Shown: in pieces, positions 1 through 64,000 of the stretch
Layout: each line of letters starts with the position of its first letter
Position numbering within the stretch: the first letter of the stretch is position 1
Origin: a virus
IMG/VR virus record: IMGVR_UViG_3300027733_000039
Location: 1 to 64,000 of that record
Strand: one strand, 5' to 3'
DNA: 64,000 bases
Notes under the pieces: model-generated
Databases searched by the model: none
What the model was told of the DNA's origin: nothing
The model's input: only the letters and a program-made list of their open reading frames with translations
Position numbers and translations under genes: made by a program

Positions 1-810
1 ACTCCGAACGGTCTTCGTGGCATTCCAACGGGGTTCTTTGGTCTTGATCGGATCACTGCTGGTCTTCGGCCTCAGCAACTTGTCACTTTTGTGGGTGAAG
101 CGAAAAAAGGAAAATCGCTAATCACTCTTATCATGGCACAAGCCGCACACAACCACGGCATTGTTCCCATGTACGTTTCCTTTGAAATGAGTATTGAAGA
201 GCAAGCGGCTCGTTATGACGCCATCATCTCAGGTATTCCGCACACACGCATTATCCGTGGTGACTTAACAGCCCAAGACATGGACAAGTTAAATAAGGTA
301 CTGGGACTTCGTAAAAACATGCAACCGTTTATCATGACGGAAGATACACACTCCCTCACTACAGTGAGCGCTCTTGCTGGCAAAGTGCAACAGCACAGAC
401 CACGACTCCTCATTGTTGACGGTGTTTATTTGATGGACGATGAGAACGGCGAGCCAAAAGGCTCACCCCAGGCTCTTACCAACATCACTCGTTCACTTAA
501 GCGTCTTGCCCAGCGCTTTGACATTCCAATCATTGGAACCACACAGGTGCTGTCTTGGAAACTTGGTAACAAGAAGTCAAGGCAAATCACCGCAGAGGCG
601 ATAGGTTACACCTCTTCATTCGCACAAGACTCCGATCTTGTGTTGGGTGTTGAGTCAGATCCAGATATAGACAATCAAGCAATTATCAGAGTAGTGCTTT
701 CCCGATCTTCACCTAAAGGAGAAGTTCGTATTAAGTGGGATTGGGACACGATGAACTTTACGGAGGTAGACGAAAATGCTGACGGCGACAGTGACAACTG
801 GTACTACTAA
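1..810 (+). CDS. dnaB: DnaB-like replicative helicase, C-terminal part (5' truncated)
   Basis: Frame is open from base 1: GIPTGFFGLDRITAGL, Walker A GEAKKGKS, SFEMS, Walker B LIVDGVYLM, LKRLA, QDSDLVL. Confidence 0.92.
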   Translation, partial: TPNGLRGIPTGFFGLDRITAGLRPQQLVTFVGEAKKGKSLITLIMAQAAHNHGIVPMYVSFEMSIEEQAARYDAIISGIPHTRIIRGDLTAQDMDKLNKVLGLRKNMQPFIMTEDTHSLTTVSALAGKVQQHRPRLLIVDGVYLMDDENGEPKGSPQALTNITRSLKRLAQRFDIPIIGTTQVLSWKLGNKKSRQITAEAIGYTSSFAQDSDLVLGVESDPDIDNQAIIRVVLSRSSPKGEVRIKWDWDTMNFTEVDENADGDSDNWYY

Positions 811-1699
811 TATCGCAGACGTCCTAATGGAACTTGGCGTGGATGTACGCCGCACAAGTGGTCGTGAGATTTCGGGGTGTTGCCCTGTACACGAGAAGCG
901 CACAGGGCGTGCCGATGGTTCCCCATCATGGTCAATGAACTCAGAGAGTGGTCTTTGGATTTGTCACTCGTGCGGTGCCAAAGGCACGCTTGCTTCACTT
1001 GTTTCTGAGTTGACAGGAAATCCTGACAGTGTTGCTGCTGTTAATCAGTTGCTCATTGAGACAGGTATGAATCGTCTTACTGCACCTGAGCGAGTGGAGT
1101 ACCAACCTGAAGTTGACTGGATTTCCTACAGTCGCTTTGAGCAAGTCCCTTCTTCAGTTTTACGCTCTCGCCATTTAGACGCTGATGTTGTTTTGGCACA
1201 CGGAGTTAAATGGAACATGCTTAAGAAGGCATGGGTCATTCCAATTGTGTCACCACTTGGTGAACTTCTAGGGTGGCAGGAAAAAGGTCCAGACTGGTTT
1301 AAGAACAATCCAGTGGGTATTAAGAAGAGTAGTACCTTGTTTGGCATTGAGCGCTTTCAAGCACGCACTGCCATCCTTGTTGAGTCTCCTCTAGATGTAG
1401 TTCGCTTTGCATCTACCTTTGAAGGTATCCAGGCTCTTGCAACTTTTGGAGCGCACGTTAGCAAAGAACAGATGACGATTGCCTCTAATGTTGCAGAGCG
1501 CATCATCATTGCTATGGATCATGACAAAGCAGGCACCGAGTCCGCCAAGACACTTCTGAAGTCTTTACCTCGTTTTCGTAACGGTATTTACTTCTTGCAC
1601 TACGCACACACTGATGCTAAAGACATAGGTGACATGACAGACGATGAGATTGACATTGCAGTTACCAAATCCTCAGTAGTTCCTTGGTGGCTTGCATGA
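776..1699 (+). CDS. dnaG: DNA primase (Zn finger + TOPRIM)
   Basis: CPVH...SWS...WICHSCG CHC2-type finger; TOPRIM LVESPLD and DHDKAG; KDIGD. Start codon uncertain. Confidence 0.9.
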   Translation: MLTATVTTGTTNIADVLMELGVDVRRTSGREISGCCPVHEKRTGRADGSPSWSMNSESGLWICHSCGAKGTLASLVSELTGNPDSVAAVNQLLIETGMNRLTAPERVEYQPEVDWISYSRFEQVPSSVLRSRHLDADVVLAHGVKWNMLKKAWVIPIVSPLGELLGWQEKGPDWFKNNPVGIKKSSTLFGIERFQARTAILVESPLDVVRFASTFEGIQALATFGAHVSKEQMTIASNVAERIIIAMDHDKAGTESAKTLLKSLPRFRNGIYFLHYAHTDAKDIGDMTDDEIDIAVTKSSVVPWWLA

Positions 1700-3243
1700 C
1701 CTTTAATGGCACCCTTTATCCTTTTCAACAGGAAGCGATGGAAAGAATGGCTGACCGTGGTCAGATGCTTCTTGCCATGGTCATGGGTGCTGGTAAGACT
1801 CCAACAACTTTGTCAGCATTAGAGAAACTCATGGCGGATGGAGAAGTCAAACTTACAGCCATTGTTGTTCCATCTTCATTGAAATACCAGTGGCTTCATG
1901 AGATTAAAAAGTTCACAGACTCTAAAGCCATTGTCATTGATGGTTCTAAAGCCGCCCGTGCTCCCCTCTGGCGTATGGCAAAGATGTGTAAGTACGTCAT
2001 TGTTAACTCAGAGTTACTTGTCAAAGACGAAGCAGAGTTCAAAGCACTCTCTTGTGATGCAATGGTGATTGACGAAGCAACTATTATTAAATCACCCCGT
2101 GCAAAACGTTCTCGCTTACTTAAGCGCCTAGGTGCTCGTTGTCATTACCGCTTTGCTTTAACAGGACAACCTATTGAGAACAAACCAGAAGAGTTGTTTT
2201 CTATTATGGAATTTGTTGACAAAACAGTGCTTGGTCGTTTTGACATCTTTGACCGCACTTTTATTGCTAGAGATCATTACGGCAAACCTGTTCGGTACCG
2301 CAACTTAAAGCAACTGCAAGACAGTCTTACGGAGTCCATGGTTCGCAAGACCCGTGCAGATATTGCAGACCAATTGCCTCGTGTCATCCACCAAGTTGTT
2401 CCTGTTTCTTTTGATACCGCAGGCTCCATTGCTTACCAATCCATTGCTCGTGACCTGCTTAACGAGATTCAAAAAGCCATCACATCACATGGTCGTGGTT
2501 TTGACTTGTGGTCTCATTACAACGGCAGCGACAAAGGTGGAGAAGCCCAAGGTCAGATTATGGCTCGCCTCACTATCCTTCGTATGCTTTGTGATAACCC
2601 TTCGTTGGTATTTGAGTCCGCACGCCAGTTTAGAGAAACCAGGGGTAGCGCAGGAAGCATGTATGCCAACAAGGTAACTACAAACGGTTGGCTCTCTGAA
2701 AGTACAAAAGCCCCCAAACTAAATGCAGTAATTGAATACATGACGGACATCTTGTCAGGAGAACCTGACAGTAAGATTGTGTTGTTCTCCTTCTTTAAAC
2801 GTAACTTGAGGCTCATTCAGGAGGCTATGAACTCCACTACCAATAGCGTTCTTTTCATGGGCGGTATGAATGCTGAGGAACGAGATGCCGCTAAACAGCA
2901 GTTTGCCAAAGACCCCAATACCCGTCTATTCCTCTCTTCAGACGCTGGTGGTTATGGCGTGGACTTGCCTAACGCCAATTACCTAATCTCCTATGACCTG
3001 CCATGGAGCGCTGGAAAACTGGATCAGCGAGAAGCCCGAATCATCCGTCTATCTTCGGTACACCCCCACGTTACAATTGCATCCTTCGTTATGAAAGGAT
3101 CCATTGAAGAGCGCCAATACGAAATGCTTCAACAGAAGCGTGGGATTAATGAGGCTTTCATTGATGGAAACTACGACAGTCAAGGTAAGTTTGAATTAAC
3201 TATCGGGACTCTTTCAGACTTTTTATCAACATCACAAATATAA
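1696..3243 (+). CDS. SNF2-family (SF2) helicase
   Basis: LYPFQ, MGAGKT, IDEA, LTGQP, GGYGVDL, QREARIIR. Confidence 0.9.
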   Translation: MTFNGTLYPFQQEAMERMADRGQMLLAMVMGAGKTPTTLSALEKLMADGEVKLTAIVVPSSLKYQWLHEIKKFTDSKAIVIDGSKAARAPLWRMAKMCKYVIVNSELLVKDEAEFKALSCDAMVIDEATIIKSPRAKRSRLLKRLGARCHYRFALTGQPIENKPEELFSIMEFVDKTVLGRFDIFDRTFIARDHYGKPVRYRNLKQLQDSLTESMVRKTRADIADQLPRVIHQVVPVSFDTAGSIAYQSIARDLLNEIQKAITSHGRGFDLWSHYNGSDKGGEAQGQIMARLTILRMLCDNPSLVFESARQFRETRGSAGSMYANKVTTNGWLSESTKAPKLNAVIEYMTDILSGEPDSKIVLFSFFKRNLRLIQEAMNSTTNSVLFMGGMNAEERDAAKQQFAKDPNTRLFLSSDAGGYGVDLPNANYLISYDLPWSAGKLDQREARIIRLSSVHPHVTIASFVMKGSIEERQYEMLQQKRGINEAFIDGNYDSQGKFELTIGTLSDFLSTSQI

Positions 3244-3252
3244 AGGAACAAC

Positions 3253-3684
3253 ATGGCAACTGTAAAACGAGAAAAACCTGAGACATCTATCATCGCAGAC
3301 TTTGATGAAATGCATTTAGAGCGTCTTGCTGAAGAGTTCAAGAAGTCCAAGGAGACTCTTGAAATCTTAGAGAAGCGCCACAATGAAATGAAGAAGCAAC
3401 TTAGTGAAGCCGTAGACACCTTTGGGTACTCTGACGATAAAGGACATAAGTGGCTAAAAGTTGGTAGCGCAGAACTTAAACGTGAGCGCCGTGTTTCTCG
3501 TTCCTTGGATGTCACCGCCGTAGAGCAATGGGCACGAGAAGGTGAGTACTGGGATGACATCAAAAAAGTGATTGAAGTTGTAGACGAAGATAATCTTGTT
3601 AAGTTTGCATGGGAGCACAAAGATCAATCCGATGTTGTAACTGCTTTCTATGTAGAGAAAGAGACATGGGCATTTAAAGCATGA
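3253..3684 (+). CDS. Hypothetical coiled-coil protein (Gam/Gp157-like, tentative)
   Basis: AAGGA RBS; coiled-coil N-terminus; lies in the replication operon. Confidence 0.6.
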   Translation: MATVKREKPETSIIADFDEMHLERLAEEFKKSKETLEILEKRHNEMKKQLSEAVDTFGYSDDKGHKWLKVGSAELKRERRVSRSLDVTAVEQWAREGEYWDDIKKVIEVVDEDNLVKFAWEHKDQSDVVTAFYVEKETWAFKA

Positions 3685-4118
3685 AAGATAAAGCCCTAGA
3701 AATGTTTGGTGAGTTGCCTGACTTTCCAGGTAATCGTGCGCCCAAGAATAGACCCGATTCTAAGAAGCCCACAGATTCAAACATCACTGACCGCCTTCAA
3801 GGCGCCAAATCAAAGTCTTATCGTATCAATGGTGAACAAATAGAAATGTTTACTATTGGTCAGTTAAGTAATGCATTAAACCGTAAACCTGTAACCATTC
3901 GTATGTGGGAATCTCGTGGCTGGATACCAAAAGCCACGTACCGTACGCCTAAACCAAGGGCTGCACAAATTCCTGATAAAAACATAAAAGGTCGTAGGCT
4001 TTACAGCAGAGTGCAGGTAGAGTTCCTAATCCAAGCAATACACGATTTCGCTCTAGACACTGCTACCGCAGACTGGATCGGATTCGCAAAACATACAGCA
4101 AACAACTATCCAAAATAA
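3681..4118 (+). CDS. MerR-like HTH DNA-binding protein
   Basis: FTIGQLSNALNRKPVTIRMWESRGWIP...RRLYS. Confidence 0.75.
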   Translation: MKDKALEMFGELPDFPGNRAPKNRPDSKKPTDSNITDRLQGAKSKSYRINGEQIEMFTIGQLSNALNRKPVTIRMWESRGWIPKATYRTPKPRAAQIPDKNIKGRRLYSRVQVEFLIQAIHDFALDTATADWIGFAKHTANNYPK

Positions 4119-4144
4119 ACACACAGAACAAAGGAAAAACAGAC

Positions 4145-4873
4145 ATGCCATTCAATGAATTTGAAGACGACGAGCAAGAATTCCAACCAGTAGTACGCAA
4201 GAAACCTTCCCAAGCAACTGGGAATACAGAAGTTACACGCAAACCACGTCCAACAATCGTTCTTGAAGAAGACGGTGAGACTGCACCAAAAGCCCGCAAG
4301 GTAGTTCGCAGCGGGTGGAGCGGTGTTGACTCCGTTAAGACTGGTGGCACCGACTACGCTGTTCGCCTTAAGTTGAGCGAAGAGACTCAGATCATCAAGT
4401 TCATTGGTGATGCACCCTACGCTTCCTACGGTCAACACTGGTTGGAGCGCTCAGGACAGAAGTCATTCGTTTGCATTGGCGAAGATTGCCCACTATGCAA
4501 AGCAGGCAATCGTCCATCCAAGCGCCACGCTTTCAACGTTGCCCTCCTTACCGAAGGCGAAGACACTGTGCTTCGTTCCTTGGAAGTTGGTCCTCGTGTC
4601 ATTGACCAGTTGAAGAACTTCCACAACTCGGAGCGCACGGGTCCTTTGGACAAGCACTACTGGGCGATCTCTCGCACAGGTAAGGGCGCCACTTCATCCA
4701 CACTTCTTCAGATGGTGAAAGCCGCTGACCTTGAAGAATGGAACTTGTCCGCTATCACTGAGGCAGAAGCCATTGAGTTCAATGAGACTGCTTACAACGA
4801 GGACATTATCCAAGTGCCAACTAAGCGTGACTTGATGCAAATTGCATCAGAAGAACTCGGCTACGACAACTAA
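4145..4873 (+). CDS. Probable ssDNA-binding protein (gp32-like, Zn-binding)
   Basis: HW...C...CPLC motif, ISRTGKG, acidic C-terminus, immediately upstream of PolA. Confidence 0.6.
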   Translation: MPFNEFEDDEQEFQPVVRKKPSQATGNTEVTRKPRPTIVLEEDGETAPKARKVVRSGWSGVDSVKTGGTDYAVRLKLSEETQIIKFIGDAPYASYGQHWLERSGQKSFVCIGEDCPLCKAGNRPSKRHAFNVALLTEGEDTVLRSLEVGPRVIDQLKNFHNSERTGPLDKHYWAISRTGKGATSSTLLQMVKAADLEEWNLSAITEAEAIEFNETAYNEDIIQVPTKRDLMQIASEELGYDN

Positions 4874-4876
4874 GCC

Positions 4877-6958
4877 GTGACTTTCCTTACTGAAACACTC
4901 ACGGGGCGCCCAGCGCCCCGTGTTGTGTCTACCCTTGATGAGATACAAACCATCATTACAACTTGCCAAGAGGCAGGTGCTTTTGCCTTTGACATTGAGT
5001 CTCGTGGCATCCTTTCTCGCCATCCCGATGTGCTTGAGCATATTGAGAAGGATTGGAAACAGCACATCGCCAAATTGAAGAACCCTAGTCCTGACATCTC
5101 ACGCAAAGCACGAGAAAAGGTAGAAAGCGATTACCTTAAGATGCTTGCCTTAGATCCTTTGCGTAACGAAGTCTTTTGGATTGGCATTGCTACCACAGGT
5201 ATTTCTTGGGCTATCCCTATGGGGCATAGCCAAGGTTTCTTAGTTAGCCCCGAGGAAGTTGGTGATGGTACAACTACACCACCCGAGGGCTACCGCAAGA
5301 TACTAAAGAACGGGCAAGAGTCCACAGCAAAGGCTCGTTACTTCATTCCTGCTGTATATGAAGAACCACCAACTCAATTATCTCGTTCTGTTGTGTTTGA
5401 GGCTTTGAAGCCTCTCTTCTTTAGTGACCTTACCAAGATTGGTCACAACGTAAAGTTTGATGCCCGTTCTATCAGCAAGTACTACGGTGAAGTACCCCCA
5501 GGCCCATATCGGGACACAATGTTGCTTCAGCATGCCATCAACGAGAACCTGATGTCTTACTCGTTAGAGAACTTGATTAAGCACAATTATGACAACCTAA
5601 ACCCATACGCCAGCGAAGGCAAGTTGGGTAAGATTATTGATACTGTTCCCTTTGATATGGCTGCACGCTACGTGCACTTAGATGCACGCTGGACATGGAT
5701 GCTCTACGAGCGCTTGGCTGGGTACGTCAAAAGTCAAGATGATCTGACCCGAGTAGTAGAGCAAGATTCCAAAGTACTTCGTGTGTTGATGCAGATGGAA
5801 AACGAAGGCATCCCAGTTGACTCTCAACGCCTTAAGCACCTTGGAACAGAGTTGGACGGCAAGATGCGAGACACCTTGCTTGCTTTGTCCAAGTATGCAC
5901 CCATTGGCTTTAACCCTGACTCCACAAAACATAAGCAGGCTTTTTTGTTTAACAAGAAGCGTGAAGGTGGGCTTGGCTTAAAGCCCTTTAAAGAAACCAA
6001 AGGTGGCGCTCCTTCAGTAGATGAAGAGTCATTGCATCGGCTGGAGTCAAAGCATCCTGCAATTACCTTACTCCTGGATTGGTCTGAAACGCAGAAACTT
6101 AAAACAACATATGTAGATGGTCTACTACCTAAGTTGACCAACGGACGCTTGCACCCTTCCTTCCACTTGCATCGCACCGCTACTGGTCGCTTGTCTGCGT
6201 CCAACCCAAACCTTCAGAACATTCCACGAGAGTCCAGTATCCGAAGTCTTTTTACTGCCCCCGACGGATACACCTTGATGGTTGCTGACTATGACCAAAT
6301 TGAACTCCGTGTTATGGCTATGTTTTCTAAAGACCCTGAACTTATTCACATCTTTAACAACGATATTGACATTCATGCTGGTGCTGCTGCACTTCTCTTT
6401 GGAAAGCCCGTAGAAGATGTAACCAGTGAGGAACGTCAGATCGGTAAGGGCGTTAACTTCCTTACTGCCTACGGCGGTGGTTATCAGAAGTTATCCCGTA
6501 CCACGGGTATTACCGAAGAACGGGCTAAGTACATGATTAACCGCTATTACGAGCAGTTCTCGGGACTTACGCAATGGAAGCGCCATGTCATATCCCAAGC
6601 CCGTGGTAAAGGCTACGTAAAGACCCTGACAGGGCGCAGGCGCCGTTTACCCGACATTAAGTCCTTAGACGATGAGAAGCGCTCCAGAGCCGAGAGACAG
6701 GCTATTAATGCTGTGGTGCAGGGGAGTGCCGCAGACATTTGCAAAGTAGCCATGATTGACATTGAAAAAGCCTTAGAAGGAACTGGTACTAAGATGTTGC
6801 TTCAGGTACACGACGAAATCGTGACCGCAGTACCAGAAGATTCTTGGGAGATAATTATGCCGCAATTTATAACAGCCATGGGAGACGGGGTAGTCCTGCG
6901 TGGGGTGCCCTTACGAGTGTCTTGCAATGTTGCCCACAACTGGGCAGACGCTAAGTGA
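4877..6958 (+). CDS. polA: Family A DNA polymerase with 3'-5' exonuclease domain
   Basis: FDIE, GHNVKFD, TATGRLSASNPNLQNIP, DYDQIELR, KGVNFLTAYG, QGSAAD, QVHDE. Confidence 0.97.
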   Translation: MTFLTETLTGRPAPRVVSTLDEIQTIITTCQEAGAFAFDIESRGILSRHPDVLEHIEKDWKQHIAKLKNPSPDISRKAREKVESDYLKMLALDPLRNEVFWIGIATTGISWAIPMGHSQGFLVSPEEVGDGTTTPPEGYRKILKNGQESTAKARYFIPAVYEEPPTQLSRSVVFEALKPLFFSDLTKIGHNVKFDARSISKYYGEVPPGPYRDTMLLQHAINENLMSYSLENLIKHNYDNLNPYASEGKLGKIIDTVPFDMAARYVHLDARWTWMLYERLAGYVKSQDDLTRVVEQDSKVLRVLMQMENEGIPVDSQRLKHLGTELDGKMRDTLLALSKYAPIGFNPDSTKHKQAFLFNKKREGGLGLKPFKETKGGAPSVDEESLHRLESKHPAITLLLDWSETQKLKTTYVDGLLPKLTNGRLHPSFHLHRTATGRLSASNPNLQNIPRESSIRSLFTAPDGYTLMVADYDQIELRVMAMFSKDPELIHIFNNDIDIHAGAAALLFGKPVEDVTSEERQIGKGVNFLTAYGGGYQKLSRTTGITEERAKYMINRYYEQFSGLTQWKRHVISQARGKGYVKTLTGRRRRLPDIKSLDDEKRSRAERQAINAVVQGSAADICKVAMIDIEKALEGTGTKMLLQVHDEIVTAVPEDSWEIIMPQFITAMGDGVVLRGVPLRVSCNVAHNWADAK

Positions 6959-7314
6959 TGACCGATATTGATAAGCGTAATTTCTATTTGATGCTTTCAG
7001 TTTCTGAAGGACAGACTTACGCCCACCAAATGGGGTTTTCACCACCATCAGTAGATGTTGAAGACGTAGAACTCGCAGACGTAATGTCACGTTGGGGAGT
7101 GCTAATGGCTACAGATGTCTACAGTGAAATTACCGAAGGTTCCCTTTGGTTTGCTGATTTTCTAGAAAAGTCCGATAAACTAATATCTCCCAAAGAAGAG
7201 ATCATTTCGGTGTTCACTGTCTTTGGAATGGCTTTGCTAAATAAATTAATAGAGTCAGAAAAGATCCTACTCATGCTGGATCAGTTTGAATTAGAAGGAG
7301 AAGAATATGAGTGA
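6955..7314 (+). CDS. Hypothetical protein
   Basis: Translationally coupled ORF between polA and the next gene. Confidence 0.65.
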   Translation: MMTDIDKRNFYLMLSVSEGQTYAHQMGFSPPSVDVEDVELADVMSRWGVLMATDVYSEITEGSLWFADFLEKSDKLISPKEEIISVFTVFGMALLNKLIESEKILLMLDQFELEGEEYE

Positions 7315-7705
7315 TTGGTGGGCAAAAAAGATTGCAGGAGAAAAACCAACTCCTGAACGCACTTACGCAACACCACCTACTACTCCAGCCTTGCGCTTTA
7401 CAACGCCCGAGGCACCACCACACAGACCTTTACAAGAGGGTGAGCGTCAAGCACTACTTGACCCACAACGACAACCTACAGAACAAATTGGAATGGGCGA
7501 TGCCATCAGACTTTGGAAAGGCGGAGAAGCCGCACGAAAAGAAGGAAACATGTCGTGTCCTGAATGCGGAAGTAAAAACGTTTTTAGTCGTGTGGGACGT
7601 GGTTCAAACAGTATGATCAACGGGGCACAGCCAGCACCACGTTGTTTTGAATGTGGCTGGAATGGTAAGTACGGACAAGCCGATCAATCAAGTTGGAGCG
7701 TTTAA
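7307..7705 (+). CDS. Hypothetical Zn-ribbon protein
   Basis: CPECG...CFECG at the C-terminus; AGGAG RBS. Confidence 0.7.
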   Translation: MSDWWAKKIAGEKPTPERTYATPPTTPALRFTTPEAPPHRPLQEGERQALLDPQRQPTEQIGMGDAIRLWKGGEAARKEGNMSCPECGSKNVFSRVGRGSNSMINGAQPAPRCFECGWNGKYGQADQSSWSV

Positions 7706-8722
7706 ATGTCAGACTACGAGAGCCTCAGATCAATCATCAATGCCATGAACAAGAAGTATGGCGAAGGACATATCGTAAAAGGAAGTGATGTTCGCCAAGA
7801 AATGCCACGCATTACATCGGGTATTCTTGCTTTTGACTTGATGCTTGGTGGTGGTTGGCCTGCTAACCAGTGGAGTGAAATCATTGGAGAAGAATCGTCA
7901 GGTAAGACCGCTCTTGCGTACAAGACCATTGCGGCTAACCAAGCACTCAACCCTGACTTCTGCGCTCTTTGGGTTGCTGCTGAAGAGTACGTCCCTGACT
8001 ACGCCAAATCTCTTGGTGTAGACCTTGATCGCTTGTGGGTTGTTGAGTCCAACATCATGGAACACGTTTACGATCTCGTTATCAAGACGCTAGACAATCG
8101 TGCTGTAGACCTCATTGTTATTGACTCCCTTCCAGCGCTAGTTCCTGGTGATGAGTCAGAGAAAATGATGGAAGAGTTCACTGTTGGTTTAGGTGCACGA
8201 CTCACAGGTAAGTTCTTCCGTAAGTCTTCTAAAGCACAAAAGCGTTCGTTGATCCATGATGAACGAGAGTGCACAGGCTTGATGATTAACCAGTGGCGTG
8301 AAAAGATTGGCGTGATGTACGGAGATAATCGTACGACCCCAGGTGGCAAGGCTAAGAACTTCCATTACTTCACTCGTGTAGAAGTAAAGCGTGACGAGTG
8401 GATTAAAACCAAAGATGAGACCGTAGGTCAAACCATCAAGGCTCGTACCATTAAGAACAAGACTTACCGACCACAACAAGTGGCTGTCGTGGATTACTAC
8501 TTTGCGCCAACGCAAGGATTTGATCGTGGTGACTTTGACACTACAAAAGACGTTGTGAATATTGCCATTGCATACGATTTGATTACTCGTGCAGGCGCTT
8601 ACTACTCTTATGGCGAACAGCGTTGGCAAGGTAAAGACGCAGTCCTACAGTCCGTGCGAGAAGACACAACCCTTCGTGAAGGGATCACCAAAGCCGTCTT
8701 TGAGAAGTTTGGATTGGCGTGA
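7706..8722 (+). CDS. recA: RecA recombinase
   Basis: GEESSGKT, VIDSL, INQWREKIG, TTPGGKA, KNK, GAYYSY. Confidence 0.96.
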   Translation: MSDYESLRSIINAMNKKYGEGHIVKGSDVRQEMPRITSGILAFDLMLGGGWPANQWSEIIGEESSGKTALAYKTIAANQALNPDFCALWVAAEEYVPDYAKSLGVDLDRLWVVESNIMEHVYDLVIKTLDNRAVDLIVIDSLPALVPGDESEKMMEEFTVGLGARLTGKFFRKSSKAQKRSLIHDERECTGLMINQWREKIGVMYGDNRTTPGGKAKNFHYFTRVEVKRDEWIKTKDETVGQTIKARTIKNKTYRPQQVAVVDYYFAPTQGFDRGDFDTTKDVVNIAIAYDLITRAGAYYSYGEQRWQGKDAVLQSVREDTTLREGITKAVFEKFGLA

Positions 8723-9060
8723 TCTTTGGTGGGGACAGCACAGACCGCAAAGCGATCAACAAGAAGTCCAAGCGCCAAGAGCAACGCTCTGCCAAGTCCT
8801 ACAAGGGATCACGCAACGCTGGCTCAGGATCAGGTTGGCTTCGTAAGAATGACGTTCGCACTGCTGACATCCTCATTGAAAACAAGTTTACGACTAATGA
8901 AACTCAGATAACTCTTAAGCACAAAGATCTTGCAGAACTCATTGAGCGTGCCATTCTGGAAGATAGGCTCCCTGTATTACAGTTTGACCTACATAACCGA
9001 CGTTATGTTGTTCTTACTGAAGATGACTTCCTAGAAATGAGTGGTTTAAATAATGACTGA
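8719..9060 (+). CDS. PD-(D/E)xK nuclease, resolvase-like
   Basis: QEQR...GSGSGWLRKND...IENKFT. Confidence 0.7.
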   Translation: MIFGGDSTDRKAINKKSKRQEQRSAKSYKGSRNAGSGSGWLRKNDVRTADILIENKFTTNETQITLKHKDLAELIERAILEDRLPVLQFDLHNRRYVVLTEDDFLEMSGLNND

Positions 9061-10093
9061 AACACCATGGCACCTTCAAGAGTACAAGAAGGCGCTTACT
9101 GCTAAAGGTAAGGTTGTGCCTCTCGTACAAGGTTTGCTTATTCAGCAACGCCTTGATTCCAACCGTGATACTCTGCATCTGCACCCTAGTGAAATCTCTA
9201 AAAAAGATTGGTGCCCACGCTCATCTTGGTACACCATCAAAGGCTACAAAGGCATTGAAGACAAGTTTGGCTTTCAGCGTTTAAACGTATTTGCTGAAGG
9301 TCATTCCATCCACTCCAAGTGGCAGAACTGGATTAAAGACTTAGGTTTTCTTAAAGGTATGTGGCAGTGCTCAAGTACTGTGTGTAACCACAAGTGGGAA
9401 GACACCTCCCCTAAAGCCTGCCCAAGTTGCGGTATCCCTTATCCGCTATATCGGGAAGTGCCCGTCACTAATGAATACCATCGGATCCTTGGACATGCTG
9501 ACGGTATTGTGGACACAGGTAAAGAGCCACCATTCTTGATTGAACTAAAGAGTGTGGGCGCTGGCACCGTGCGTTACGAAAGTTATGACATCTTTAAAGA
9601 TGCTGACGGCAACCCCGATGAGATGTGGAAGCGCATTAGGCAACCCTTCCCGTCACATGTCCGACAAGCCATGCTCTACATGTACTGCACGGGCATACAC
9701 ACCATGGTTTTTATCTATGAATGGAAAGCCACCCAGGACGTAAAAGAGTTTGTAGTGCATTTCCAGCAAGAGTTAGTAGATCCTATTTTGACCGCTTGCG
9801 AAACGGTTACCAAGGCGCTAGATTCATCTATCCCACCTATGCGTCCTGCATGGGTGAACGATTCAGACCACAAAACATGCAAGACATGCCCACACAAAAA
9901 GACATGCTGGAAGGAAGACAATGACAACACGAACTATTACACGACCAGAGCCACTGACACAGACAACACCGACACAATCACAATCACAAACGACAGCGCA
10001 AGCGCAGTTCAGCAAGAAGTTCACACTGCCACCACGCCCGACATCGGAGATTCCACAGTTACCCGAATACCTGGACGAGTTATCCGACGCTGA
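9053..10093 (+). CDS. Cas4/RecB-like exonuclease
   Basis: HPSE...WCPR, GHSIH, GHADG, IELKS, QAMLYM, CKTCP....CW. Confidence 0.85.
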   Translation: MTETPWHLQEYKKALTAKGKVVPLVQGLLIQQRLDSNRDTLHLHPSEISKKDWCPRSSWYTIKGYKGIEDKFGFQRLNVFAEGHSIHSKWQNWIKDLGFLKGMWQCSSTVCNHKWEDTSPKACPSCGIPYPLYREVPVTNEYHRILGHADGIVDTGKEPPFLIELKSVGAGTVRYESYDIFKDADGNPDEMWKRIRQPFPSHVRQAMLYMYCTGIHTMVFIYEWKATQDVKEFVVHFQQELVDPILTACETVTKALDSSIPPMRPAWVNDSDHKTCKTCPHKKTCWKEDNDNTNYYTTRATDTDNTDTITITNDSASAVQQEVHTATTPDIGDSTVTRIPGRVIRR

Positions 10094-10457
10094 ACTTATG
10101 TCCCTTTACGGGGAACTCATGGCGTGGGTTTCTTACGCTAAAGCCGAGTTAGTTACAGCAGAGATTGACGAAGAGCGCCAAGCCAACAACTGCCGCATCA
10201 TTGAAGCACAGATACTGATCGGTCAATGGGGAGATAACGCTAAAGGTGACACCGTCACACTTGCTAAAGCACGCCGTGATGTTGACCCCCGTGTGATTGA
10301 GCAACAAGAAGCGCACCTCACTACTCGTGCTTACCGCAAGATGGTGGATTCAGTATTTGAAAGATGTGAGCGAAGCGCCCAAGTGCTCTCCCGAGAACTT
10401 AGTAGACGTATCAGTGTGGCTCCACAAGAGCGCCGTCAAGCCCGTTACCTCCCATGA
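9921..10457 (+). CDS. Hypothetical helical protein (possible recombination accessory)
   Basis: AGGAAG RBS; coiled-coil ending in LSRELSRR; coupled to the next gene. Confidence 0.65.
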   Translation: MTTRTITRPEPLTQTTPTQSQSQTTAQAQFSKKFTLPPRPTSEIPQLPEYLDELSDAELMSLYGELMAWVSYAKAELVTAEIDEERQANNCRIIEAQILIGQWGDNAKGDTVTLAKARRDVDPRVIEQQEAHLTTRAYRKMVDSVFERCERSAQVLSRELSRRISVAPQERRQARYLP

Positions 10458-11239
10458 CCATTGCCCTTCTTCAACATCAATACCTTGGGCACATCCCCCC
10501 AACGCCTTTGGTGCCTGTGTTATCGGATTCGGTTACACCTACAGCACATGAACTTTTGTTCAATATTGCTCATGTCCTTGGGCACCCCGTTGGGTACCTG
10601 CAAGAACAGCAAGGAAGTATTGTTCAAAACATTCTTCCAAATCAAAAAACCGAGTATTCACAGATTTCTACATCTTCTAAAATCAATTTAGATTTGCATA
10701 CTGAAACATGCTTTCATCCATATCTTCCAGACTACGTTTTACTCTTGTGTTTACGAGGTGACCCTGCTGCTGCAACCACTTACGCTGATATTGAAGACAT
10801 ACTTCCTGATCTAAGCGCCGACTGCATACACCTACTTAAACAACCTTGGTTCCGCACATCTGTTGATGAAAGTTTTAGAACTAACGGAGAACCAGACCAA
10901 CCAAAAGATATTGCCATTTTGTACGAACGTCCAGATGGTACTCACCAACTAAAATACGATAAATCTGTCATGGTAGGACTTTGGAAAGATGCTGTTGGTG
11001 CACTAGAAGAACTAAACAAAGCCATTGAGAAGCACACCAAAGAAGTTATCCTTCAAACAGGAGACTTACTTATCATTGACAACGCTACAACTGTGCATGG
11101 ACGCAAACCTTTTCAAGCCCGTTATGACGGGACAGACCGCTGGCTACAACGTGTTCTCGTGCGTAAAAGTGTTAAGAATATGCCTCACAAACATTGCACA
11201 AAAACAGGTTACCTAATCATTACTAAATACACGGAGTAG
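10454..11239 (+). CDS. TauD/clavaminate-synthase-like Fe(II)/2OG dioxygenase
   Basis: LHTE, PDYVLLLCLR, GDLLIIDN..TVHGR, DRWLQR. Confidence 0.88.
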   Translation: MTIALLQHQYLGHIPPTPLVPVLSDSVTPTAHELLFNIAHVLGHPVGYLQEQQGSIVQNILPNQKTEYSQISTSSKINLDLHTETCFHPYLPDYVLLLCLRGDPAAATTYADIEDILPDLSADCIHLLKQPWFRTSVDESFRTNGEPDQPKDIAILYERPDGTHQLKYDKSVMVGLWKDAVGALEELNKAIEKHTKEVILQTGDLLIIDNATTVHGRKPFQARYDGTDRWLQRVLVRKSVKNMPHKHCTKTGYLIITKYTE

Positions 11240-11241
11240 AT

Positions 11242-11418
11242 ATGTCCGAACACGAAATGCCACTAAGTGAAACTGTCCGCCTTATGGCTGATGTTATAAG
11301 AGAAGGAAAAGGCAGAGTGCAAGTTAATTTTGAGCCATCCTTCCTCTACGAAATTGCTAATGTCTTGTCACATTACGAAGATTGGGAATGGGAGTTTGGT
11401 AATGGGAAACAAGAATAA
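11242..11418 (+). CDS. Small hypothetical protein (58 aa, not in the ORF track)
   Basis: GGAG RBS, MSEHEMPL...GKQE*; fills the gap. Confidence 0.5.
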   Translation: MSEHEMPLSETVRLMADVIREGKGRVQVNFEPSFLYEIANVLSHYEDWEWEFGNGKQE

Positions 11419-11767
11419 AGCCAAAGGTACTTCCTATGAGGTCCTGGTTCGTGATCACTTCATCACTAACGGTTTTCCCAATACTCACAGGACAGCCCTT
11501 GCAGGTGGTCTAGATGCTGGAGACTTGCATGGAATACAGCGACCAGACACTCAAAGGAAAGTTTGCGTTCAGTGCAAGAATGACAAGTCCTTCAATATCA
11601 GTGGGTGGCTCAACGATACTGTAGAACAAGCAAAGCGCTTAAATGACGCTGTTCCTGCGCTGGTTGTGAAGAGGAAAGGTAAAGGGGAAAAAGCACTGGG
11701 TGATTCGTACGTTGTGATGCGTTTAGATGACCTGATTGAACTCTTAAAGGAAGCAAACTACTCCTAA
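11402..11767 (+). CDS. Holliday junction resolvase (Hjc-like)
   Basis: KNKAKGTSYE...GDLHG...VQCKN...YVVMRLDD. Confidence 0.8.
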   Translation: MGNKNKAKGTSYEVLVRDHFITNGFPNTHRTALAGGLDAGDLHGIQRPDTQRKVCVQCKNDKSFNISGWLNDTVEQAKRLNDAVPALVVKRKGKGEKALGDSYVVMRLDDLIELLKEANYS

Positions 11768-11812
11768 ACTTTGTGAACAATATAAATACCTTGTTCTATT
11801 AGGAGTCCTACA

Positions 11813-12103
11813 ATGTCACAAGAATTACATACACCTATTGACGATATCTTAAAAGTCTCAGGAAGTAGTAACCCACAAAGTGTTGGTTCTATTCTTGCTC
11901 GTGCGGTAAACGCAGGACAAGCACCTAAGATGCGTGCTATCGGCGCCAGCGCTGTTAATCAAGCAGCCAAAGCAGCAGCAATCGCCCGAGGCTTTGTTGC
12001 TCCACGTGGTGTTGATCTTACTTATATTATTGGCTTTGATGATATTATTGGAGACAACGGAGAAGCCATTTCGGCTATCTCATTTAAACCAATCGTGAGG
12101 TAG
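11813..12103 (+). CDS. spoVS: SpoVS-family (Alba-like) nucleic-acid-binding protein
   Basis: LKVSGSSNPQSV...RAIGASAVNQAAKAAAIARGF. Confidence 0.9.
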   Translation: MSQELHTPIDDILKVSGSSNPQSVGSILARAVNAGQAPKMRAIGASAVNQAAKAAAIARGFVAPRGVDLTYIIGFDDIIGDNGEAISAISFKPIVR

Positions 12104-12720
12104 TGATGGCTCGTAAAGACCACTTTAATGCTGGCACCTCAGCAGCACCCTCTTTCAAAATTTGGGACATGCCAAACATGTCACGAGGCAGTGAAGAACC
12201 TACAGAGAAAATAGTTCCTGAAGTACATACTCCTGCACGAGCACCTGGAACTAACGGTCCAGATGACAAAGGTTACGAAGCAAAACTCACCAGCAGTGTA
12301 AAGATAGAGAGCAGTAAACCTATGACTGTCCGCCGTCTTGGCGAAGTAGGCAGTGTTCGTATTGCTCTCCGACAACCAAACTCAAACGCAGTTGAGGAAC
12401 TTGCAGGGGAAGGGATAACTGACCGTAACCCTGAAAAAACGCACCCATACGCCATTGGATCTGGTACACAACTTAGCCCCGAAGATGGGCAAGCCCGCCT
12501 AGATGCTTACTTCACAGAACGTGACGTTTCACTTGCAGCAGAGAAGAGCAAGAAGGCAAAAGCACGAACACAAGCCCGTGCTGCACGAAAACAAGAACTA
12601 TTACCTAATGCAAAGCCTTCCAAGCGAACAAAGCGGATTGCTAACCCTATGGTGGCAACAGGTGAATACCCTAAACCTACTATTCCTAATCCTAAAGCGC
12701 CAAAACGCAAAGAGAAGTAA
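12103..12720 (+). CDS. Hypothetical basic protein
   Basis: ORF with a Lys/Arg-rich C-terminus. Confidence 0.6.
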   Translation: MMARKDHFNAGTSAAPSFKIWDMPNMSRGSEEPTEKIVPEVHTPARAPGTNGPDDKGYEAKLTSSVKIESSKPMTVRRLGEVGSVRIALRQPNSNAVEELAGEGITDRNPEKTHPYAIGSGTQLSPEDGQARLDAYFTERDVSLAAEKSKKAKARTQARAARKQELLPNAKPSKRTKRIANPMVATGEYPKPTIPNPKAPKRKEK

Positions 12721-12722
12721 CT

Positions 12723-12890
12723 ATGGCTTCCAAGAAGAAGCCTCGTAAGCCCTCAGTAGGGCGTACTCCTGCACAACACACTGGCGAGCGTAATGGTGCT
12801 CGTTACCACCTTCATCCAATTGAACCAACTGGAGGAGGTACAATGGGGGGTCTACTTAGTCCAAGTGGACAAGGTCAGGTGGGCGTGTGA
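12723..12890 (+). CDS. Small basic protein (55 aa, not in the ORF track)
   Basis: MASKKKPRKP...GQVGV*; GTGA overlap with the next ORF. Confidence 0.5.
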   Translation: MASKKKPRKPSVGRTPAQHTGERNGARYHLHPIEPTGGGTMGGLLSPSGQGQVGV

Positions 12891-13378
12891 GTAAGAATAC
12901 TTTTACATCATGGATGAGTCCTTCGGCACCCCCAGGCGGAAACACGCAAGGTGAGTTTGGTCCATCACCTGTATTTCGCAATCAAAAAGACTGGCAACTC
13001 TCGGGGTACCAGACAGGCGCTGACACACAGTATCCAGACGGATACCTAGGAACGATGTCGGCTAACCGCCGACAAGACAAGATCCTTGGCTCATTGAGCC
13101 GTATGAATGCTCGTCAGTACTCCCGTGGTGTGCACAAAGGTGAACGGATTAATGCGGGCGATTACATCTGGCCCGATGAGTTTAACTTGTACACTGGACT
13201 TCAATTACAAGCACAAGGTAAGAAGTTTGCCCCACCTGGAGCCGAGCCTATTCGGCTTACCAATGACGGCAAAGTCGGACCTCGTGGCATTTCCCGTGAC
13301 CAAAAGCGTGATGAGGCAACAGAGTTAAGCCTTCAGCGCCAGTCACAACTTAAATCACTAGCACCACCTTGGAGATAA
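12887..13378 (+). CDS. Hypothetical protein
   Basis: Coupled ORF; YPDGYLG and RGVHKGERI segments. Confidence 0.7.
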   Translation: MSKNTFTSWMSPSAPPGGNTQGEFGPSPVFRNQKDWQLSGYQTGADTQYPDGYLGTMSANRRQDKILGSLSRMNARQYSRGVHKGERINAGDYIWPDEFNLYTGLQLQAQGKKFAPPGAEPIRLTNDGKVGPRGISRDQKRDEATELSLQRQSQLKSLAPPWR

Positions 13379-13381
13379 CTC

Positions 13382-13612
13382 ATGGCTGACGGACTTAAAA
13401 ACTACCGAACCTACACGGGCGAAGGCGAAGAGCCTTCAGAGAATACCTACGAAGTACAGTCACGTAAAAATAAAGGTGGCAAGTACCAAACACACTTGAC
13501 TACTAACAAAGAAAACCAAGCCATGATGCATTACCAAGGTCGCAACGTAGGCGCTGGTTACACCAAGCGCATGATGGTTAACGGAAAACTATTCAAAAGG
13601 ACGTTTGGCTGA
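13382..13612 (+). CDS. Hypothetical protein
   Basis: GGAG RBS; tightly packed ORF. Confidence 0.6.
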   Translation: MADGLKNYRTYTGEGEEPSENTYEVQSRKNKGGKYQTHLTTNKENQAMMHYQGRNVGAGYTKRMMVNGKLFKRTFG

Positions 13613-13614
13613 TC

Positions 13615-13986
13615 ATGGCACGAGGTAATGAATCAGGCAGAGACCCACGCCGTAAAGTTGGTCGTGGCGATATGCGTAACTTTGGTTGGATGAGTAGTGC
13701 ACCAGCACCAACAGGTGGCATGACAATGACAGAGATGTCAGACAACCCTGCTAATCGTAGAGTAGACATTGGTTCTAAACCAGACGCAGAACGAGGCAAA
13801 GGACACGCCCCAGTAGTGGAGTTTCCAGCAGGTAATGAGCATGGTGTAAAACGCATCACGGGTCTTACAAACCATAAAACAAAGATGGGTGCGAGGCGTG
13901 CCGCTAAAGACATGGTGCGAGGTAACTCAGATCTTTTGCATAAAGATGAGTGGGGCAAAAGCCCTGAAGAGTGGGAAGTAAAGTAA
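13615..13986 (+). CDS. Small protein with MARGNESGRDPRR N-terminus
   Basis: N-terminus is almost identical to that of 15970..16290. Confidence 0.7.
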   Translation: MARGNESGRDPRRKVGRGDMRNFGWMSSAPAPTGGMTMTEMSDNPANRRVDIGSKPDAERGKGHAPVVEFPAGNEHGVKRITGLTNHKTKMGARRAAKDMVRGNSDLLHKDEWGKSPEEWEVK

Positions 13987-14255
13987 TGGCACGGGGGGTA
14001 GATTCAGGCGGTGACGGCGCACGTGTCGTAGACATGCAGGCGTGGAAGAACCGTAAGCGAGCAGAGATGATGCAAGGTCATCCATCCACAATGACTGGTG
14101 GCGGTGGTAAGAAGCCACCTAAAAAGCCAAGAACTCGTACAGGCGATGACGGTCATTATGAGAGTGCCGACGGTGGAATGTACTACAACACCAAGAATGA
14201 TGACGCTAACCCATACGGCATGAAGCGCCCTAACTCAGATTGGTACAAAGATTAA
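13986..14255 (+). CDS. Small protein with MARGVDSGGD N-terminus
   Basis: TAATG coupling; related N-terminal peptide. Confidence 0.65.
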   Translation: MARGVDSGGDGARVVDMQAWKNRKRAEMMQGHPSTMTGGGGKKPPKKPRTRTGDDGHYESADGGMYYNTKNDDANPYGMKRPNSDWYKD

Positions 14256-14257
14256 TT

Positions 14258-14662
14258 ATGGCTAGTGAATACGACGACGATCCACTTGCAAGCAGCCCAA
14301 GTCCGTCTACAAGGTCTAGTAGGCGTGGTTCATTATTTAGTGGCATGAAAGATCATGTGTCTAACGCAGTGTCACAGCACCTTCAACCACTTGCTCAAAA
14401 CACTATGGATGCGGCTAAACCTCTTGCAGAGAATGCGTGGGCTAATGCTTCAGAGTATGCAAGCAATAACCCTGACAAGGTAGAAAATATGGCAGGGAAG
14501 GCTGGTGGGTTACTTGGTGCCTCCATGGGAGGACCACTCACCGCTAAGTTAGGTAGTAAAGCAGGAAGAAAACTAGGGCGTGCGCTTTCTAAGAAGGCTC
14601 AAGAAACACAACAGACTCAGAGTGGTTCATCTGAGACCGATAACTGGGATCCGTTCTCTTAA
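14258..14662 (+). CDS. Hypothetical protein (glycine-zipper-like segment)
   Basis: GKAGGLLGASMGG...GSKAGRKLG. Confidence 0.6.
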   Translation: MASEYDDDPLASSPSPSTRSSRRGSLFSGMKDHVSNAVSQHLQPLAQNTMDAAKPLAENAWANASEYASNNPDKVENMAGKAGGLLGASMGGPLTAKLGSKAGRKLGRALSKKAQETQQTQSGSSETDNWDPFS

Positions 14663-14664
14663 AT

Positions 14665-14979
14665 ATGTCACAAAGTATTCCTAACGCCAAGCCATGGCAG
14701 TCACACACAGAGACTCTGGTTGATAACGCCTTGAGGTCGGCTATCTCTGATCCAGAGAGCATTCGCCAAATTCGCCCTAACCATCCTCACCAGTTATTTG
14801 CTCCACGAGAAGGATACGCAAAGCAAACAATGGGTATAATGGATGTGTTAAACATTGACCGCTACACAGCCTCTAACCGTTCTTGGGTTTCAGGGGCACC
14901 TGTAATGTTCCGTGATGGCACGTTTATGGAAGAGAATTTCTCTAGTTCCAGCCGATATTCAATGCAGAGTTTGGGGTAA
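14665..14979 (+). CDS. Hypothetical protein
   Basis: Tightly packed ORF. Confidence 0.6.
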   Translation: MSQSIPNAKPWQSHTETLVDNALRSAISDPESIRQIRPNHPHQLFAPREGYAKQTMGIMDVLNIDRYTASNRSWVSGAPVMFRDGTFMEENFSSSSRYSMQSLG

Positions 14980-14981
14980 GT

Positions 14982-15731
14982 ATGGCAGACAACGATTACA
15001 TTGGCAACATCCAAGCCAACCGTTGGAACTCAATGAACCAAGGGTTCCTATCACGTACCCCTTCGTGGATGAGTAGTGATTTCAAACAAGGTTCTTCTGT
15101 CCAACAAAACCGTTACCAACCAGCAAACGCTGGTACTCGCCAATCGTGGAGTGGTGGCGAAATTAGAGACACTCGCACAGCGTCTGTTATGCCTTCGCTT
15201 TTAAAGGCTACTCGTAATATTGCTGATGCACGACGCACCAACGCAATTGACAAGGAACAGCAGGCACAAGCAGGTCAGCAATTTGCTACAAACTGGCAGA
15301 ATATGTATACACAAGGTGTGAACCAAGCAAAGATTGCACCTTTGCAACAAGCCTACCAAAACGCTTTTAAACCAGCCGCTCCTGGTCCTTCATCATCCTT
15401 GACTACAGGTGCTGGAGCAATCAATCAAAATCTTGCTCGTTGGCAAACGCCTACCCCTAAACCCAATCTCAATCCTGTGTTAACGGGGTACCAGAATGCC
15501 ATGGGTCAAGCCGCTGTTGCGCCACTAAAAAAGCAATATACAAATCCAGGCACTCCCCCACGTACTTTTAACCCAACTCCACTACAGCAACAAGCGATTA
15601 CTGGCGTACAACAAATGAAAGCAGCACGCCAACCTGCACCATCAACTAAACCAGCAAAAACCCGTGCACAAAAACGTGGAATTGCTGAAGCGGCTTTTGC
15701 TAACATTCGTCAATCTTTAGGTAACCAATAA
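14982..15731 (+). CDS. Hypothetical Gln/Pro/Ala-rich protein
   Basis: Low complexity; internal repeat IAPLQQAYQN / VAPLKKQYTN. Confidence 0.65.
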   Translation: MADNDYIGNIQANRWNSMNQGFLSRTPSWMSSDFKQGSSVQQNRYQPANAGTRQSWSGGEIRDTRTASVMPSLLKATRNIADARRTNAIDKEQQAQAGQQFATNWQNMYTQGVNQAKIAPLQQAYQNAFKPAAPGPSSSLTTGAGAINQNLARWQTPTPKPNLNPVLTGYQNAMGQAAVAPLKKQYTNPGTPPRTFNPTPLQQQAITGVQQMKAARQPAPSTKPAKTRAQKRGIAEAAFANIRQSLGNQ

Positions 15732-15756
15732 CTCTCATAAATGATAGGATTGTATT

Positions 15757-15960
15757 ATGGCTGTAAATGACACTCGCTCAATGAACAATGATCTCCGCCT
15801 TGGCGCCAAGGACGGTAAGTTTAAGAGCACTACACCTAACCGTGGCGGTGACCTTGACCCAACTGACGCCAGTGTTCGTGCTATGGAACTCCAAGCACAA
15901 TACGGCGTTGTAGAGCGCACACCCTTGGCTAACGCCCCCGAAGCACATCTACACCGATAA
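15757..15960 (+). CDS. Small hypothetical protein (leaderless)
   Basis: TAGGAT-N6-ATG start. Confidence 0.65.
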   Translation: MAVNDTRSMNNDLRLGAKDGKFKSTTPNRGGDLDPTDASVRAMELQAQYGVVERTPLANAPEAHLHR

Positions 15961-15969
15961 GGACTAACC

Positions 15970-16290
15970 ATGGCACGAGGTAACGAATCAGGCAGAGATC
16001 CACGCCGTCAAGTTGACCGAGCAAGTCGTGGTCTATCGGGAACAGGACAATCAGATCTTCCTAGACTTTCCCGACTAATTGCTTCCAATTTGGAAGACAA
16101 AGCCCTCAACGAAACAGTTTTCGTACCCGATTATTCGGGAGCCGTACAGTCTCGCTTGCACAATTACCGTCAAGATCGCAATGGCAGTATGCAAGATGGC
16201 GAACCTATGGATGACCTGACCAGTGACACTGCACGGGAAGTAAATGCTCGTTTTAAGAACCGTCGTAGAGGTGGAGACGGATCCTACTAA
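15970..16290 (+). CDS. Small protein with MARGNESGRDPRR N-terminus
   Basis: AAGGA RBS; shares about 50 nt of 5' sequence with 13615. Confidence 0.7.
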   Translation: MARGNESGRDPRRQVDRASRGLSGTGQSDLPRLSRLIASNLEDKALNETVFVPDYSGAVQSRLHNYRQDRNGSMQDGEPMDDLTSDTAREVNARFKNRRRGGDGSY

Positions 16291-16332
16291 ATATGTAGTA
16301 GGCTTCGGCTAGACCGAAGTTAGGAGTACAAC

Positions 16333-16794
16333 ATGGCAGCAGACGACCACCGTCTTTTAGTATGCAAGACCCACGCCGTTATGTGGAAAATGAAACCATA
16401 TGATGGACCCGCCGAGTACGACCAAGAGTTGCGTGAACTCTGTGATCGCCACAACGCACAAGTACCTGACCCGCAGAACTGTAACGCTGTCATTTATCGC
16501 ACAGACGCAGAGACCGCTAAGAAGTTGGACTCAGAGACCGCCATCAAGAGTGACTTGGCAAAGAATGATGTGTTCATTCGTGACACCCGAGACGAACTTA
16601 AAGTAGACGCTCTCAAATGCTTCAGCCGACATAACCGACCTAAAGATGGTTGCATTGACTGGTGCATTGACTCCAAAACTATTGGACGCAAGACAGGCAT
16701 CGCCAAAGACAAGAGACAGTACCTTTGCATGTATTGCCCAGCCGCCGAACACTATGCCCACCGTGAGCGCATTGAGATGGGTCTCTACGACTGA
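16333..16794 (+). CDS. Cys/His-rich putative Zn-binding protein
   Basis: AGGAG RBS; CKTH, CDRH, C..HNRP..GC, LCMYCP. Confidence 0.7.
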   Translation: MAADDHRLLVCKTHAVMWKMKPYDGPAEYDQELRELCDRHNAQVPDPQNCNAVIYRTDAETAKKLDSETAIKSDLAKNDVFIRDTRDELKVDALKCFSRHNRPKDGCIDWCIDSKTIGRKTGIAKDKRQYLCMYCPAAEHYAHRERIEMGLYD

Positions 16795-17276
16795 TGATCA
16801 TTGTGGCACTTGACGTTCTGTCATTGCCTAGTCGTGTAAGTGATGACGTTGGCGCAAGACAACCCATCCCTGAAGGCAGGAAACTATGGAGCACACTGTT
16901 CACTGCGTACAGCGGTCGCATGTCTGTATTCGCTCCAGGTATTACCAACCAAGATGGATGCCTCAGTTGGTTAAAACGTGAAGGCTTTAAAGCGTCCACC
17001 GTTGATTTCATTTCTGAAAATACAGTTGAAGATAAAGTTGCAAGAATTCAGAACTTACACGCCGCATATGGTCGTATCAATTGGTACATTGATGTTGATC
17101 CCAAGGTCGTAGCACGGGTAGCCCATAATGGAATACCCACACTACTAATGACAGTGCCTGACACTGTTAGACCCGAATGGTCTGAGTCTCGTTTCAAAAG
17201 GGAATGGGGCGCAATCGTAGAAGAATCAGATGCACAGGCTCTAGCAAGAGCGGAAAGGAACTGGACAGATGTCTAA
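16794..17276 (+). CDS. HAD-fold-like protein, apparently degenerate
   Basis: IIVALDVL, PIPEG, WL...G, YIDVDP, GIPTLL; no canonical DxD. Confidence 0.5.
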   Translation: MIIVALDVLSLPSRVSDDVGARQPIPEGRKLWSTLFTAYSGRMSVFAPGITNQDGCLSWLKREGFKASTVDFISENTVEDKVARIQNLHAAYGRINWYIDVDPKVVARVAHNGIPTLLMTVPDTVRPEWSESRFKREWGAIVEESDAQALARAERNWTDV

Positions 17277-17535
17277 AGATAATGTGGAGATGGATTTTGA
17301 TGAATGGCTTTCTTTTGGTATGGATCATAAGTTTGTAGGACCTCCAGTGTGTTCCACACACGATGGGATACCGACCACTGAGGACGAAGACGGAGTATGG
17401 GACGAAGGCGGAGACCCTTGTATCCATATTCTTCGCTTGTATGTAGACAAATTGGAAGCCCTCCTCGTAGAGCAAAACCACAGCCCGTCAGTATGGCGCA
17501 AGGCTGGCTGGGAAGAACTACCAACCCAAGAATGA
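17269..17535 (+). CDS. Small hypothetical protein
   Basis: CSTHDG...DPCIH. Confidence 0.6.
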   Translation: MSKDNVEMDFDEWLSFGMDHKFVGPPVCSTHDGIPTTEDEDGVWDEGGDPCIHILRLYVDKLEALLVEQNHSPSVWRKAGWEELPTQE

Positions 17536-18968
17536 AGATCTTCTTTGGCGGAGCGGAGAAGGGGTCATACCGAAAGATGCTCGTGAATGCGGGCGTGCAA
17601 CGCTATGCCCTCAATTTGACTCACTTCCCCATCCCCAAGAAGAAAGAACTAGATCTATCTGCACTCTTTAATGGTGGGGACATCCTTGTCTACACCTCTG
17701 AGAATGACGAAGACATGAATCGTTTTGATACCTTTGTCAGGGACTTCGCAGACTCGCTGTACATGGTCATCGGGCGCCCTGATTATGATGGCGCATGGCT
17801 GGGTGAGAAGTACTACCCATTATGGAATGACGAGAATGATTTAGAGCGCTTGGCTTGGCTCTGTCAGAAGTATGGGCGAGCGGCAGTCAGCGACAAGGCA
17901 GTCACAGGAAAGAATGTGGCTCGTATCGCTTCTATTGCTACTCGCTGGAGCGCCAAGTTAGTGGGCATTACGTCTAAGCCCGACCTCATTGAACGTATCC
18001 AATGGGATACCGTCATCGTAGGCTCTTGGACGAGCGCCATACGCTATGGAGAGACACAGGTATGGGATGGACACGGGTTGCGCAGGTATCCAGCACAACA
18101 AAAGGAATCCGCTCGCAGAAAACATCGTGCTGACATCACCAGACTTGGGATTGATTTTGATGCTGTAATGGATGACAATGTATCCGCCGTTGGAACCCTT
18201 GCGATTGCCTCATGGCAACAATGGGAGACACATACTTTTGGGGGCTATGACCCGATGAATACCGATGATGAGCAAGAATTCAACTCACCTGAAACAGATC
18301 AAACAATTGCTATTCACCCTGATACGCATACCCCCACTTTTCTGGCTTCTGGGGGGTCAACTATTGCTATCAACACCCCAAACAAGCGGCACGAGAATGA
18401 CCGTGTATTGCTACCCGTAATGGGCATAGAAGCGGTCACATCCTTTGGCTCGCAAACCGTTGATACTGAAGGGGAATCAATAGAAATTGACCCTGAAAGA
18501 GTGAACGTAATTCGTTACAATGCTGACCCTTTACGACAGTGCGACAATTGCTATTTGAGTAACAGATGTCCTCAATTCAAGGAACATTCAGAATGCGCAT
18601 TTAGATTGCCGATTGAGATCCGCACAAAGGATCAATTACAGTCCGCTATGAGAGCGCTTATTGAGATGCAAGTAGGACGTGTTATGTTCGCACGCTTTGC
18701 TGAAGAACTAGAAGGACAGGGTCTTGATCAATCCCTATCCCATGAGATGGACAGGTTCTTTAATCTCGTAGATCGCTTTAAAGACATCAATGACACCCGA
18801 GACACCATCCGCCTAGAGATGGAAGCCCGAGGCTCTAGTGGTGTGCTGTCTCGCTTGTTTGGTGCCAAGGCTGGAGAGACTAACCGCATGCTGGATGGTG
18901 GCGGTATGGGCAGTAGCGCAACCAACGCTCTATATTCTGAGATACTGGATTTGTCCGAAGATAATTGA
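17532..18968 (+). CDS. Degenerate TGT/DpdA-like barrel fused to a Cys4 Zn finger and a helical domain
   Basis: MKIFFGGAE, SW...RYG..QVWDG; CDNC....RCP.......C; ATGA coupling at 17532. Confidence 0.55.
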   Translation: MKIFFGGAEKGSYRKMLVNAGVQRYALNLTHFPIPKKKELDLSALFNGGDILVYTSENDEDMNRFDTFVRDFADSLYMVIGRPDYDGAWLGEKYYPLWNDENDLERLAWLCQKYGRAAVSDKAVTGKNVARIASIATRWSAKLVGITSKPDLIERIQWDTVIVGSWTSAIRYGETQVWDGHGLRRYPAQQKESARRKHRADITRLGIDFDAVMDDNVSAVGTLAIASWQQWETHTFGGYDPMNTDDEQEFNSPETDQTIAIHPDTHTPTFLASGGSTIAINTPNKRHENDRVLLPVMGIEAVTSFGSQTVDTEGESIEIDPERVNVIRYNADPLRQCDNCYLSNRCPQFKEHSECAFRLPIEIRTKDQLQSAMRALIEMQVGRVMFARFAEELEGQGLDQSLSHEMDRFFNLVDRFKDINDTRDTIRLEMEARGSSGVLSRLFGAKAGETNRMLDGGGMGSSATNALYSEILDLSEDN

Positions 18969-18993
18969 CAAGACCAAGAATTGAAGGTATTTT
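18965..18993 (+). promoter_or_regulatory. Sigma-A-type promoter
   Basis: TTGACA-17-TATTTT. Confidence 0.55.
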
Positions 18994-19141
18994 ATGTTGA
19001 AACGTCGCATGGTGTGGGCGTACCAGTACGAGACAGAAACAATGGACGAAAGAGGGCGAGCGGTCAAGGGCACAACGCTTGAATTAGAACCCAACGATAC
19101 AAAGCCAATCCGTACCGCTTGGTACTTTGCGAAGGAAATTA

Positions 19142-19732
19142 ATGGACAAGATTACGGATGTAGCAATTGATCTAGACGGGGTTCTTTATCCGTTTGCAGA
19201 CGCTTTCCGTAAATATTGTATAGATGTTGTAGGTCTATCTTCTTCTAAGTTACCTTCCCCAACCACTTGGGAGTTCTACAAAGAGTGGGGAATGCACAAA
19301 GAAGAGTTTGAAGAACATCTGCGTGTTGGTTCTCGTGACCACAACCTCTTCAATAGCATGCCCGCAGCATACAACGCCGACTATGCATGGAAGCGCTTTC
19401 GTGAAATGGGACTCACCATTCATGTGATGACATACCGACCTGTGGAAGCCCACGAGCAAACACGTCAATGGTTAGACACTCACGGACTTACACCCGATCA
19501 CTTGTGGTTCCCTACAAATAAAGGTGACGCCATCCGAGAACACGGTGGCAAGTTCATGGCAATTGATGACCATGTTAACAATTACCTAGACATGAAGAAC
19601 GCTGGCGCTGTATCAGTTCTCCACACGCAACCATGGAATACCCATCACCTAGATGCACTTCGTGTTTCTAACATGCGCAACTTCGTTATCCTTTTAGACA
19701 TCTACAACACAGACACAGAGGTATACCTATGA
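19142..19732 (+). CDS. 5'(3')-deoxyribonucleotidase (HAD family)
   Basis: AIDLDGVL, MTYR, K...IDD, QPWN. Confidence 0.82.
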   Translation: MDKITDVAIDLDGVLYPFADAFRKYCIDVVGLSSSKLPSPTTWEFYKEWGMHKEEFEEHLRVGSRDHNLFNSMPAAYNADYAWKRFREMGLTIHVMTYRPVEAHEQTRQWLDTHGLTPDHLWFPTNKGDAIREHGGKFMAIDDHVNNYLDMKNAGAVSVLHTQPWNTHHLDALRVSNMRNFVILLDIYNTDTEVYL

Positions 19733-20067
19733 TGAAGCCACCCGTATTCAACAACCGCACTGACGTGCTCACTGAAGCAGACATGCTTATTAATGGTGAA
19801 CGTAATGACAGTTACGGTGACCCCATTGATGACTTCTCTACAACAGCAGACTTCTGGACAACTTACTTGCGCCGTGTCATTGACCGCCGTCAAGAGTTCA
19901 GTCTAAAACCACATGACGTTGCCATCATGATGATGCTCCTAAAGACATCACGTCTTTCATGGAGTCCTGAGAAGCGAGACCATTGGACAGACAGCATTGG
20001 CTACAGCGCTTGTGGTTGGGACTGTGTCGTTCGTGAGGAGGGCTTGCCTGATGCAACACAACTATAA
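19729..20067 (+). CDS. DUF6378-like protein (putative dNTP hydrolase superfamily)
   Basis: GERNDSYGDP..F...W, DVAIMM.LLK.SR, D.W.D.IGY. Confidence 0.75.
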   Translation: MMKPPVFNNRTDVLTEADMLINGERNDSYGDPIDDFSTTADFWTTYLRRVIDRRQEFSLKPHDVAIMMMLLKTSRLSWSPEKRDHWTDSIGYSACGWDCVVREEGLPDATQL

Positions 20068-20455
20068 CGCTTACACCGAATGGCTTGAAGAGAAGAAAGC
20101 AGAAGACTCACGTCACGCCCGCCGTATGGGCATGATGGACATAGAACTGGAGCGAGAGCGCCAGCGCCTTAGCAACGCTTTGAGTGCTATTCCGCAGATG
20201 CTGGTGCAAGATAGAGCACCCACCATTGCTGAGTTTGCAGACAAGGCAGAATTGTCCATGGCTGAGGTGCTCCTAGACAATTGGGATCAAGTGCTTCAAC
20301 TTGTTGTAGTCAACGAGAAACTTAAAGGTGAAGTTAGTAAGTTGTTGCATCAAATAGAACAGATGAGTACAACTATTTATAAAGCAGTTGAGTCCGCTAT
20401 CCGTCCGATGCGAGATAACCGCATCAATGACGCCTCACCGTCAGCCGATTTCTAA
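20051..20455 (+). CDS. Hypothetical coiled-coil protein
   Basis: GAGG RBS before MQHNY. Confidence 0.55.
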   Translation: MQHNYNAYTEWLEEKKAEDSRHARRMGMMDIELERERQRLSNALSAIPQMLVQDRAPTIAEFADKAELSMAEVLLDNWDQVLQLVVVNEKLKGEVSKLLHQIEQMSTTIYKAVESAIRPMRDNRINDASPSADF

Positions 20456-20872
20456 TTGCCTCAGTTTGAAGATGATTGGAGAGAGCAAGCGCTCTGCAAA
20501 GATCGTCACATTGACTTATGGTACCCACCACTAGACACAGATGTCCCCGAGAACTATTATCTTGTATCTCGTGTTGTGTGTAGACAGTGCCCCGTCTGGA
20601 AAGAATGCTTAGACGATGGTCTTGAAGAGAAGTGGGGCATGTGGGGAGGACTCACACCACAAGAGCGCACCGCATTAGTAGTTGAACACCCGAAGGCAAG
20701 CGTCTTGCGTCCGCATGGAACATGGATGCGGTACAGACAGAGTTGCAGGTGTACAGAATGTGTGGATGCTGAGTCAAAAGAGATTAATAAAATAAATATT
20801 GAGGAGATCCCTAAAATGGGGACAACCCCGATTGACTTGGAGATGCTTAAGTTTAGGTTGATTCCCTCTTAA
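20456..20872 (+). CDS. whiB: WhiB-family transcription factor with an extra C-terminal Cys motif
   Basis: W...ALC, CRQCPV..EC, GMWGGLTPQER; HGT...Y...CRC..C. Confidence 0.9.
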   Translation: MPQFEDDWREQALCKDRHIDLWYPPLDTDVPENYYLVSRVVCRQCPVWKECLDDGLEEKWGMWGGLTPQERTALVVEHPKASVLRPHGTWMRYRQSCRCTECVDAESKEINKINIEEIPKMGTTPIDLEMLKFRLIPS

Positions 20873-20892
20873 CGCAGGTAAACTAGAAGGGT

Positions 20893-20937
20893 AACGCCCA
20901 TAGAGTTCTTCACAGAATACTGTGGGCGTTTTGCTTT
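20893..20937 (+). terminator. Terminator/attenuator-like hairpin between a TAAACT -10 box and the transglycosylase gene
   Basis: AACGCCCATAG...CTGTGGGCGTT followed by TTGCTTT; TAAACT at 20879-20884. Confidence 0.55.
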
Positions 20938-20960
20938 ATCCGCCTATCAAGGAGAGACTA

Positions 20961-21458
20961 TTGTTAGATCGCACGCTAGTTATTATTGGACTTACCTTTA
21001 CCTCCATCATCACAATGCTGTTGGGGTTAGCACCAAAAGAACCAACGCCCGAAGTAGCAAAGATTACCTTTATTGACGTAACACCATTCCTCATACTGCC
21101 ACCGAGCACTACGAGTACCACCTCTACATTGCCTGAGGTAGTTCCAGCAGGAATATCAACCGATCACACACAACGGTGCCCCAAGTGGGAAGCCAAGTTT
21201 CGTGAATACGGACTACCCGTGCAGGCTTTCTCATACATCGCCTTTAGGGAAAGTCGTTGTAATCCCGAAGCATGGAATCGTTATAAGAACAGCAACGGCT
21301 CACAAGACCTCGGACTCGTACAGATCAACTCCAGTTGGAAGACGATCACTCGCAAAATCTGCGGTACCGACATTAAAGGACTCTTTGATGTTGATTGCAA
21401 CCTGTCGGTTGCCAAGTACCTTTATGACAATGGTGGACTCGGTCACTGGAGCCTTTAA
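20961..21458 (+). CDS. Membrane-anchored lytic transglycosylase (SLT/lysozyme-like)
   Basis: N-terminal TM segment, Thr linker, IAFRESRCNPEA, GLVQIN, GHW; AAGGAG RBS with TTG start. Confidence 0.85.
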   Translation: MLDRTLVIIGLTFTSIITMLLGLAPKEPTPEVAKITFIDVTPFLILPPSTTSTTSTLPEVVPAGISTDHTQRCPKWEAKFREYGLPVQAFSYIAFRESRCNPEAWNRYKNSNGSQDLGLVQINSSWKTITRKICGTDIKGLFDVDCNLSVAKYLYDNGGLGHWSL

Positions 21459-21465
21459 AGGGTAG

Positions 21466-21494
21466 TAGACACATCGTACACAAACCTGTAGGAT
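21466..21494 (+). promoter_or_regulatory. Promoter giving a leaderless transcript
   Basis: TAGACA-17-TAGGAT, 6 nt before ATG 21501. Confidence 0.6.
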
Positions 21495-21500
21495 GTACCC

Positions 21501-21707
21501 ATGACAACAAACCTACAACCTGAGCACCTCTTGGGCACCAGCGAACTCGCTGTTGTTCTCGGTGTTAGCAAACAGCGTATTCACGCCCTACGCAAGAACA
21601 AGAAGTTCCCACAGCCCATTGCTAACCTTGCCTCCTCACCTATTTGGGATAAACGAGAAGTCATAGTATTTCTAAAGGAATGGCGTCCATGGAAGGTCAC
21701 ACAATGA
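21501..21707 (+). CDS. AlpA/excisionase-like HTH regulator
   Basis: LLGTSELAVVLGVSKQRI...FPQP...PIW. Confidence 0.8.
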   Translation: MTTNLQPEHLLGTSELAVVLGVSKQRIHALRKNKKFPQPIANLASSPIWDKREVIVFLKEWRPWKVTQ

Positions 21708-21850
21708 GTACGGACAAGAAGATCAAACGAAACTATAAGTGTGACACCTGCGGTGATGAACTCACCCTCTTTGTAAACCCTTCAGTACCCCCTGTTCATG
21801 TCTGCAAGAAGCAGGCGAACCGCTCAGTTGAGTTTACGGAAGTCCAATGA
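21704..21850 (+). CDS. Small Zn-ribbon protein (48 aa, not in the ORF track)
   Basis: YKCDTCG...HVC; ATGA overlaps at both ends. Confidence 0.55.
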   Translation: MSTDKKIKRNYKCDTCGDELTLFVNPSVPPVHVCKKQANRSVEFTEVQ

Positions 21851-22911
21851 GGATCGGGGTTGCCAGTGGTGACTTCCTGTCCGCTCAGAAGTCCGCAGAT
21901 GGTGAACACCATTGGGGAGGTTCGGGCTGGGCACGGTATGGTCAGTACATCGGGCGCATTGACTACGAAGTAGTTGTCGGTGTACTCACATGGAAGACCG
22001 ATCACTTCTTTATCAGAGACGAACACGACAACTTGGTAGATGTTGATTGGGTCTTTATGCAACGCTTAATGCATGAGAATCTTCCCGAGCACATTCTTAA
22101 GGCACGTCAATATGGGCAGGTCATTGTGAATGATCTAGACGATTGGTACTGGGGTCTTGACCCATCCAATGACGCATTTATCTCTTCTCACCCAAAGTCC
22201 AACCCCAAAGAGAATCGTAATCATTATAAAGCCGTGCTTGCTTCTAGTACAGCCGTGACCGTGTCTACTCCCTACCTTGCTGATCGCATCAAGTCATGGG
22301 TTCGTTGTCCAATAGTTATATTGGAGAATACGGTGGAAGTCAATCGCTTTACTCCACATATTCACACGGATAGTTCTGTACCTGTAGTCGGGTGGGTTGG
22401 TGCCACGAGCCATCGCTCAGGAGACCTAGAGATCCTAAAAGGTGTTGTGAACCCGCTCATTGTTTCAGGTGACATCAAGTTTCAACATAGCGGTCACTAC
22501 GCTCACGCAAATACTGTTGCCAGCAAGTTGGGGTTACATGATGATCAGGTGAGTGTCCTGCCAGCCGTTGATGCTGTTCAGTACCCATTACTGCTCAACA
22601 TGGATGTCGGTGTTGCACCATTGCGGGACACGCCATTTAACCACGCTAAGAGCGACATCAAACTTCTTGAGTACTCTGCCTCGGGCATTCCATGGATTGC
22701 TTCCTCGTTGTCGGCGTACGAGGGGTTGCGTAAAAAGTGGGGGATTGGTAGGACTGCGAGTAAACCTCAGCAGTGGCTCAAGCATCTAGCGGATCTTCGT
22801 GACCCTGCTAGGCGAGCGTATGAAGGTGAAGCCTTAAGAGAAGCGGTGTGGGCACGAGACATTGAACTCGGCACACACCGCCTCAACTCATTTATTGAAA
22901 GTATCCTTTAG
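21847..22911 (+). CDS. GT-B (GT4-like) glycosyltransferase
   Basis: DLDD, VSTPYL, VGWVG..SH..DL, APL...FN.AKS.IKLLEY...GIP.IAS. Confidence 0.88.
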   Translation: MRIGVASGDFLSAQKSADGEHHWGGSGWARYGQYIGRIDYEVVVGVLTWKTDHFFIRDEHDNLVDVDWVFMQRLMHENLPEHILKARQYGQVIVNDLDDWYWGLDPSNDAFISSHPKSNPKENRNHYKAVLASSTAVTVSTPYLADRIKSWVRCPIVILENTVEVNRFTPHIHTDSSVPVVGWVGATSHRSGDLEILKGVVNPLIVSGDIKFQHSGHYAHANTVASKLGLHDDQVSVLPAVDAVQYPLLLNMDVGVAPLRDTPFNHAKSDIKLLEYSASGIPWIASSLSAYEGLRKKWGIGRTASKPQQWLKHLADLRDPARRAYEGEALREAVWARDIELGTHRLNSFIESIL

Positions 22912-23241
22912 TTTCGTTCGTTGCTCAGTGGTCATGGATGTCATGCTCTTGCCACCCCATATTCCATACTGGATGTCGTTCTTGATGGCAAAACGAAGGC
23001 ACTGGATCTGCACAGGACAGCCTTTGCATATCTCTTTGGCTTGCTTCTGTGCTTCTATGACAGTCTTAGTCCTGCGTTCGTAAAGCCCAGCAAACCATTT
23101 GTCGGTGCCTTCTTTACGACAGAGAGCGAACTCTCTCCAGTCACCTACTTCAGGGAACTTCAACCCAAGAGTGTCTGAACGCCACCAAGAGTCAGGCAAG
23201 GTGTTAGTGGGGGATTGCTCCCCCACTGCTACCTCGGACAT
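22888..23241 (-). CDS. whiB: WhiB-family transcription factor
   Basis: WREFALC, AKEICKGCPVQIQCL, GIWGG. Confidence 0.9.
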   Translation of the reverse strand: MSEVAVGEQSPTNTLPDSWWRSDTLGLKFPEVGDWREFALCRKEGTDKWFAGLYERRTKTVIEAQKQAKEICKGCPVQIQCLRFAIKNDIQYGIWGGKSMTSMTTEQRTKLKDTFNK

Positions 23242-24281
23242 TATGCCATCACCACATCGTGGAGCGTACGGATGACTTGGCGATCAAACTCATCGCCCTT
23301 GCCATTGAGTGCATTGAGTGCATTGCGCTCAACACGGCTCTCCATCTTGCCTACATAGTGTTGCTGGTAGGTGTTGAATGCCTGCAACACACCGAGACCC
23401 GTTCCGATCCATGGTGCCACCCGTGGATCGTATTTGTACAGGTGTCGTACGGCTTCTTGCTTGTTCTGAGCACGGCTGACCGACTGTGGTCGTGCATCGG
23501 TGCCCACAACAGTTGGCATGAGGCGCTCTACAATGGCGTCCCACTCTGATGCAGTAACAACCATGCTGGACAGACGCTCAATCTCGGCGCTGAAGTCCTC
23601 TGCCATGGTGTGAATGATGCCGAGGGCGTCACGGATGCTCTGCACACGACCGTTGCTGTTCTTGCTGTGGCGTGTCTTGAACTGGCTACCGTCCTCGGAG
23701 AGCGCTCCAGCAAGCGTGTTATCACAAACTACCGCAGTGATGCACCGTTTGAAGGTGGTGGCAAGAGTGCCGTTGTGGCTCGTTGTTGCCAACAAGTGTG
23801 GACGGAAGTCAAAGCCAGCCGAAGTGCTGATGCTCTCAGGCATCTCAATGCTGACCCAAGCGACTCCACCATTGCGGAGCAAGCCCGCAGAACCGATCTG
23901 CAAGTTGCTGTCATCAATGACGTTGGACACGGTGTCCAGCAACCATTCATCGTATTGGTGGATGGCGTAGGTGTCCTTGAAGAGACCGAGAGTCTCGTAG
24001 GTGTCGTTGCGCACGATTGCCTTGCGATCATCTTGTGGGATGAACTTCATGGCACCTTCAGTGTCACTCTTCAAGTCAGGGACTTGCACGAACACTGGTG
24101 CTTCAATTGCCTTCCAATGGAAGAGACGGCGCCGTACATCGGACACAGGAATCGCTCCCGTGTAATGGTTCGGCTCGCCATGCTGGAGTTCCTTCTTTGA
24201 CCACCATGCCTCGCCACGCTTCTCTGTGAACCCCACGAGGATGTTCCCCGAGTTGAGGTATTCGTATGTTTCTTTGCTCAT
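23241..24281 (-). CDS. DUF932-family phage/plasmid protein
   Basis: SAGLLRNGG, LLATTSHNGT, VVCDNTL, RHSKN. Confidence 0.85.
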   Translation of the reverse strand: MSKETYEYLNSGNILVGFTEKRGEAWWSKKELQHGEPNHYTGAIPVSDVRRRLFHWKAIEAPVFVQVPDLKSDTEGAMKFIPQDDRKAIVRNDTYETLGLFKDTYAIHQYDEWLLDTVSNVIDDSNLQIGSAGLLRNGGVAWVSIEMPESISTSAGFDFRPHLLATTSHNGTLATTFKRCITAVVCDNTLAGALSEDGSQFKTRHSKNSNGRVQSIRDALGIIHTMAEDFSAEIERLSSMVVTASEWDAIVERLMPTVVGTDARPQSVSRAQNKQEAVRHLYKYDPRVAPWIGTGLGVLQAFNTYQQHYVGKMESRVERNALNALNGKGDEFDRQVIRTLHDVVMA

Positions 24282-24332
24282 TTCATGCTCCTTGTTAGTT
24301 TGATTTGTTTGGATATTCGTACCACGAGGATA

Positions 24333-24361
24333 AATCTACCTTCGTGTATTGCTATTCACAA
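24333..24361 (-). promoter_or_regulatory. Promoter for DUF932-whiB
   Basis: Minus strand TTGTGA-17-TAGATT. Confidence 0.55.
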
Positions 24362-24377
24362 CTTTTATTTAATTTAT

Positions 24378-24668
24378 TTATGGTTTACTTTTGAGGTTGA
24401 TGACCTGCCCAATTTGTAAGAGCGTCCCGTACTCATCTACGAGGTCATCCACGGCTGTGGAGATATTGCCCCAGCAATGCTGGACGGCAATCTGCCACAG
24501 GGTGTCACCCTGATAGACGATTACTGGCTCCGTGTCACACGAGTAGGTGTTCATCCTTTTGTCGTAGTCACGGTAAGCCCACACGGCGAAGCATGCCCCT
24601 GCTACTACGAGCAGAGTAATGAATCCTCGTGTGACTCTTTGATTAAGGGCTTCATAGTTGTTTCTCAT
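24378..24668 (-). CDS. Membrane-anchored LysM-domain protein
   Basis: TM helix, then VYQGDTLWQIA...LQIGQVINL; GGAG RBS. Confidence 0.8.
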   Translation of the reverse strand: MRNNYEALNQRVTRGFITLLVVAGACFAVWAYRDYDKRMNTYSCDTEPVIVYQGDTLWQIAVQHCWGNISTAVDDLVDEYGTLLQIGQVINLKSKP

Positions 24669-24919
24669 ATCGTGTTCTCCATCTCTCGGTGTCTGAGTGC
24701 TTCTTTGGCTTCTTCTTGTTGCCACAGGTAGTCGGCGTAGTCGGTACCCGATGCCACCAAGGCTCCACAAGTACATGTGGCTTCACCTTCGGTGTCATCG
24801 GGGTACATGGTTACGGTTTCATTCCATAAGCGACCGCATCCAGTTTCACAAAAGAATGCGAGTTCTTGATCTATCTCATCCCACGGTGTCCACCCACCTA
24901 ACGGTCTACGCCGACTCAT
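24665..24919 (-). CDS. Small Cys-containing hypothetical protein
   Basis: CETGCG...CTCG; coupled ORF. Confidence 0.6.
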   Translation of the reverse strand: MSRRRPLGGWTPWDEIDQELAFFCETGCGRLWNETVTMYPDDTEGEATCTCGALVASGTDYADYLWQQEEAKEALRHREMENTI

Positions 24920-25467
24920 GACAGAGCCTCGTAGAGTTCGTCAAACTCGGTGTCCAGCCATTCTTTGAATGCTTTTGGCTCAGGTGTGAGCACCGAGATG
25001 CCCATGCTGAACACATTGCTCGTGGGATCAGCCACGATGGCTACAGCCACTGGTGGTATGACATCACCAACAAGGACTGATTCAGCCCACTGGTTGAATG
25101 TTGCTTTACGATCAGCGATGGGATCACCCCAAGACCCAGTTGTCCAGCCGTTCATGACGTCTGTCCAACCTTCAATGGTGGTCTCATAGTGCCCACGCCA
25201 CGCATCACTGTGGATGTACTCACGATTGATTGTGATTTTAGATCGGTACATGTCATCGCCGTATTCATCCATGCGAATATGATCTCCGATGTAGTACTTG
25301 CGTACTACGCCGTCATCCACAAGTTGCACAGTTGAAGAATGATTCTGATCTGACTCGTAGCAACCCCAGCAGAGGTAATCCTCTTTGACGGTGCTCCATC
25401 CGAAGTCACCTTCGGCGTCCACGATCTCCTCGCATTCACAGCACTTATTCTCTGTGTCTTCGCTCAT
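24916..25467 (-). CDS. Hypothetical acidic protein with an N-terminal Zn finger
   Basis: CCEC...LCWGCYE; DAWRGHY. Confidence 0.7.
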   Translation of the reverse strand: MSEDTENKCCECEEIVDAEGDFGWSTVKEDYLCWGCYESDQNHSSTVQLVDDGVVRKYYIGDHIRMDEYGDDMYRSKITINREYIHSDAWRGHYETTIEGWTDVMNGWTTGSWGDPIADRKATFNQWAESVLVGDVIPPVAVAIVADPTSNVFSMGISVLTPEPKAFKEWLDTEFDELYEALS

Positions 25468-25811
25468 TATTCTGCTCCTTCTCCATAGGTGTCTACTTTG
25501 ATTGTGATGTCTTCATCAAACTCACATGGAATTGCTGTAATGAAGTAACCGATGCGGTTGACCATGTGCCAACCATCAACGATGTATGAGCCATCATTAC
25601 CATCTACCCATGTCCACACCTTGTGTGGCTGGACGCTGGCAACCTTCATGACGTAGTCGTACTCGGCTCCGTAGGTCTCGTACATGACTCCACCTTCATA
25701 TCCACTTTCATCTGATGTCCCCCACGATGCATCTTTGTCAAGATGATTCATGACGGGCTTGTACTTCTCTTCCCATTGCTCTACTGACATTGTTATTGCT
25801 GTCTTATTCAT
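25467..25811 (-). CDS. Hypothetical protein
   Basis: ETYG.E..YV, VWTWVDG, GWHMVNRIGYFIT; hairpin-SD leader. Confidence 0.75.
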   Translation of the reverse strand: MNKTAITMSVEQWEEKYKPVMNHLDKDASWGTSDESGYEGGVMYETYGAEYDYVMKVASVQPHKVWTWVDGNDGSYIVDGWHMVNRIGYFITAIPCEFDEDITIKVDTYGEGAE

Positions 25812-25813
25812 TT

Positions 25814-25933
25814 GAACCTCCTCAGATTCTTTAACTCAGGGGTGTGACACAGTGTCTTCACCCCGTGGATGCTCTACCCCGATCAGTGAGCAGAGCATCC
25901 ACGGGATGACACCAGCCGAGGCTGATGGCACCC
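25814..25933 (-). ncRNA. Cassette leader L1: type-A structured element (divergent) + SD hairpin
   Basis: Minus strand: P1 CATCAGC/GCTGGTG, long P2 CCCGTGGATGCTCTGCTC/GGGTAGAGCATCCACGGG, P3 GACA/TGTC; GAATCT-GAGG-AGGTTC. Confidence 0.7.
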
Positions 25934-25956
25934 TATTACTGGCTCGTACAAGCCTC

Positions 25957-26223
25957 TCAGGACTCGTTTAACGACTCTTTAATCCAATCTAAGTCAATGC
26001 TGTAGAGAAACACAAAGTGTCCCTCGGGTGCACGAAACTTAATGTAACCACCCGAGAAGTCATCTTCAAACTGCTCGTTGACATTGCCGATGTGCTTGAG
26101 TTTGGCTACTTCTTCAACCCCGTAGTACTCGTTGGTATTGACGGAGGGGATCAAGAGACCCGACTCCACCAAGTCCTTACGAACGGTGTAGTACCCGCTC
26201 CCTATTTGAACGAATCGGATCAT
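25957..26223 (-). CDS. Hypothetical protein
   Basis: GGAGG RBS; coupled ORF. Confidence 0.6.
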   Translation of the reverse strand: MIRFVQIGSGYYTVRKDLVESGLLIPSVNTNEYYGVEEVAKLKHIGNVNEQFEDDFSGGYIKFRAPEGHFVFLYSIDLDWIKESLNES

Positions 26224-26420
26224 TGCTCACCTCCGCATCGGCAGTTGCCATTGCATGGAGCGAACTGTGTTTGCCGAGAGTCCCAGCCATTCTCAGTGCA
26301 CTTGACACACCTCCACTCATCTGAAGGTAGGTCAGGTGCTGGTCTGAAGTCATGATTACACATGATCACCACTGTCGGCACCGATCCCTCGGTTTTGAAG
26401 TGTTCCATGACGCTCTTCAT
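26220..26420 (-). CDS. Small Cys-rich protein
   Basis: CNHDF...WRCVKC...CNGNCRC. Confidence 0.55.
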   Translation of the reverse strand: MKSVMEHFKTEGSVPTVVIMCNHDFRPAPDLPSDEWRCVKCTENGWDSRQTQFAPCNGNCRCGGEQ

Positions 26421-26629
26421 ACGAACACCTCTGCTTTAATGATCTTGGCGAAAGGCACTTCAATTTCACGGAACTCACCTTCGCCATGGTGCGGGCTGTC
26501 CTCGGTGAAGATCACCACTGATGTGTCAGTGATGTCCATGACATCTCCGATGTACACCCACTGCTCTTGTGGGTATATCTGCACAAGGAGTTCAACCTGA
26601 TCACCGATGTTGAGACTCAGTGTGTCCAT
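26417..26629 (-). CDS. Small beta-rich hypothetical protein
   Basis: GGAGG RBS; TGATG coupling. Confidence 0.6.
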   Translation of the reverse strand: MDTLSLNIGDQVELLVQIYPQEQWVYIGDVMDITDTSVVIFTEDSPHHGEGEFREIEVPFAKIIKAEVFV

Positions 26630-26916
26630 CAGTAGTCCTCCCCATCGTCAATGAATGACTCAAGATGATGCGAGTCCACGATTGCCCACGCTGGAGCCAG
26701 TGGTTGCCCACGCCACAACACACCTTCAGGGAGTGTGATGTTGACATCGGTATTTCCTGCACTCACATTCTCAATCGCCAGTACGCACACATCAAGCATG
26801 CTCAATGGTACGGGTGGGTAGTGATTGGATGTTAGGTGCCACGAGAGCGCCTGTCGTAGTTCAATGAGACCGTCCACGACAGCATCATTCATTCCTATTG
26901 CATTCATGCTTCCCAT
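26629..26916 (-). CDS. Hypothetical protein
   Basis: HLTSNHYPPVP...IVDSHHLESF; TAATG coupling. Confidence 0.7.
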   Translation of the reverse strand: MGSMNAIGMNDAVVDGLIELRQALSWHLTSNHYPPVPLSMLDVCVLAIENVSAGNTDVNITLPEGVLWRGQPLAPAWAIVDSHHLESFIDDGEDY

Positions 26917-27098
26917 TACTTTGCCTCCTCGGCTGTCCATGGTGCCTCAAAGCCCACGCTCTCTTTCCATTTGAGCGCAACTTCTAGTTCGTCCTCATCA
27001 AGGTGATAGAACTTGTCAAAGGCTTCTGCCTCGGATCTCGCTTCCACCTCGTATCCATAGTCAATGGTTTCATTGACTCTTACTATCCACTTGCTCAT
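26916..27098 (-). CDS. Small acidic protein (VEARSEAEA motif)
   Basis: Directly follows leader L2. Confidence 0.65.
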   Translation of the reverse strand: MSKWIVRVNETIDYGYEVEARSEAEAFDKFYHLDEDELEVALKWKESVGFEAPWTAEEAK

Positions 27099-27102
27099 AA
27101 CT

Positions 27103-27217
27103 GACCTCCTCAGGTCTTAGGGATTAATTAATGTATCGGGCATTGAGTGCCCTCACAACCCACAAACAATGTCTGTGGGCTGTGAGCGCACCATGGCGTG
27201 AGCCATGATGCACCCGA
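27103..27217 (-). ncRNA. Cassette leader L2: type-A element + SD hairpin
   Basis: P1 GCATCATGGC-TCAC-GCCATGGTGC; P2 CTCACAGCCCACAGAC/GTTTGTGGGTTGTGAG; P3 GGGCA/TGCCC; GACCT-GAGG-AGGTC. Confidence 0.8.
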
Positions 27218-27469
27218 TCAGGATGCGTCCTCCAGTTGGTATGAGACAACGATAAAGTCTTCACCGTTGTTGCCCATGAGTCCCTTCAGTTGCTCCTCGC
27301 CATCCTCGCAGTAGAAGAAGATCCGATCATCTCGCTGTCCGAGAGAATCAAAGTCCTCACTGATCTCGTTGTCGTATGAGCCGAACGAGAAGTACCGTTC
27401 GTCCTCCACGCCTGAGTCAAACCACTTGATGACTGCCCATGCACCCATAGGTGCTCCGATGTTGCTCAT
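27218..27469 (-). CDS. Hypothetical acidic protein
   Basis: GGAGG RBS; DDRIFFYC. Confidence 0.65.
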   Translation of the reverse strand: MSNIGAPMGAWAVIKWFDSGVEDERYFSFGSYDNEISEDFDSLGQRDDRIFFYCEDGEEQLKGLMGNNGEDFIVVSYQLEDAS

Positions 27470-27471
27470 TG

Positions 27472-27669
27472 CTATTCCTCCGTTTCTTTGTCAATTTCAA
27501 TCATTTCGTACAACACTTGCTCTAGCACTTCGTTGCCGAGTTCCACGATTCTCTCGTGTACATACCCTTCAACTTCTTCCATTGCTTCAATGGCTTCTTC
27601 TTTTGTCCAGTGTGGGTACATTGCTTTTGCATCTTCCCACGACCACTTCACGACAACTTCAGTTGCCAT
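27472..27669 (-). CDS. Small acidic protein
   Basis: AGGAGG RBS; TAATG coupling. Confidence 0.65.
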   Translation of the reverse strand: MATEVVVKWSWEDAKAMYPHWTKEEAIEAMEEVEGYVHERIVELGNEVLEQVLYEMIEIDKETEE

Positions 27670-27911
27670 TAGAAGCCTCCTTCTTCTTCATTAATTGATT
27701 GGTACAGGTTATTCCAAACCTCTTCGTTCACTGAGTCATACCCGCCTTCGGCGTCAAACTCTTGAATGGCTTTGAGCCATTCGTCTGAGTCTGCCGACAA
27801 TGGTTCTTCAGGTGTACCTGTAGAGAATAAGTCTGATTCCCACCAAGAGATAGCGATCTCTTCGTCAGGATTGATCTCACTCAACAGTTCAATTGCTTTG
27901 CTTACCTTCAT
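27669..27911 (-). CDS. Hypothetical protein, paralog of 28087..28446
   Basis: MKVS..I..L...PDEE.AI.W...W.KAI. Confidence 0.65.
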   Translation of the reverse strand: MKVSKAIELLSEINPDEEIAISWWESDLFSTGTPEEPLSADSDEWLKAIQEFDAEGGYDSVNEEVWNNLYQSINEEEGGF

Positions 27912-28087
27912 TGCTGTTCTCCTTTGTAGGTTGCTTCTAATGTTCTTTCATCCCATCCAATGATGGATGCTTCGCTTGCTGTTGTGATGTAATCCATTGC
28001 ACACACCATGTCATTGTTATCGCTGTATGTTTCTATTGCTAGGACGAGTGTGACCTCAACCAGTTTGGTTGTTGCTAATGCTTTCAT
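27908..28087 (-). CDS. Small hypothetical protein (59 aa, not in the ORF track)
   Basis: MKALATTK...GEQQ*; AGGAGG RBS; coupled at both ends. Confidence 0.55.
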   Translation of the reverse strand: MKALATTKLVEVTLVLAIETYSDNNDMVCAMDYITTASEASIIGWDERTLEATYKGEQQ

Positions 28088-28446
28088 TACTTGCCCTCCT
28101 TTGGGCTTTTGATCTCTGACACGATGTCAGACATCCACTTGATGTTGTATGCGTTGATCTTCTCAATGGTGCTGAGAACATCGGGCACGACTTCGCTTAC
28201 TGGCTCACTGTGTTCCTTCAAGCATTCAAGGATGTCATAGAGCGTCTCGTTGGCGTATTCATCCAACAGTTGAAGCCAAGACATCTGATTGATTGCTTCG
28301 CTCCAGTGGTCTGCCGATGGGGCTTCTTGATACCCAGTCTCTTCGTCAGGAACAGTGAAGTCATTGCGATCAAGCCACCTGATGAGCAATTCATCATCGG
28401 GCTGGTACACAGCATTCAACACATTGATTATTGCACTTACTTTCAT
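28087..28446 (-). CDS. Hypothetical protein, paralog of 27669..27911
   Basis: MKVSAII.VL...PDDELLIRW...WSEAI; follows leader L3. Confidence 0.7.
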   Translation of the reverse strand: MKVSAIINVLNAVYQPDDELLIRWLDRNDFTVPDEETGYQEAPSADHWSEAINQMSWLQLLDEYANETLYDILECLKEHSEPVSEVVPDVLSTIEKINAYNIKWMSDIVSEIKSPKEGK

Positions 28447-28449
28447 GGC

Positions 28450-28553
28450 GCCTCCTCAGGCATTACTTAATTGAACATCGGATGATGTTCTGACAATACA
28501 TTATCGGTGTGACAATGTACTGTCAGAACACCACGGACTTGCGCCCGTGATGC
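28450..28553 (-). ncRNA. Cassette leader L3: type-A element + SD hairpin
   Basis: P1 GCATCACGGGC-GCAA-GTCCGTGGTGT; P2 TCTGACAGTACATTGTC/GATAATGTATTGTCAGA; P3 GAACATC/GATGTTC; GCCT-GAGG-AGGC. Confidence 0.8.
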
Positions 28554-28556
28554 ACT

Positions 28557-28638
28557 GATGGTGTACCTCCATGAGGACAGAGGCACCCCGATAGTCGCTA
28601 CTGGCGCCGACCATGATGGCGCCGAGCGCCAATGATCA
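28557..28638 (-). ncRNA. Reduced type-B element plus a relic SD hairpin with no ORF
   Basis: TGATCAT-TGGCGC...GCGCCA-GTAG-CGA(CTA)TCG, then GTCCTCATGGAGGTACACCATC. Confidence 0.55.
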
Positions 28639-30165
28639 ACCGCCGTTACCGACAATCCCATCAATGAGTGACTGGGTGATGCTTCCACCCTCGGCACCCA
28701 TGTCCTCACCGTATCCCGTTAGTACTGCGGATACCGCTTCGTGCTTTGCATTCAACAATGCCCACATACGATCATCAATCGTAGGTGTCGCATCGCTGTT
28801 GCTGTCTACAGCCAAGAGCCACCACGCCACGACAGAGTTGACCTGTCCAATGCGGTGTGCTCTATCTTCCGCCTGTGTGGCGGACGATGGTGTCCACGGC
28901 ACCTCAGCCATCACGACATGGGACGCACTCGTAAGAGTGAGACCCACACCAGCGCTGTCGTAGTTGCCGATGAACACCTTGGCGTCACCTGTCATGAAGT
29001 CATCTACTGACTTCTGCTTCTCAGCATCACTCATGCCACCGACTACCTTGACCACTCCGTGCTGTTGTAATGCATCGGAGAGACCACTGATGACATCCCT
29101 GTGATGACCGAACACGATGACCTTCTCGCCTTGAGCGACAAGTTCTTCTACATGCTCAACCACATAGGGGATCTTTGCGATACCGAGTTGGTGACGTAGT
29201 GCATTGAGCCGTGTGATGACCTCTGCTTTGGATGCCTTCTGCCATGCTTCAACACCGCCATTGGCGATGACAAAGTCACGGAAGTCATTCTCAGCATGTC
29301 GGTATGCCTTGAGGTCAGTCTCGCTGATCTCTACAGCAACCTGCGCACGGCGCTTGGCTGGGAGTTCCGTCAACACATCTGTTTTGTTACGCCTCACATA
29401 GCAGGTGCCACGCAATTTGTCATTCAATTCAGTTGTGTTAGTCGCTCCGTTGTACACATAACCCCAACCATTGTGGATGGGTTCGCAGTAACGAAAGAGG
29501 AACGCTGACTTGCCACCGAACACTCGGTCAAGTCTGCCAATCAATGACAGAGGTGACACCAGTTCGTTGGGTCTGTTCACGATGATCGTGCCCGAGAGCA
29601 ACAGCACATACCCTTCAGTCGGAATTGACTTTGCGATGTATGCCACGCCCTTGGTGCGTCCACTCTTAGCGCTCTTCAAGCGATGTGCTTCATCAACGAT
29701 GAGGCAACCAAACTTACCCGTGAACTTCATTGCCCATGCATTGATGATTGAGTCACCAACGATCACGACATCAGTTTGAGGTAGAGCGCCAACCTTGTTG
29801 CCCTTCACGATGGCTACAGTGAGCCATGGTGCGAACATCTTCAGCGAGCGCTCCCAGTTTGTGCGAAGAGATGCAGGTACAACGATGAGGACTTTGTGCC
29901 CTTCGTTGTGCGCATTCACTGCGACTGCGATTGCTTGTGGAGTCTTACCGAGACCCATCTCGTCACCCAAAATACAACGCTTCTGCTTGATCGCATAAGC
30001 GACACCAGCACGCTGGAATGGATAGAGAGGCTCGGCGAGGTCTACAAGGGTCTCGCTGTCATGTGCACTGCTCAGAGCATGTAATGAAGCGTCAGGCAAA
30101 ATTGCTGGCGCCACACGATCAAGCCCCGAGAGTAACGCACTCAGTTCTTCTAATTGTGTATTCAT
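28636..30165 (-). CDS. SNF2-family helicase (SMARCAL1/HARP-like)
   Basis: LYPFQRAGV, GDEMGLGKT, VDEAH, LSGT, GVGLTLT, QAEDRAHRIGQ. Confidence 0.92.
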   Translation of the reverse strand: MNTQLEELSALLSGLDRVAPAILPDASLHALSSAHDSETLVDLAEPLYPFQRAGVAYAIKQKRCILGDEMGLGKTPQAIAVAVNAHNEGHKVLIVVPASLRTNWERSLKMFAPWLTVAIVKGNKVGALPQTDVVIVGDSIINAWAMKFTGKFGCLIVDEAHRLKSAKSGRTKGVAYIAKSIPTEGYVLLLSGTIIVNRPNELVSPLSLIGRLDRVFGGKSAFLFRYCEPIHNGWGYVYNGATNTTELNDKLRGTCYVRRNKTDVLTELPAKRRAQVAVEISETDLKAYRHAENDFRDFVIANGGVEAWQKASKAEVITRLNALRHQLGIAKIPYVVEHVEELVAQGEKVIVFGHHRDVISGLSDALQQHGVVKVVGGMSDAEKQKSVDDFMTGDAKVFIGNYDSAGVGLTLTSASHVVMAEVPWTPSSATQAEDRAHRIGQVNSVVAWWLLAVDSNSDATPTIDDRMWALLNAKHEAVSAVLTGYGEDMGAEGGSITQSLIDGIVGNGG

Positions 30166-30170
30166 GGTTA

Positions 30171-30262
30171 TACCTCCTCAGGTAATTGTTATGGACTTGC
30201 GTCCTCACAGCACACGAGCATACCCGTGTACTGTGAGCACGCCACACCGTGAGGTGTGACGC
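30171..30262 (-). ncRNA. Cassette leader L4: type-A element + SD hairpin
   Basis: P1 GCGTCACACC-TCAC-GGTGTGGCGT; P2 CTCACAGTACACGGG/CTCGTGTGCTGTGAG; P3 GGAC-GCAA-GTCC; TACCT-GAGG-AGGTA. Confidence 0.8.
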
Positions 30263-30269
30263 CCTCGGG

Positions 30270-30995
30270 CTAGAAGCCCAACCTGCTTGCGCAGTCATTG
30301 CCGATGCCACGCTTGCGTGTCACCTCATCAGTGAGATGCCGACCGCACGCACCACACTGTCCAATCTCTTGACCGAACAGCGCCTGTGCTTGCTTACGAC
30401 CCTCGTCCGTGAGACCTGCAATGCGCTTGATCGCATGCAGAGCACGCTCACCCGACAACTTTGCATCCTTGTGACCACCAACGACCATGTAAATGCTTCG
30501 CTGACCCTTCATGGAAGGATTATGGAAGCCCTTGTTGGTCTTGATGGCGTAGAACACGAGGTCATTGGTGCCCGATGATGTCATCGCATAGAAGCCATCA
30601 GCAATGGTGCCGAAGGATTCATTGGTCAACTTGTCGGGGACGATAGCGCTCTCCGCAGAGCAGTCACCTTGCTTGTGGTAGGTAGCCCACTTGCCTGCAT
30701 TGAGCAATGCGTGACCAGTACCTGTCCGCACTGGATGCCCACAGAGGGCACACGGGTTGGCGTACTTGTTTACGATGATGCGCTCTGCTTTGGGCAAGTG
30801 ATCTGTGCCCACACGCTTGACTTCAATCTTGCGAATGGCGTCAATGGCGAATGATGCTGACTTGGCAGTGAGTTCATTGAGTGTGTTATCGGTGATGTAC
30901 TGATCCACTTGCTCTTCGTTGAGACCAAGTGTTGAAGCACGCTCCAATAACAGCGTCTTAATGAACGCCTGTTGCTTTGGTGTTATTGCACCCAT
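30270..30995 (-). CDS. DUF6011-like Zn-finger protein
   Basis: TPKQQAFI N-terminus, NKY..PC..CG, C-terminal CGACGRHLTDEVTRKRGIGNDC. Confidence 0.75.
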   Translation of the reverse strand: MGAITPKQQAFIKTLLLERASTLGLNEEQVDQYITDNTLNELTAKSASFAIDAIRKIEVKRVGTDHLPKAERIIVNKYANPCALCGHPVRTGTGHALLNAGKWATYHKQGDCSAESAIVPDKLTNESFGTIADGFYAMTSSGTNDLVFYAIKTNKGFHNPSMKGQRSIYMVVGGHKDAKLSGERALHAIKRIAGLTDEGRKQAQALFGQEIGQCGACGRHLTDEVTRKRGIGNDCASRLGF

Positions 30996-30999
30996 GGTG

Positions 31000-31112
31000 A
31001 GAACCTCCTCAGATTCTGTTTTGTATGTGTAGGTGGACTTGCGTCCTCGTGATGCATCAGTTGGGGGAACCGATGTACCACGAGCACGCCACGACTCACG
31101 CCGTGACTGCCC
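31000..31112 (-). ncRNA. Cassette leader L5: type-A element + SD hairpin
   Basis: P1 GTCACGGC-GTGA-GTCGTGGC; P2 CTCGTGGTACATCGGTT/AACTGATGCATCACGAG; P3 GGAC-GCAA-GTCC; AGAATCT-GAGG-AGGTTCT. Confidence 0.8.
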
Positions 31113-31124
31113 ATTGCTGATTAC

Positions 31125-31379
31125 TCACGCATTGGCGAGTTGGGAAGTGATGTTTGCAATTGCTTGCCACAGCACTGTCTCCATGTCAACGGTGTCACTG
31201 ACGAACAGCGTGATCGTTGACTCCAACTTTGCGTAACCGAATGACTCTTTGTCCTGCTCCCACTGGGGACGGCTGAACGCCAAATCTTCGTACTCAATCA
31301 CGAGATCAATCGTCTTGAGACATGGGTTATCGGACTTCTCAATCCGTAACCCAGTTACTTTGTGAATACTTGCATCCAT
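31125..31379 (-). CDS. Hypothetical protein
   Basis: Single-gene cassette after L6. Confidence 0.7.
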   Translation of the reverse strand: MDASIHKVTGLRIEKSDNPCLKTIDLVIEYEDLAFSRPQWEQDKESFGYAKLESTITLFVSDTVDMETVLWQAIANITSQLANA

Positions 31380-31382
31380 GGT

Positions 31383-31483
31383 GCCTCCTCAGGCTTTGTT
31401 AGTTGGGCACATTGTATGCCCTCACAATGCACGAGCCAACGCCCATGCACTGTGAGGACACCACGAGTTCACACTCGTGATGC
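31383..31483 (-). ncRNA. Cassette leader L6: type-A element + SD hairpin
   Basis: P1 GCATCACGAGT-GTGA-ACTCGTGGTGT (the loop contains the upstream stop codon); P2 CTCACAGTGCATGGGC/GCTCGTGCATTGTGAG; P3 GGGCAT/GTGCCC; GCCT-GAGG-AGGC. Confidence 0.8.
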
Positions 31484-31945
31484 ATCGGTCAGCCTCCACT
31501 GACCTGATTGAAGTTGGAAACGCTCGTACAAGGTGTGCAGTAGTGATGCATGCTGTATTGAGATGTGATCTCGCACGATGTTCACGAACGCATGACGCCA
31601 GCACTCATTGTGCCCACGCTCGCCACATACAATGTGAGCAAGTTCGTGAGCCAGTGTGAGCACTGTCGTACTGGAGCCACTGATGCCGATGATACTTCGC
31701 TTCTCATCAGCGACACCTGCCCACTTGGTGGAGCGTATGCGATCAACCACGGGCGTATTCCAGCCCTCGGTCTCACACACACGATCCAGCCAAGCGTATG
31801 CATCCTTGGTGGCGATCACTTGCGATGGCAAGTAACGAGACACCACATGCTCTATTGCGTACACCGTGGCTTGATGCTCGGGCATCTTGGGAGAGCGCTT
31901 CTCAACGCTCCCCCGTACCTCGTCAATGTAGGCGTGAATGCTCAT
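31469..31945 (-). CDS. HExxH metallohydrolase (TIGR04338/SprT-like)
   Basis: VYAIE, LAHELAH...GH...W. Confidence 0.75.
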   Translation of the reverse strand: MSIHAYIDEVRGSVEKRSPKMPEHQATVYAIEHVVSRYLPSQVIATKDAYAWLDRVCETEGWNTPVVDRIRSTKWAGVADEKRSIIGISGSSTTVLTLAHELAHIVCGERGHNECWRHAFVNIVRDHISIQHASLLHTLYERFQLQSGQWRLTDASRV

Positions 31946-32631
31946 CGTCCGAGCGCTCCAGCGACACCGTTACCGATGCCACCACTGGAGAACGAAAGAC
32001 CAGCACTACGACCAGCCGAGTACCCACTGCCCGATGAATATCGGGAGTAGCCAGCAGACTTGAGCGATACTTTCGCACGCATCTCAGTGTCTGCACGCTT
32101 GAACTTGTCAGCGAGTACCAAACCAGTGCCAACACCTTGCTCTGCGATCACTTCGTTCTTGGACTTGGTCAACACTTCACGCACACCCGCCGAGAATCCC
32201 AGCCACCACGCACTGCGGAATGACCGATCACCCTTGGGGATCACACGAGAAGCGAGCAAGTCTGCCGATGCGAACAGCGTCCTGACAGCGAAGATGTCAC
32301 CTGCGGTGCCATACACCACCAGCGACAACACCTTCTTACCATCTTTCCACGATGTGGAGCGATAGCAAGCGACTGAGTTGGCTTTGGCGATCGCTCCAGC
32401 GAGTGCTAGACGGCGAAGTTGCCATTTGCCACCAACTTCAATGATGTTGGTCACGATGTTCTCATTGCGATCTTGAGCCTTGGCGAATGCGGACTCTTCA
32501 AGACCGTGCTTCATCATCAACTTCTGTGCCATGGCGAGAGCCGTTTCGGCTTCCGCTTGTGGCGTGTTGGGATGATTGGCACGATCAAGGATTGCCTGCA
32601 CCTTGTCATAGATTGCTTCTGATTTATTCAT
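31942..32631 (-). CDS. DUF2786-domain protein
   Basis: KVQAILDRA..PNTPQAEAETALAMAQKLMMKHGL; R.AWWLGF; SGYSAG. Confidence 0.85.
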   Translation of the reverse strand: MNKSEAIYDKVQAILDRANHPNTPQAEAETALAMAQKLMMKHGLEESAFAKAQDRNENIVTNIIEVGGKWQLRRLALAGAIAKANSVACYRSTSWKDGKKVLSLVVYGTAGDIFAVRTLFASADLLASRVIPKGDRSFRSAWWLGFSAGVREVLTKSKNEVIAEQGVGTGLVLADKFKRADTEMRAKVSLKSAGYSRYSSGSGYSAGRSAGLSFSSGGIGNGVAGALGR

Positions 32632-32635
32632 GGTT

Positions 32636-32736
32636 ATACCTCCTCAGGTATCTAGATTGGGCAAATGCCCACACTGATCACCGACTCACGCCGATGAACA
32701 CTGTGGGCACCACGAGATCGCTCCCGTGATGCTCCC
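32636..32736 (-). ncRNA. Cassette leader L7: type-A element + SD hairpin
   Basis: P1 GCATCACGGGA-GCGA-TCTCGTGGTGC; P2 CCACAGTGTTCATCGGC-GTGA-GTCGGTGATCAGTGTGG; P3 GGGCA/TGCCC; ATACCT-GAGG-AGGTAT. Confidence 0.8.
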
Positions 32737-32752
32737 GACTACCAGTCGCTGT

Positions 32753-33070
32753 TTACTCGCTGTCCTCCTCGTCCTCTTCCGAGTATCCCTCGGGCATTGA
32801 GATCGTAGGGAAGTACACGATGACCGAGTCACGACCCATGCTGTCCGAGCGCACACATCGGAGCAAGATCGTCCCGAGAGTTTGTGCGTTCGCATCAGCC
32901 AATTCAAGACCGAGAATCAAGAATGTTGAAGCCTCGTCCTCGGTCACAATGCCGAAGCACTGGTCTCCGTACATCGCACGACCCGAGTACTGCATGACAG
33001 TGCCCGCTTCGTGTTGATCCAGTATCTCGGTGATCAATTCAAGATCATCTACTGTTAGTTGATATGCCAT
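32753..33070 (-). CDS. Hypothetical protein
   Basis: YSGRAMYGDQCFG...DSMG...IVYFP; single-gene cassette. Confidence 0.75.
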   Translation of the reverse strand: MAYQLTVDDLELITEILDQHEAGTVMQYSGRAMYGDQCFGIVTEDEASTFLILGLELADANAQTLGTILLRCVRSDSMGRDSVIVYFPTISMPEGYSEEDEEDSE

Positions 33071-33073
33071 GGT

Positions 33074-33180
33074 GACCTCCTCAGGTCTGTTACTTGATTG
33101 GGCGAAATGCCCTCACGATGCACCGATCACTTGACCGATGCACCGTGAGGACATCACGAGGTTGCCCCCGTGATGCTCCC
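33074..33180 (-). ncRNA. Cassette leader L8: type-A element + SD hairpin
   Basis: P1 GCATCACGGGG-GCAA-CCTCGTGATGT; P2 CTCACGGTGCATCGGTC/GATCGGTGCATCGTGAG; P3 GGGC/GCCC; GACCT-GAGG-AGGTC. Confidence 0.8.
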
Positions 33181-33182
33181 GA

Positions 33183-33401
33183 TCACGCACTGTGATCAAC
33201 TGAATGGTCGTACCCCTCGGGGTACCACGCATCACCGCAGGTCGCACAGGTGTAGCCATCGGGGTATCCGATGTCCCACGCTTCAGCGAACTCCAGTGCC
33301 TTACCTTCTCGTAAGGCTTCTGCTTGGTAGTAGTCGGCGCACACAAGGCACACCAATTCTCTATCGTCCATCACTTGACCAATTACGACTATGTCCCTCA
33401 T
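33183..33401 (-). CDS. Small Zn-finger protein
   Basis: CLVC...CATCG; ATGA coupling. Confidence 0.6.
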   Translation of the reverse strand: MRDIVVIGQVMDDRELVCLVCADYYQAEALREGKALEFAEAWDIGYPDGYTCATCGDAWYPEGYDHSVDHSA

Positions 33402-33913
33402 GATGCACTCACCTTGAACTTGGCAACGATCGCCTCAAGTAGAGGCTCACCCTGTCGGGCAGTTGCCATGTCCACACCGAGCAGTGCCGAGACTTGCTCT
33501 ACGAGCGAGTCGTAGTGCGCATCTCGGTCACGCTCTTCGGTGAACGATTCCATCATGCGAATCTGCTCCTCTTCAAGGAACTCATTGAGCGACATCGTGG
33601 TGTAAACACCAGCGATGTCCTGCGGACGCAGTCGGTAGTTGAGACCACTGTTCACCTTCATTGATGGAAGGCGCTCAGGAATGATGTCACCGTTGTACTG
33701 CAATCCTTGTTGACGCCCACGATCTCTTGTGATCGTGCGACCTTTCAACTTGGTGACTTTGCGGGTCTTCGTAGATGAAGTCCTCCACGAGGTGCCCACC
33801 TCCACTTGCTCTTCAAGCACTTCGTCAATGATGAAGTACCCATTGAACTTGGCGCTCATGAAGACCGCTTCGGGACTGACACTCAGAATTGCTCTGATTT
33901 CATTTGCTTTCAT
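33398..33913 (-). CDS. Hypothetical protein
   Basis: Follows leader L9. Confidence 0.7.
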   Translation of the reverse strand: MKANEIRAILSVSPEAVFMSAKFNGYFIIDEVLEEQVEVGTSWRTSSTKTRKVTKLKGRTITRDRGRQQGLQYNGDIIPERLPSMKVNSGLNYRLRPQDIAGVYTTMSLNEFLEEEQIRMMESFTEERDRDAHYDSLVEQVSALLGVDMATARQGEPLLEAIVAKFKVSAS

Positions 33914-33917
33914 GGTT

Positions 33918-34011
33918 GACCTCCTCAGGTCTTATCGTCACGACACGGGATGTGTCGCTAGTCCCCAGTGCTCATTGAAGAGCCACGCCCTAGGCGCTGG
34001 GGGAATGATCA
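33918..34011 (-). ncRNA. Cassette leader L9: type-B (tRNA-elbow-like) element + SD hairpin
   Basis: TGATCAT-TCCCCCAG-CGCC(TAG)GGCG-TG-GCTC(TTCAAT)GAGC-A-CTGGGGA-CTAG-CGACAC(ATCCC)GTGTCG; GACCT-GAGG-AGGTC. Confidence 0.8.
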
Positions 34012-34527
34012 GCCGTATGTGACCTCACCGAGCAGGATGAACTGCACGATGGCATCAGCCACGATGGCGTCACAATCGCACTCAAACTCGTCAATGGCAT
34101 TCTCACCGAACAGGTAGCACCCTGCTAGAGCGCTCACTCGCTTGACTGGTAGTTGACCGTAGTCAGGCACGCTGTCCTGATTGAACTCACCCGTGCCGAT
34201 CTTCTCAATGAAGTCAGCAATGATGGACTCACTGATCACGAGTGGCGTGCCGAAGCGGTAGAACCCGCCCCAACCGTTGAAGCCATCGTCATCGGTCAAC
34301 TTCGCCAATTCGGCTTCGTCTTCCACCAATTCACACGCTTCCATGTCGTACAGAGTGACCGATGCGAAGTGTTCGTTGCCGTCCAATTCGCTTTCGCCCA
34401 GTTCCGTGCCCCATGTGTAGGTGCTGTTGGCAACCGCCCACGATGCGATCCCGTAGGAACCGCCCTCGTACGCAGTGCTCAGGATGCTTGCCCCGAGATT
34501 GAGTAGTTGTTGTCTTGTTGCTTTCAT
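34009..34527 (-). CDS. Hypothetical acidic protein
   Basis: TAYEGG...W; DAIVADAIVQ..LLGEVTYG C-terminus. Confidence 0.75.
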   Translation of the reverse strand: MKATRQQLLNLGASILSTAYEGGSYGIASWAVANSTYTWGTELGESELDGNEHFASVTLYDMEACELVEDEAELAKLTDDDGFNGWGGFYRFGTPLVISESIIADFIEKIGTGEFNQDSVPDYGQLPVKRVSALAGCYLFGENAIDEFECDCDAIVADAIVQFILLGEVTYG

Positions 34528-34530
34528 GGT

Positions 34531-34621
34531 GTGCCTCCTCAGGCATATTCACGACACTTGCGTGTCGCTAGTCCCCAGTACCGATTGAACGGTCACGCCT
34601 GAAGCGCTGGGGGATTGATCA
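34531..34621 (-). ncRNA. Cassette leader L10: type-B element + SD hairpin
   Basis: TGATCAA-TCCCCCAG-CGCT(TCA)GGCG-TG-ACCG(TTCAAT)CGGT-A-CTGGGGA-CTAG-CGACAC(GCAA)GTGTCG; ATGCCT-GAGG-AGGCAC. Confidence 0.8.
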
Positions 34622-34626
34622 CGCAC

Positions 34627-34863
34627 TCAGCCGATCGTGAGCAACGCTGACAGGTACGGCAACTTGACGCCCCTGTTGGCAAGTTCGCTTGCGCAGATCT
34701 CTGCGATTGCATCCTTGATGATCTCTGAGCGGGTGTTGAGACCGTCCGATTTCTTCAGAATGTGCAGGAGTTCTGCATCGCTAAGTGCCCGTACATCGGC
34801 GCTGTAGTGAGCGATGTATTGCTCTCGCTTGCGAATGTTTGCGGGTGTGTTCTTGTATGTCAT
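34627..34863 (-). CDS. Hypothetical protein, first gene of the leftward block
   Basis: Follows leader L11. Confidence 0.65.
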   Translation of the reverse strand: MTYKNTPANIRKREQYIAHYSADVRALSDAELLHILKKSDGLNTRSEIIKDAIAEICASELANRGVKLPYLSALLTIG

Positions 34864-34868
34864 GGTGT

Positions 34869-34993
34869 GTCCTCCTCAGGACTGCACTGGCAGTGAGCCA
34901 GTGGAGCGTGGTGCGCTCAATCAGGACTGGAGCGGGGGAGAACCTCCAGCCCTCATTGAGCGCCACGAGCAAGCCGAAGCAAGCCCGTGACGC
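34869..34993 (-). ncRNA. Cassette leader L11: type-A element + SD hairpin
   Basis: P1 GCGTCACGGGC/GCTCGTGGCGC; P2 CTCAATGAGGGCTGGAG/CTCCAGTCCTGATTGAG; P3 GAGCG/CGCTC; extra CACTGGC/GCCAGTG stem; GTCCT-GAGG-AGGAC. Confidence 0.75.
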
Positions 34994-35072
34994 TGAGGAA
35001 TTTATTGAACCATGTTTTGATTCTTCAGTTGTCAGGAGCGCATGAGCGCCAAGCCAAGCAATCGGCAGAACG

Positions 35073-35096
35073 ACAAAGAGCGACCCGAAGGTCGCT
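35073..35096 (-). terminator. UUCG hairpin with a weak U-tract in the leader of the leftward block
   Basis: AGCGACC-TTCG-GGTCGCT-CTTTGT. Confidence 0.45.
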
Positions 35097-35154
35097 TTCC
35101 GTGTGAGCCGATTGTCAAGGAACCTGCGAAGGAAGCGGTACCGCCTTCACAAAT

Positions 35155-35184
35155 AGTCTTCCACATGGAGGGTACATCTGTCAA
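35155..35184 (-). promoter_or_regulatory. Candidate early promoter for the leftward block
   Basis: TTGACA-18-AAGACT with a TGN extension and an AT-rich upstream tract. Confidence 0.45.
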
Positions 35185-35604
35185 TAGGCAATTGAATAAT
35201 TCTTGAGAATCTTTTGAGCCATGCCCCATGGGCTGGAGCGGGCTGGGGGCTGGAATATGGCGCCCCAAGCGACAGCCATCCATCGGATGGAGGAGGAGAT
35301 AGAGGCATTGGAGGGTAGATCAGGAGATGCCCTGAGAAGCGTCAGGATGCGCTGTGGTGCGATGTACAGCGATATGGAGCGATGGTGCAGTGGATAGCAA
35401 TACAGGCGATTGTGGGGTACGTTGTACACCTACCTATACCCCGCATCCCCTTACCCAGCAAGGGTTATAGCCCTATTCCTAAGCCACTTAGATGCCTCAG
35501 GATGCGTTTAAACGCTGAGAACGCCTCATTGTGCCAAAACGCCTCTGCGCCTCTTAGAACGGCTTAGGAAGCGAGGGCACATGGGTGGGCACCTTGTCAA
35601 CTAT

Positions 35605-35668
35605 TGTGACGAATGTCACACGATTGTTACACATGGTGTGACGAACGACACATGTGACGAACGACACA
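35605..35668. promoter_or_regulatory. Three CRP/GlxR-type boxes in a 16-bp register
   Basis: TGTGA-CGAATG-TCACA at 35605; TGTGA-CGAACG-ACACA at 35637 and 35653. Confidence 0.65.
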
Positions 35669-35691
35669 TGGGGATAAGGCGCCCCTAACTA

Positions 35692-35790
35692 TGTTCCACA
35701 GGATGTTCCACAGATATCCACAGGCATATACACAGGCACCTGTGGATAACCCAGCAAAGCCTTATGGGTGATGGCGAGGGCTGTGGATAA
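35692..35790. promoter_or_regulatory. DnaA-box cluster
   Basis: Perfect TGTGGATAA at 35741 and 35782; oppositely oriented TGTTCCACA (35692, 35704), ATATCCACA (35714), ATATACACA (35726). Confidence 0.7.
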
Positions 35791-35927
35791 CCCCCCATGG
35801 TTAAGTGAGGGCGAACGGGTGTTCGGGGGGTAGGCTCCACCTGGCACCCGAACGGCTCCACCCAAATAGCCCCATTCCAAAATCCGACCGACCACCCAAC
35901 TCGCCCAAATAGCCCTATACTTGATTC

Positions 35928-36185
35928 ATGCAAGACAAGGTAAGTATTGACCAGTTCAGGAGTGTTCTCTATCGTCCTACTCCACGTCTCAATGCCAAGA
36001 TTGTTGACTACGAATTGTCTATCCGTACCCCCCAGAACTCCACTCATCACTCCATCCCACGGGAAGAACTATCGGAAATGGCACAGAACGCCGTCAATCG
36101 CTACCGTTCAGAACGTGACGCTGGTCCCGAGGGTATTGCGGATAAAAAAGCGGGAATCATTAAGTCTGCTCTGCGTCGTAACTAA
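35928..36185 (+). CDS. Hypothetical protein (leaderless)
   Basis: TATACT-N6-ATG. Confidence 0.65.
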   Translation: MQDKVSIDQFRSVLYRPTPRLNAKIVDYELSIRTPQNSTHHSIPREELSEMAQNAVNRYRSERDAGPEGIADKKAGIIKSALRRN

Positions 36186-36202
36186 CCATCTATACTAGAT
36201 TC

Positions 36203-36919
36203 ATGGCACGATACTACCGAGGTAGCAACTTCAACAGACTCAAAGAAGACGGTGACAGGGTTAACTATGTCGCTATGAGTGACAAGTACCAGAATGGTAA
36301 AGAGTCAGAAAACGGAAGCATTAAAGACGATTATGAGGGTGGCTACCCCGTTGCTCGTGTTAAATTAAGTTATGAGCAAGGCAAAGGAACCACCCCTAAC
36401 TTTGACAATAGTGAATTTACTGAAAGAGTATATGGTGGACATTCTGAAGAGCACTACTACCGTACTCGTGGTTCTGGTAAAGCCCCAACGGAACTGTTCC
36501 ATTCTGATCCTGATCGGGTAGTAGTTGACAGCGCTTACTCACACCCAGAGATGCGTAGGCATGTTCCACATTTACTAGCCATTGCCCAAATGGATAACCC
36601 AAGTATGAAACTGACAGCATCCGATGATCTATCAGGGTACTCCAGTAGACTATCAAAAAATGCCGCTAAGAAGGGTTTAGTCCTCCCACACCCTAATAAC
36701 CCAAAAATGCATGGGGATAAAGCGGATATAAGCGCTGATTCAGATGAATACCAGCGCAGAACAATGGTGTCCGACCGTGTCATGGATGAATCAACCCGTA
36801 TCCCAGAGCATGCCATCTTGAACGGTAAACAGTTTCTACGTGAAGCACTCGGTCGTAAGCCGAGAACAGAGCAGATGAAAGCACCCAAATCCGAACAATT
36901 GACACTTCCAGGGATCTAA
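36203..36919 (+). CDS. Divergent GNAT-like protein with C-terminal QLTLPGI; paralog of 37715
   Basis: TATACT-N6-ATG; TELF...V..AY.HP.MR...SDDLS.YSS.LS.NA.K.GL. The fold call is tentative. Confidence 0.5.
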   Translation: MARYYRGSNFNRLKEDGDRVNYVAMSDKYQNGKESENGSIKDDYEGGYPVARVKLSYEQGKGTTPNFDNSEFTERVYGGHSEEHYYRTRGSGKAPTELFHSDPDRVVVDSAYSHPEMRRHVPHLLAIAQMDNPSMKLTASDDLSGYSSRLSKNAAKKGLVLPHPNNPKMHGDKADISADSDEYQRRTMVSDRVMDESTRIPEHAILNGKQFLREALGRKPRTEQMKAPKSEQLTLPGI

Positions 36920-36952
36920 GTGGCAGAAGACCACAAGGAATAACTAAGTCTT

Positions 36953-37291
36953 TTAACCTAGTTCTTTCATAGTTTTACGCCCAAATTGGGTAATTAGACA
37001 CGTTCTTGCTGGTTTACCCCTACTAGAAGTCCGTTTTCCTACTTCTTGCACGTACCCACTCTTGACTAAAGTGGTGATGTACCGCCATGGACTAGACAGA
37101 TCCAGTTCGGGGAACAATTCTTGGGCGATTGTATAAACTTCTTCGTCCAACTTTGGTTTATCTATGTCAAAGCGATACGTTTCTAACAGTTTCCAGTGTG
37201 GGGTGTCACGCTCAATAACCAAAAAGGCTTCTTGATCCATATGTTCTTTGGCATTGAAGTGATGTTGGCAGTGCGGGCAAGTGGTGAGCAT
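36953..37291 (-). CDS. Winged-HTH protein with an N-terminal CPHC motif
   Basis: WRYITTLVKSGYVQEVGKR...CLITQFG. Confidence 0.6.
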   Translation of the reverse strand: MLTTCPHCQHHFNAKEHMDQEAFLVIERDTPHWKLLETYRFDIDKPKLDEEVYTIAQELFPELDLSSPWRYITTLVKSGYVQEVGKRTSSRGKPARTCLITQFGRKTMKELG

Positions 37292-37354
37292 ATGTACGAA
37301 GTGTAATAGCATATTTTTTCGGTGACAACCTGAAGAACAGTCTATAATTGACCG

Positions 37355-37711
37355 ATGGCTGCACACGAGAACTTAAGCGGGCAATTGTCCATGTTCATCC
37401 CTGCACGGGAACTAATGAACTACACCGCAGGGCATACCGAGGGGATCAACAAGGACTACCTTCCATTGTCTAAGTCTCCTGGAGTCATTAGAAAGAAGTT
37501 GCAAGAATCTAAGGAAAAGTCAGCGGCAGGTCAATACTTTGTAAAAAAAGGAAAAGATAGCCTTCATGACAGTATTAGAAAAGAAGGCGTTAAAAGCCCT
37601 GTAAATTTACGTATCCGTACAAATGACGTACAAATCAACGACGGACACCACCGACTCGTGTCAGCACACGACATTGATCCAAATATGGAAGTACCAGTAA
37701 GGTATTCTTGA
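37355..37711 (+). CDS. ParB/Srx N-terminal-domain-like protein
   Basis: L.DSIRKEGVKSPV...INDGHHRL; TATAAT-N6-ATG. Confidence 0.8.
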   Translation: MAAHENLSGQLSMFIPARELMNYTAGHTEGINKDYLPLSKSPGVIRKKLQESKEKSAAGQYFVKKGKDSLHDSIRKEGVKSPVNLRIRTNDVQINDGHHRLVSAHDIDPNMEVPVRYS

Positions 37712-37714
37712 GAC

Positions 37715-38368
37715 ATGGCACGCTACTTTAAAGACTTGGGTAAAGGATACGCTCATGGAGGCAGTTTCCCTGGCTACAGCGTTCTAGCCGACACCCCAGA
37801 TTCAGAAGGGTATGGCGGTACAACAGTACATGCTATGGGTTATGTAAACATGCATCACGTACCAGCCAGCGAAACCCCTAACCGCTTTGAGCCAAAGTCA
37901 GAAGGTTCATTTGACGGCAATAAAACGGAGTTGTTTACTCACACCCCTGCGGAGTTAACTGTTAACACCATGTATGCAGACAAGCGTGTCCGCCCGCATA
38001 TGATGACTTTGATGGCACTTGCCAAAATGGATCATCCTGACGCTGAGATTGTGGCGAGCGATACACTCTCTCATTTTAGTAGCAAACTTTCACAAAATGC
38101 CCACAAACGGGGGTTAGTAAAAGCAAACTATGATAATCCTGACATGCTTTCGTCAGGTGGTTCTCGTGATTCTCACAGTGTATACACAGGGACAGTAGCA
38201 GACGCTCGTAGAGCCACAGGGGCAGACACATGGCAAGGCATTAAAGAAATACCACATTCTGAGGTCATGGCAGGTAAACAATTCCTCAAACAGATGTTGC
38301 GACCTGGCACTACGAGAAAACAAACTCCAAGAGTTGAGTCAGAGCAACTAAAACTTCCAGGAATTTAA
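37715..38368 (+). CDS. Divergent GNAT-like protein with C-terminal QLKLPGI; paralog of 36203
   Basis: MARYF; TELF; MDHP..EIVASD.LS.FSSKLS.NA..RGL; GKQFL. Confidence 0.5.
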   Translation: MARYFKDLGKGYAHGGSFPGYSVLADTPDSEGYGGTTVHAMGYVNMHHVPASETPNRFEPKSEGSFDGNKTELFTHTPAELTVNTMYADKRVRPHMMTLMALAKMDHPDAEIVASDTLSHFSSKLSQNAHKRGLVKANYDNPDMLSSGGSRDSHSVYTGTVADARRATGADTWQGIKEIPHSEVMAGKQFLKQMLRPGTTRKQTPRVESEQLKLPGI

Positions 38369-38446
38369 AGATTCTTTAGTCAAACTCTTGACAAGCAGCA
38401 CACCTATGTGCCAAACTGGTATTAGGGGATACTGTACAATAAATGC

Positions 38447-38680
38447 ATGGGCATGCAGACACCTAGAAAAGAACCAGCGAAGCCGCTGACTCAGACCGCT
38501 AAAGAGCGCATTCATAACCAAGGGTACATCTCTACAACTGTAGATAATGCTCCATCGGGTCGCCTACCTCATATCGCAGCCTTCTTTCGGGCAGTTCACC
38601 CTGATCCAAACCATTGTGAAGATTGCAAGAATCGCAATGAACTTGCGAACATGCTGGACAACCCAGGTTCCGAATACTAA
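38447..38680 (+). CDS. Small hypothetical protein (leaderless)
   Basis: TACAAT-N6-ATG; H....HCEDC. Confidence 0.6.
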   Translation: MGMQTPRKEPAKPLTQTAKERIHNQGYISTTVDNAPSGRLPHIAAFFRAVHPDPNHCEDCKNRNELANMLDNPGSEY

Positions 38681-38692
38681 TTTAAGCCCTGT

Positions 38693-39313
38693 ATGGCTGC
38701 GCCACTTAACCAATATTTATTTGGGGACCACTTCAAAGCCGTTCATGGCATGACTGTTGATGAAGCCCTCTCAGGCAAGGTTGCCAAAATAAATAGCACC
38801 TTGATGTCCGCAGAAGAGTACGACGATAATTGGAAAGGCACACGTATTGGTAAAGGAATGCGCCCTTTTGCGGAAAGTCATGCTGACTTGATACAACCAA
38901 CTAACGTGGGTGAGACAGTACGTTCTTGGCAAAGAAGTCCAGGTAATATACTTGTTGGTGACTCCCATCGTGTTGCTGCTGTCTTACGAGACCTTACGCA
39001 GGCTGTGCGTACTACTAGTCGTGCAAATGATGCCCCCCTATATCGGGGAGCAACTCGTGCCCCATCAGAGGATGTTGGTGCTTCTAGAGACACCGCCCTC
39101 TCTTTTACCTCAGATAGGCATGCTGCTCGCTCTTTTACCGCTTCACAGGGGCGTGGTCGTGGAGCAATCTTTAAAGCCGCCCCAGGTTTAGTTCGTGGAG
39201 TTCCTTTAGAGGAACTTGGTGGACGACCAATGACAGTCGGTAAAAACAGACGACCTGAAGCAGAGTGGCTCATTGATCCACAATCTGTACCAACTGAATG
39301 GCCTAAGAAGTAA
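38693..39313 (+). CDS. Putative R-S-E ADP-ribosyltransferase
   Basis: PLYRG, LSFTSD..AARSF, GAIFK, EAEWL. Confidence 0.7.
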   Translation: MAAPLNQYLFGDHFKAVHGMTVDEALSGKVAKINSTLMSAEEYDDNWKGTRIGKGMRPFAESHADLIQPTNVGETVRSWQRSPGNILVGDSHRVAAVLRDLTQAVRTTSRANDAPLYRGATRAPSEDVGASRDTALSFTSDRHAARSFTASQGRGRGAIFKAAPGLVRGVPLEELGGRPMTVGKNRRPEAEWLIDPQSVPTEWPKK

Positions 39314-39708
39314 TGGCTAAAAAGAAGCACGTCCTTAACGAAGATCAACTGGCTATGTTCATCCCTGCAAAAGACCTGATGGATGCCATCCCACTAGACC
39401 AACCCGCTTCAAGAAGGCCCCTTACATTACGGAATCTTCCTGATGTTACTTCTCGTAAAGTAAAAGAAGCAAAACGAGATGGTTTGTATAATGAAATTAA
39501 AAGTGAGGGCGTACAAACGCCTATCACCATAGGACAACATCCTCTGCGTGCTAGGTCTGGTCGTGTTTACGATTACTTCCCAGGAGCAAACTACAAAGGG
39601 CCTGTTATTGAGGACGGTCATCATCGCATCTCTGTAGCAAACAGTATTGACCCAAAAATGGAGATTCCAGTAAAGTACGCCGCACCCAACGATGATCTTT
39701 CTGATTAG
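39313..39708 (+). CDS. ParB/Srx N-terminal-domain-like protein, paralog of 37355
   Basis: QLAMFIPA..LM; LYNEIKSEGVQTPI; IEDGHHRI; IDP.MEIPV.Y. Confidence 0.8.
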   Translation: MAKKKHVLNEDQLAMFIPAKDLMDAIPLDQPASRRPLTLRNLPDVTSRKVKEAKRDGLYNEIKSEGVQTPITIGQHPLRARSGRVYDYFPGANYKGPVIEDGHHRISVANSIDPKMEIPVKYAAPNDDLSD

Positions 39709-39717
39709 AATGGCACA

Positions 39718-39891
39718 ATGCCTACGTATCAATACAAGTGCCCCAATGGACACATACATGAAGAAGAGCGCAGTATCCGAGAAGCACAGAGCGTAGAGCA
39801 CTGTCTAGAGTGTCACGAGCCTCTCAAGCCCGTGTACTACGCCCCAGCCGTCAATCTCGTCGGTCGTGGTTTTTATTCCAACGGAGGGTGA
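39718..39891 (+). CDS. FmdB-family zinc-ribbon protein (57 aa, not in the ORF track)
   Basis: MPTYQYKC..GH...C..C...GRGFYSNG; TAGAAT-N6-ATG. Confidence 0.75.
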   Translation: MPTYQYKCPNGHIHEEERSIREAQSVEHCLECHEPLKPVYYAPAVNLVGRGFYSNGG

Positions 39892-39894
39892 TTC

Positions 39895-40089
39895 ATGACT
39901 AAATCGGTTATACTTAAAAGTTCTATGGTCTACCTACTTATCACCGCCATCATCATTGCTGTACGTTACTTTCATAAGGCTCTTATGAACGCCGTTGAAG
40001 AGCATGGTCATGCGCCTGTAGAGAAGACGTACCGAGGGTACATGTTTGACGTTCATCATGACTTTAAACGTCGTGAGCATATTAAATAA
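39895..40089 (+). CDS. Small membrane protein
   Basis: Hydrophobic YLLITAIIIAV segment; start uncertain. Confidence 0.5.
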   Translation: MTKSVILKSSMVYLLITAIIIAVRYFHKALMNAVEEHGHAPVEKTYRGYMFDVHHDFKRREHIK

Positions 40090-40106
40090 TCATCTATAAT
40101 CTGTAG

Positions 40107-40379
40107 GTGCAAAAACTAAATCAAATCCTACTTCGTATCCTTGCAGCCTTTGCAGCGTCAGGTCTTGGCGTTATTGGAGCAGGCACCCTCGCAGGCGTGC
40201 AACTTTGGAAAGCCATGCTTATGGCAGGTGTTGCTGCGGTAGCCACCGTTGTAGAACGGCTTGCTCGTCTATACCTAGAAGATGGCAATCTTTCTGCTAA
40301 AGACATTGATGTTGCTTTTGGAGTAGCGGCTAAAGAAGAAACTCCAGCAAAGTTACCTGTTTCTGCAAAGAAACGCTAA
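40107..40379 (+). CDS. Two-TM membrane protein, holin-like
   Basis: TATAAT-N6-GTG; two hydrophobic helices, DG.LS..DID, basic tail. Confidence 0.6.
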   Translation: MQKLNQILLRILAAFAASGLGVIGAGTLAGVQLWKAMLMAGVAAVATVVERLARLYLEDGNLSAKDIDVAFGVAAKEETPAKLPVSAKKR

Positions 40380-40931
40380 CTGCCAGTAATACTTGCCTAC
40401 AACAGGCCATTCAATCTGGTTCTTTTCGTCAAACCATGATTTACCTTCTGGATCATTAGGTATTGCATCAAACACATTAGTAAGGTTCTTGAAGTCCAAA
40501 GAGTTCAGTAACTTCTCAACTCTTGTTTCATGGCAGTTCCAATGATGATGTGCACCATCCCACCATTCCAAACCAGGAACATGGGTGCTAGGAACATCTA
40601 GGTGTTCCATAACTGACTCCACCATCCACCATGGCTCTTGTCCTTCTTTCCATCGCTTAATAGTTTTATGAACGTCTGGTCCAACAACAAGCATTGGTGC
40701 ATTTGGTTTAGCAATACGTTGCATGTCTTTAAGGAATGTAGATACTTCTAGCCATGGAATGTGCTCCAAGACATGACCCATGTATATGGCATCAAATGTA
40801 TTGTCTTCAAAAGGGTACGGTTGACCAGGAGTTACCTTGACATCTGGTTTAGTGTCATCTGTTTCCCACGTGTCTGCGTTTACCCAACCTTGTGCGTAGT
40901 GTGTTCCACAACCAACATTTAAAAGTTTCAT
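40353..40931 (-). CDS. SAM-dependent methyltransferase
   Basis: LNVGCG..GW.NAD; PFEDNTFDAIY..HVLEH. Confidence 0.85.
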   Translation of the reverse strand: MKLLNVGCGTHYAQGWVNADTWETDDTKPDVKVTPGQPYPFEDNTFDAIYMGHVLEHIPWLEVSTFLKDMQRIAKPNAPMLVVGPDVHKTIKRWKEGQEPWWMVESVMEHLDVPSTHVPGLEWWDGAHHHWNCHETRVEKLLNSLDFKNLTNVFDAIPNDPEGKSWFDEKNQIEWPVVGKYYWQLAFLCRNR

Positions 40932-41692
40932 TAGACAGTGCCTCCATCAATTGGGAAATACCAGCCACCACCATGTTGTAACGCTGTTGGCATATCATGT
41001 CGGTGATTAACTCCTGAGTAATGTGCGATTAAAGACTTACGCACCATTCCTTCAATCTTTGGTTCGGAACCACGGTGCAACAAACGACCATGCCAAAAAA
41101 GAACATCACCTCGTTTTGGAAGATATGTAACAACTTCTGCATTGCGCTTTTCAATCTCTGCTTCAAACAATGGAGTTAATATGCGCTCACTATATTTAGG
41201 CCAGCGATGGTCTTGTTCTTCTGGTGAAAGCGCTGCAAGGATCTTTTCTCGTGTAACCACGGGCCAACGGTGTGATCCAGGGATGAATTGAAAAGGACCA
41301 GAATCAGGATGTATATCTTCTAAAGCAATCCAAATAGCGGCGTAGTAGTCACCCACGTGCTCAGGATTAAGGTAGGTGTCTTGATGCCAATTACGACGAG
41401 TTGTTACCCAACCCGTTAGGTTTAAATGGACAGCCGCTGGTTCACCAATCAAACGCTCTAGCGTGTCATTAATGTTGTGATGCGTCAGGATGCTCATTAC
41501 TTCTGGGTGACGGCGATATGGGGTGCAATCAGGCCAGCCACCAGGTCGGTCTTCATTATGCTCAATCCAGCACTGCTCATAAGCAACTAATAGATCTTCT
41601 GGAAGAAAGCCTTTCTTAATAACAAACCCATCGTCATTCCAATCGGCTGGTCCTGGTGTTGGTGCTGGGATAGTTAATTCGGCTAGTTCCAT
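40931..41692 (-). CDS. PhyH-family Fe(II)/2OG dioxygenase
   Basis: WHQD, WIALED...GP...PGSH, GDVLFWHG.LLHRG. Confidence 0.88.
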   Translation of the reverse strand: MELAELTIPAPTPGPADWNDDGFVIKKGFLPEDLLVAYEQCWIEHNEDRPGGWPDCTPYRRHPEVMSILTHHNINDTLERLIGEPAAVHLNLTGWVTTRRNWHQDTYLNPEHVGDYYAAIWIALEDIHPDSGPFQFIPGSHRWPVVTREKILAALSPEEQDHRWPKYSERILTPLFEAEIEKRNAEVVTYLPKRGDVLFWHGRLLHRGSEPKIEGMVRKSLIAHYSGVNHRHDMPTALQHGGGWYFPIDGGTV

Positions 41693-41708
41693 GATGTAAA
41701 CTATAGCC

Positions 41709-41867
41709 GTGATTGTCACTTACCCAATACATACCCCGTCTATGCAGGACGCTATTGATCAAGCAATGCGCCTTGCCAAAGCCCATGGCTACAAAACATC
41801 TATTTTACTTAATATTAAGTCTGTAGGTTCTGGTGCATGGGAAGTCAAACTCCAAGTCCTCAAGTAG
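41709..41867 (+). CDS. Small hypothetical protein (52 aa, leaderless)
   Basis: TAAACT-N6-GTG. Confidence 0.5.
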   Translation: MIVTYPIHTPSMQDAIDQAMRLAKAHGYKTSILLNIKSVGSGAWEVKLQVLK

Positions 41868-41980
41868 CCGACTGTAGTGAACAGTGTGTTCACTGCGGCG
41901 CTCGCATGCGTCCTGAGCATGCCCACTATCGCTGCCCTCAATGTGGAAGCCGTGATGCTTGCTGCGAAGGGGTATATTAA
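41837..41980 (+). CDS. Small Zn-finger protein (47 aa)
   Basis: CVHCG..M.PEHAHYRCPQCG.RDACCEG. Confidence 0.55.
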   Translation: MGSQTPSPQVADCSEQCVHCGARMRPEHAHYRCPQCGSRDACCEGVY

Positions 41981-42045
41981 ATGGTTTATATACTAAGTAT
42001 TGAGTACGATGTTCAAAATCGTGTATAATGTAATACCGAGACTCA

Positions 42046-42082
42046 ACGAAGACGGGTTGCTTGCGAGCGATCCGTCTTTCGT
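42046..42082 (+). terminator. Terminator/attenuator-like hairpin between a TATAAT box and the Thr-rich gene
   Basis: ACGAAGACGGGTTGC/GCGATCCGTCTTTCGT; TATAAT at 42024-42029. Confidence 0.5.
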
Positions 42083-42096
42083 ATCTACGGAGGCAT

Positions 42097-44097
42097 ATGA
42101 AACTGCGTAAAGGTTTCTGGATCTATCTCCCTGTAGCGATCTTTGCTTGGATCACTCCTTTTACTACTTCTGTTAAGGCAGACACACTTGGTGAGTGGAC
42201 ATACAGCCAATCACAAGCATGCGGTGGATCTGTTGAGTTAATCGGTGATGCGATCACTTTACACGGTCCTGACTATAACGGATGTAGCGGTGCTGCTCAT
42301 TGGGTAAAAATAGAAGCAACCATTCCTCAAGGTGTAAGCACAGTGGACTTTACTTGGGCCTACCAAACCCTTGATGGTGCTTACTACGATCCCCCTCAGT
42401 ACGCAGTAAATGGTGTCTATGTTCAGTTGACTTATGCAAATACTGCAACAGGAACTAAATCAATACCCGTTCAAGTGGGTGACATCTTTACATTCCGACA
42501 ATATTCAATAGATACTTGCTGTCAACCTGGTCATTTAACAATCAGTAATTTGTCGCTTTGGAATGGCTTTGTTGAAGCAACGACGACTACTTCTACCACT
42601 TCCACTTCTACAACTACCACTTCTACCACTTCTACCACTTCCACAACCACCACTACAACAACAACAACAACAACAAGTACTACGACTACAACAACTGTTC
42701 CAACTACCACAACAACCACGACTACTATTTCTCCCGATACTACAGTATCGGTTACGACCACAATAGATATTCCAATATCTACAACTACTTCTTTCGTACC
42801 CCAAACAACATTGCCCCAATCAACAACGACCACGTCAACAACACCAGAAATTCCGACATCTACTGTTCCCGTCTATATTTCTCCAATAATAGAAGTACCA
42901 ACGGGGACGACATCCACAACCATGCCAGAAGTAACCATCCCAGCGACGCTTCCTGAAGAAATACCAGTAATAATCCCAGAAGAGATCCCAACTGAGATAA
43001 CAGACCCAACAACATATGAAACATACCCAGACACTACCGTTGACACAGACCAAACACTACCTTTCACACCTATTCCGACTTCGGAAGACTTGTGTAATGG
43101 GTCAAACGCTACTGTTTGTCCAGACCAAACGCTACCGTCTGTCGGTGAGGTTATATCGGATGCGGTATTAACGAACATCCTTGAGAACACCTTTACCCCT
43201 GATGCTTCAACAGAAGAGATAACGGCTGCACTTGATGAGGTTCTAAGCGCCGACCTTTCTACAGAACAATTTACTGCCGTAATGAATGCCGTACTTGCCG
43301 ATACATCTGATACCGAGCAAGTGTCTGAAGTCTTAGTTTCTTTGCTGAGTTCTAATCTTTCAGCCCAAGAACTTACAATTGTGATGGATACCGTCTTTAG
43401 CGCAGAAGCAAGCGTGGAAGAGATGGGGGCAATTGTTGAGAACTTGCTGGATTCCAATCTTTCCTCGGCAGAACTAGAGGCGGTCTTTACGGCTGCTTTT
43501 GACGGTGACTTGTCTGACGCAGAAACAGTTGCCCTTGCCACCCAGATTCTTGACAGCCCTCTTGATGACAAAGAGTTTGGCACGGTTATTAACGCCATCT
43601 TTGACGAAAAGGTATCTGACGAAGTCTTGACACAGACCTTTGCTGCTATTTTGACTCCTGAACTTTCTGACAACAAGTTTGCTGAAGTGGTGAATGTTCT
43701 TGAAAATGCCACCATTACAAACGATCAGGTTGCTCAAGTAGTGGATTTGGTCATTTCCCAAGAAGGTGGTGTAAGTGAAGGGCAAGCCACCGAACTGGCA
43801 ATGAGCGCTAAAGTTCTGGAAAGCGTTTCAGGGGAGCAAGCGGCTGAGGTGTTTGATGCGATTGTGGCTTCAGCGGTAACCCCAGAGGATGGTCTTGCCA
43901 TTGTCAATGCGGTACAGGATGCCCCTAAAGCCGTTAAGAAATCCTTTGAAAAGAAATTAAATATCTACGAGGGTGTCTTTGACACCTATACCGCAATTGG
44001 ATCAGTGATACCTGTCAGTGGACGCAGAGTTATCATCGCCATAACTACGGTATCATTTATATTGCCCGCACCAGTCGTTTCTAGACGTAGACAATAA
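42097..44097 (+). CDS. Secreted/membrane-anchored Thr-rich (mucin-like) protein with acidic helical repeats
   Basis: Signal-like N-terminus, beta domain, poly-Thr stalk, ~16-aa repeats (LS..E...V...), hydrophobic C-terminus ending RRRQ; GGAGG RBS. Confidence 0.75.
   Translation: MKLRKGFWIYLPVAIFAWITPFTTSVKADTLGEWTYSQSQACGGSVELIGDAITLHGPDYNGCSGAAHWVKIEATIPQGVSTVDFTWAYQTLDGAYYDPPQYAVNGVYVQLTYANTATGTKSIPVQVGDIFTFRQYSIDTCCQPGHLTISNLSLWNGFVEATTTTSTTSTSTTTTSTTSTTSTTTTTTTTTTTSTTTTTTVPTTTTTTTTISPDTTVSVTTTIDIPISTTTSFVPQTTLPQSTTTTSTTPEIPTSTVPVYISPIIEVPTGTTSTTMPEVTIPATLPEEIPVIIPEEIPTEITDPTTYETYPDTTVDTDQTLPFTPIPTSEDLCNGSNATVCPDQTLPSVGEVISDAVLTNILENTFTPDASTEEITAALDEVLSADLSTEQFTAVMNAVLADTSDTEQVSEVLVSLLSSNLSAQELTIVMDTVFSAEASVEEMGAIVENLLDSNLSSAELEAVFTAAFDGDLSDAETVALATQILDSPLDDKEFGTVINAIFDEKVSDEVLTQTFAAILTPELSDNKFAEVVNVLENATITNDQVAQVVDLVISQEGGVSEGQATELAMSAKVLESVSGEQAAEVFDAIVASAVTPEDGLAIVNAVQDAPKAVKKSFEKKLNIYEGVFDTYTAIGSVIPVSGRRVIIAITTVSFILPAPVVSRRRQ
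42583..42730 (+). repeat. ACN/TCN low-complexity poly-Thr tract
   Basis: ACTTCTACC and ACAACA runs. Confidence 0.8.
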
Positions 44098-44124
44098 GTT
44101 GAAACGTGACGACTTAGGAGCCTT

Positions 44125-44292
44125 GTGAAGAAACTTATTAATGAACTGCATAGCCTTGCTTGGACACTCAGCGGAACGGGCATGGTTTTAATTACCCTTA
44201 GTGGACAAACCCTTAAATGGGGTATTTGGATTTCTATTGCTTCTTTGGCAGTACATCTTGCTGGAGCACTCTTAAAGGGTGACGAATCATAG
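44125..44292 (+). CDS. Small two-TM protein (55 aa, not in the ORF track)
   Basis: AGGAG RBS; LAWTLSGTGMVLITLSG...GIWISIASLAVHL. Confidence 0.65.
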   Translation: MKKLINELHSLAWTLSGTGMVLITLSGQTLKWGIWISIASLAVHLAGALLKGDES

Positions 44293-44306
44293 AGTAAACT
44301 AAGTGT

Positions 44307-45014
44307 ATGGCCCATACCGTTAACTACAACATCACTCGTGGGCTTCCATGGGAACGACTCATTATCCTCAAGGATAGGCGCACTCACAGACAAATTAAAC
44401 CCACTGAGGCTCGTTCTTTTATCCAGACTACTGGCTTGTCTAAAAAAGAATTAACTGTTGATTTAACAAGCGAAAATGGCATTATGTTGTCGCTAAGTGC
44501 CGAAGAAACCCAGGATCTACCGTTGGGAGAACTTTCCTATGATGTTCTTGCAACTATCAATGAAGTTCAGAGACCAGTAGCAAAGGGTACAATCGTTGTA
44601 TCGGCTCTTGACAATATTACTCCGTGGGAGGATTCACAAGCAATGGAAATCCGCTTTAAGCAACGTGTGGACTTCCGCCGCACTTTCACATGGAAAGATG
44701 CTGATGGAGACATACTCACCGTACAGAACGCCTACATGCAGGCAAAGAACACCGCAGGTGTTACTGTCCTAGACCTTCGTTGGTATGCGTCCACCCCTTC
44801 AGAAGCCACCGTTATTGCTCTTCCAGTAGAGCGACGTGGTTATCTTGCCCCGATTGCTGGTGGAACACTAGAAATGCACATCTCAGATAAAAACACAGTG
44901 TCTGCGGGTGCTTACAACTTTGACTTGTTTGTTCAGGACTCCGCTGGAGACTGGGACTGCTTGGCGAGTGGGACGGTCGTTGTAGAGGCTGCTATCTCTG
45001 CACCGCCTGCATGA
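44307..45014 (+). CDS. Virion structural protein, two tandem BppU-like beta domains (tentative)
   Basis: LSLSAEET..L...YDV...GTI and YNFDL...GTV; TAAACT-N6-ATG. Confidence 0.6.
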   Translation: MAHTVNYNITRGLPWERLIILKDRRTHRQIKPTEARSFIQTTGLSKKELTVDLTSENGIMLSLSAEETQDLPLGELSYDVLATINEVQRPVAKGTIVVSALDNITPWEDSQAMEIRFKQRVDFRRTFTWKDADGDILTVQNAYMQAKNTAGVTVLDLRWYASTPSEATVIALPVERRGYLAPIAGGTLEMHISDKNTVSAGAYNFDLFVQDSAGDWDCLASGTVVVEAAISAPPA

Positions 45015-45439
45015 GCACAAAAACCGTTGAGGTAACTAAGCAACCGAACAAGTACGTTACGGTTACACAGAAAAAGACAGTCTCTGTCGTAACTGAACCT
45101 GCTGATCAAGTACTTGAAGTCCATGATCCAGGTGTTGCGGGTCCTCCTAATGTTCTCAGCATTGGCACAGTCACCACAGGTACGGCAAGTGCAAACATTA
45201 CGGGTATTGCCCCAAACCAAGTCCTTAATCTTGTTTACCCCGTAGCGGCTAGGCACATTCATACACAGGGTGCTGCTGCTACAACTTGGACAATCACACA
45301 TGCTTTGGGTGGTTACCCGTCTATTACAGTCGTTGATAGTGGTAAAACTGTTGTATTTGGGGAAGTAAATTATGTTTCTACCGCACAAGTTGTAGTAAAC
45401 TTTACATCAGCGTTCTCTGGTTTCGCATACCTCACGTAA
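45011..45439 (+). CDS. Tail-associated protein
   Basis: HTQ.AAATTWTITHALG.YPSITVVDS...FSGFAYL. Confidence 0.7.
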   Translation: MSTKTVEVTKQPNKYVTVTQKKTVSVVTEPADQVLEVHDPGVAGPPNVLSIGTVTTGTASANITGIAPNQVLNLVYPVAARHIHTQGAAATTWTITHALGGYPSITVVDSGKTVVFGEVNYVSTAQVVVNFTSAFSGFAYLT

Positions 45440-45448
45440 GGAAGTTCA

Positions 45449-46741
45449 ATGGCTCAAAAGTTTCTAACTAATATTGACCTCAACCAGAATCAACTGGTTA
45501 ACGCCAAATTTGAGGTTCTGGGCACTGACCCGTCAAGTAGCAACTTTGAAGGCCGCCTCATCTATAACAGTACCGAAGACACCATCAAGGTGTACTCAGG
45601 TAGCGCATGGCGCAAAATGCTCCACGCCGTGCAATCCAGTGGTACATATGCCACTGCTCTTACTGTCAGTGAATCTAATGGCACAGTAAGCCTTACCTTA
45701 AACCTTGCTGACACCAGCAACGCAGGTTTGTTGTCTACCACTTTCTGGCAGATGCTTACAGATGCAACTGATGCTGCAACTGCTTCCAAGTTGGCAAAAC
45801 GTGATGGTAACGGCAACATCAGTGTTGCTGCCCCAACTGCTGATGGACATGCTGCAACTAAACTATATGTAGACGCAGCCCGTACTGGTCTTGATGTTAA
45901 AGCCTCTGTAAGAGTAGCCACCACAGTTGCTGGAACTTTGAGTTCAAGTTTTGTTAATGGTTCTGTTGTTGATGGTGTAACTCTAGTAACTGGTGACCGT
46001 ATCTTGATCAAGGATCAAGTATCAGGTTCTGAGAATGGTATCTACACTGTTAATGCTTCAGGGTCACCAACCCGTGCAACCGACTGTGATGCTTCTGTTG
46101 AAGTTACAGCAGGATTTTTTACATTTGTTGCTGAGGGTACAGCATACGCAGATAGTGGTTGGGTACTTACAACTAACGATACTATCGTTCTTGGAACTAC
46201 ATCCCTTGCTTTTGCTCAATTCTCTGGTGCTGGTCAAGTTATTGCAGGTACTGGTCTTACTAAGACTGGAAACTCTCTTGACGTTATTGGCACTACTAAC
46301 CGCATTACAGCAAATGCCGACAGCATTGACATTGCTTCTACATATGTTGGTCAGTCAAGCATTACAACACTTGGCACAATTACCACAGGTGTTTGGAACG
46401 GTACAGATGTTGCTGTTACAGACGGTGGTACTGGTGCATCTACTGAAGCGGTTGCTCGCACTAACTTGGCATCGGCTTCAGGTGAAGCATCAGGTCGCAC
46501 AACTAGCACTCCTTCCCTTGCTCGTACAGCAAAACAGGGTTGTGCCGCCAGCATTGCAGGAGTTTCAACTACCACTGTTACTCACAACTTTAGTACAACT
46601 GATGTAAACGTAGGAATTTATGAAGTATCAACTGGTGCAACCGTTATTGGTGATGTAACCCGTTCTAATAGCAACACACTCTCAGTGGTGCTTTATGGGA
46701 CTATTGCCGCTAACGACTACACCATTGTTGTAGTAGGTTAA
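45449..46741 (+). CDS. Tail fibre / collar-like structural protein
   Basis: HAATKLYVD, VKASVRVATT, GDRILIKDQ...ENGIY, YVGQSSITTLGTI. Confidence 0.8.
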   Translation: MAQKFLTNIDLNQNQLVNAKFEVLGTDPSSSNFEGRLIYNSTEDTIKVYSGSAWRKMLHAVQSSGTYATALTVSESNGTVSLTLNLADTSNAGLLSTTFWQMLTDATDAATASKLAKRDGNGNISVAAPTADGHAATKLYVDAARTGLDVKASVRVATTVAGTLSSSFVNGSVVDGVTLVTGDRILIKDQVSGSENGIYTVNASGSPTRATDCDASVEVTAGFFTFVAEGTAYADSGWVLTTNDTIVLGTTSLAFAQFSGAGQVIAGTGLTKTGNSLDVIGTTNRITANADSIDIASTYVGQSSITTLGTITTGVWNGTDVAVTDGGTGASTEAVARTNLASASGEASGRTTSTPSLARTAKQGCAASIAGVSTTTVTHNFSTTDVNVGIYEVSTGATVIGDVTRSNSNTLSVVLYGTIAANDYTIVVVG

Positions 46742-46789
46742 GAATTAAATAGACCTTGCGGGGTCACAACATAGGAAGCGATTGAGGTC

Positions 46790-48046
46790 GTGGCACAGAA
46801 ATTTACAGTACCTATTACTGTCAAGCAACTTGTTTCTGCTGGTTCTGATGCCGTAACCGTTTTTGTTGATGCTGATACCCAGGCTCGCTTAAAGATTGAA
46901 GCAGGTGGTCGTCTTACTTGGGGTTCAGGTGCTTCTGCTGGTGACGTAAACCTCTATCGTGATTCTGCTGACGTCTTAAAAACAGACGACACTCTCAAAG
47001 TTCCTACTCTTTTTGTAGACAACATTGAGATTGATACCACAGGTGCAGCCCTCAATGACATCTTAGTATTTAATGGTACTAAATTTGGATCTGCCTCAGC
47101 ATCTTTTGGTGGTGGAGCAAGCCTCAAAGTTGCAGCAACTGCTCCAGCATCCCCAAACTCTGGTGATCTTTGGTTTAACTCAACAACACTAGAAACATAC
47201 ATTTATTATGATGGTGGTTGGCTCCAAGCAAGTGGTGAGCCAGATCTTGTAGAAGACTTAACTGATCTTTCTGATGTTGTTCTTACAACTCCAGTTAATG
47301 GTCAATTCTTAAAGTTTGATGGAACTCGCTGGATTAACGGAACTATTCCAACCATTAATACCTTGGATGACATTGGTGACGTTTCTGTAGCATCACCATC
47401 GTCTGGGCAATTCTTAAAGTGGAACGGTAGTGCTTGGGTTGCTGAAACCATTATTGGAGGCGCAACTATCTCTGATACAGCCCCTGCATCACCTTTGGCT
47501 GGTCAACTATGGTTCCAGTCAACTAATGGTAAAACATTTGTTTACTATGACTCATCTTGGATTGAAGTCGGTGGAATTGGTACAGGCGCACGAATGGTGT
47601 CTAGTTCTTCCGCACCAGCCTCTCCACTTGAAGGAAGTATGTGGTTTAATACCAATACTGCCCAAACATTTGTTTATTACGATTCTTCGTGGATTGAAAT
47701 CGGTGCATCGGGCGTAACTGCCAGTGTGCAGGATTCCGCCCCAGCATCACCTGTTTCTGGACAAATCTGGTTTAACTCCCTCACGGGTGGTACATATGTC
47801 TATTACGGAACTACATGGGTAGAAGTTGGCGCTTCACCTTTTAGCGCTCTCGTAAACACTATTAATGCTAAAGGTGACCTTCTTGTAGGAACCGCAGATA
47901 ACACCATTGGTGGGCTTACAGCAGGTTCAGCCAATCAGGTTCTTACTGTAGATTCTTCTACAGCAACTGGTCTAAAATGGGCTACCCCAACAACATATGC
48001 AACAACAGGAAAGGCAATTGCAATGGCAATTGTATTCGGAGGATAG
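46790..48046 (+). CDS. Tail fibre protein with repeats
   Basis: Four APASP..G.LWF.S....YYD..W repeats; L.DL.DV....GQFLK repeats; GKAIAMAIVFG end. Confidence 0.8.
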   Translation: MAQKFTVPITVKQLVSAGSDAVTVFVDADTQARLKIEAGGRLTWGSGASAGDVNLYRDSADVLKTDDTLKVPTLFVDNIEIDTTGAALNDILVFNGTKFGSASASFGGGASLKVAATAPASPNSGDLWFNSTTLETYIYYDGGWLQASGEPDLVEDLTDLSDVVLTTPVNGQFLKFDGTRWINGTIPTINTLDDIGDVSVASPSSGQFLKWNGSAWVAETIIGGATISDTAPASPLAGQLWFQSTNGKTFVYYDSSWIEVGGIGTGARMVSSSSAPASPLEGSMWFNTNTAQTFVYYDSSWIEIGASGVTASVQDSAPASPVSGQIWFNSLTGGTYVYYGTTWVEVGASPFSALVNTINAKGDLLVGTADNTIGGLTAGSANQVLTVDSSTATGLKWATPTTYATTGKAIAMAIVFGG

Positions 48047-48049
48047 ATT

Positions 48050-48403
48050 ATGGCAGCACCAAACATTGTAGGAGTAGCAACAATCACAGGCAAGACAGCA
48101 GTTCTTGCACTTACCGCTTCGGCAGTTGCAATTGTTACAAACTCAGCAGCCAGTGGACAAGTCTACAAAGTCAACTCATTGTATGTTGCTAACGTAGATG
48201 GTGCTACTGCTTTCACGGTAACTATTGATTTGTTTCGTTCATCTACGGCTTATCGTCTTGCCTATCAAGTATCGGTACCTGCGGGCGCAACACTAGATGT
48301 TTTGTCTAAAGCAATCTATCTTGAAGAAGGTGACTCTATTAGGGCACTTGGTAGCACAACTCTTAAATTAGAGGCTATTTGTTCTTACGAGGTGATTAGT
48401 TAA
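48050..48403 (+). CDS. Small beta-sandwich virion protein
   Basis: VANVDG, IYLEEGDSI; precedes a Gly-rich gene. Confidence 0.7.
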   Translation: MAAPNIVGVATITGKTAVLALTASAVAIVTNSAASGQVYKVNSLYVANVDGATAFTVTIDLFRSSTAYRLAYQVSVPAGATLDVLSKAIYLEEGDSIRALGSTTLKLEAICSYEVIS

Positions 48404-49188
48404 TGGCTAGAGGTAACGGTGGATTTCTAGGAGCAAAGAAGGTTATCAGTAATTCTGCTGCGTCTGGTTTTTACACTTTTGCTGATGCTCAAAGGGAAAG
48501 AGGAGCAAGTAACTGGCCCACACCGCCTCTTCCTCTTACATATCTAGTTCTTGGTGGAGGTGGTGGTGGTTCTGGTGGAACAAGCAGCGTCAACTATGGT
48601 TCTGGTGGTGCTGGAGGAACCATTCGCACTGGTTCTGCTAATGCTCTCTTTGGAACCCAATACACGATTACTGTTGGTGGTGGGGGTGCTTCTTCTATTA
48701 CAAATGCTTCCTCTGGTGAATCTTCAAGTGCTTTTGGCATTACTGCTACAGGGGGTGGTGGTTCTGGACAAGGCATGACTGGTGGAAGTAACGCCGATTA
48801 CTCAGGTGGTAACGGCGGGTTCTATGGTGGTAGTGGTGCTGGTTCGGGCGGCAACGGAAGTGGTGGGTCTGGCGGTTCTTCTACTGATTCGTCAATTTCT
48901 GGAAGTACGGTTTCCTATGGCGGCGGTGGCGGTTCTCAGTTTGGTAGTAGCGGTGGTGGAGGCGGAGCCATCGTGACGTATGGCTCCTCTGGTGCTGCCA
49001 ACCGAGGCGGTGGCGGTAGTGGTGGTCAAGCCAACGGGTCAAATGGTTCTGGCGGTTCTGGTGTGGTGATTATTCGTTACCTAGACACATTCTCATTAGC
49101 AACATCAACTACTGGTTCACCAACGATAACAACAACAGGTGGCTACAGGATATATACTTTTACTGCATCAGGCAGCATAACCTTCTAA
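48403..49188 (+). CDS. Gly-rich-domain virion protein 1
   Basis: YLVLGGGGGG...GGSGVVIIRY...YTFTASG. Confidence 0.8.
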   Translation: MARGNGGFLGAKKVISNSAASGFYTFADAQRERGASNWPTPPLPLTYLVLGGGGGGSGGTSSVNYGSGGAGGTIRTGSANALFGTQYTITVGGGGASSITNASSGESSSAFGITATGGGGSGQGMTGGSNADYSGGNGGFYGGSGAGSGGNGSGGSGGSSTDSSISGSTVSYGGGGGSQFGSSGGGGGAIVTYGSSGAANRGGGGSGGQANGSNGSGGSGVVIIRYLDTFSLATSTTGSPTITTTGGYRIYTFTASGSITF

Positions 49189-49200
49189 GGAGAAATAAAC

Positions 49201-49569
49201 ATGGCACATTTTGCTGAAATTGGCGAAGACAACATTGTATTGCGAGTCATCGTGGTATCTAATGATGATTGCAAAGATGGCGCAGGAAGCGAATCAGAGG
49301 CTGTAGGCGCTGAATTCTGTCGTAATCTGTTGGGTGGAACGTGGAAGCAGACCTCGTACAACGGCACCATTCGTGCTCGCTATGCAGGTATTGGTTACAA
49401 GTATGATTCCGCTCTAAATGCGTACATCGCCCCTAAACCTTTCCCTTCTTGGACTCTTAACGAAGACACCACTGAATGGGAAGCACCAGTTGCTCGTCCA
49501 GCAGAGGGTATGTACAGTTGGGACGAAGAAGAGCAAGAGTGGGTGGAAATCGTTATTCCTTCGGAATAA
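49201..49569 (+). CDS. Tail-fibre-associated/assembly-like protein
   Basis: MAHFAEI, WKQTSYN, PKPFPSW, Y.WDE...W. Confidence 0.75.
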   Translation: MAHFAEIGEDNIVLRVIVVSNDDCKDGAGSESEAVGAEFCRNLLGGTWKQTSYNGTIRARYAGIGYKYDSALNAYIAPKPFPSWTLNEDTTEWEAPVARPAEGMYSWDEEEQEWVEIVIPSE

Positions 49570-49572
49570 TAG

Positions 49573-50763
49573 ATGTCCCTTACTTTTCCCGCCTCTCCAA
49601 GCGTTGGTGATACCTACACTGTAGGTGCACGTACTTGGACATGGTCAGGAACAATTTGGGAAATCACAGGAACTGTTGCGGCGGCTGGTTCTATTGGAAC
49701 TACTGAACTAGCGGCAAGTGCGGTAACAGCCGCCAAAATTGCCGACAGTACAATAACTTCAGCCAAACTTGCTTCTACTGTCCCTGTAGTTACGGTCTGT
49801 ACTTCGTCAACAAAACCTGCATCACCTTTTACAGGTCAAACGATTTTTGAGACTGATACCAATCTCATGAAAGTCTATATAACAGGTGGTTGGAGCAACG
49901 GTACATCACATTTCCGAAGTCTTTCTGTTGACTATCTTGTTGTCGCAGGTGGCGGAGGCGGCGGTCATGGTTATCCACCTGGCAGTAGCACCGATGGATA
50001 TGGTGGCGGCGGAGGCGGTGGTGGACTACGAAGCACAGTAGCGGCGACTAGCAATAGTGGAACATTAGAAGCAGCATTAGCACTTACGCCTGCAACTTAT
50101 ACAGTTACGGTTGGTGCTGGTGGTGCTGGTGGCAATATCTCCAATGGTTCCAATGGTCAAAACTCAGTATTTTCGTCTATTACAGCAACGGGTGGCGGTG
50201 GTGGCGGTGCAGGTGGAACAGCAGCAAACTCTAGTGTCGGCTTAAACGGCGGTTCGGGTGGCGGTGGCGGTGGTCGTGGCGCAAAGGCTGGTGGAACGGG
50301 AATTAGTGGACAAGGCAATAACGGTGGCGCTTCACTTGCTGGAGATGGTTATTACGGCGGTGGCGGCGGTGGCGGTTCGTCTGCCGCTGGTACAGGTTCT
50401 GTGGCATATGTTGGTGGCGCAGGTGGTAGTGGAACAACAAATTCAATAACTGGTTCTTCTGTTGTTTACGGTGGTGGCGGTGGAGGTTCATCTTTAACTG
50501 GTGGTGCTGCGGGTTCGGGTGGTGGAACAGCAGGCACCAGTGGTATAGGGAACTCAAGTTCTGCTTCAGCAAACACTGGTGGTGGTTCGGGTGGTGGCGG
50601 TGGCGGAACTGGACCAACTGGGGCTGGTGGTTCAGGCGTAGTAATTGTTCGTTACCTAACCGCAGACGCTACTGGTTTAACAATTACAGGCGGAACCGCA
50701 ACAACCTCTGGCTCGTACACAGTTCGTACATTTACTGCATCAGGAAGCCTAGTAATATCTTAG
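49573..50763 (+). CDS. Gly-rich-domain virion protein 2
   Basis: FPASP head, CTSSTKPASPFTGQTIFETDT module, Gly-rich domain. Confidence 0.8.
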   Translation: MSLTFPASPSVGDTYTVGARTWTWSGTIWEITGTVAAAGSIGTTELAASAVTAAKIADSTITSAKLASTVPVVTVCTSSTKPASPFTGQTIFETDTNLMKVYITGGWSNGTSHFRSLSVDYLVVAGGGGGGHGYPPGSSTDGYGGGGGGGGLRSTVAATSNSGTLEAALALTPATYTVTVGAGGAGGNISNGSNGQNSVFSSITATGGGGGGAGGTAANSSVGLNGGSGGGGGGRGAKAGGTGISGQGNNGGASLAGDGYYGGGGGGGSSAAGTGSVAYVGGAGGSGTTNSITGSSVVYGGGGGGSSLTGGAAGSGGGTAGTSGIGNSSSASANTGGGSGGGGGGTGPTGAGGSGVVIVRYLTADATGLTITGGTATTSGSYTVRTFTASGSLVIS

Positions 50764-50764
50764 T

Positions 50765-52144
50765 ATGGCTATAGATTTTCCAAACTCACCAGCCACAAAT
50801 GATTCTTTCACGTCAGGTGGAAAGAAGTGGATCTTTAACGGCACCACTTGGAACCTCATTACTGCTAACTCTTATACTATTCCTACAAGTGAAGTAACAG
50901 CGGCAAAAATTGCTTCTAATGCTGTTACTGAGGTAAAGATTAACGATGGGGCAGTAACCCAAGCCAAACTTGCTTCTGGTCTTTCAGGAATTACGGTTAC
51001 TACTACGGCTAACCGCTCGGCTGTTATCCCGTCACCTTTTGCTGGTCAATTCATTTTCCTCACTGACACAAGCCAACTACAACGATGGGACGGTAGTGCT
51101 TGGGTTGTTGCTATTACTACAGTGCCAACAGGTGCACCTACGTCTGTAGCAGTCTCAGGTTCACCTACATCTAGCACGGTCACACTTACGTTTTCTGCTG
51201 GTGGTGATGGTGGTTCAGCAATCACCAACTACCAATATGCTCTTTCCACGAATGCTGGCTCAACATACGGTTCATACACGGCACTTTCTCCCGCCGATGG
51301 AACTAGTCCGATAACAATTACGGGTCTTGCCCTAGGCACAACTTACTACGTAAAACTTAAAGCAGTAAACGCTTTGGGTGCTGGTACATCAGAATCCTCT
51401 GCTATTTCCTTTACTACGTCAAGCCTTTCTGTTGATTATATTGTCGTTGCGGGTGGAGGTGGTGCTGGCGGAAACCGTGGTGGTGGAGGCGGCGCAGGCG
51501 GAATGTTGGTATACACAAACCAAAGTGCTTCTGTTGGAACCTATGCTTTTGTTGTCGGCGGCGGAGGTGGTGGACAAACATCTGGAGTTGAGTCCGTACA
51601 AGGGCAAAGTTCTTCTGCTTTTGGAAATACCGCTACTGGTGGAGGTAGGGGCGGTGGCAACTTGGGTGGTTCTAGCAATGGCGGTTCAGGCGGTTCGGGT
51701 GGCGGTGGCGGTTCCAATAATGGCGCTACTGGTGGTGCTGGTACGGCTGGTCAGGGCAATAGTGGAGGAAGTTCTGATGGCGGTGGCGGTGGCGGCGGAG
51801 GAAAAACTGGTGCTGGTGCAAATAGCGTTGGTGGTTTAGGTGCTGGCGGTGCTGGTTTGGCTAGTTCAATAACTGGTTCATCTGTCACTTACGCTACTGG
51901 CGGAATAGGCGGTGCTTCTGGAGATAGTTCAAATCCTGCTGTCAATGGTACTGCAAACACTGGCAATGGTGGTGTAGGTGGTGCAGGAAACGTAGCAGGT
52001 GGTGTTGGCGGTTCTGGTGTAGTTATTGTCCGTTATTTAACAGCCGATGGTTCAGGTGCCACTATTACAGGTGGCACTGTTACTACATCAGGTTCCTACA
52101 CAGTCCGTACATTCACAGCATCAGGAAGTTTGGTTATCGCATAA
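50765..52144 (+). CDS. Gly-rich-domain virion protein 3 with an FN3 domain
   Basis: MAIDFPNSP; GAPT...DGGSAITNY...TYYVKLKAVN. Confidence 0.8.
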   Translation: MAIDFPNSPATNDSFTSGGKKWIFNGTTWNLITANSYTIPTSEVTAAKIASNAVTEVKINDGAVTQAKLASGLSGITVTTTANRSAVIPSPFAGQFIFLTDTSQLQRWDGSAWVVAITTVPTGAPTSVAVSGSPTSSTVTLTFSAGGDGGSAITNYQYALSTNAGSTYGSYTALSPADGTSPITITGLALGTTYYVKLKAVNALGAGTSESSAISFTTSSLSVDYIVVAGGGGAGGNRGGGGGAGGMLVYTNQSASVGTYAFVVGGGGGGQTSGVESVQGQSSSAFGNTATGGGRGGGNLGGSSNGGSGGSGGGGGSNNGATGGAGTAGQGNSGGSSDGGGGGGGGKTGAGANSVGGLGAGGAGLASSITGSSVTYATGGIGGASGDSSNPAVNGTANTGNGGVGGAGNVAGGVGGSGVVIVRYLTADGSGATITGGTVTTSGSYTVRTFTASGSLVIA

Positions 52145-52458
52145 TGGCTATAGATTTCCCTAACTCACCATCTAACAACGATCAATACACTGTTGGAGCA
52201 ACAACATGGATGTATAACGGCACAGCATGGGTTATCGTCTTAGGCGAATCCTCAATTGCTACGGGTGCAGTAACTACTGATAAAATTGCTACTAACGCTA
52301 TAACGGCGGCAAAATTGGCAACAGGTGCAACTAATGCTTATGTGTTAACGGCGGATTCCACCACCACAGCAGGCGTTAAATGGGCATTTATTCCACCATC
52401 AGGTGGTTTATCTACCAGCACAGAAGGTGCCATAATGACAATGAGTATTGGAGCGTAA
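52144..52458 (+). CDS. Short fibre-like protein
   Basis: MAIDFPNSP head; VLTADS....GVKW. Confidence 0.7.
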   Translation: MAIDFPNSPSNNDQYTVGATTWMYNGTAWVIVLGESSIATGAVTTDKIATNAITAAKLATGATNAYVLTADSTTTAGVKWAFIPPSGGLSTSTEGAIMTMSIGA

Positions 52459-52459
52459 T

Positions 52460-52795
52460 ATGGCATCAGGCGACAGAGCAGAAGCACGTTTAGGCGGCCC
52501 AACACAGTTAGGTACATCCACCACTACCTTATGCACCGTAACAGCGGGTCATACCTATGTAGTGAAACAGATCATCATTTCTAATACAGATACTGTGGAT
52601 CGTAATGTGACTTTGGCTATTGGTTCGGCGGCTACAGGTGCAAACCAAATCATGTCAGCGCTACCTATTGGCGCAAACGATCTCATGGTATGGGATACCG
52701 CCCTCGTTCTTAACACAACGGAGACATTACAAGGTTTATCAGATACAGCATCTAAAGTTACGGTCACGGTAGTCGGCTGGGATAAGACAAACTAA
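52460..52795 (+). CDS. Small beta-sandwich virion protein
   Basis: VVKQIIISNTD; similar in size and role to 48050. Confidence 0.7.
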   Translation: MASGDRAEARLGGPTQLGTSTTTLCTVTAGHTYVVKQIIISNTDTVDRNVTLAIGSAATGANQIMSALPIGANDLMVWDTALVLNTTETLQGLSDTASKVTVTVVGWDKTN

Positions 52796-52798
52796 TCT

Positions 52799-53746
52799 AT
52801 GGGATTCTCTGAAGGTCTCGGCATTGGCTCGTTGAAGCCTGGGGTGTGCACTAGTACTACACGCCCTGCCGCACCCTATGTTGGTCAAACTATCTTTGAG
52901 ACTGATACAAATAAAATGAAAGTGTATTTATCTACTGGTTGGTCTGACGGTACAACACATAGCCGATCTCTTTTTGTTGAGTATCTAGTTATTGCTGGTG
53001 GTGGAGCGGGTGGTAGTAGTTACGGAGGTGGCGGTGGTGCTGGAGGCTACCGTACGAATGTTGTAGGTGCTACCTCTGGTGGTGGTGCTAGTGCCGAAGC
53101 GGCAATGGGGCTTGTTACTGGTACATATACGGTGACTATTGGTGCTGGTGGAGTAGGTAATGCCACAAGTGGTTCTAATTCGGTTTTTTCTACGATTACA
53201 GCACTTGGTGGTGGTTATGGAGGCCCATCCGAAAATAATGGCTTTACTGGAGGTTCTGGTGGTGGAGCGGGTGGAACAGGGAACAGCGGCACTAAAGACT
53301 CTGGATCGGGCACTGCAAATCAAGGTTTTGCTGGTGGTCAAGAATTCCCACAAGATGGGTATGGTCCTGCTGGCGGTGGAGGTGGCGCAGGCGCTGTTGG
53401 TGGAAATGCTTCTTCCCTTACTGGAGGCACTGGCGGTGTTGGTTTAGCAAGTTCAATCACAGGTACAGCAGTAACTCGTGCTGGTGGCGGCGGCGGTGCA
53501 ACTATCAGTGGAACCCAAGGAAGTGGTGGTTCGGGTGGTGGCGGAGCCGCTGTATGGGGTAGTGGTGTTGCGGGTACAGCCAACACTGGTGGTGGCGGTG
53601 GTGGTTCATTGGGGAGCGGTGGTTCAGGTGTCGTTATTGTTCGCTATTTAACGGCAGATGGTTCTGCAACAGGGGGGACCATTACCACATCAGGTTCTTA
53701 TAGAATCCATACTTTCACAGCCTCTGGTAGTTTGGTAGTTGCATGA
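52799..53746 (+). CDS. Gly-rich-domain virion protein 4
   Basis: KPGVCTSTTRPAAPYVGQTIFETDT + Gly-rich domain. Confidence 0.8.
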   Translation: MGFSEGLGIGSLKPGVCTSTTRPAAPYVGQTIFETDTNKMKVYLSTGWSDGTTHSRSLFVEYLVIAGGGAGGSSYGGGGGAGGYRTNVVGATSGGGASAEAAMGLVTGTYTVTIGAGGVGNATSGSNSVFSTITALGGGYGGPSENNGFTGGSGGGAGGTGNSGTKDSGSGTANQGFAGGQEFPQDGYGPAGGGGGAGAVGGNASSLTGGTGGVGLASSITGTAVTRAGGGGGATISGTQGSGGSGGGGAAVWGSGVAGTANTGGGGGGSLGSGGSGVVIVRYLTADGSATGGTITTSGSYRIHTFTASGSLVVA

Positions 53747-54345
53747 CAATCTCAGCAACTTCTAAAGGGCTAAAGAATGGGGTTTGCACCTCATCTAATC
53801 GCCCAGCGAACCCGTTTGACGGCATGGTCATTTATGAAACGGACACCGACAAGATTGCTGTATATGACTCATCGGCTTGGGTGTATAAAACTGGCACTGC
53901 TGCGCCCGTAACTGGATATAAGTTAAATGTTACAGCCACCGCTGGAACATCCATTAGTGATTCTACAGCAACAACAATTTTAAGTGGCTCAGTAACTGTT
54001 GTCCCAGGACGTGTATACCAAGTCTATGGTTCTTGTGCGGCTCAATCTGGAAGCACAATTACATGGAGAGCGCTATGGATTGCCCAATCTAGTTCTGGTT
54101 TTGTTCGGGGACTCTATCAGTCTCCACATACAACTACCGCCAACCTTCCAATTTCTATGCAAGGAACTACAACTTTCCTTGCATCAGATGTTGGTGTAAC
54201 TACGGGTAGTGGCACTGCACTCACTTTTGATTTACGTATGCGAATGAACGGTGGTATCACTGGACTGAATACGAACCCTGATGGCATTATTGGTGCAAAC
54301 TCTTTTCCACAAGTTTTAACAATCATTGATATAGGAGCAATTTAA
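53743..54345 (+). CDS. Virion protein with a GVCTS..RP module and a distinct C-terminal domain
   Basis: GVCTSSNRPANPFDGMVIYETDT; ends IDIG. Confidence 0.75.
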   Translation: MTISATSKGLKNGVCTSSNRPANPFDGMVIYETDTDKIAVYDSSAWVYKTGTAAPVTGYKLNVTATAGTSISDSTATTILSGSVTVVPGRVYQVYGSCAAQSGSTITWRALWIAQSSSGFVRGLYQSPHTTTANLPISMQGTTTFLASDVGVTTGSGTALTFDLRMRMNGGITGLNTNPDGIIGANSFPQVLTIIDIGAI

Positions 54346-55304
54346 TGCCCCTCTCTTCTGTTATCGGCGCACAATCGTTGATTAAACCTGGTGTCTGCAC
54401 ATCTACAACTCGCCCTGCATCACCTTACACAGGGCAAATGATTTATGAGAGTGATACAAACAAGTTACGTTTGTGGAACGGTACTGCGTGGTCAAATGTG
54501 ACGCACAGTATTGGTTTATCTATTGAGTATCTAGTTATTGCTGGTGGTGGTGGTGGTGGTTGGGACGTTGGTGGTGGCGGTGGCGCAGGCGGTTTCAGAA
54601 CTAACGTAAGTGGTGCTACTTCTGGCGGTGGAGGGCCTTCTGAAGCGGCAATGATTCTTGTTCCAAATACCTACACTGTTACCGTTGGTGCTGGTGGCGC
54701 AACAACAAGCGGACCATCGCCAAGACTTTCATTTAGCGGTAATGATTCTGTGTTTTCTACAATCACTTCGGTGGGCGGTGGAGGTGGCGGAAACTGGATT
54801 GCTTCAGGTAGCAGTGATACAAACAAAAACGGAAAATCTGGTGGCTCTGGTGGCGGAGGTGGTGGTTACCAAATGGTTTCAACTGGTGGCGCTGGTACTA
54901 CGGCACAAGGATACGCTGGTGGAGCGTCATCGGTTAATAGCACAGAAGCAACTGGCGGTGGTGGTGGAGGTGCTGGAAGCGTAGGTGCTGTTGGAATTTC
55001 TAGTGGCAGTGGTTTTGCCGCTGGCGGTACAGGTTTAGCATCAAGCATTACAGGAACCTCTGTCACTTACGCTACTGGCGGTAAAGGCGGAGGAGATAGT
55101 TGGACTGGGGGTGTTATTGGAGCCAGCAATACTGGTAACGGCGGGGATGGTCAAGGCTCTTCTGCCAACACTACGGGTGGTTCGGGAATAGTTATTATCC
55201 GCTACCTGATTGGCGCTGGGTCGGCAACAGGCGGAACTATTACAACTTCTGGTGTATATACAGTTCACACGTTTACATCCTCAGGAAATTTGGTTATCAC
55301 ATAA
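54345..55304 (+). CDS. Gly-rich-domain virion protein 5
   Basis: KPGVCTSTTRPASPYTGQMIYESDT + Gly-rich domain. Confidence 0.8.
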   Translation: MPLSSVIGAQSLIKPGVCTSTTRPASPYTGQMIYESDTNKLRLWNGTAWSNVTHSIGLSIEYLVIAGGGGGGWDVGGGGGAGGFRTNVSGATSGGGGPSEAAMILVPNTYTVTVGAGGATTSGPSPRLSFSGNDSVFSTITSVGGGGGGNWIASGSSDTNKNGKSGGSGGGGGGYQMVSTGGAGTTAQGYAGGASSVNSTEATGGGGGGAGSVGAVGISSGSGFAAGGTGLASSITGTSVTYATGGKGGGDSWTGGVIGASNTGNGGDGQGSSANTTGGSGIVIIRYLIGAGSATGGTITTSGVYTVHTFTSSGNLVIT

Positions 55305-55483
55305 TGCCTGCACCAATTGATTTCCCTAACTCTCCATCTTCTGGAGATGAATACGTAGCAGGCGGTATGGTTTGGCGCTATCTTAATGGTGTTTGGAAGC
55401 GCTTCCCACAAACTGTTTCTGATAGCGGTTTTTCTGATACACCTCTCAACGCTTATTTTGTAGATGATGGTGGAGGCGCATAA
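55304..55483 (+). CDS. Stand-alone IDFPNSP module (59 aa, not in the ORF track)
   Basis: MPAPIDFPNSP...W.Y..GVW...DGGGA*; TAATG coupling at both ends. Confidence 0.65.
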   Translation: MPAPIDFPNSPSSGDEYVAGGMVWRYLNGVWKRFPQTVSDSGFSDTPLNAYFVDDGGGA

Positions 55484-56268
55484 TGGCATATCGCCGCATT
55501 CTTATTCGCCGTGACACGGCTGCGAACTGGACAGCGAACAACCCAACGCTTGCCGCTGGTGAGTTTGGACATGAGACCGATACAGGCAAACTTAAACTTG
55601 GTACAGGCGCAATAGCGTGGAACAGTTTGGGTTACCAAAATAATGTTACTTCTGTAAACGGTTCTACGGGTGCAGTAACGGGTCTTGCCCCAACTGCTAG
55701 CCCAACCTTCACAGGCACTGTCTCTGGTGTCACTAAAGGGATGGTCGGACTTGGCAATGTGGATAACACAAGTGACGCAAATAAACCAGTATCCACTGCA
55801 CAGCAAACCGCTCTTGATCTTAAATCAAACCTTGCTTCCCCAACTTTCACGGGCACTGTAGTTTTACCTAACTCTACAGTCACGGCTACGATGATTGCAT
55901 CAGATGCTGTAACGCAAGCAAAGATCGCTGACAGGGCTGTTGGTTCTGCCGAACTTACAAACTTAACTTTAAATGCCCAAACTGGAACTACATACACCTT
56001 GGCGCTTACGGATGCACAAAAATTAGTCACATTAAATAATGCGTCTGCAATTTCTTTAACCGTGCCTACAAATGCAACTGCTGCTTTTACTATTGGTGAT
56101 CAAGTTAACTTATTGCAGTTAGGTGCTGGGCAGGTAACAGTGTCTGGCGCTGGCGTTACTTTCCGTTCTGAAGGCTCAAAACTTAAATTAAAAGCCCAAT
56201 ACGCAATAGCCACTCTTATCAAAGTTGGAACAGATGAATGGGTTGTTGTCGGAAACTTGGCGGCGTAA
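55483..56268 (+). CDS. Fibre protein with an Mtd N-terminal-like domain
   Basis: RRDTAANWT.NNPTLA.GE.G.ETDTGKLKLG; VGLGNVDNTSD.NKPVS. Confidence 0.8.
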   Translation: MAYRRILIRRDTAANWTANNPTLAAGEFGHETDTGKLKLGTGAIAWNSLGYQNNVTSVNGSTGAVTGLAPTASPTFTGTVSGVTKGMVGLGNVDNTSDANKPVSTAQQTALDLKSNLASPTFTGTVVLPNSTVTATMIASDAVTQAKIADRAVGSAELTNLTLNAQTGTTYTLALTDAQKLVTLNNASAISLTVPTNATAAFTIGDQVNLLQLGAGQVTVSGAGVTFRSEGSKLKLKAQYAIATLIKVGTDEWVVVGNLAA

Positions 56269-57029
56269 TGCAAGTATTAGCAAATGTTGCTGCAAGTGCA
56301 TTTGAATCCACAGGTGGAACAATAACCGCCTACTCAACGTACCGTGTGCATTCTTTTACGGCGTCTGGAACTTTTACAATATCTGAAACAAAGACTGTGG
56401 ACATGCTCGTAATCGGCGCAGGTGGAGGTCGTGGGGGTCAAGACGGTGGAAATAACTATGGAAGCGGTGGAGGCGGTGCGGGAGCGATGAACGAGGTAAC
56501 CTCCTACTCGTTGGCGGCAGGAACATACGCCGTAACAGTTGGCGGTGGCGGCAACGGCTCACTATCAGACGGAAGTCCCAGCAGTTTTGGTTCTTTGTAC
56601 TCAGCGCAAGGTGGTGGTGGAGGTGGTTATCCTAACGGTTTTGCATCCACAGGCGGCAGAACTGGTGGTTCGGGTGGTGGCGGAGGAAGCCGTGGCGGTG
56701 GTGGAACTGACCCTGGTGGTGGCGCTTCTGGCCCAAACACCAATGTTGGCGGTTATGGTGTCCATAGCCCAGGACAGTACCACGCAGGCGGTGGCGGAGG
56801 TGGAGCAGGTGGCGCAGGCAGTGACGCAGGACAAACAGGTGGTGCTGGTCGTGCAAACTCTATTCGCACTGGTTCTTCAGTTACTTACTGTGTTGGTGGT
56901 TATGGAAAGTACAATAATAGTGATGGTGGTCCAGATCCAGCAGCAAATAGCGGAAGTGGCGCATCTGGAACAGCAGCACCAAGCCGTGGTGCGGATGGTA
57001 TTGTAGTTATACGTTTAATCCCAACGTGA
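56268..57029 (+). CDS. Gly-rich-domain virion protein 6 (permuted)
   Basis: TGG...YRVHSFTASG at the N-terminus; GIVVIR at the C-terminus. Confidence 0.8.
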   Translation: MQVLANVAASAFESTGGTITAYSTYRVHSFTASGTFTISETKTVDMLVIGAGGGRGGQDGGNNYGSGGGGAGAMNEVTSYSLAAGTYAVTVGGGGNGSLSDGSPSSFGSLYSAQGGGGGGYPNGFASTGGRTGGSGGGGGSRGGGGTDPGGGASGPNTNVGGYGVHSPGQYHAGGGGGGAGGAGSDAGQTGGAGRANSIRTGSSVTYCVGGYGKYNNSDGGPDPAANSGSGASGTAAPSRGADGIVVIRLIPT

Positions 57030-57048
57030 CCCTAATTGGAGATGACCA

Positions 57049-57573
57049 ATGACAACTAGACGAATACTGATTCGTAGGGACACGGCGGCGGCTTGGACTG
57101 CGGCTAACCCTACCCTTGCGTCTGGCGAACTGGGCGGAGAAACCGATACAGGAAAACTCAAACTTGGAAATGGCTCAACCGCATGGAACAGCCTCGCCTA
57201 CCAAGGTGGCGTTACCTCAGTTAACGGCAATACGGGTGTAGTGACTGGTCTTGCTCCGACTGCTAGCCCAACTTTCACTGGAACAGTTGTTTTGCCCGCA
57301 ACAACATCTATTGGAACAATCACCAATACTGAGTTGTCGTATGTAGACGGAGTCACTTCTGCTATCCAAACTCAATTAGATACCAAAGCCCCTACAAGCA
57401 ATGCTTCATTTACGGGAACTTTTAGCGCCCCAGCAGGAACCATTACTAGCACTATGCTTGCTGATGGTACTATCGTCAACGCAGACATTGATGCTTCGGC
57501 TGCTATTGCAACAACAAAAATCACTGGCTGGGAAAATGACCAAGTTGTTTTGAACAACAGAATATTTAATTAG
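57049..57573 (+). CDS. Fibre protein with an Mtd N-terminal-like domain, paralog of 55483
   Basis: RRILIRRDTAAAWTAANPTLASGE. Confidence 0.8.
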   Translation: MTTRRILIRRDTAAAWTAANPTLASGELGGETDTGKLKLGNGSTAWNSLAYQGGVTSVNGNTGVVTGLAPTASPTFTGTVVLPATTSIGTITNTELSYVDGVTSAIQTQLDTKAPTSNASFTGTFSAPAGTITSTMLADGTIVNADIDASAAIATTKITGWENDQVVLNNRIFN

Positions 57574-57581
57574 GAGACATC

Positions 57582-57941
57582 ATGGCAACATTTAGCAAAA
57601 CAATTCTTAGCGGTTCAACAGATGGTAAAGGTGTTCTTGTAGCGGCAACTGCTACAGCAGGAACATTGGTTCATACTGGTTCTGCAACTGCGGCAACCTT
57701 GCATGAGGTTTGGCTGTATGCAGTTAACACTTCGGCTTCAGATGTTAAGTTGACAATTGAATGGGGCGAGGCTACTGCACCTAACGGTAATATTGAGTAC
57801 ACGGTTAAGGCTGAAAACGGTTTGTATCTAATCGTTCCAGGTCTACTGCTGAAAGGCAATGCGTCAGCACTTACAGTAAAGGCTTTTGCCGCAACAACAA
57901 ACGTAATCGTTGTTCACGGATACGTCAACGTAATCGCCTAG
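57582..57941 (+). CDS. Small virion protein, paralog of 60360
   Basis: LSGSTDGK, EVWLYA.N, KLTIEWG, GYVN.I. Confidence 0.75.
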   Translation: MATFSKTILSGSTDGKGVLVAATATAGTLVHTGSATAATLHEVWLYAVNTSASDVKLTIEWGEATAPNGNIEYTVKAENGLYLIVPGLLLKGNASALTVKAFAATTNVIVVHGYVNVIA

Positions 57942-57952
57942 GTCTTAAATAC

Positions 57953-58894
57953 ATGGGCCTAATTAATAACTTTATGAGCGGTGGACGCTCTATTTCTGCT
58001 GGGTCACTAAATCCACGAGCCAATCGTGGTTCCACAAATCAGGCTGATGGGTATTGGCGTGGTGGTCTTTCTGGTTTTGCCGCAGTGGGAGCAACTGGTA
58101 GTTATGCATTGTCAACACTAGGTGGTTTCAAGTATTTGACCTTCACGGCTGGTGGAACAATGAACGTCACCGATGGTGGGACTGCTGATGTCTTGGTGGT
58201 AGCGGGAGGTGCCGCTGGAGGATATGGTGGCGCAGGCGGTGGTGGTGGTGGCGGTGTGCGAGTTTCTGCTGGAACAATTTTGACAACACTTACTTTTAAT
58301 TCTGGAGTAAGCACAATAACAATTGGTAACGGTGGCAGTTCTGGGGCAGACGGTTCATCGGGTTATGGCGGCAGTGGAGGCACATCAAGCATTACACATG
58401 CTGCGGGGACTTTCTCAGCAACGGGTGGCGGTGGAGGCGGTACTGGTGGTGCTAGTTCTGGTGGTTCTGGTGGCGGTGGAATAGGTTCCTATGGATCAGG
58501 AAACGCTGGTGGATATACACCAGCGGAAGGAAAAAATGGTAGCGGAAGCGGTGCTGCTGGCGTCGGTGGTGGTGGAGGTTGGTCAGCCGCTGGTGATGGC
58601 TCAATGGGTTACGGAGGAGAAGGTCTTGCTGTGAATACAGCCGACTCAAACCTTTCAACTGTCATTGGCTACTCGGTTGTTGGTTCTGGTGGCGGTGGTG
58701 CAGGAAACTGTAACAACGGTGGTTCAGGAAACATTTATGGTGGTACTGGTGGGGGTAAAGGCTCATACGGAAATGATGCACAAAACGCAACTAGTTACGG
58801 TTCTGGTGGCGGCGGTGGCGGAAACTGTTTTGGTTCCCTATATCACGGTGGTGCTGGCAGGTCTGGAATTATTGTGATCAGGTGGGCGGCATGA
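57953..58894 (+). CDS. Gly-rich-domain virion protein 7 (permuted)
   Basis: KYLTFT, VLVVAGG, SGIIVIRW. Confidence 0.8.
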   Translation: MGLINNFMSGGRSISAGSLNPRANRGSTNQADGYWRGGLSGFAAVGATGSYALSTLGGFKYLTFTAGGTMNVTDGGTADVLVVAGGAAGGYGGAGGGGGGGVRVSAGTILTTLTFNSGVSTITIGNGGSSGADGSSGYGGSGGTSSITHAAGTFSATGGGGGGTGGASSGGSGGGGIGSYGSGNAGGYTPAEGKNGSGSGAAGVGGGGGWSAAGDGSMGYGGEGLAVNTADSNLSTVIGYSVVGSGGGGAGNCNNGGSGNIYGGTGGGKGSYGNDAQNATSYGSGGGGGGNCFGSLYHGGAGRSGIIVIRWAA

Positions 58895-59166
58895 AAAATG
58901 TTGCAATAATGGATGGAAATGTTGTTGTCAATGTTACATTGTGTGGTGATGACTATGTTTTATCTGAAAACGAAATAGAATACTTTGATGACAAACCTGC
59001 TTTCATAAATGGAGATTATGTTGACGGCTATTTTTATGGTGTTCAACCATTTCCTTCTTGGACAAGGTATGAGGGTGTTTGGATACCGCCAGTTCCCCGA
59101 CCAGAGACAAGGGACAATTGGTATTGGGATGAAGAGAAACGAGAGTTTTCTATATACAACGGATAG
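58891..59166 (+). CDS. Tail-fibre-associated protein related to 49201
   Basis: QPFPSW...W.PPVPRP...W.WDE. Confidence 0.7.
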   Translation: MKNVAIMDGNVVVNVTLCGDDYVLSENEIEYFDDKPAFINGDYVDGYFYGVQPFPSWTRYEGVWIPPVPRPETRDNWYWDEEKREFSIYNG

Positions 59167-59175
59167 GTTTGTTCG

Positions 59176-59700
59176 TTGATTTACGATAATCTTTTACCTG
59201 AAAACGATTTGGTGAAACTATTAGATTTAATTGAATCAGTGAATTTTCCCTTTTATTGGCAGGAAGACATTGATTACGGAAACAAAATCACGAACGACAT
59301 TTATAATTATGGTTTTGCTCATCTTTTCTTTGATGAGGGCAATCGGCTATACAGCCCATTTTTAGATCAGATTGAACCAGTTGTTTCAGCGATGTGTGAG
59401 CGCATAGGTAAACCTTTAAAGCAGTTGCTTCGGATCAGGGCTGTTCTGTTAACAAATGTTGGTTGTGAACATAGGAATGTGAAACATGTTGATTTGGATG
59501 AGTACCCCAATTCTCTTACTGGTATTTTTTATCCGAACAAAACTGATGGGGATCTATATGTTTATGACGGAGATATGATGAGTTCTATTGAACCAATCAG
59601 AAATAGGTGTGTGGTGTTAGGTGGAGCGGTTCCTCATCATGGTTCAAATCCTACAAAACATAAAAGGAGAGTTGTAGTAAATGTTAACTTCATTGTTTAA
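59176..59700 (+). CDS. 2OG-Fe(II) oxygenase
   Basis: HVD, H.G..P....R.V.NVNF. Confidence 0.8.
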   Translation: MIYDNLLPENDLVKLLDLIESVNFPFYWQEDIDYGNKITNDIYNYGFAHLFFDEGNRLYSPFLDQIEPVVSAMCERIGKPLKQLLRIRAVLLTNVGCEHRNVKHVDLDEYPNSLTGIFYPNKTDGDLYVYDGDMMSSIEPIRNRCVVLGGAVPHHGSNPTKHKRRVVVNVNFIV

Positions 59701-60286
59701 TGGAAAACCAAGAATAGAACAATGGTTCCCAAAGCCTATTTACATACATAATAACTTTTATGCCGATGGGCATTCTGAACTCCACAAATGGTTGTTGGAC
59801 TATTTTGGTCAAGGGGCAGAGGTCAAAAGGACACCAGAACTAAACGTGTCCTCAACACACATGGTTAACAACTTTAATAATGAACCAATTTTTCAGCCTT
59901 TGATTGAAGCGATCCGTGAAGAAGTCTTAAACTTTGCTACAACCTTGGGTTATGACATATCAATTTTTCATCTTCCGTTGCTGAATATTTGGGCAAACTT
60001 AAGTGAAACTGGCGACCATTTGTTTCCCCATAATCACCCTGGGAGTTTTATAAGTGGTGCTTACTACATAGAGTGTGATAGTGACCTTGATGTCATAAAG
60101 TTTTATAGTGATACAAACAACATGATTACCCCATCCCCCTTCCCCAATAAGTACTCATTTGAGGATGCTTCCTATGTTTGTGAGCCAAAACGTCTTTTGT
60201 TGTTTAAGAGCAATTTCATACACGGGTGCCCTGCTATTAAAGGAAAAAGGAAGATTGTTGTTTCCTTTAATTTCAATTTATTGTAG
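59681..60286 (+). CDS. 2OG-Fe(II) oxygenase (TIGR02466-like)
   Basis: WAN...HNHP.S.ISG.YY, LLLF.S...H, IVVSFN. Confidence 0.82.
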   Translation: MLTSLFNGKPRIEQWFPKPIYIHNNFYADGHSELHKWLLDYFGQGAEVKRTPELNVSSTHMVNNFNNEPIFQPLIEAIREEVLNFATTLGYDISIFHLPLLNIWANLSETGDHLFPHNHPGSFISGAYYIECDSDLDVIKFYSDTNNMITPSPFPNKYSFEDASYVCEPKRLLLFKSNFIHGCPAIKGKRKIVVSFNFNLL

Positions 60287-60359
60287 TTGGTAGGTTATAC
60301 AGGTACCCACCCCAATAAATTAGGTAAACTAGGGCAATACAGATTTCTAAGGAGAACTA

Positions 60360-60716
60360 ATGGCTTCATACACTAAAAACAAACTATCGGGTTCAACTAA
60401 CGGTAAAGCAGTCAGAGTTAGTGGCACCTCAACGGGTACAGCCGTTACTGTCCATCAAGCAGTTACAGGTACTGCAAACTGGGATGAGATTTGGGTATAC
60501 GCAAATAACACCAGCGCCACTGCTGCCAAACTAACTTTGGAGTGGGGAACCACTACTGCTATTGATGGCAACATTGAACTCACTGTCTCCGCTGAATCTG
60601 GACTGGTTCTAGTTATTCCTGGCATTATCTTGCAGAACTCTTTGTTAGTTAAGGCTTTTGCCGCTACTGCCGATGTCATTCTTTTGACTGGGTACGTTCA
60701 TAACATCACGGCATAA
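60360..60716 (+). CDS. Small virion protein, paralog of 57582
   Basis: LSGSTNGK, DEIWVYA.N, KLTLEWG; AAGGAG RBS. Confidence 0.75.
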   Translation: MASYTKNKLSGSTNGKAVRVSGTSTGTAVTVHQAVTGTANWDEIWVYANNTSATAAKLTLEWGTTTAIDGNIELTVSAESGLVLVIPGIILQNSLLVKAFAATADVILLTGYVHNITA

Positions 60717-60718
60717 CT

Positions 60719-61603
60719 ATGCCAACCTTTTGGGATAAGAGAAATAACGTAAGTCAAACCGTTGTTAGTACACCCACCTCTATAAAAACACGCCCATCAA
60801 CAACTGTTGCTTCTTGGTTTAACCCTCTAAACAATAAATTAGTTGCTACAGGTGGAAGCATCCTTGACGTTAGTGGTTACCGTGTGCACACCTTTCAAGC
60901 ATCTGGATCTTTCATCGTTACTTCTGGTTCTGCAACTATTCAAATAGGTTTGCTTTCTGGAGGAGGTGCTGGAAAAGGAGATGGCAACGGAGGTGGCGGT
61001 GGCGGTGGAGGAGGCTACAAAGAATTTACAATTACTGGTGTTGGCGTAGGTACATACAGTGTGGCTGTTGGTGGAGGTGGTCCAGCAAATACAATTGGTG
61101 GTGCTTCCTATATGCCCGAGTTTTATATAAATAGCACAGGTGGTGGACCAGGTAGTGGATTTGCCACTGTCGGTGGCGTTGGCGGCAACGGAGGTGGTGG
61201 TGGCGCTTTTGCCGCTGGTGGGTCATCCTACCCAGATGAAGGTAACGCTGGTGGTGCTGGAAACTTTTACAATGGTGGAGGTGGCGGCGGCAGAGGAAGT
61301 GCGGGTAGTGCGGGTGGAGCCAACCCAGTAGAAACTGGTGGTAATGGTGGTACTGGCGCTTTACTTCCTTGGGCAAACATCCCATCTATACAAGTAATGA
61401 GTGCGGGTGGCGGTGGAGGAGGCGGTGGCGGTGGAGGTGGTGTTTCCACTGGTGGAGCAGGCGGTGGCGGAAACGGAGCAGGTTACGCTGGCGGTGCTAA
61501 TGGTGTTGCAGGAACACAATTTATTGGAGGTGGTGGAGGTGGCGGATACTTCGCTGGAGGAAATGGTGGTAGTGGAACGGTGTGGATTAGGTATGTCCTC
61601 TAG
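60719..61603 (+). CDS. Gly-rich-domain virion protein 8 (permuted)
   Basis: ATGG...YRVHTF..SG; GGSGTVWIRY. Confidence 0.8.
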   Translation: MPTFWDKRNNVSQTVVSTPTSIKTRPSTTVASWFNPLNNKLVATGGSILDVSGYRVHTFQASGSFIVTSGSATIQIGLLSGGGAGKGDGNGGGGGGGGGYKEFTITGVGVGTYSVAVGGGGPANTIGGASYMPEFYINSTGGGPGSGFATVGGVGGNGGGGGAFAAGGSSYPDEGNAGGAGNFYNGGGGGGRGSAGSAGGANPVETGGNGGTGALLPWANIPSIQVMSAGGGGGGGGGGGGVSTGGAGGGGNGAGYAGGANGVAGTQFIGGGGGGGYFAGGNGGSGTVWIRYVL

Positions 61604-61620
61604 TGGTGTAAAATAATGCC

Positions 61621-62196
61621 ATGACAAAAATGACCTGGCCTGTAGTCCCAATCAAATTCTGTGAACACCTTAAAGGCAAGAAGCCTTCGGAAATCACCCC
61701 AGCAATGCTTCGCAAATTGTCGTGTGGTGGTCAACTGCACCATTGCGCCGCCCGTGCTTTTGAAGCAATGAAGGCAGCCGCAGCAGTTGATGGTGTTGTC
61801 TTGGCTCCGACTAGCGTCGGTGACACTTTTAGAAGTATTGGCGCCCAAAAGGCAGGATTCCTACAAAGATTTCAGTTAGAAGTTATTCCAGGTGCCCAGA
61901 CACGCACCTATGACGGCAAGACGTGGTACTTGAAGAAAGGCATGGCAGTGCTTGCCAGCCCAACAGATGACGCCGCTAAATGTTCAAAGCACATGCTTGG
62001 CATTGCCATTGATATTGCTAACACAGGCAACAAGAAGATCATGGATTGGCTATTGGCTAACGAACAGAAGTTTGGTTTTAGTCATGAAGTTGTAGATATG
62101 CCAGGCGCCGAGAGTTGGCACATTCGTTTCACTGAGGGTCAGGCTATGCCACAATCCGTTCTTGACTACGAGGCAACACTTCCTCCAAAGGCGTAA
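61621..62196 (+). CDS. M15-family Zn peptidase (endolysin candidate)
   Basis: FRS...Q, SKH..GIAID, ESWH; TAAAAT-N6-ATG. Confidence 0.82.
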   Translation: MTKMTWPVVPIKFCEHLKGKKPSEITPAMLRKLSCGGQLHHCAARAFEAMKAAAAVDGVVLAPTSVGDTFRSIGAQKAGFLQRFQLEVIPGAQTRTYDGKTWYLKKGMAVLASPTDDAAKCSKHMLGIAIDIANTGNKKIMDWLLANEQKFGFSHEVVDMPGAESWHIRFTEGQAMPQSVLDYEATLPPKA

Positions 62197-62205
62197 CATA
62201 GCCAT

Positions 62206-62661
62206 ATGGCACCACGACCTAAACCAGGATTAAACAAGTCGGCAAGAGAACGTTTTGCTGAAGGTTTAAACTATTATTCAGGTCAAGGTCTCATCCAAGA
62301 AGAGCGTGCTCGTACTCGTGCAAACGAGAGAACATTCACACCCAGCACATTAACTCCTATTCCGTGGGACCCTAACACCACCTACTACCATCCACCTGAT
62401 GAAAGTAGTCGTGTAGAAGCCTTTCGTTATGTTGCTTTAGAAGGAACCTCTGGCGCTGTTGGTTACAACGGCACTCTCTTTGTTCGTTTTATTAAACATG
62501 GCACCCCATGGAAATACTTAAATGTTCCCGCACATATTTACCAATCATTTGCGTCGGCTCAGTCAAAAGGGCGCTATATTAACTCGGTACTCAATAACTT
62601 TCCAAACAGTAGGGCATCGGGCGATGAAGAGAGCACGTTTTTCGTACAATCTCAAATGTAA
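62206..62661 (+). CDS. KTSC-domain protein
   Basis: SSRV...Y...LFVRF...Y.NVP..IY..F..A.SKGRYIN; TAACAT-N6-ATG. Confidence 0.75.
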   Translation: MAPRPKPGLNKSARERFAEGLNYYSGQGLIQEERARTRANERTFTPSTLTPIPWDPNTTYYHPPDESSRVEAFRYVALEGTSGAVGYNGTLFVRFIKHGTPWKYLNVPAHIYQSFASAQSKGRYINSVLNNFPNSRASGDEESTFFVQSQM

Positions 62662-62663
62662 GC

Positions 62664-62930
62664 ATGAATAAGGTCCATGGCGCTGGGCGCTTGTATTGGA
62701 TCATTAGAGATTTTGTAGATCTGCGTACACCTCTGATGTGTATGGGTTTCATGAAAGAAACTGACTATCCATGGCGACACGGTAAGGGTATTCAAATTAG
62801 AACATCTAAATACACCATTCAAATAGGATTGTGTAAGCGCCTTAAGGTAGTTACTGAAACAGACGGTATATTACAAGCCATAGGAGGGCGTGACATGGAT
62901 ACGCCCGCACGAGAGATAGGGATGTGGTGA
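62664..62930 (+). CDS. Hypothetical protein
   Basis: ET..PWR.GKG...IGLC. Confidence 0.65.
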   Translation: MNKVHGAGRLYWIIRDFVDLRTPLMCMGFMKETDYPWRHGKGIQIRTSKYTIQIGLCKRLKVVTETDGILQAIGGRDMDTPAREIGMW

Positions 62931-63163
62931 TGGGTTTTTTCGTTAAGAAGACAGAGCCAAAAGAGATAAAGATTCCACAGAGGATTCGTAACTTAGATCG
63001 TGTCTCCTTGCTCCAGTGGTTTGATAACAGTATTATGAGTCTTGGAGCCAGTTTTGATAAATGGCGGTATCACGATGGTCCCATCGGAGAAGTAGACGAC
63101 GCCCTTATAGCCCTCAACAATATTTGGGAAGAATTACAGGGAAGGGTTGACGCTCACAACTAA
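62924..63163 (+). CDS. Hypothetical protein
   Basis: Coupled small helical ORF. Confidence 0.6.
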   Translation: MVMGFFVKKTEPKEIKIPQRIRNLDRVSLLQWFDNSIMSLGASFDKWRYHDGPIGEVDDALIALNNIWEELQGRVDAHN

Positions 63164-63467
63164 GCCTGATACCCTCACATCTATGACAAACAACACGGAC
63201 ACCAAACCAATAATTACCAATCTAGAAAAAAGTGATAAGCGCCGCCTTACTAACGCTATTAATGACCTTTTCATGCTCACTGAATCGTATGCCTCTAAGG
63301 TATTTACAACATCTCCTGATGATGCAGAAGCCACCCTTGTGGACATCAAAAACCTCACGATGCTCCTTGAAGATGTTGCTGCTCTCATTGCAGAAGTTCG
63401 TCCAGCCAGAATTAGCCAACCAGGCCCTGACCAAGGTCAGATGAAGTTTGATAACGACTCCTATTAA
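63147..63467 (+). CDS. Hypothetical protein ending QGQMKFD
   Basis: ORF upstream of the terminase; start may be 63183. Confidence 0.55.
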   Translation: MTLTTKPDTLTSMTNNTDTKPIITNLEKSDKRRLTNAINDLFMLTESYASKVFTTSPDDAEATLVDIKNLTMLLEDVAALIAEVRPARISQPGPDQGQMKFDNDSY

Positions 63468-63484
63468 TCGTCTATGCTAGGTCT

Positions 63485-64000
63485 GTGCTTACAGACGACG
63501 AACTAGACGAAAACCTTTTAGCCGAAGACGTAGCCGAAGAGTTAGACGAGACTTCGGCAGAGTTTCTTGACGAACTGGTTAAACGCATTATTGTTTTTAC
63601 TGAAGAGTTTTGCGATATTGAACTCTTTCCATACCAAGTTCCTATTGCTTATCGCTTAATTGAATCTGTCATTCTTGGTGACGGCGAAGAAATAACTGTT
63701 GTAGCAACACGTCAGAGTGGTAAGTCTGAAGTGCTCTCTAATGTCATGGCTTCTATGATGGTTATCTTGCCTAAGTTGGCAAAGGTGTACCCAACATGGT
63801 TAGAGAAGTTTGAACGAGGTTTTTGGTGTGGAGTGTTTGCTCCTGTGGAAGACCAAGCCGACACTGTCTTTAGTCGTATCGTTGGCAAGTTAACAAGTGA
63901 GCATGCTCTTGACTTCCTCTTAGACCCTGAGATTGATGACAAAGCCACATCAGGTGGAGCACGAGGTAAGGGACGCATCATCACTCTGAAGCACTCAGGT
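63485..64000 (+). CDS. terL: Terminase large subunit, N-terminal part (3' truncated; not in the ORF track)
   Basis: TATGCT-N6-GTG; LFPYQ, Walker A ATRQSGKSE, VFAPVEDQA; open to the end of the window. Confidence 0.85.
   Translation, partial: MLTDDELDENLLAEDVAEELDETSAEFLDELVKRIIVFTEEFCDIELFPYQVPIAYRLIESVILGDGEEITVVATRQSGKSEVLSNVMASMMVILPKLAKVYPTWLEKFERGFWCGVFAPVEDQADTVFSRIVGKLTSEHALDFLLDPEIDDKATSGGARGKGRIITLKHSG

Follow-up and report, generated by a model that had tools for sequence, protein, structure and literature searches.

A 40-nt three-way-junction RNA with a T-loop-like tip in the small-gene operon spacers of uncultured, probably actinobacterial, phages

Genomic context

The window, a stretch of 64,000 nt, is part of a 97,131-bp IMG/VR virus record (IMGVR_UViG_3300027733_000039). 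The phage is a myovirus, carrying sheath, tube, baseplate, portal and terminase genes, as well as genes for a primase, a family A DNA polymerase, RecA and SNF2 helicases. It also encodes a WhiB-family transcription factor (Table 1); because such proteins are known only from Actinobacteria and the phages that infect them, its host is probably actinobacterial. Elsewhere in the window lies a long run of glycine-rich, internally repetitive genes with GGX-type repeats and several paralogous blocks, which accounts for most of what a repeat scan detects and is probably a tail-fibre array.

Genes between 23.2 and 34.9 kb are encoded on the minus strand, and two spacers of about 95 nt within a co-directional operon of small genes each harbor a full copy of the motif on that same strand. 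The neighboring genes are small and of unassigned function, and include DUF2786 and DUF6011 genes. A consensus scan for sigma-70-type promoters and intrinsic terminators identified no promoter- or terminator-like site in either spacer (33914-34008 and 34528-34626), and Pfam searches of 30 larger open reading frames (ORFs) identified no phage RNA polymerase, which together place the element inside a polycistron transcribed by the host. DNA-hairpin promoters of the N4 type were also considered and rejected, there being no RNA polymerase among the large ORFs scanned, the largest of which (892 aa) encodes a lysin-like protein. Tandem gene duplication was rejected as the origin of the repeat, since the genes on either side are not paralogous and the 171-aa protein bears no relation to the 172-aa one.

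Table 1. Coordinates of the two junction copies and of other features discussed in the text (window positions unless a contig is named).
Feature	Position	Strand	Description
WhiB-family transcription factor gene	22888-23241	-	Pfam PF02467, E 5e-17
Copy 1 core	33963-34002	-	exact pattern match; covariance model R1, 82.7 bits; MFE fold gives the same junction
Copy 1 P1	34002-33997 pairs with 33968-33963	-
Copy 1 P2	33996-33993 pairs with 33989-33986	-	loop UAG
Copy 1 J2/3	33985-33984	-	UG
Copy 1 P3	33983-33980 pairs with 33973-33970	-	loop UUCAAU, 33979-33974
Copy 1 J3/1	33969	-	A
Copy 1 tail and P4	33941-33962	-	single-stranded ACUAG, 33962-33958; CGACAC-AUCCC-GUGUCG, 33957-33941
Copy 1 linker and SD	33911-33940	-	A-rich linker; GACC-UGAGGA-GGUC, 33931-33918
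Copy 1 downstream start	33913-33911	-	ATG of 171-aa gene
Copy 1 5' side	34003-34011	-	UGA of 172-aa gene, 34011-34009; 6-nt gap to P1
Copy 2 core	34573-34612	-	exact pattern match; covariance model R1, 82.6 bits; MFE fold
Copy 2 P1	34612-34607 pairs with 34578-34573	-
Copy 2 P2	34606-34603 pairs with 34599-34596	-	U-G pair; loop UCA
Copy 2 UG	34595-34594	-
Copy 2 P3	34593-34590 pairs with 34583-34580	-	loop UUCAAU, 34589-34584
Copy 2 A junction	34579	-
Copy 2 tail and P4	34552-34572	-	ACUAG; CGACAC-GCAA-GUGUCG
Copy 2 linker and SD	34525-34551	-	linker; GCC-UGAGGA-GGC, 34544-34533
Copy 2 downstream start	34527-34525	-	ATG of 172-aa gene
Copy 2 5' side	34613-34629	-	UGA of 78-aa gene, 34629-34627; 14-nt gap to P1
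Claimed third copy	28589-28638	-	non-member; single imperfect hairpin 3' of helicase stop codon
Type A spacers	33071-33182, 32632-32752, 31380-31468, 30996-31124	-
Type A spacers, continued	30166-30269, 28447-28635, 27099-27217, 25812-25956	-
105-aa gene	32753-33070
Operon leader	34864-35100	-	before first gene
Glycine-rich gene run	48500-62000
MTRKDY...NPRFDR gene	L109:5613-5798, L114:14359-14529, L059:4732-4941, L033:3419-3616, others
Sister variant	L033:3624-3698, L023:10448-10521, L117:1107-1177		same spacer position
GC-rich three-armed fold	L154:1307-1380, L103:4118-4191, L120:2837-2910, L151:1229-1302		one metagenome lineage

Structure of the two copies

Each copy is centered on a 40-nt core that folds into a three-way junction, in which a 6-bp helix (P1) encloses two 4-bp hairpins (P2 and P3); the unpaired parts are the UUCAAU loop of P3, a UG and a single A at the junction, and an AC tail 3' of P1. 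This junction is the minimum free energy (MFE) fold of each copy. The shared part can be written as CCCCAGCGC-N4-GGCGTG-N4-TTCAAT-N4-ACTGGGGACTAGCGACAC, which matches at 33952-34002 and 34562-34612 with no mismatches; as a 51-nt pattern it has exactly two exact matches, and none in 100 shuffles. P1 is the same in both copies (CCCCAG/CUGGGG), P2 is CGCC-UAG-GGCG in copy 1 and CGCU-UCA-GGCG, with a U-G pair, in copy 2, and P3 is GCUC/GAGC in copy 1 and ACCG/CGGU in copy 2, such that three of its four pairs have changed on both sides. An initial annotation of this DNA had described two full copies with these stems and compensatory change in the arm that carries the UUCAAU loop, and on both points it is borne out by the exact pattern matches on the minus strand, the folds and the sequences of the copies.

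Downstream of P1, both copies continue with ACUAG and a second hairpin, CGACAC/GUGUCG (P4), followed by an A-rich linker, a Shine-Dalgarno (SD) hairpin of the form (GA)CC-UGAGGA-GG(UC) and the ATG of the next gene. An intrinsic terminator was rejected, as neither helix leads into a U tract: ACUAG comes after P1, and UGA-rich or A-rich sequence after P4.

The SD sequence lies inside a small hairpin (NNCC-UGAGGA-GGNN) both in the two copies and at most related loci. Its outer pairs covary (GACC/GGUC, GCC/GGC, UACC/GGUA, CUCC/GGAG), so that a conserved structure presents, or in part masks, the ribosome-binding site.

Related copies and their distribution

A covariance model (R1), built from 34 related copies, identified only these two sites in the whole genome. 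With all filters off, it returned no other match above 5 bits between 24 and 36 kb, which excludes from the family a stretch that had been listed as a third copy (Table 1); this stretch gave no model match at E ≤ 10 with filters off, and the sole sequence that it shares with the P4 flank is AGUAGCGAC. The operon leader, which is conserved and has an MFE of -110 kcal/mol over 237 nt, was considered as a weak family member, since R1 scores it at 8.8-10.8 bits in relatives, and was rejected: it folds as long hairpins with no junction.

Related contigs were collected by a pattern scan and a protein-anchored scan of IMG/VR, and the covariance-model search for further homologs that had been proposed for the motif recovered the same junction in related phages. 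Five related IMG/VR records contain 2, 4, 7, 8 and 6 copies, in each record on one strand and in one cluster; copy number in related IMG/VR phages ranges from 2 to 8 or more per genome, with eight consecutive copies in L006/L008. Further lineages with the junction came from a less stringent scan of JGI metagenomes; they differ in their P1 helices (GCCCCGC, UUCCCGGA and others) and ribosome-binding sites (AAGACAGGAG, AAAGGGGAA), and in which the GC content of the matched element ranges from 39 to 76%. Together, all sources yielded about 80-100 distinct sequences. Another three-armed fold, GC-rich and found in one metagenome lineage (CCCCCCG...CGGGGGG, with arms UAGGU/ACCUA and GGCCGAUUAAAUCGGGC), lies on the opposite strand, ∼250-330 nt from the junction.

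A pattern scan of bacterial genomes gave two matches in metagenome-assembled genomes, neither of which was recovered by the model at E ≤ 0.01, and identified no prophage or host copy among the genomes scanned. BLAST searches of cultured phages with the element and with a 1.7-kb region returned nothing similar, and in literature searches the motif was undescribed. Rfam 15 yielded no family match at the gathering threshold, with ribozyme and riboswitch models included, and no tRNA (RF00005) or tmRNA (RF00023) hit at E ≤ 10 for the two copies or at E ≤ 1 for 10 diverse loci. A riboswitch was rejected on the grounds that the junction is too small for a pocket, has no Rfam match and lacks a switching helix.

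The wider family also redefines what is conserved. The initial annotation had proposed TGATCA, STAG and CGA/TCG as the minimal core, and had expected homologs to retain the first two together with the T-loop; the loop is conserved in homologs, and TGATCA and STAG mostly are not. Of 102 distinct family members, 8 have TGATCA upstream, 19 carry the TAG tail and 16 the CGACAC hairpin, which makes these features local and leaves the junction as the conserved part. In the window, TGATCAWT occurs at chance frequency (7 observed vs. 5.8 expected), and the TGA of 'TGATCAT' at copy 1 is the stop codon of the upstream 172-aa gene.

Covariation and functional strand

We aligned 81 distinct cores with MAFFT, without fitting them to the structure. 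In this alignment 95.9% of cells are paired vs. 72% in shuffles, both partners have changed at 10 of the 14 pairs, and covariation scores 0.55 vs. 0.14 in shuffles; P3 pairing was imposed by the extraction filter on the first 34 sequences, in which P1 and P2 were unfiltered, and later sets were drawn from model and pattern matches. The covariation signal collapses when partners are slid by 1-3 columns, and RNAalifold independently returns the three-way junction. The 81 junctions contain 21 variants of P1, 14 of P2 and 27 of P3, all of them compensated, on helices of 6-8 bp (P1), 4 bp (P2) and 4 or 3 bp (P3).

Set on these variable stems are about a dozen invariant unpaired nucleotides. The P3 loop is UUCAAU in 68/81 and UUCGAU in 13/81, with no other variants among covariance-model matches carrying the UG junction, and the P2 loop is variable. 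The UG is present in 79/81, an A (AA or GA where P3 has 3 bp) precedes the 3' strand of P1, and AC directly follows P1 in 73/81. The 81 junctions contain 58 G-U pairs. Read from the opposite strand, these pairs would become A-C mismatches; they fit only the sense strand and so identify it as the functional one. Within a contig, all copies have the same orientation as the genes, and a ribosome-binding site and an ORF come after each of them. The element is thus a genuine, selected, sense-strand RNA structure.

In a sister variant at the same spacer position (Table 1), UA or UU replaces UG, and a loop of the GUCAUA/GUCGUA type replaces UUCRAU; this joint change of junction and loop hints at a contact between the two. 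Pairing of UUCRAU in cis with the flanks or the SD sequence was rejected, as no conserved complementary segment is apparent by eye across lineages, and pairing of the 5' strand of P1 with the SD sequence does not survive the covariation of P1.

Position and exchange of gene cassettes

Behind unrelated genes and all three stop codons, P1 mostly starts after a gap of 6-13 nt, 7 nt being the commonest length; P1 lies 27-36 nt from GAGGAGG and 38-50 nt from the ATG. Lineages that differ in ribosome-binding site and GC content keep the order of parts. Several hairpins alternate at the place of P4 across the family, and in some lineages P4 is reduced to a GCGAAAGC mini-hairpin or is absent, which leaves the junction alone as the conserved unit. 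Directly 3' of the junction, several divergent lineages encode a protein family of ∼60 aa (MTRKDY...DNPRFDRxRF..ACG); as it is absent from this genome, it was rejected as an obligate partner.

When cassettes were compared in pairs, the upstream gene alone was homologous in 15-27 pairs and the downstream gene alone in 9-25. Similarity begins at the first base of P1, or ends just past the tail or in P4. As read from these breakpoints, the junction is a shared linker, and the downstream gene brings P4 and the SD hairpin along with it.

Almost all remaining spacers of the operon contain a different set of very stable hairpins (type A, as opposed to the type B junction), with a 15-20 bp stem resembling an RNase III substrate, each followed by the same CCUGAGGAGG ribosome-binding hairpin. 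One of these type A elements precedes a 105-aa gene in the window, and a type B junction precedes its ortholog in L010 (87% identical). The two folds are therefore interchangeable at this position; since each precedes an orthologous gene, two different folds may be doing the same job.

Such mosaicism raises the possibility that the element acts mainly as DNA, as a recombination linker or a selfish intergenic repeat whose RNA fold has no function. It does coincide with mosaic junctions, its core is the segment shared at breakpoints, and related contigs often break at it. We nonetheless regard this explanation as very unlikely, given the compensatory changes in all three helices, the sense-only G-U pairs, the invariance of the P3 loop vs. 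the variable P2 loop and the fixed orientation relative to genes, features that show selection on a single-stranded fold.

Possible functions of the junction

We favor, tentatively, a cis-acting module that marks intercistronic boundaries of the mRNA for processing, stability or insulation and is recognized by its tip. Action in cis on the mRNA is suggested by the fixed place between cistrons and by replacement with another stable fold, and recognition of a defined shape by the invariance of loop and junction on freely covarying stems. The module would be built into the spacers of small-gene (early-type) operons of freshwater actinobacterial myoviruses. The junction folds ∼7 nt past the stop codon, ahead of a small hairpin, an A-rich linker and the SD hairpin, and its T-loop-like, UUCRAU-capped form would be recognized as a shape, whether this depends on its own tertiary structure or on a factor supplied by host or phage. 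Such recognition would define a boundary for processing or stability at the invariant, unpaired A and C just 3' of P1. Were the RNA cut between these two nucleotides, the upstream cistron would end in the junction, as a 3'-terminal block to exonucleases, and the downstream one would begin with P4 as a protective 5' end; the ribosome-binding module of each gene would also be insulated from its neighbor. As the junction is common to every cassette, it would double as homology for cassette exchange between phages.

Actinobacterial RNase E would be the most plausible enzyme for such a cut, with a tRNA 3'-end enzyme acting after the discriminator-like A as an alternative; the C that follows this A resembles C74, which disfavors RNase Z. 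Preference for RNase E stems from the fit of the unpaired AC to an enzyme that cuts 5' of C: purified mycobacterial RNase E cuts immediately 5' of cytidines, and its mapped sites are enriched intergenically (PMC10641625). A strict tRNA-ruler enzyme such as RNase P is disfavored by the variation between lineages in the combined length of P1 and P3. Instead of being cleaved, the AC tail might make a tertiary contact. Neither the invariant loop nor the invariant junction would be needed simply to block exonucleases, so this account lacks a specific partner or activity, and we found no co-varying phage protein partner.

An invariant loop on freely covarying stems is also the classic signature of a protein-recognized hairpin, and the element might thus be an operator for a trans-acting RNA-binding protein of phage or host that co-regulates all cassettes, with effects such as timed shut-off or activation of early translation or decay, by analogy with T4 RegA, coat-protein hairpins or boxB/N. 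The many copies per operon, and conservation across lineages with differing ribosome-binding sites, fit such a role. We consider it unlikely, as no candidate protein co-occurs (the neighbors are unrelated genes of unknown function), the junction lies 27-36 nt upstream of the SD sequence with a hairpin between, making direct occlusion unlikely, and the presence of type A elements at an orthologous site would require a second operator system.

The location of the element exactly at cistron boundaries makes the 'punctuation' proposed in the initial annotation a reasonable hypothesis. In its literal form, the junction would be a tRNA-elbow mimic, cut by host RNase P and/or RNase Z. Several features recall a tRNA: UUCRA(U) fits the pentanucleotide pattern of T-loops and varies only at position 4, between A and G, as tRNA T-loops also may, the P3 hairpin is joined to the closing helix beside its 3' strand, much as a T arm adjoins an acceptor stem, the second short arm occupies the position of the D arm, and a discriminator-like A follows P1. 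Yet the first pairs of P1 are C-G, which is uncommon in acceptor stems, and the combined length of P1 and P3, about 10 to 12 stacked pairs, is not constant. T-loops contain a non-Watson-Crick pair between positions 1 and 5, with an intercalating base filling the stacking gap between positions 4 and 5, and RNase P and the T-box recognize T-loops and the tRNA elbow (PMC4919913). In contrast to the T arm, which has a 7-nt loop, a 5-bp stem and a conserved closing pair of the G53-C61 type, P3 has a 6-nt loop, a 4-bp stem and a variable closing pair; the anticodon arm of tRNA and CCA are absent, as had been noted for the two copies, there being no fourth arm and a tail of AC(U/A/G), and so is the long helix of tmRNA. 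The element also differs from tRNA, tmRNA and YrlA tRNA-like domains in sitting inside mRNA in many copies. ARAGORN detected no tRNA in the window, as had been expected, and the Rfam tRNA and tmRNA models were negative even at E ≤ 10, so that the likeness holds for the loop pattern and fails in whole-molecule models. We therefore judge cleavage as an elbow mimic to be quite improbable. A decoy for anticodon nucleases, also suggested for the motif, has nothing in its favor, as the anticodon arm is absent.

Cleavage might instead be intrinsic, the junction being a new, very small self-cleaving ribozyme that, with its insulating hairpin, would resolve the operon into monocistronic units as a natural counterpart of RiboJ, a synthetic insulator with a hammerhead-type ribozyme core. 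Like RiboJ, the element is a compact three-way-junction RNA followed by a hairpin and a ribosome-binding site; the clustering of its invariant unpaired nucleotides on 40 nt and its presence at every boundary in some phages, as in the runs of eight, would suit this role. In contrast to RiboJ, it has no hammerhead-type core, and no Rfam 15 model of a known ribozyme (hammerhead, twister, twister-sister, pistol, hatchet, HDV-like) matched at the gathering threshold or at E ≤ 10. With only 3-4 unpaired junction nucleotides, which offer little for an active site, and with type A hairpins substituting for the junction, self-cleavage appears very unlikely. That phages of freshwater actinobacteria cut their early polycistron into messages the size of single genes with a dedicated 40-nt device of either sort, be it a T-loop mini-elbow recruiting host tRNA enzymes or a minimal ribozyme class, is unlikely. 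The mini-elbow version, if true, would be a bacterial-virus analogue of mitochondrial tRNA punctuation without any tRNA.

Should the junction be a processing or recognition signal, it would define how early expression is organized in abundant uncultured actinophages, and would provide a portable 40-nt part for insulating or cutting genes in Actinobacteria. Recruitment of tRNA enzymes, or self-cleavage, would represent a new mechanism or a new ribozyme class. The junction also marks the seams of gene-cassette swapping between these phages.

Comparison with known systems

Structured elements between phage early genes are known, including the RNase III sites of T7 and the PeSLs of T4; the element described here stands apart from them as a very compact fold that ends in a tRNA-like tip. 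It is under clear selection and is present in several uncultured freshwater phage lineages. In phage T7, the RNase III processing sites between early genes are long irregular duplex hairpins, and processing leaves stabilizing hairpins at the ends. Both systems place a structured RNA in each intercistronic gap of an early polycistron, but T7 sites contain about two helical turns of near-continuous duplex, and the helices of the junction, 14 bp in all, fall short of the length that RNase III needs; the T7 sites have a closer likeness in the type A elements of the window.

T4-type phages have PeSL cassettes, each made up of an early promoter and a terminator-like stem-loop (PMC2839356, PMC4122927). 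There, too, conserved intergenic modules flank small, variable early genes and cassettes are shuffled, whereas here promoter- and terminator-like signals are absent and the conserved part is a junction RNA. In Cluster K mycobacteriophages, start-associated and extended start-associated sequences (SAS/ESAS) are repeated before many genes and include the ribosome-binding site (PMC3203893). They are likewise actinophage repeats with conserved inverted repeats upstream, but are short motifs with simple inverted repeats, for which no three-way junction or invariant loop has been described. The junction is thus a new, uncatalogued RNA family of a generally known kind, the structured intercistronic elements of phage early operons.
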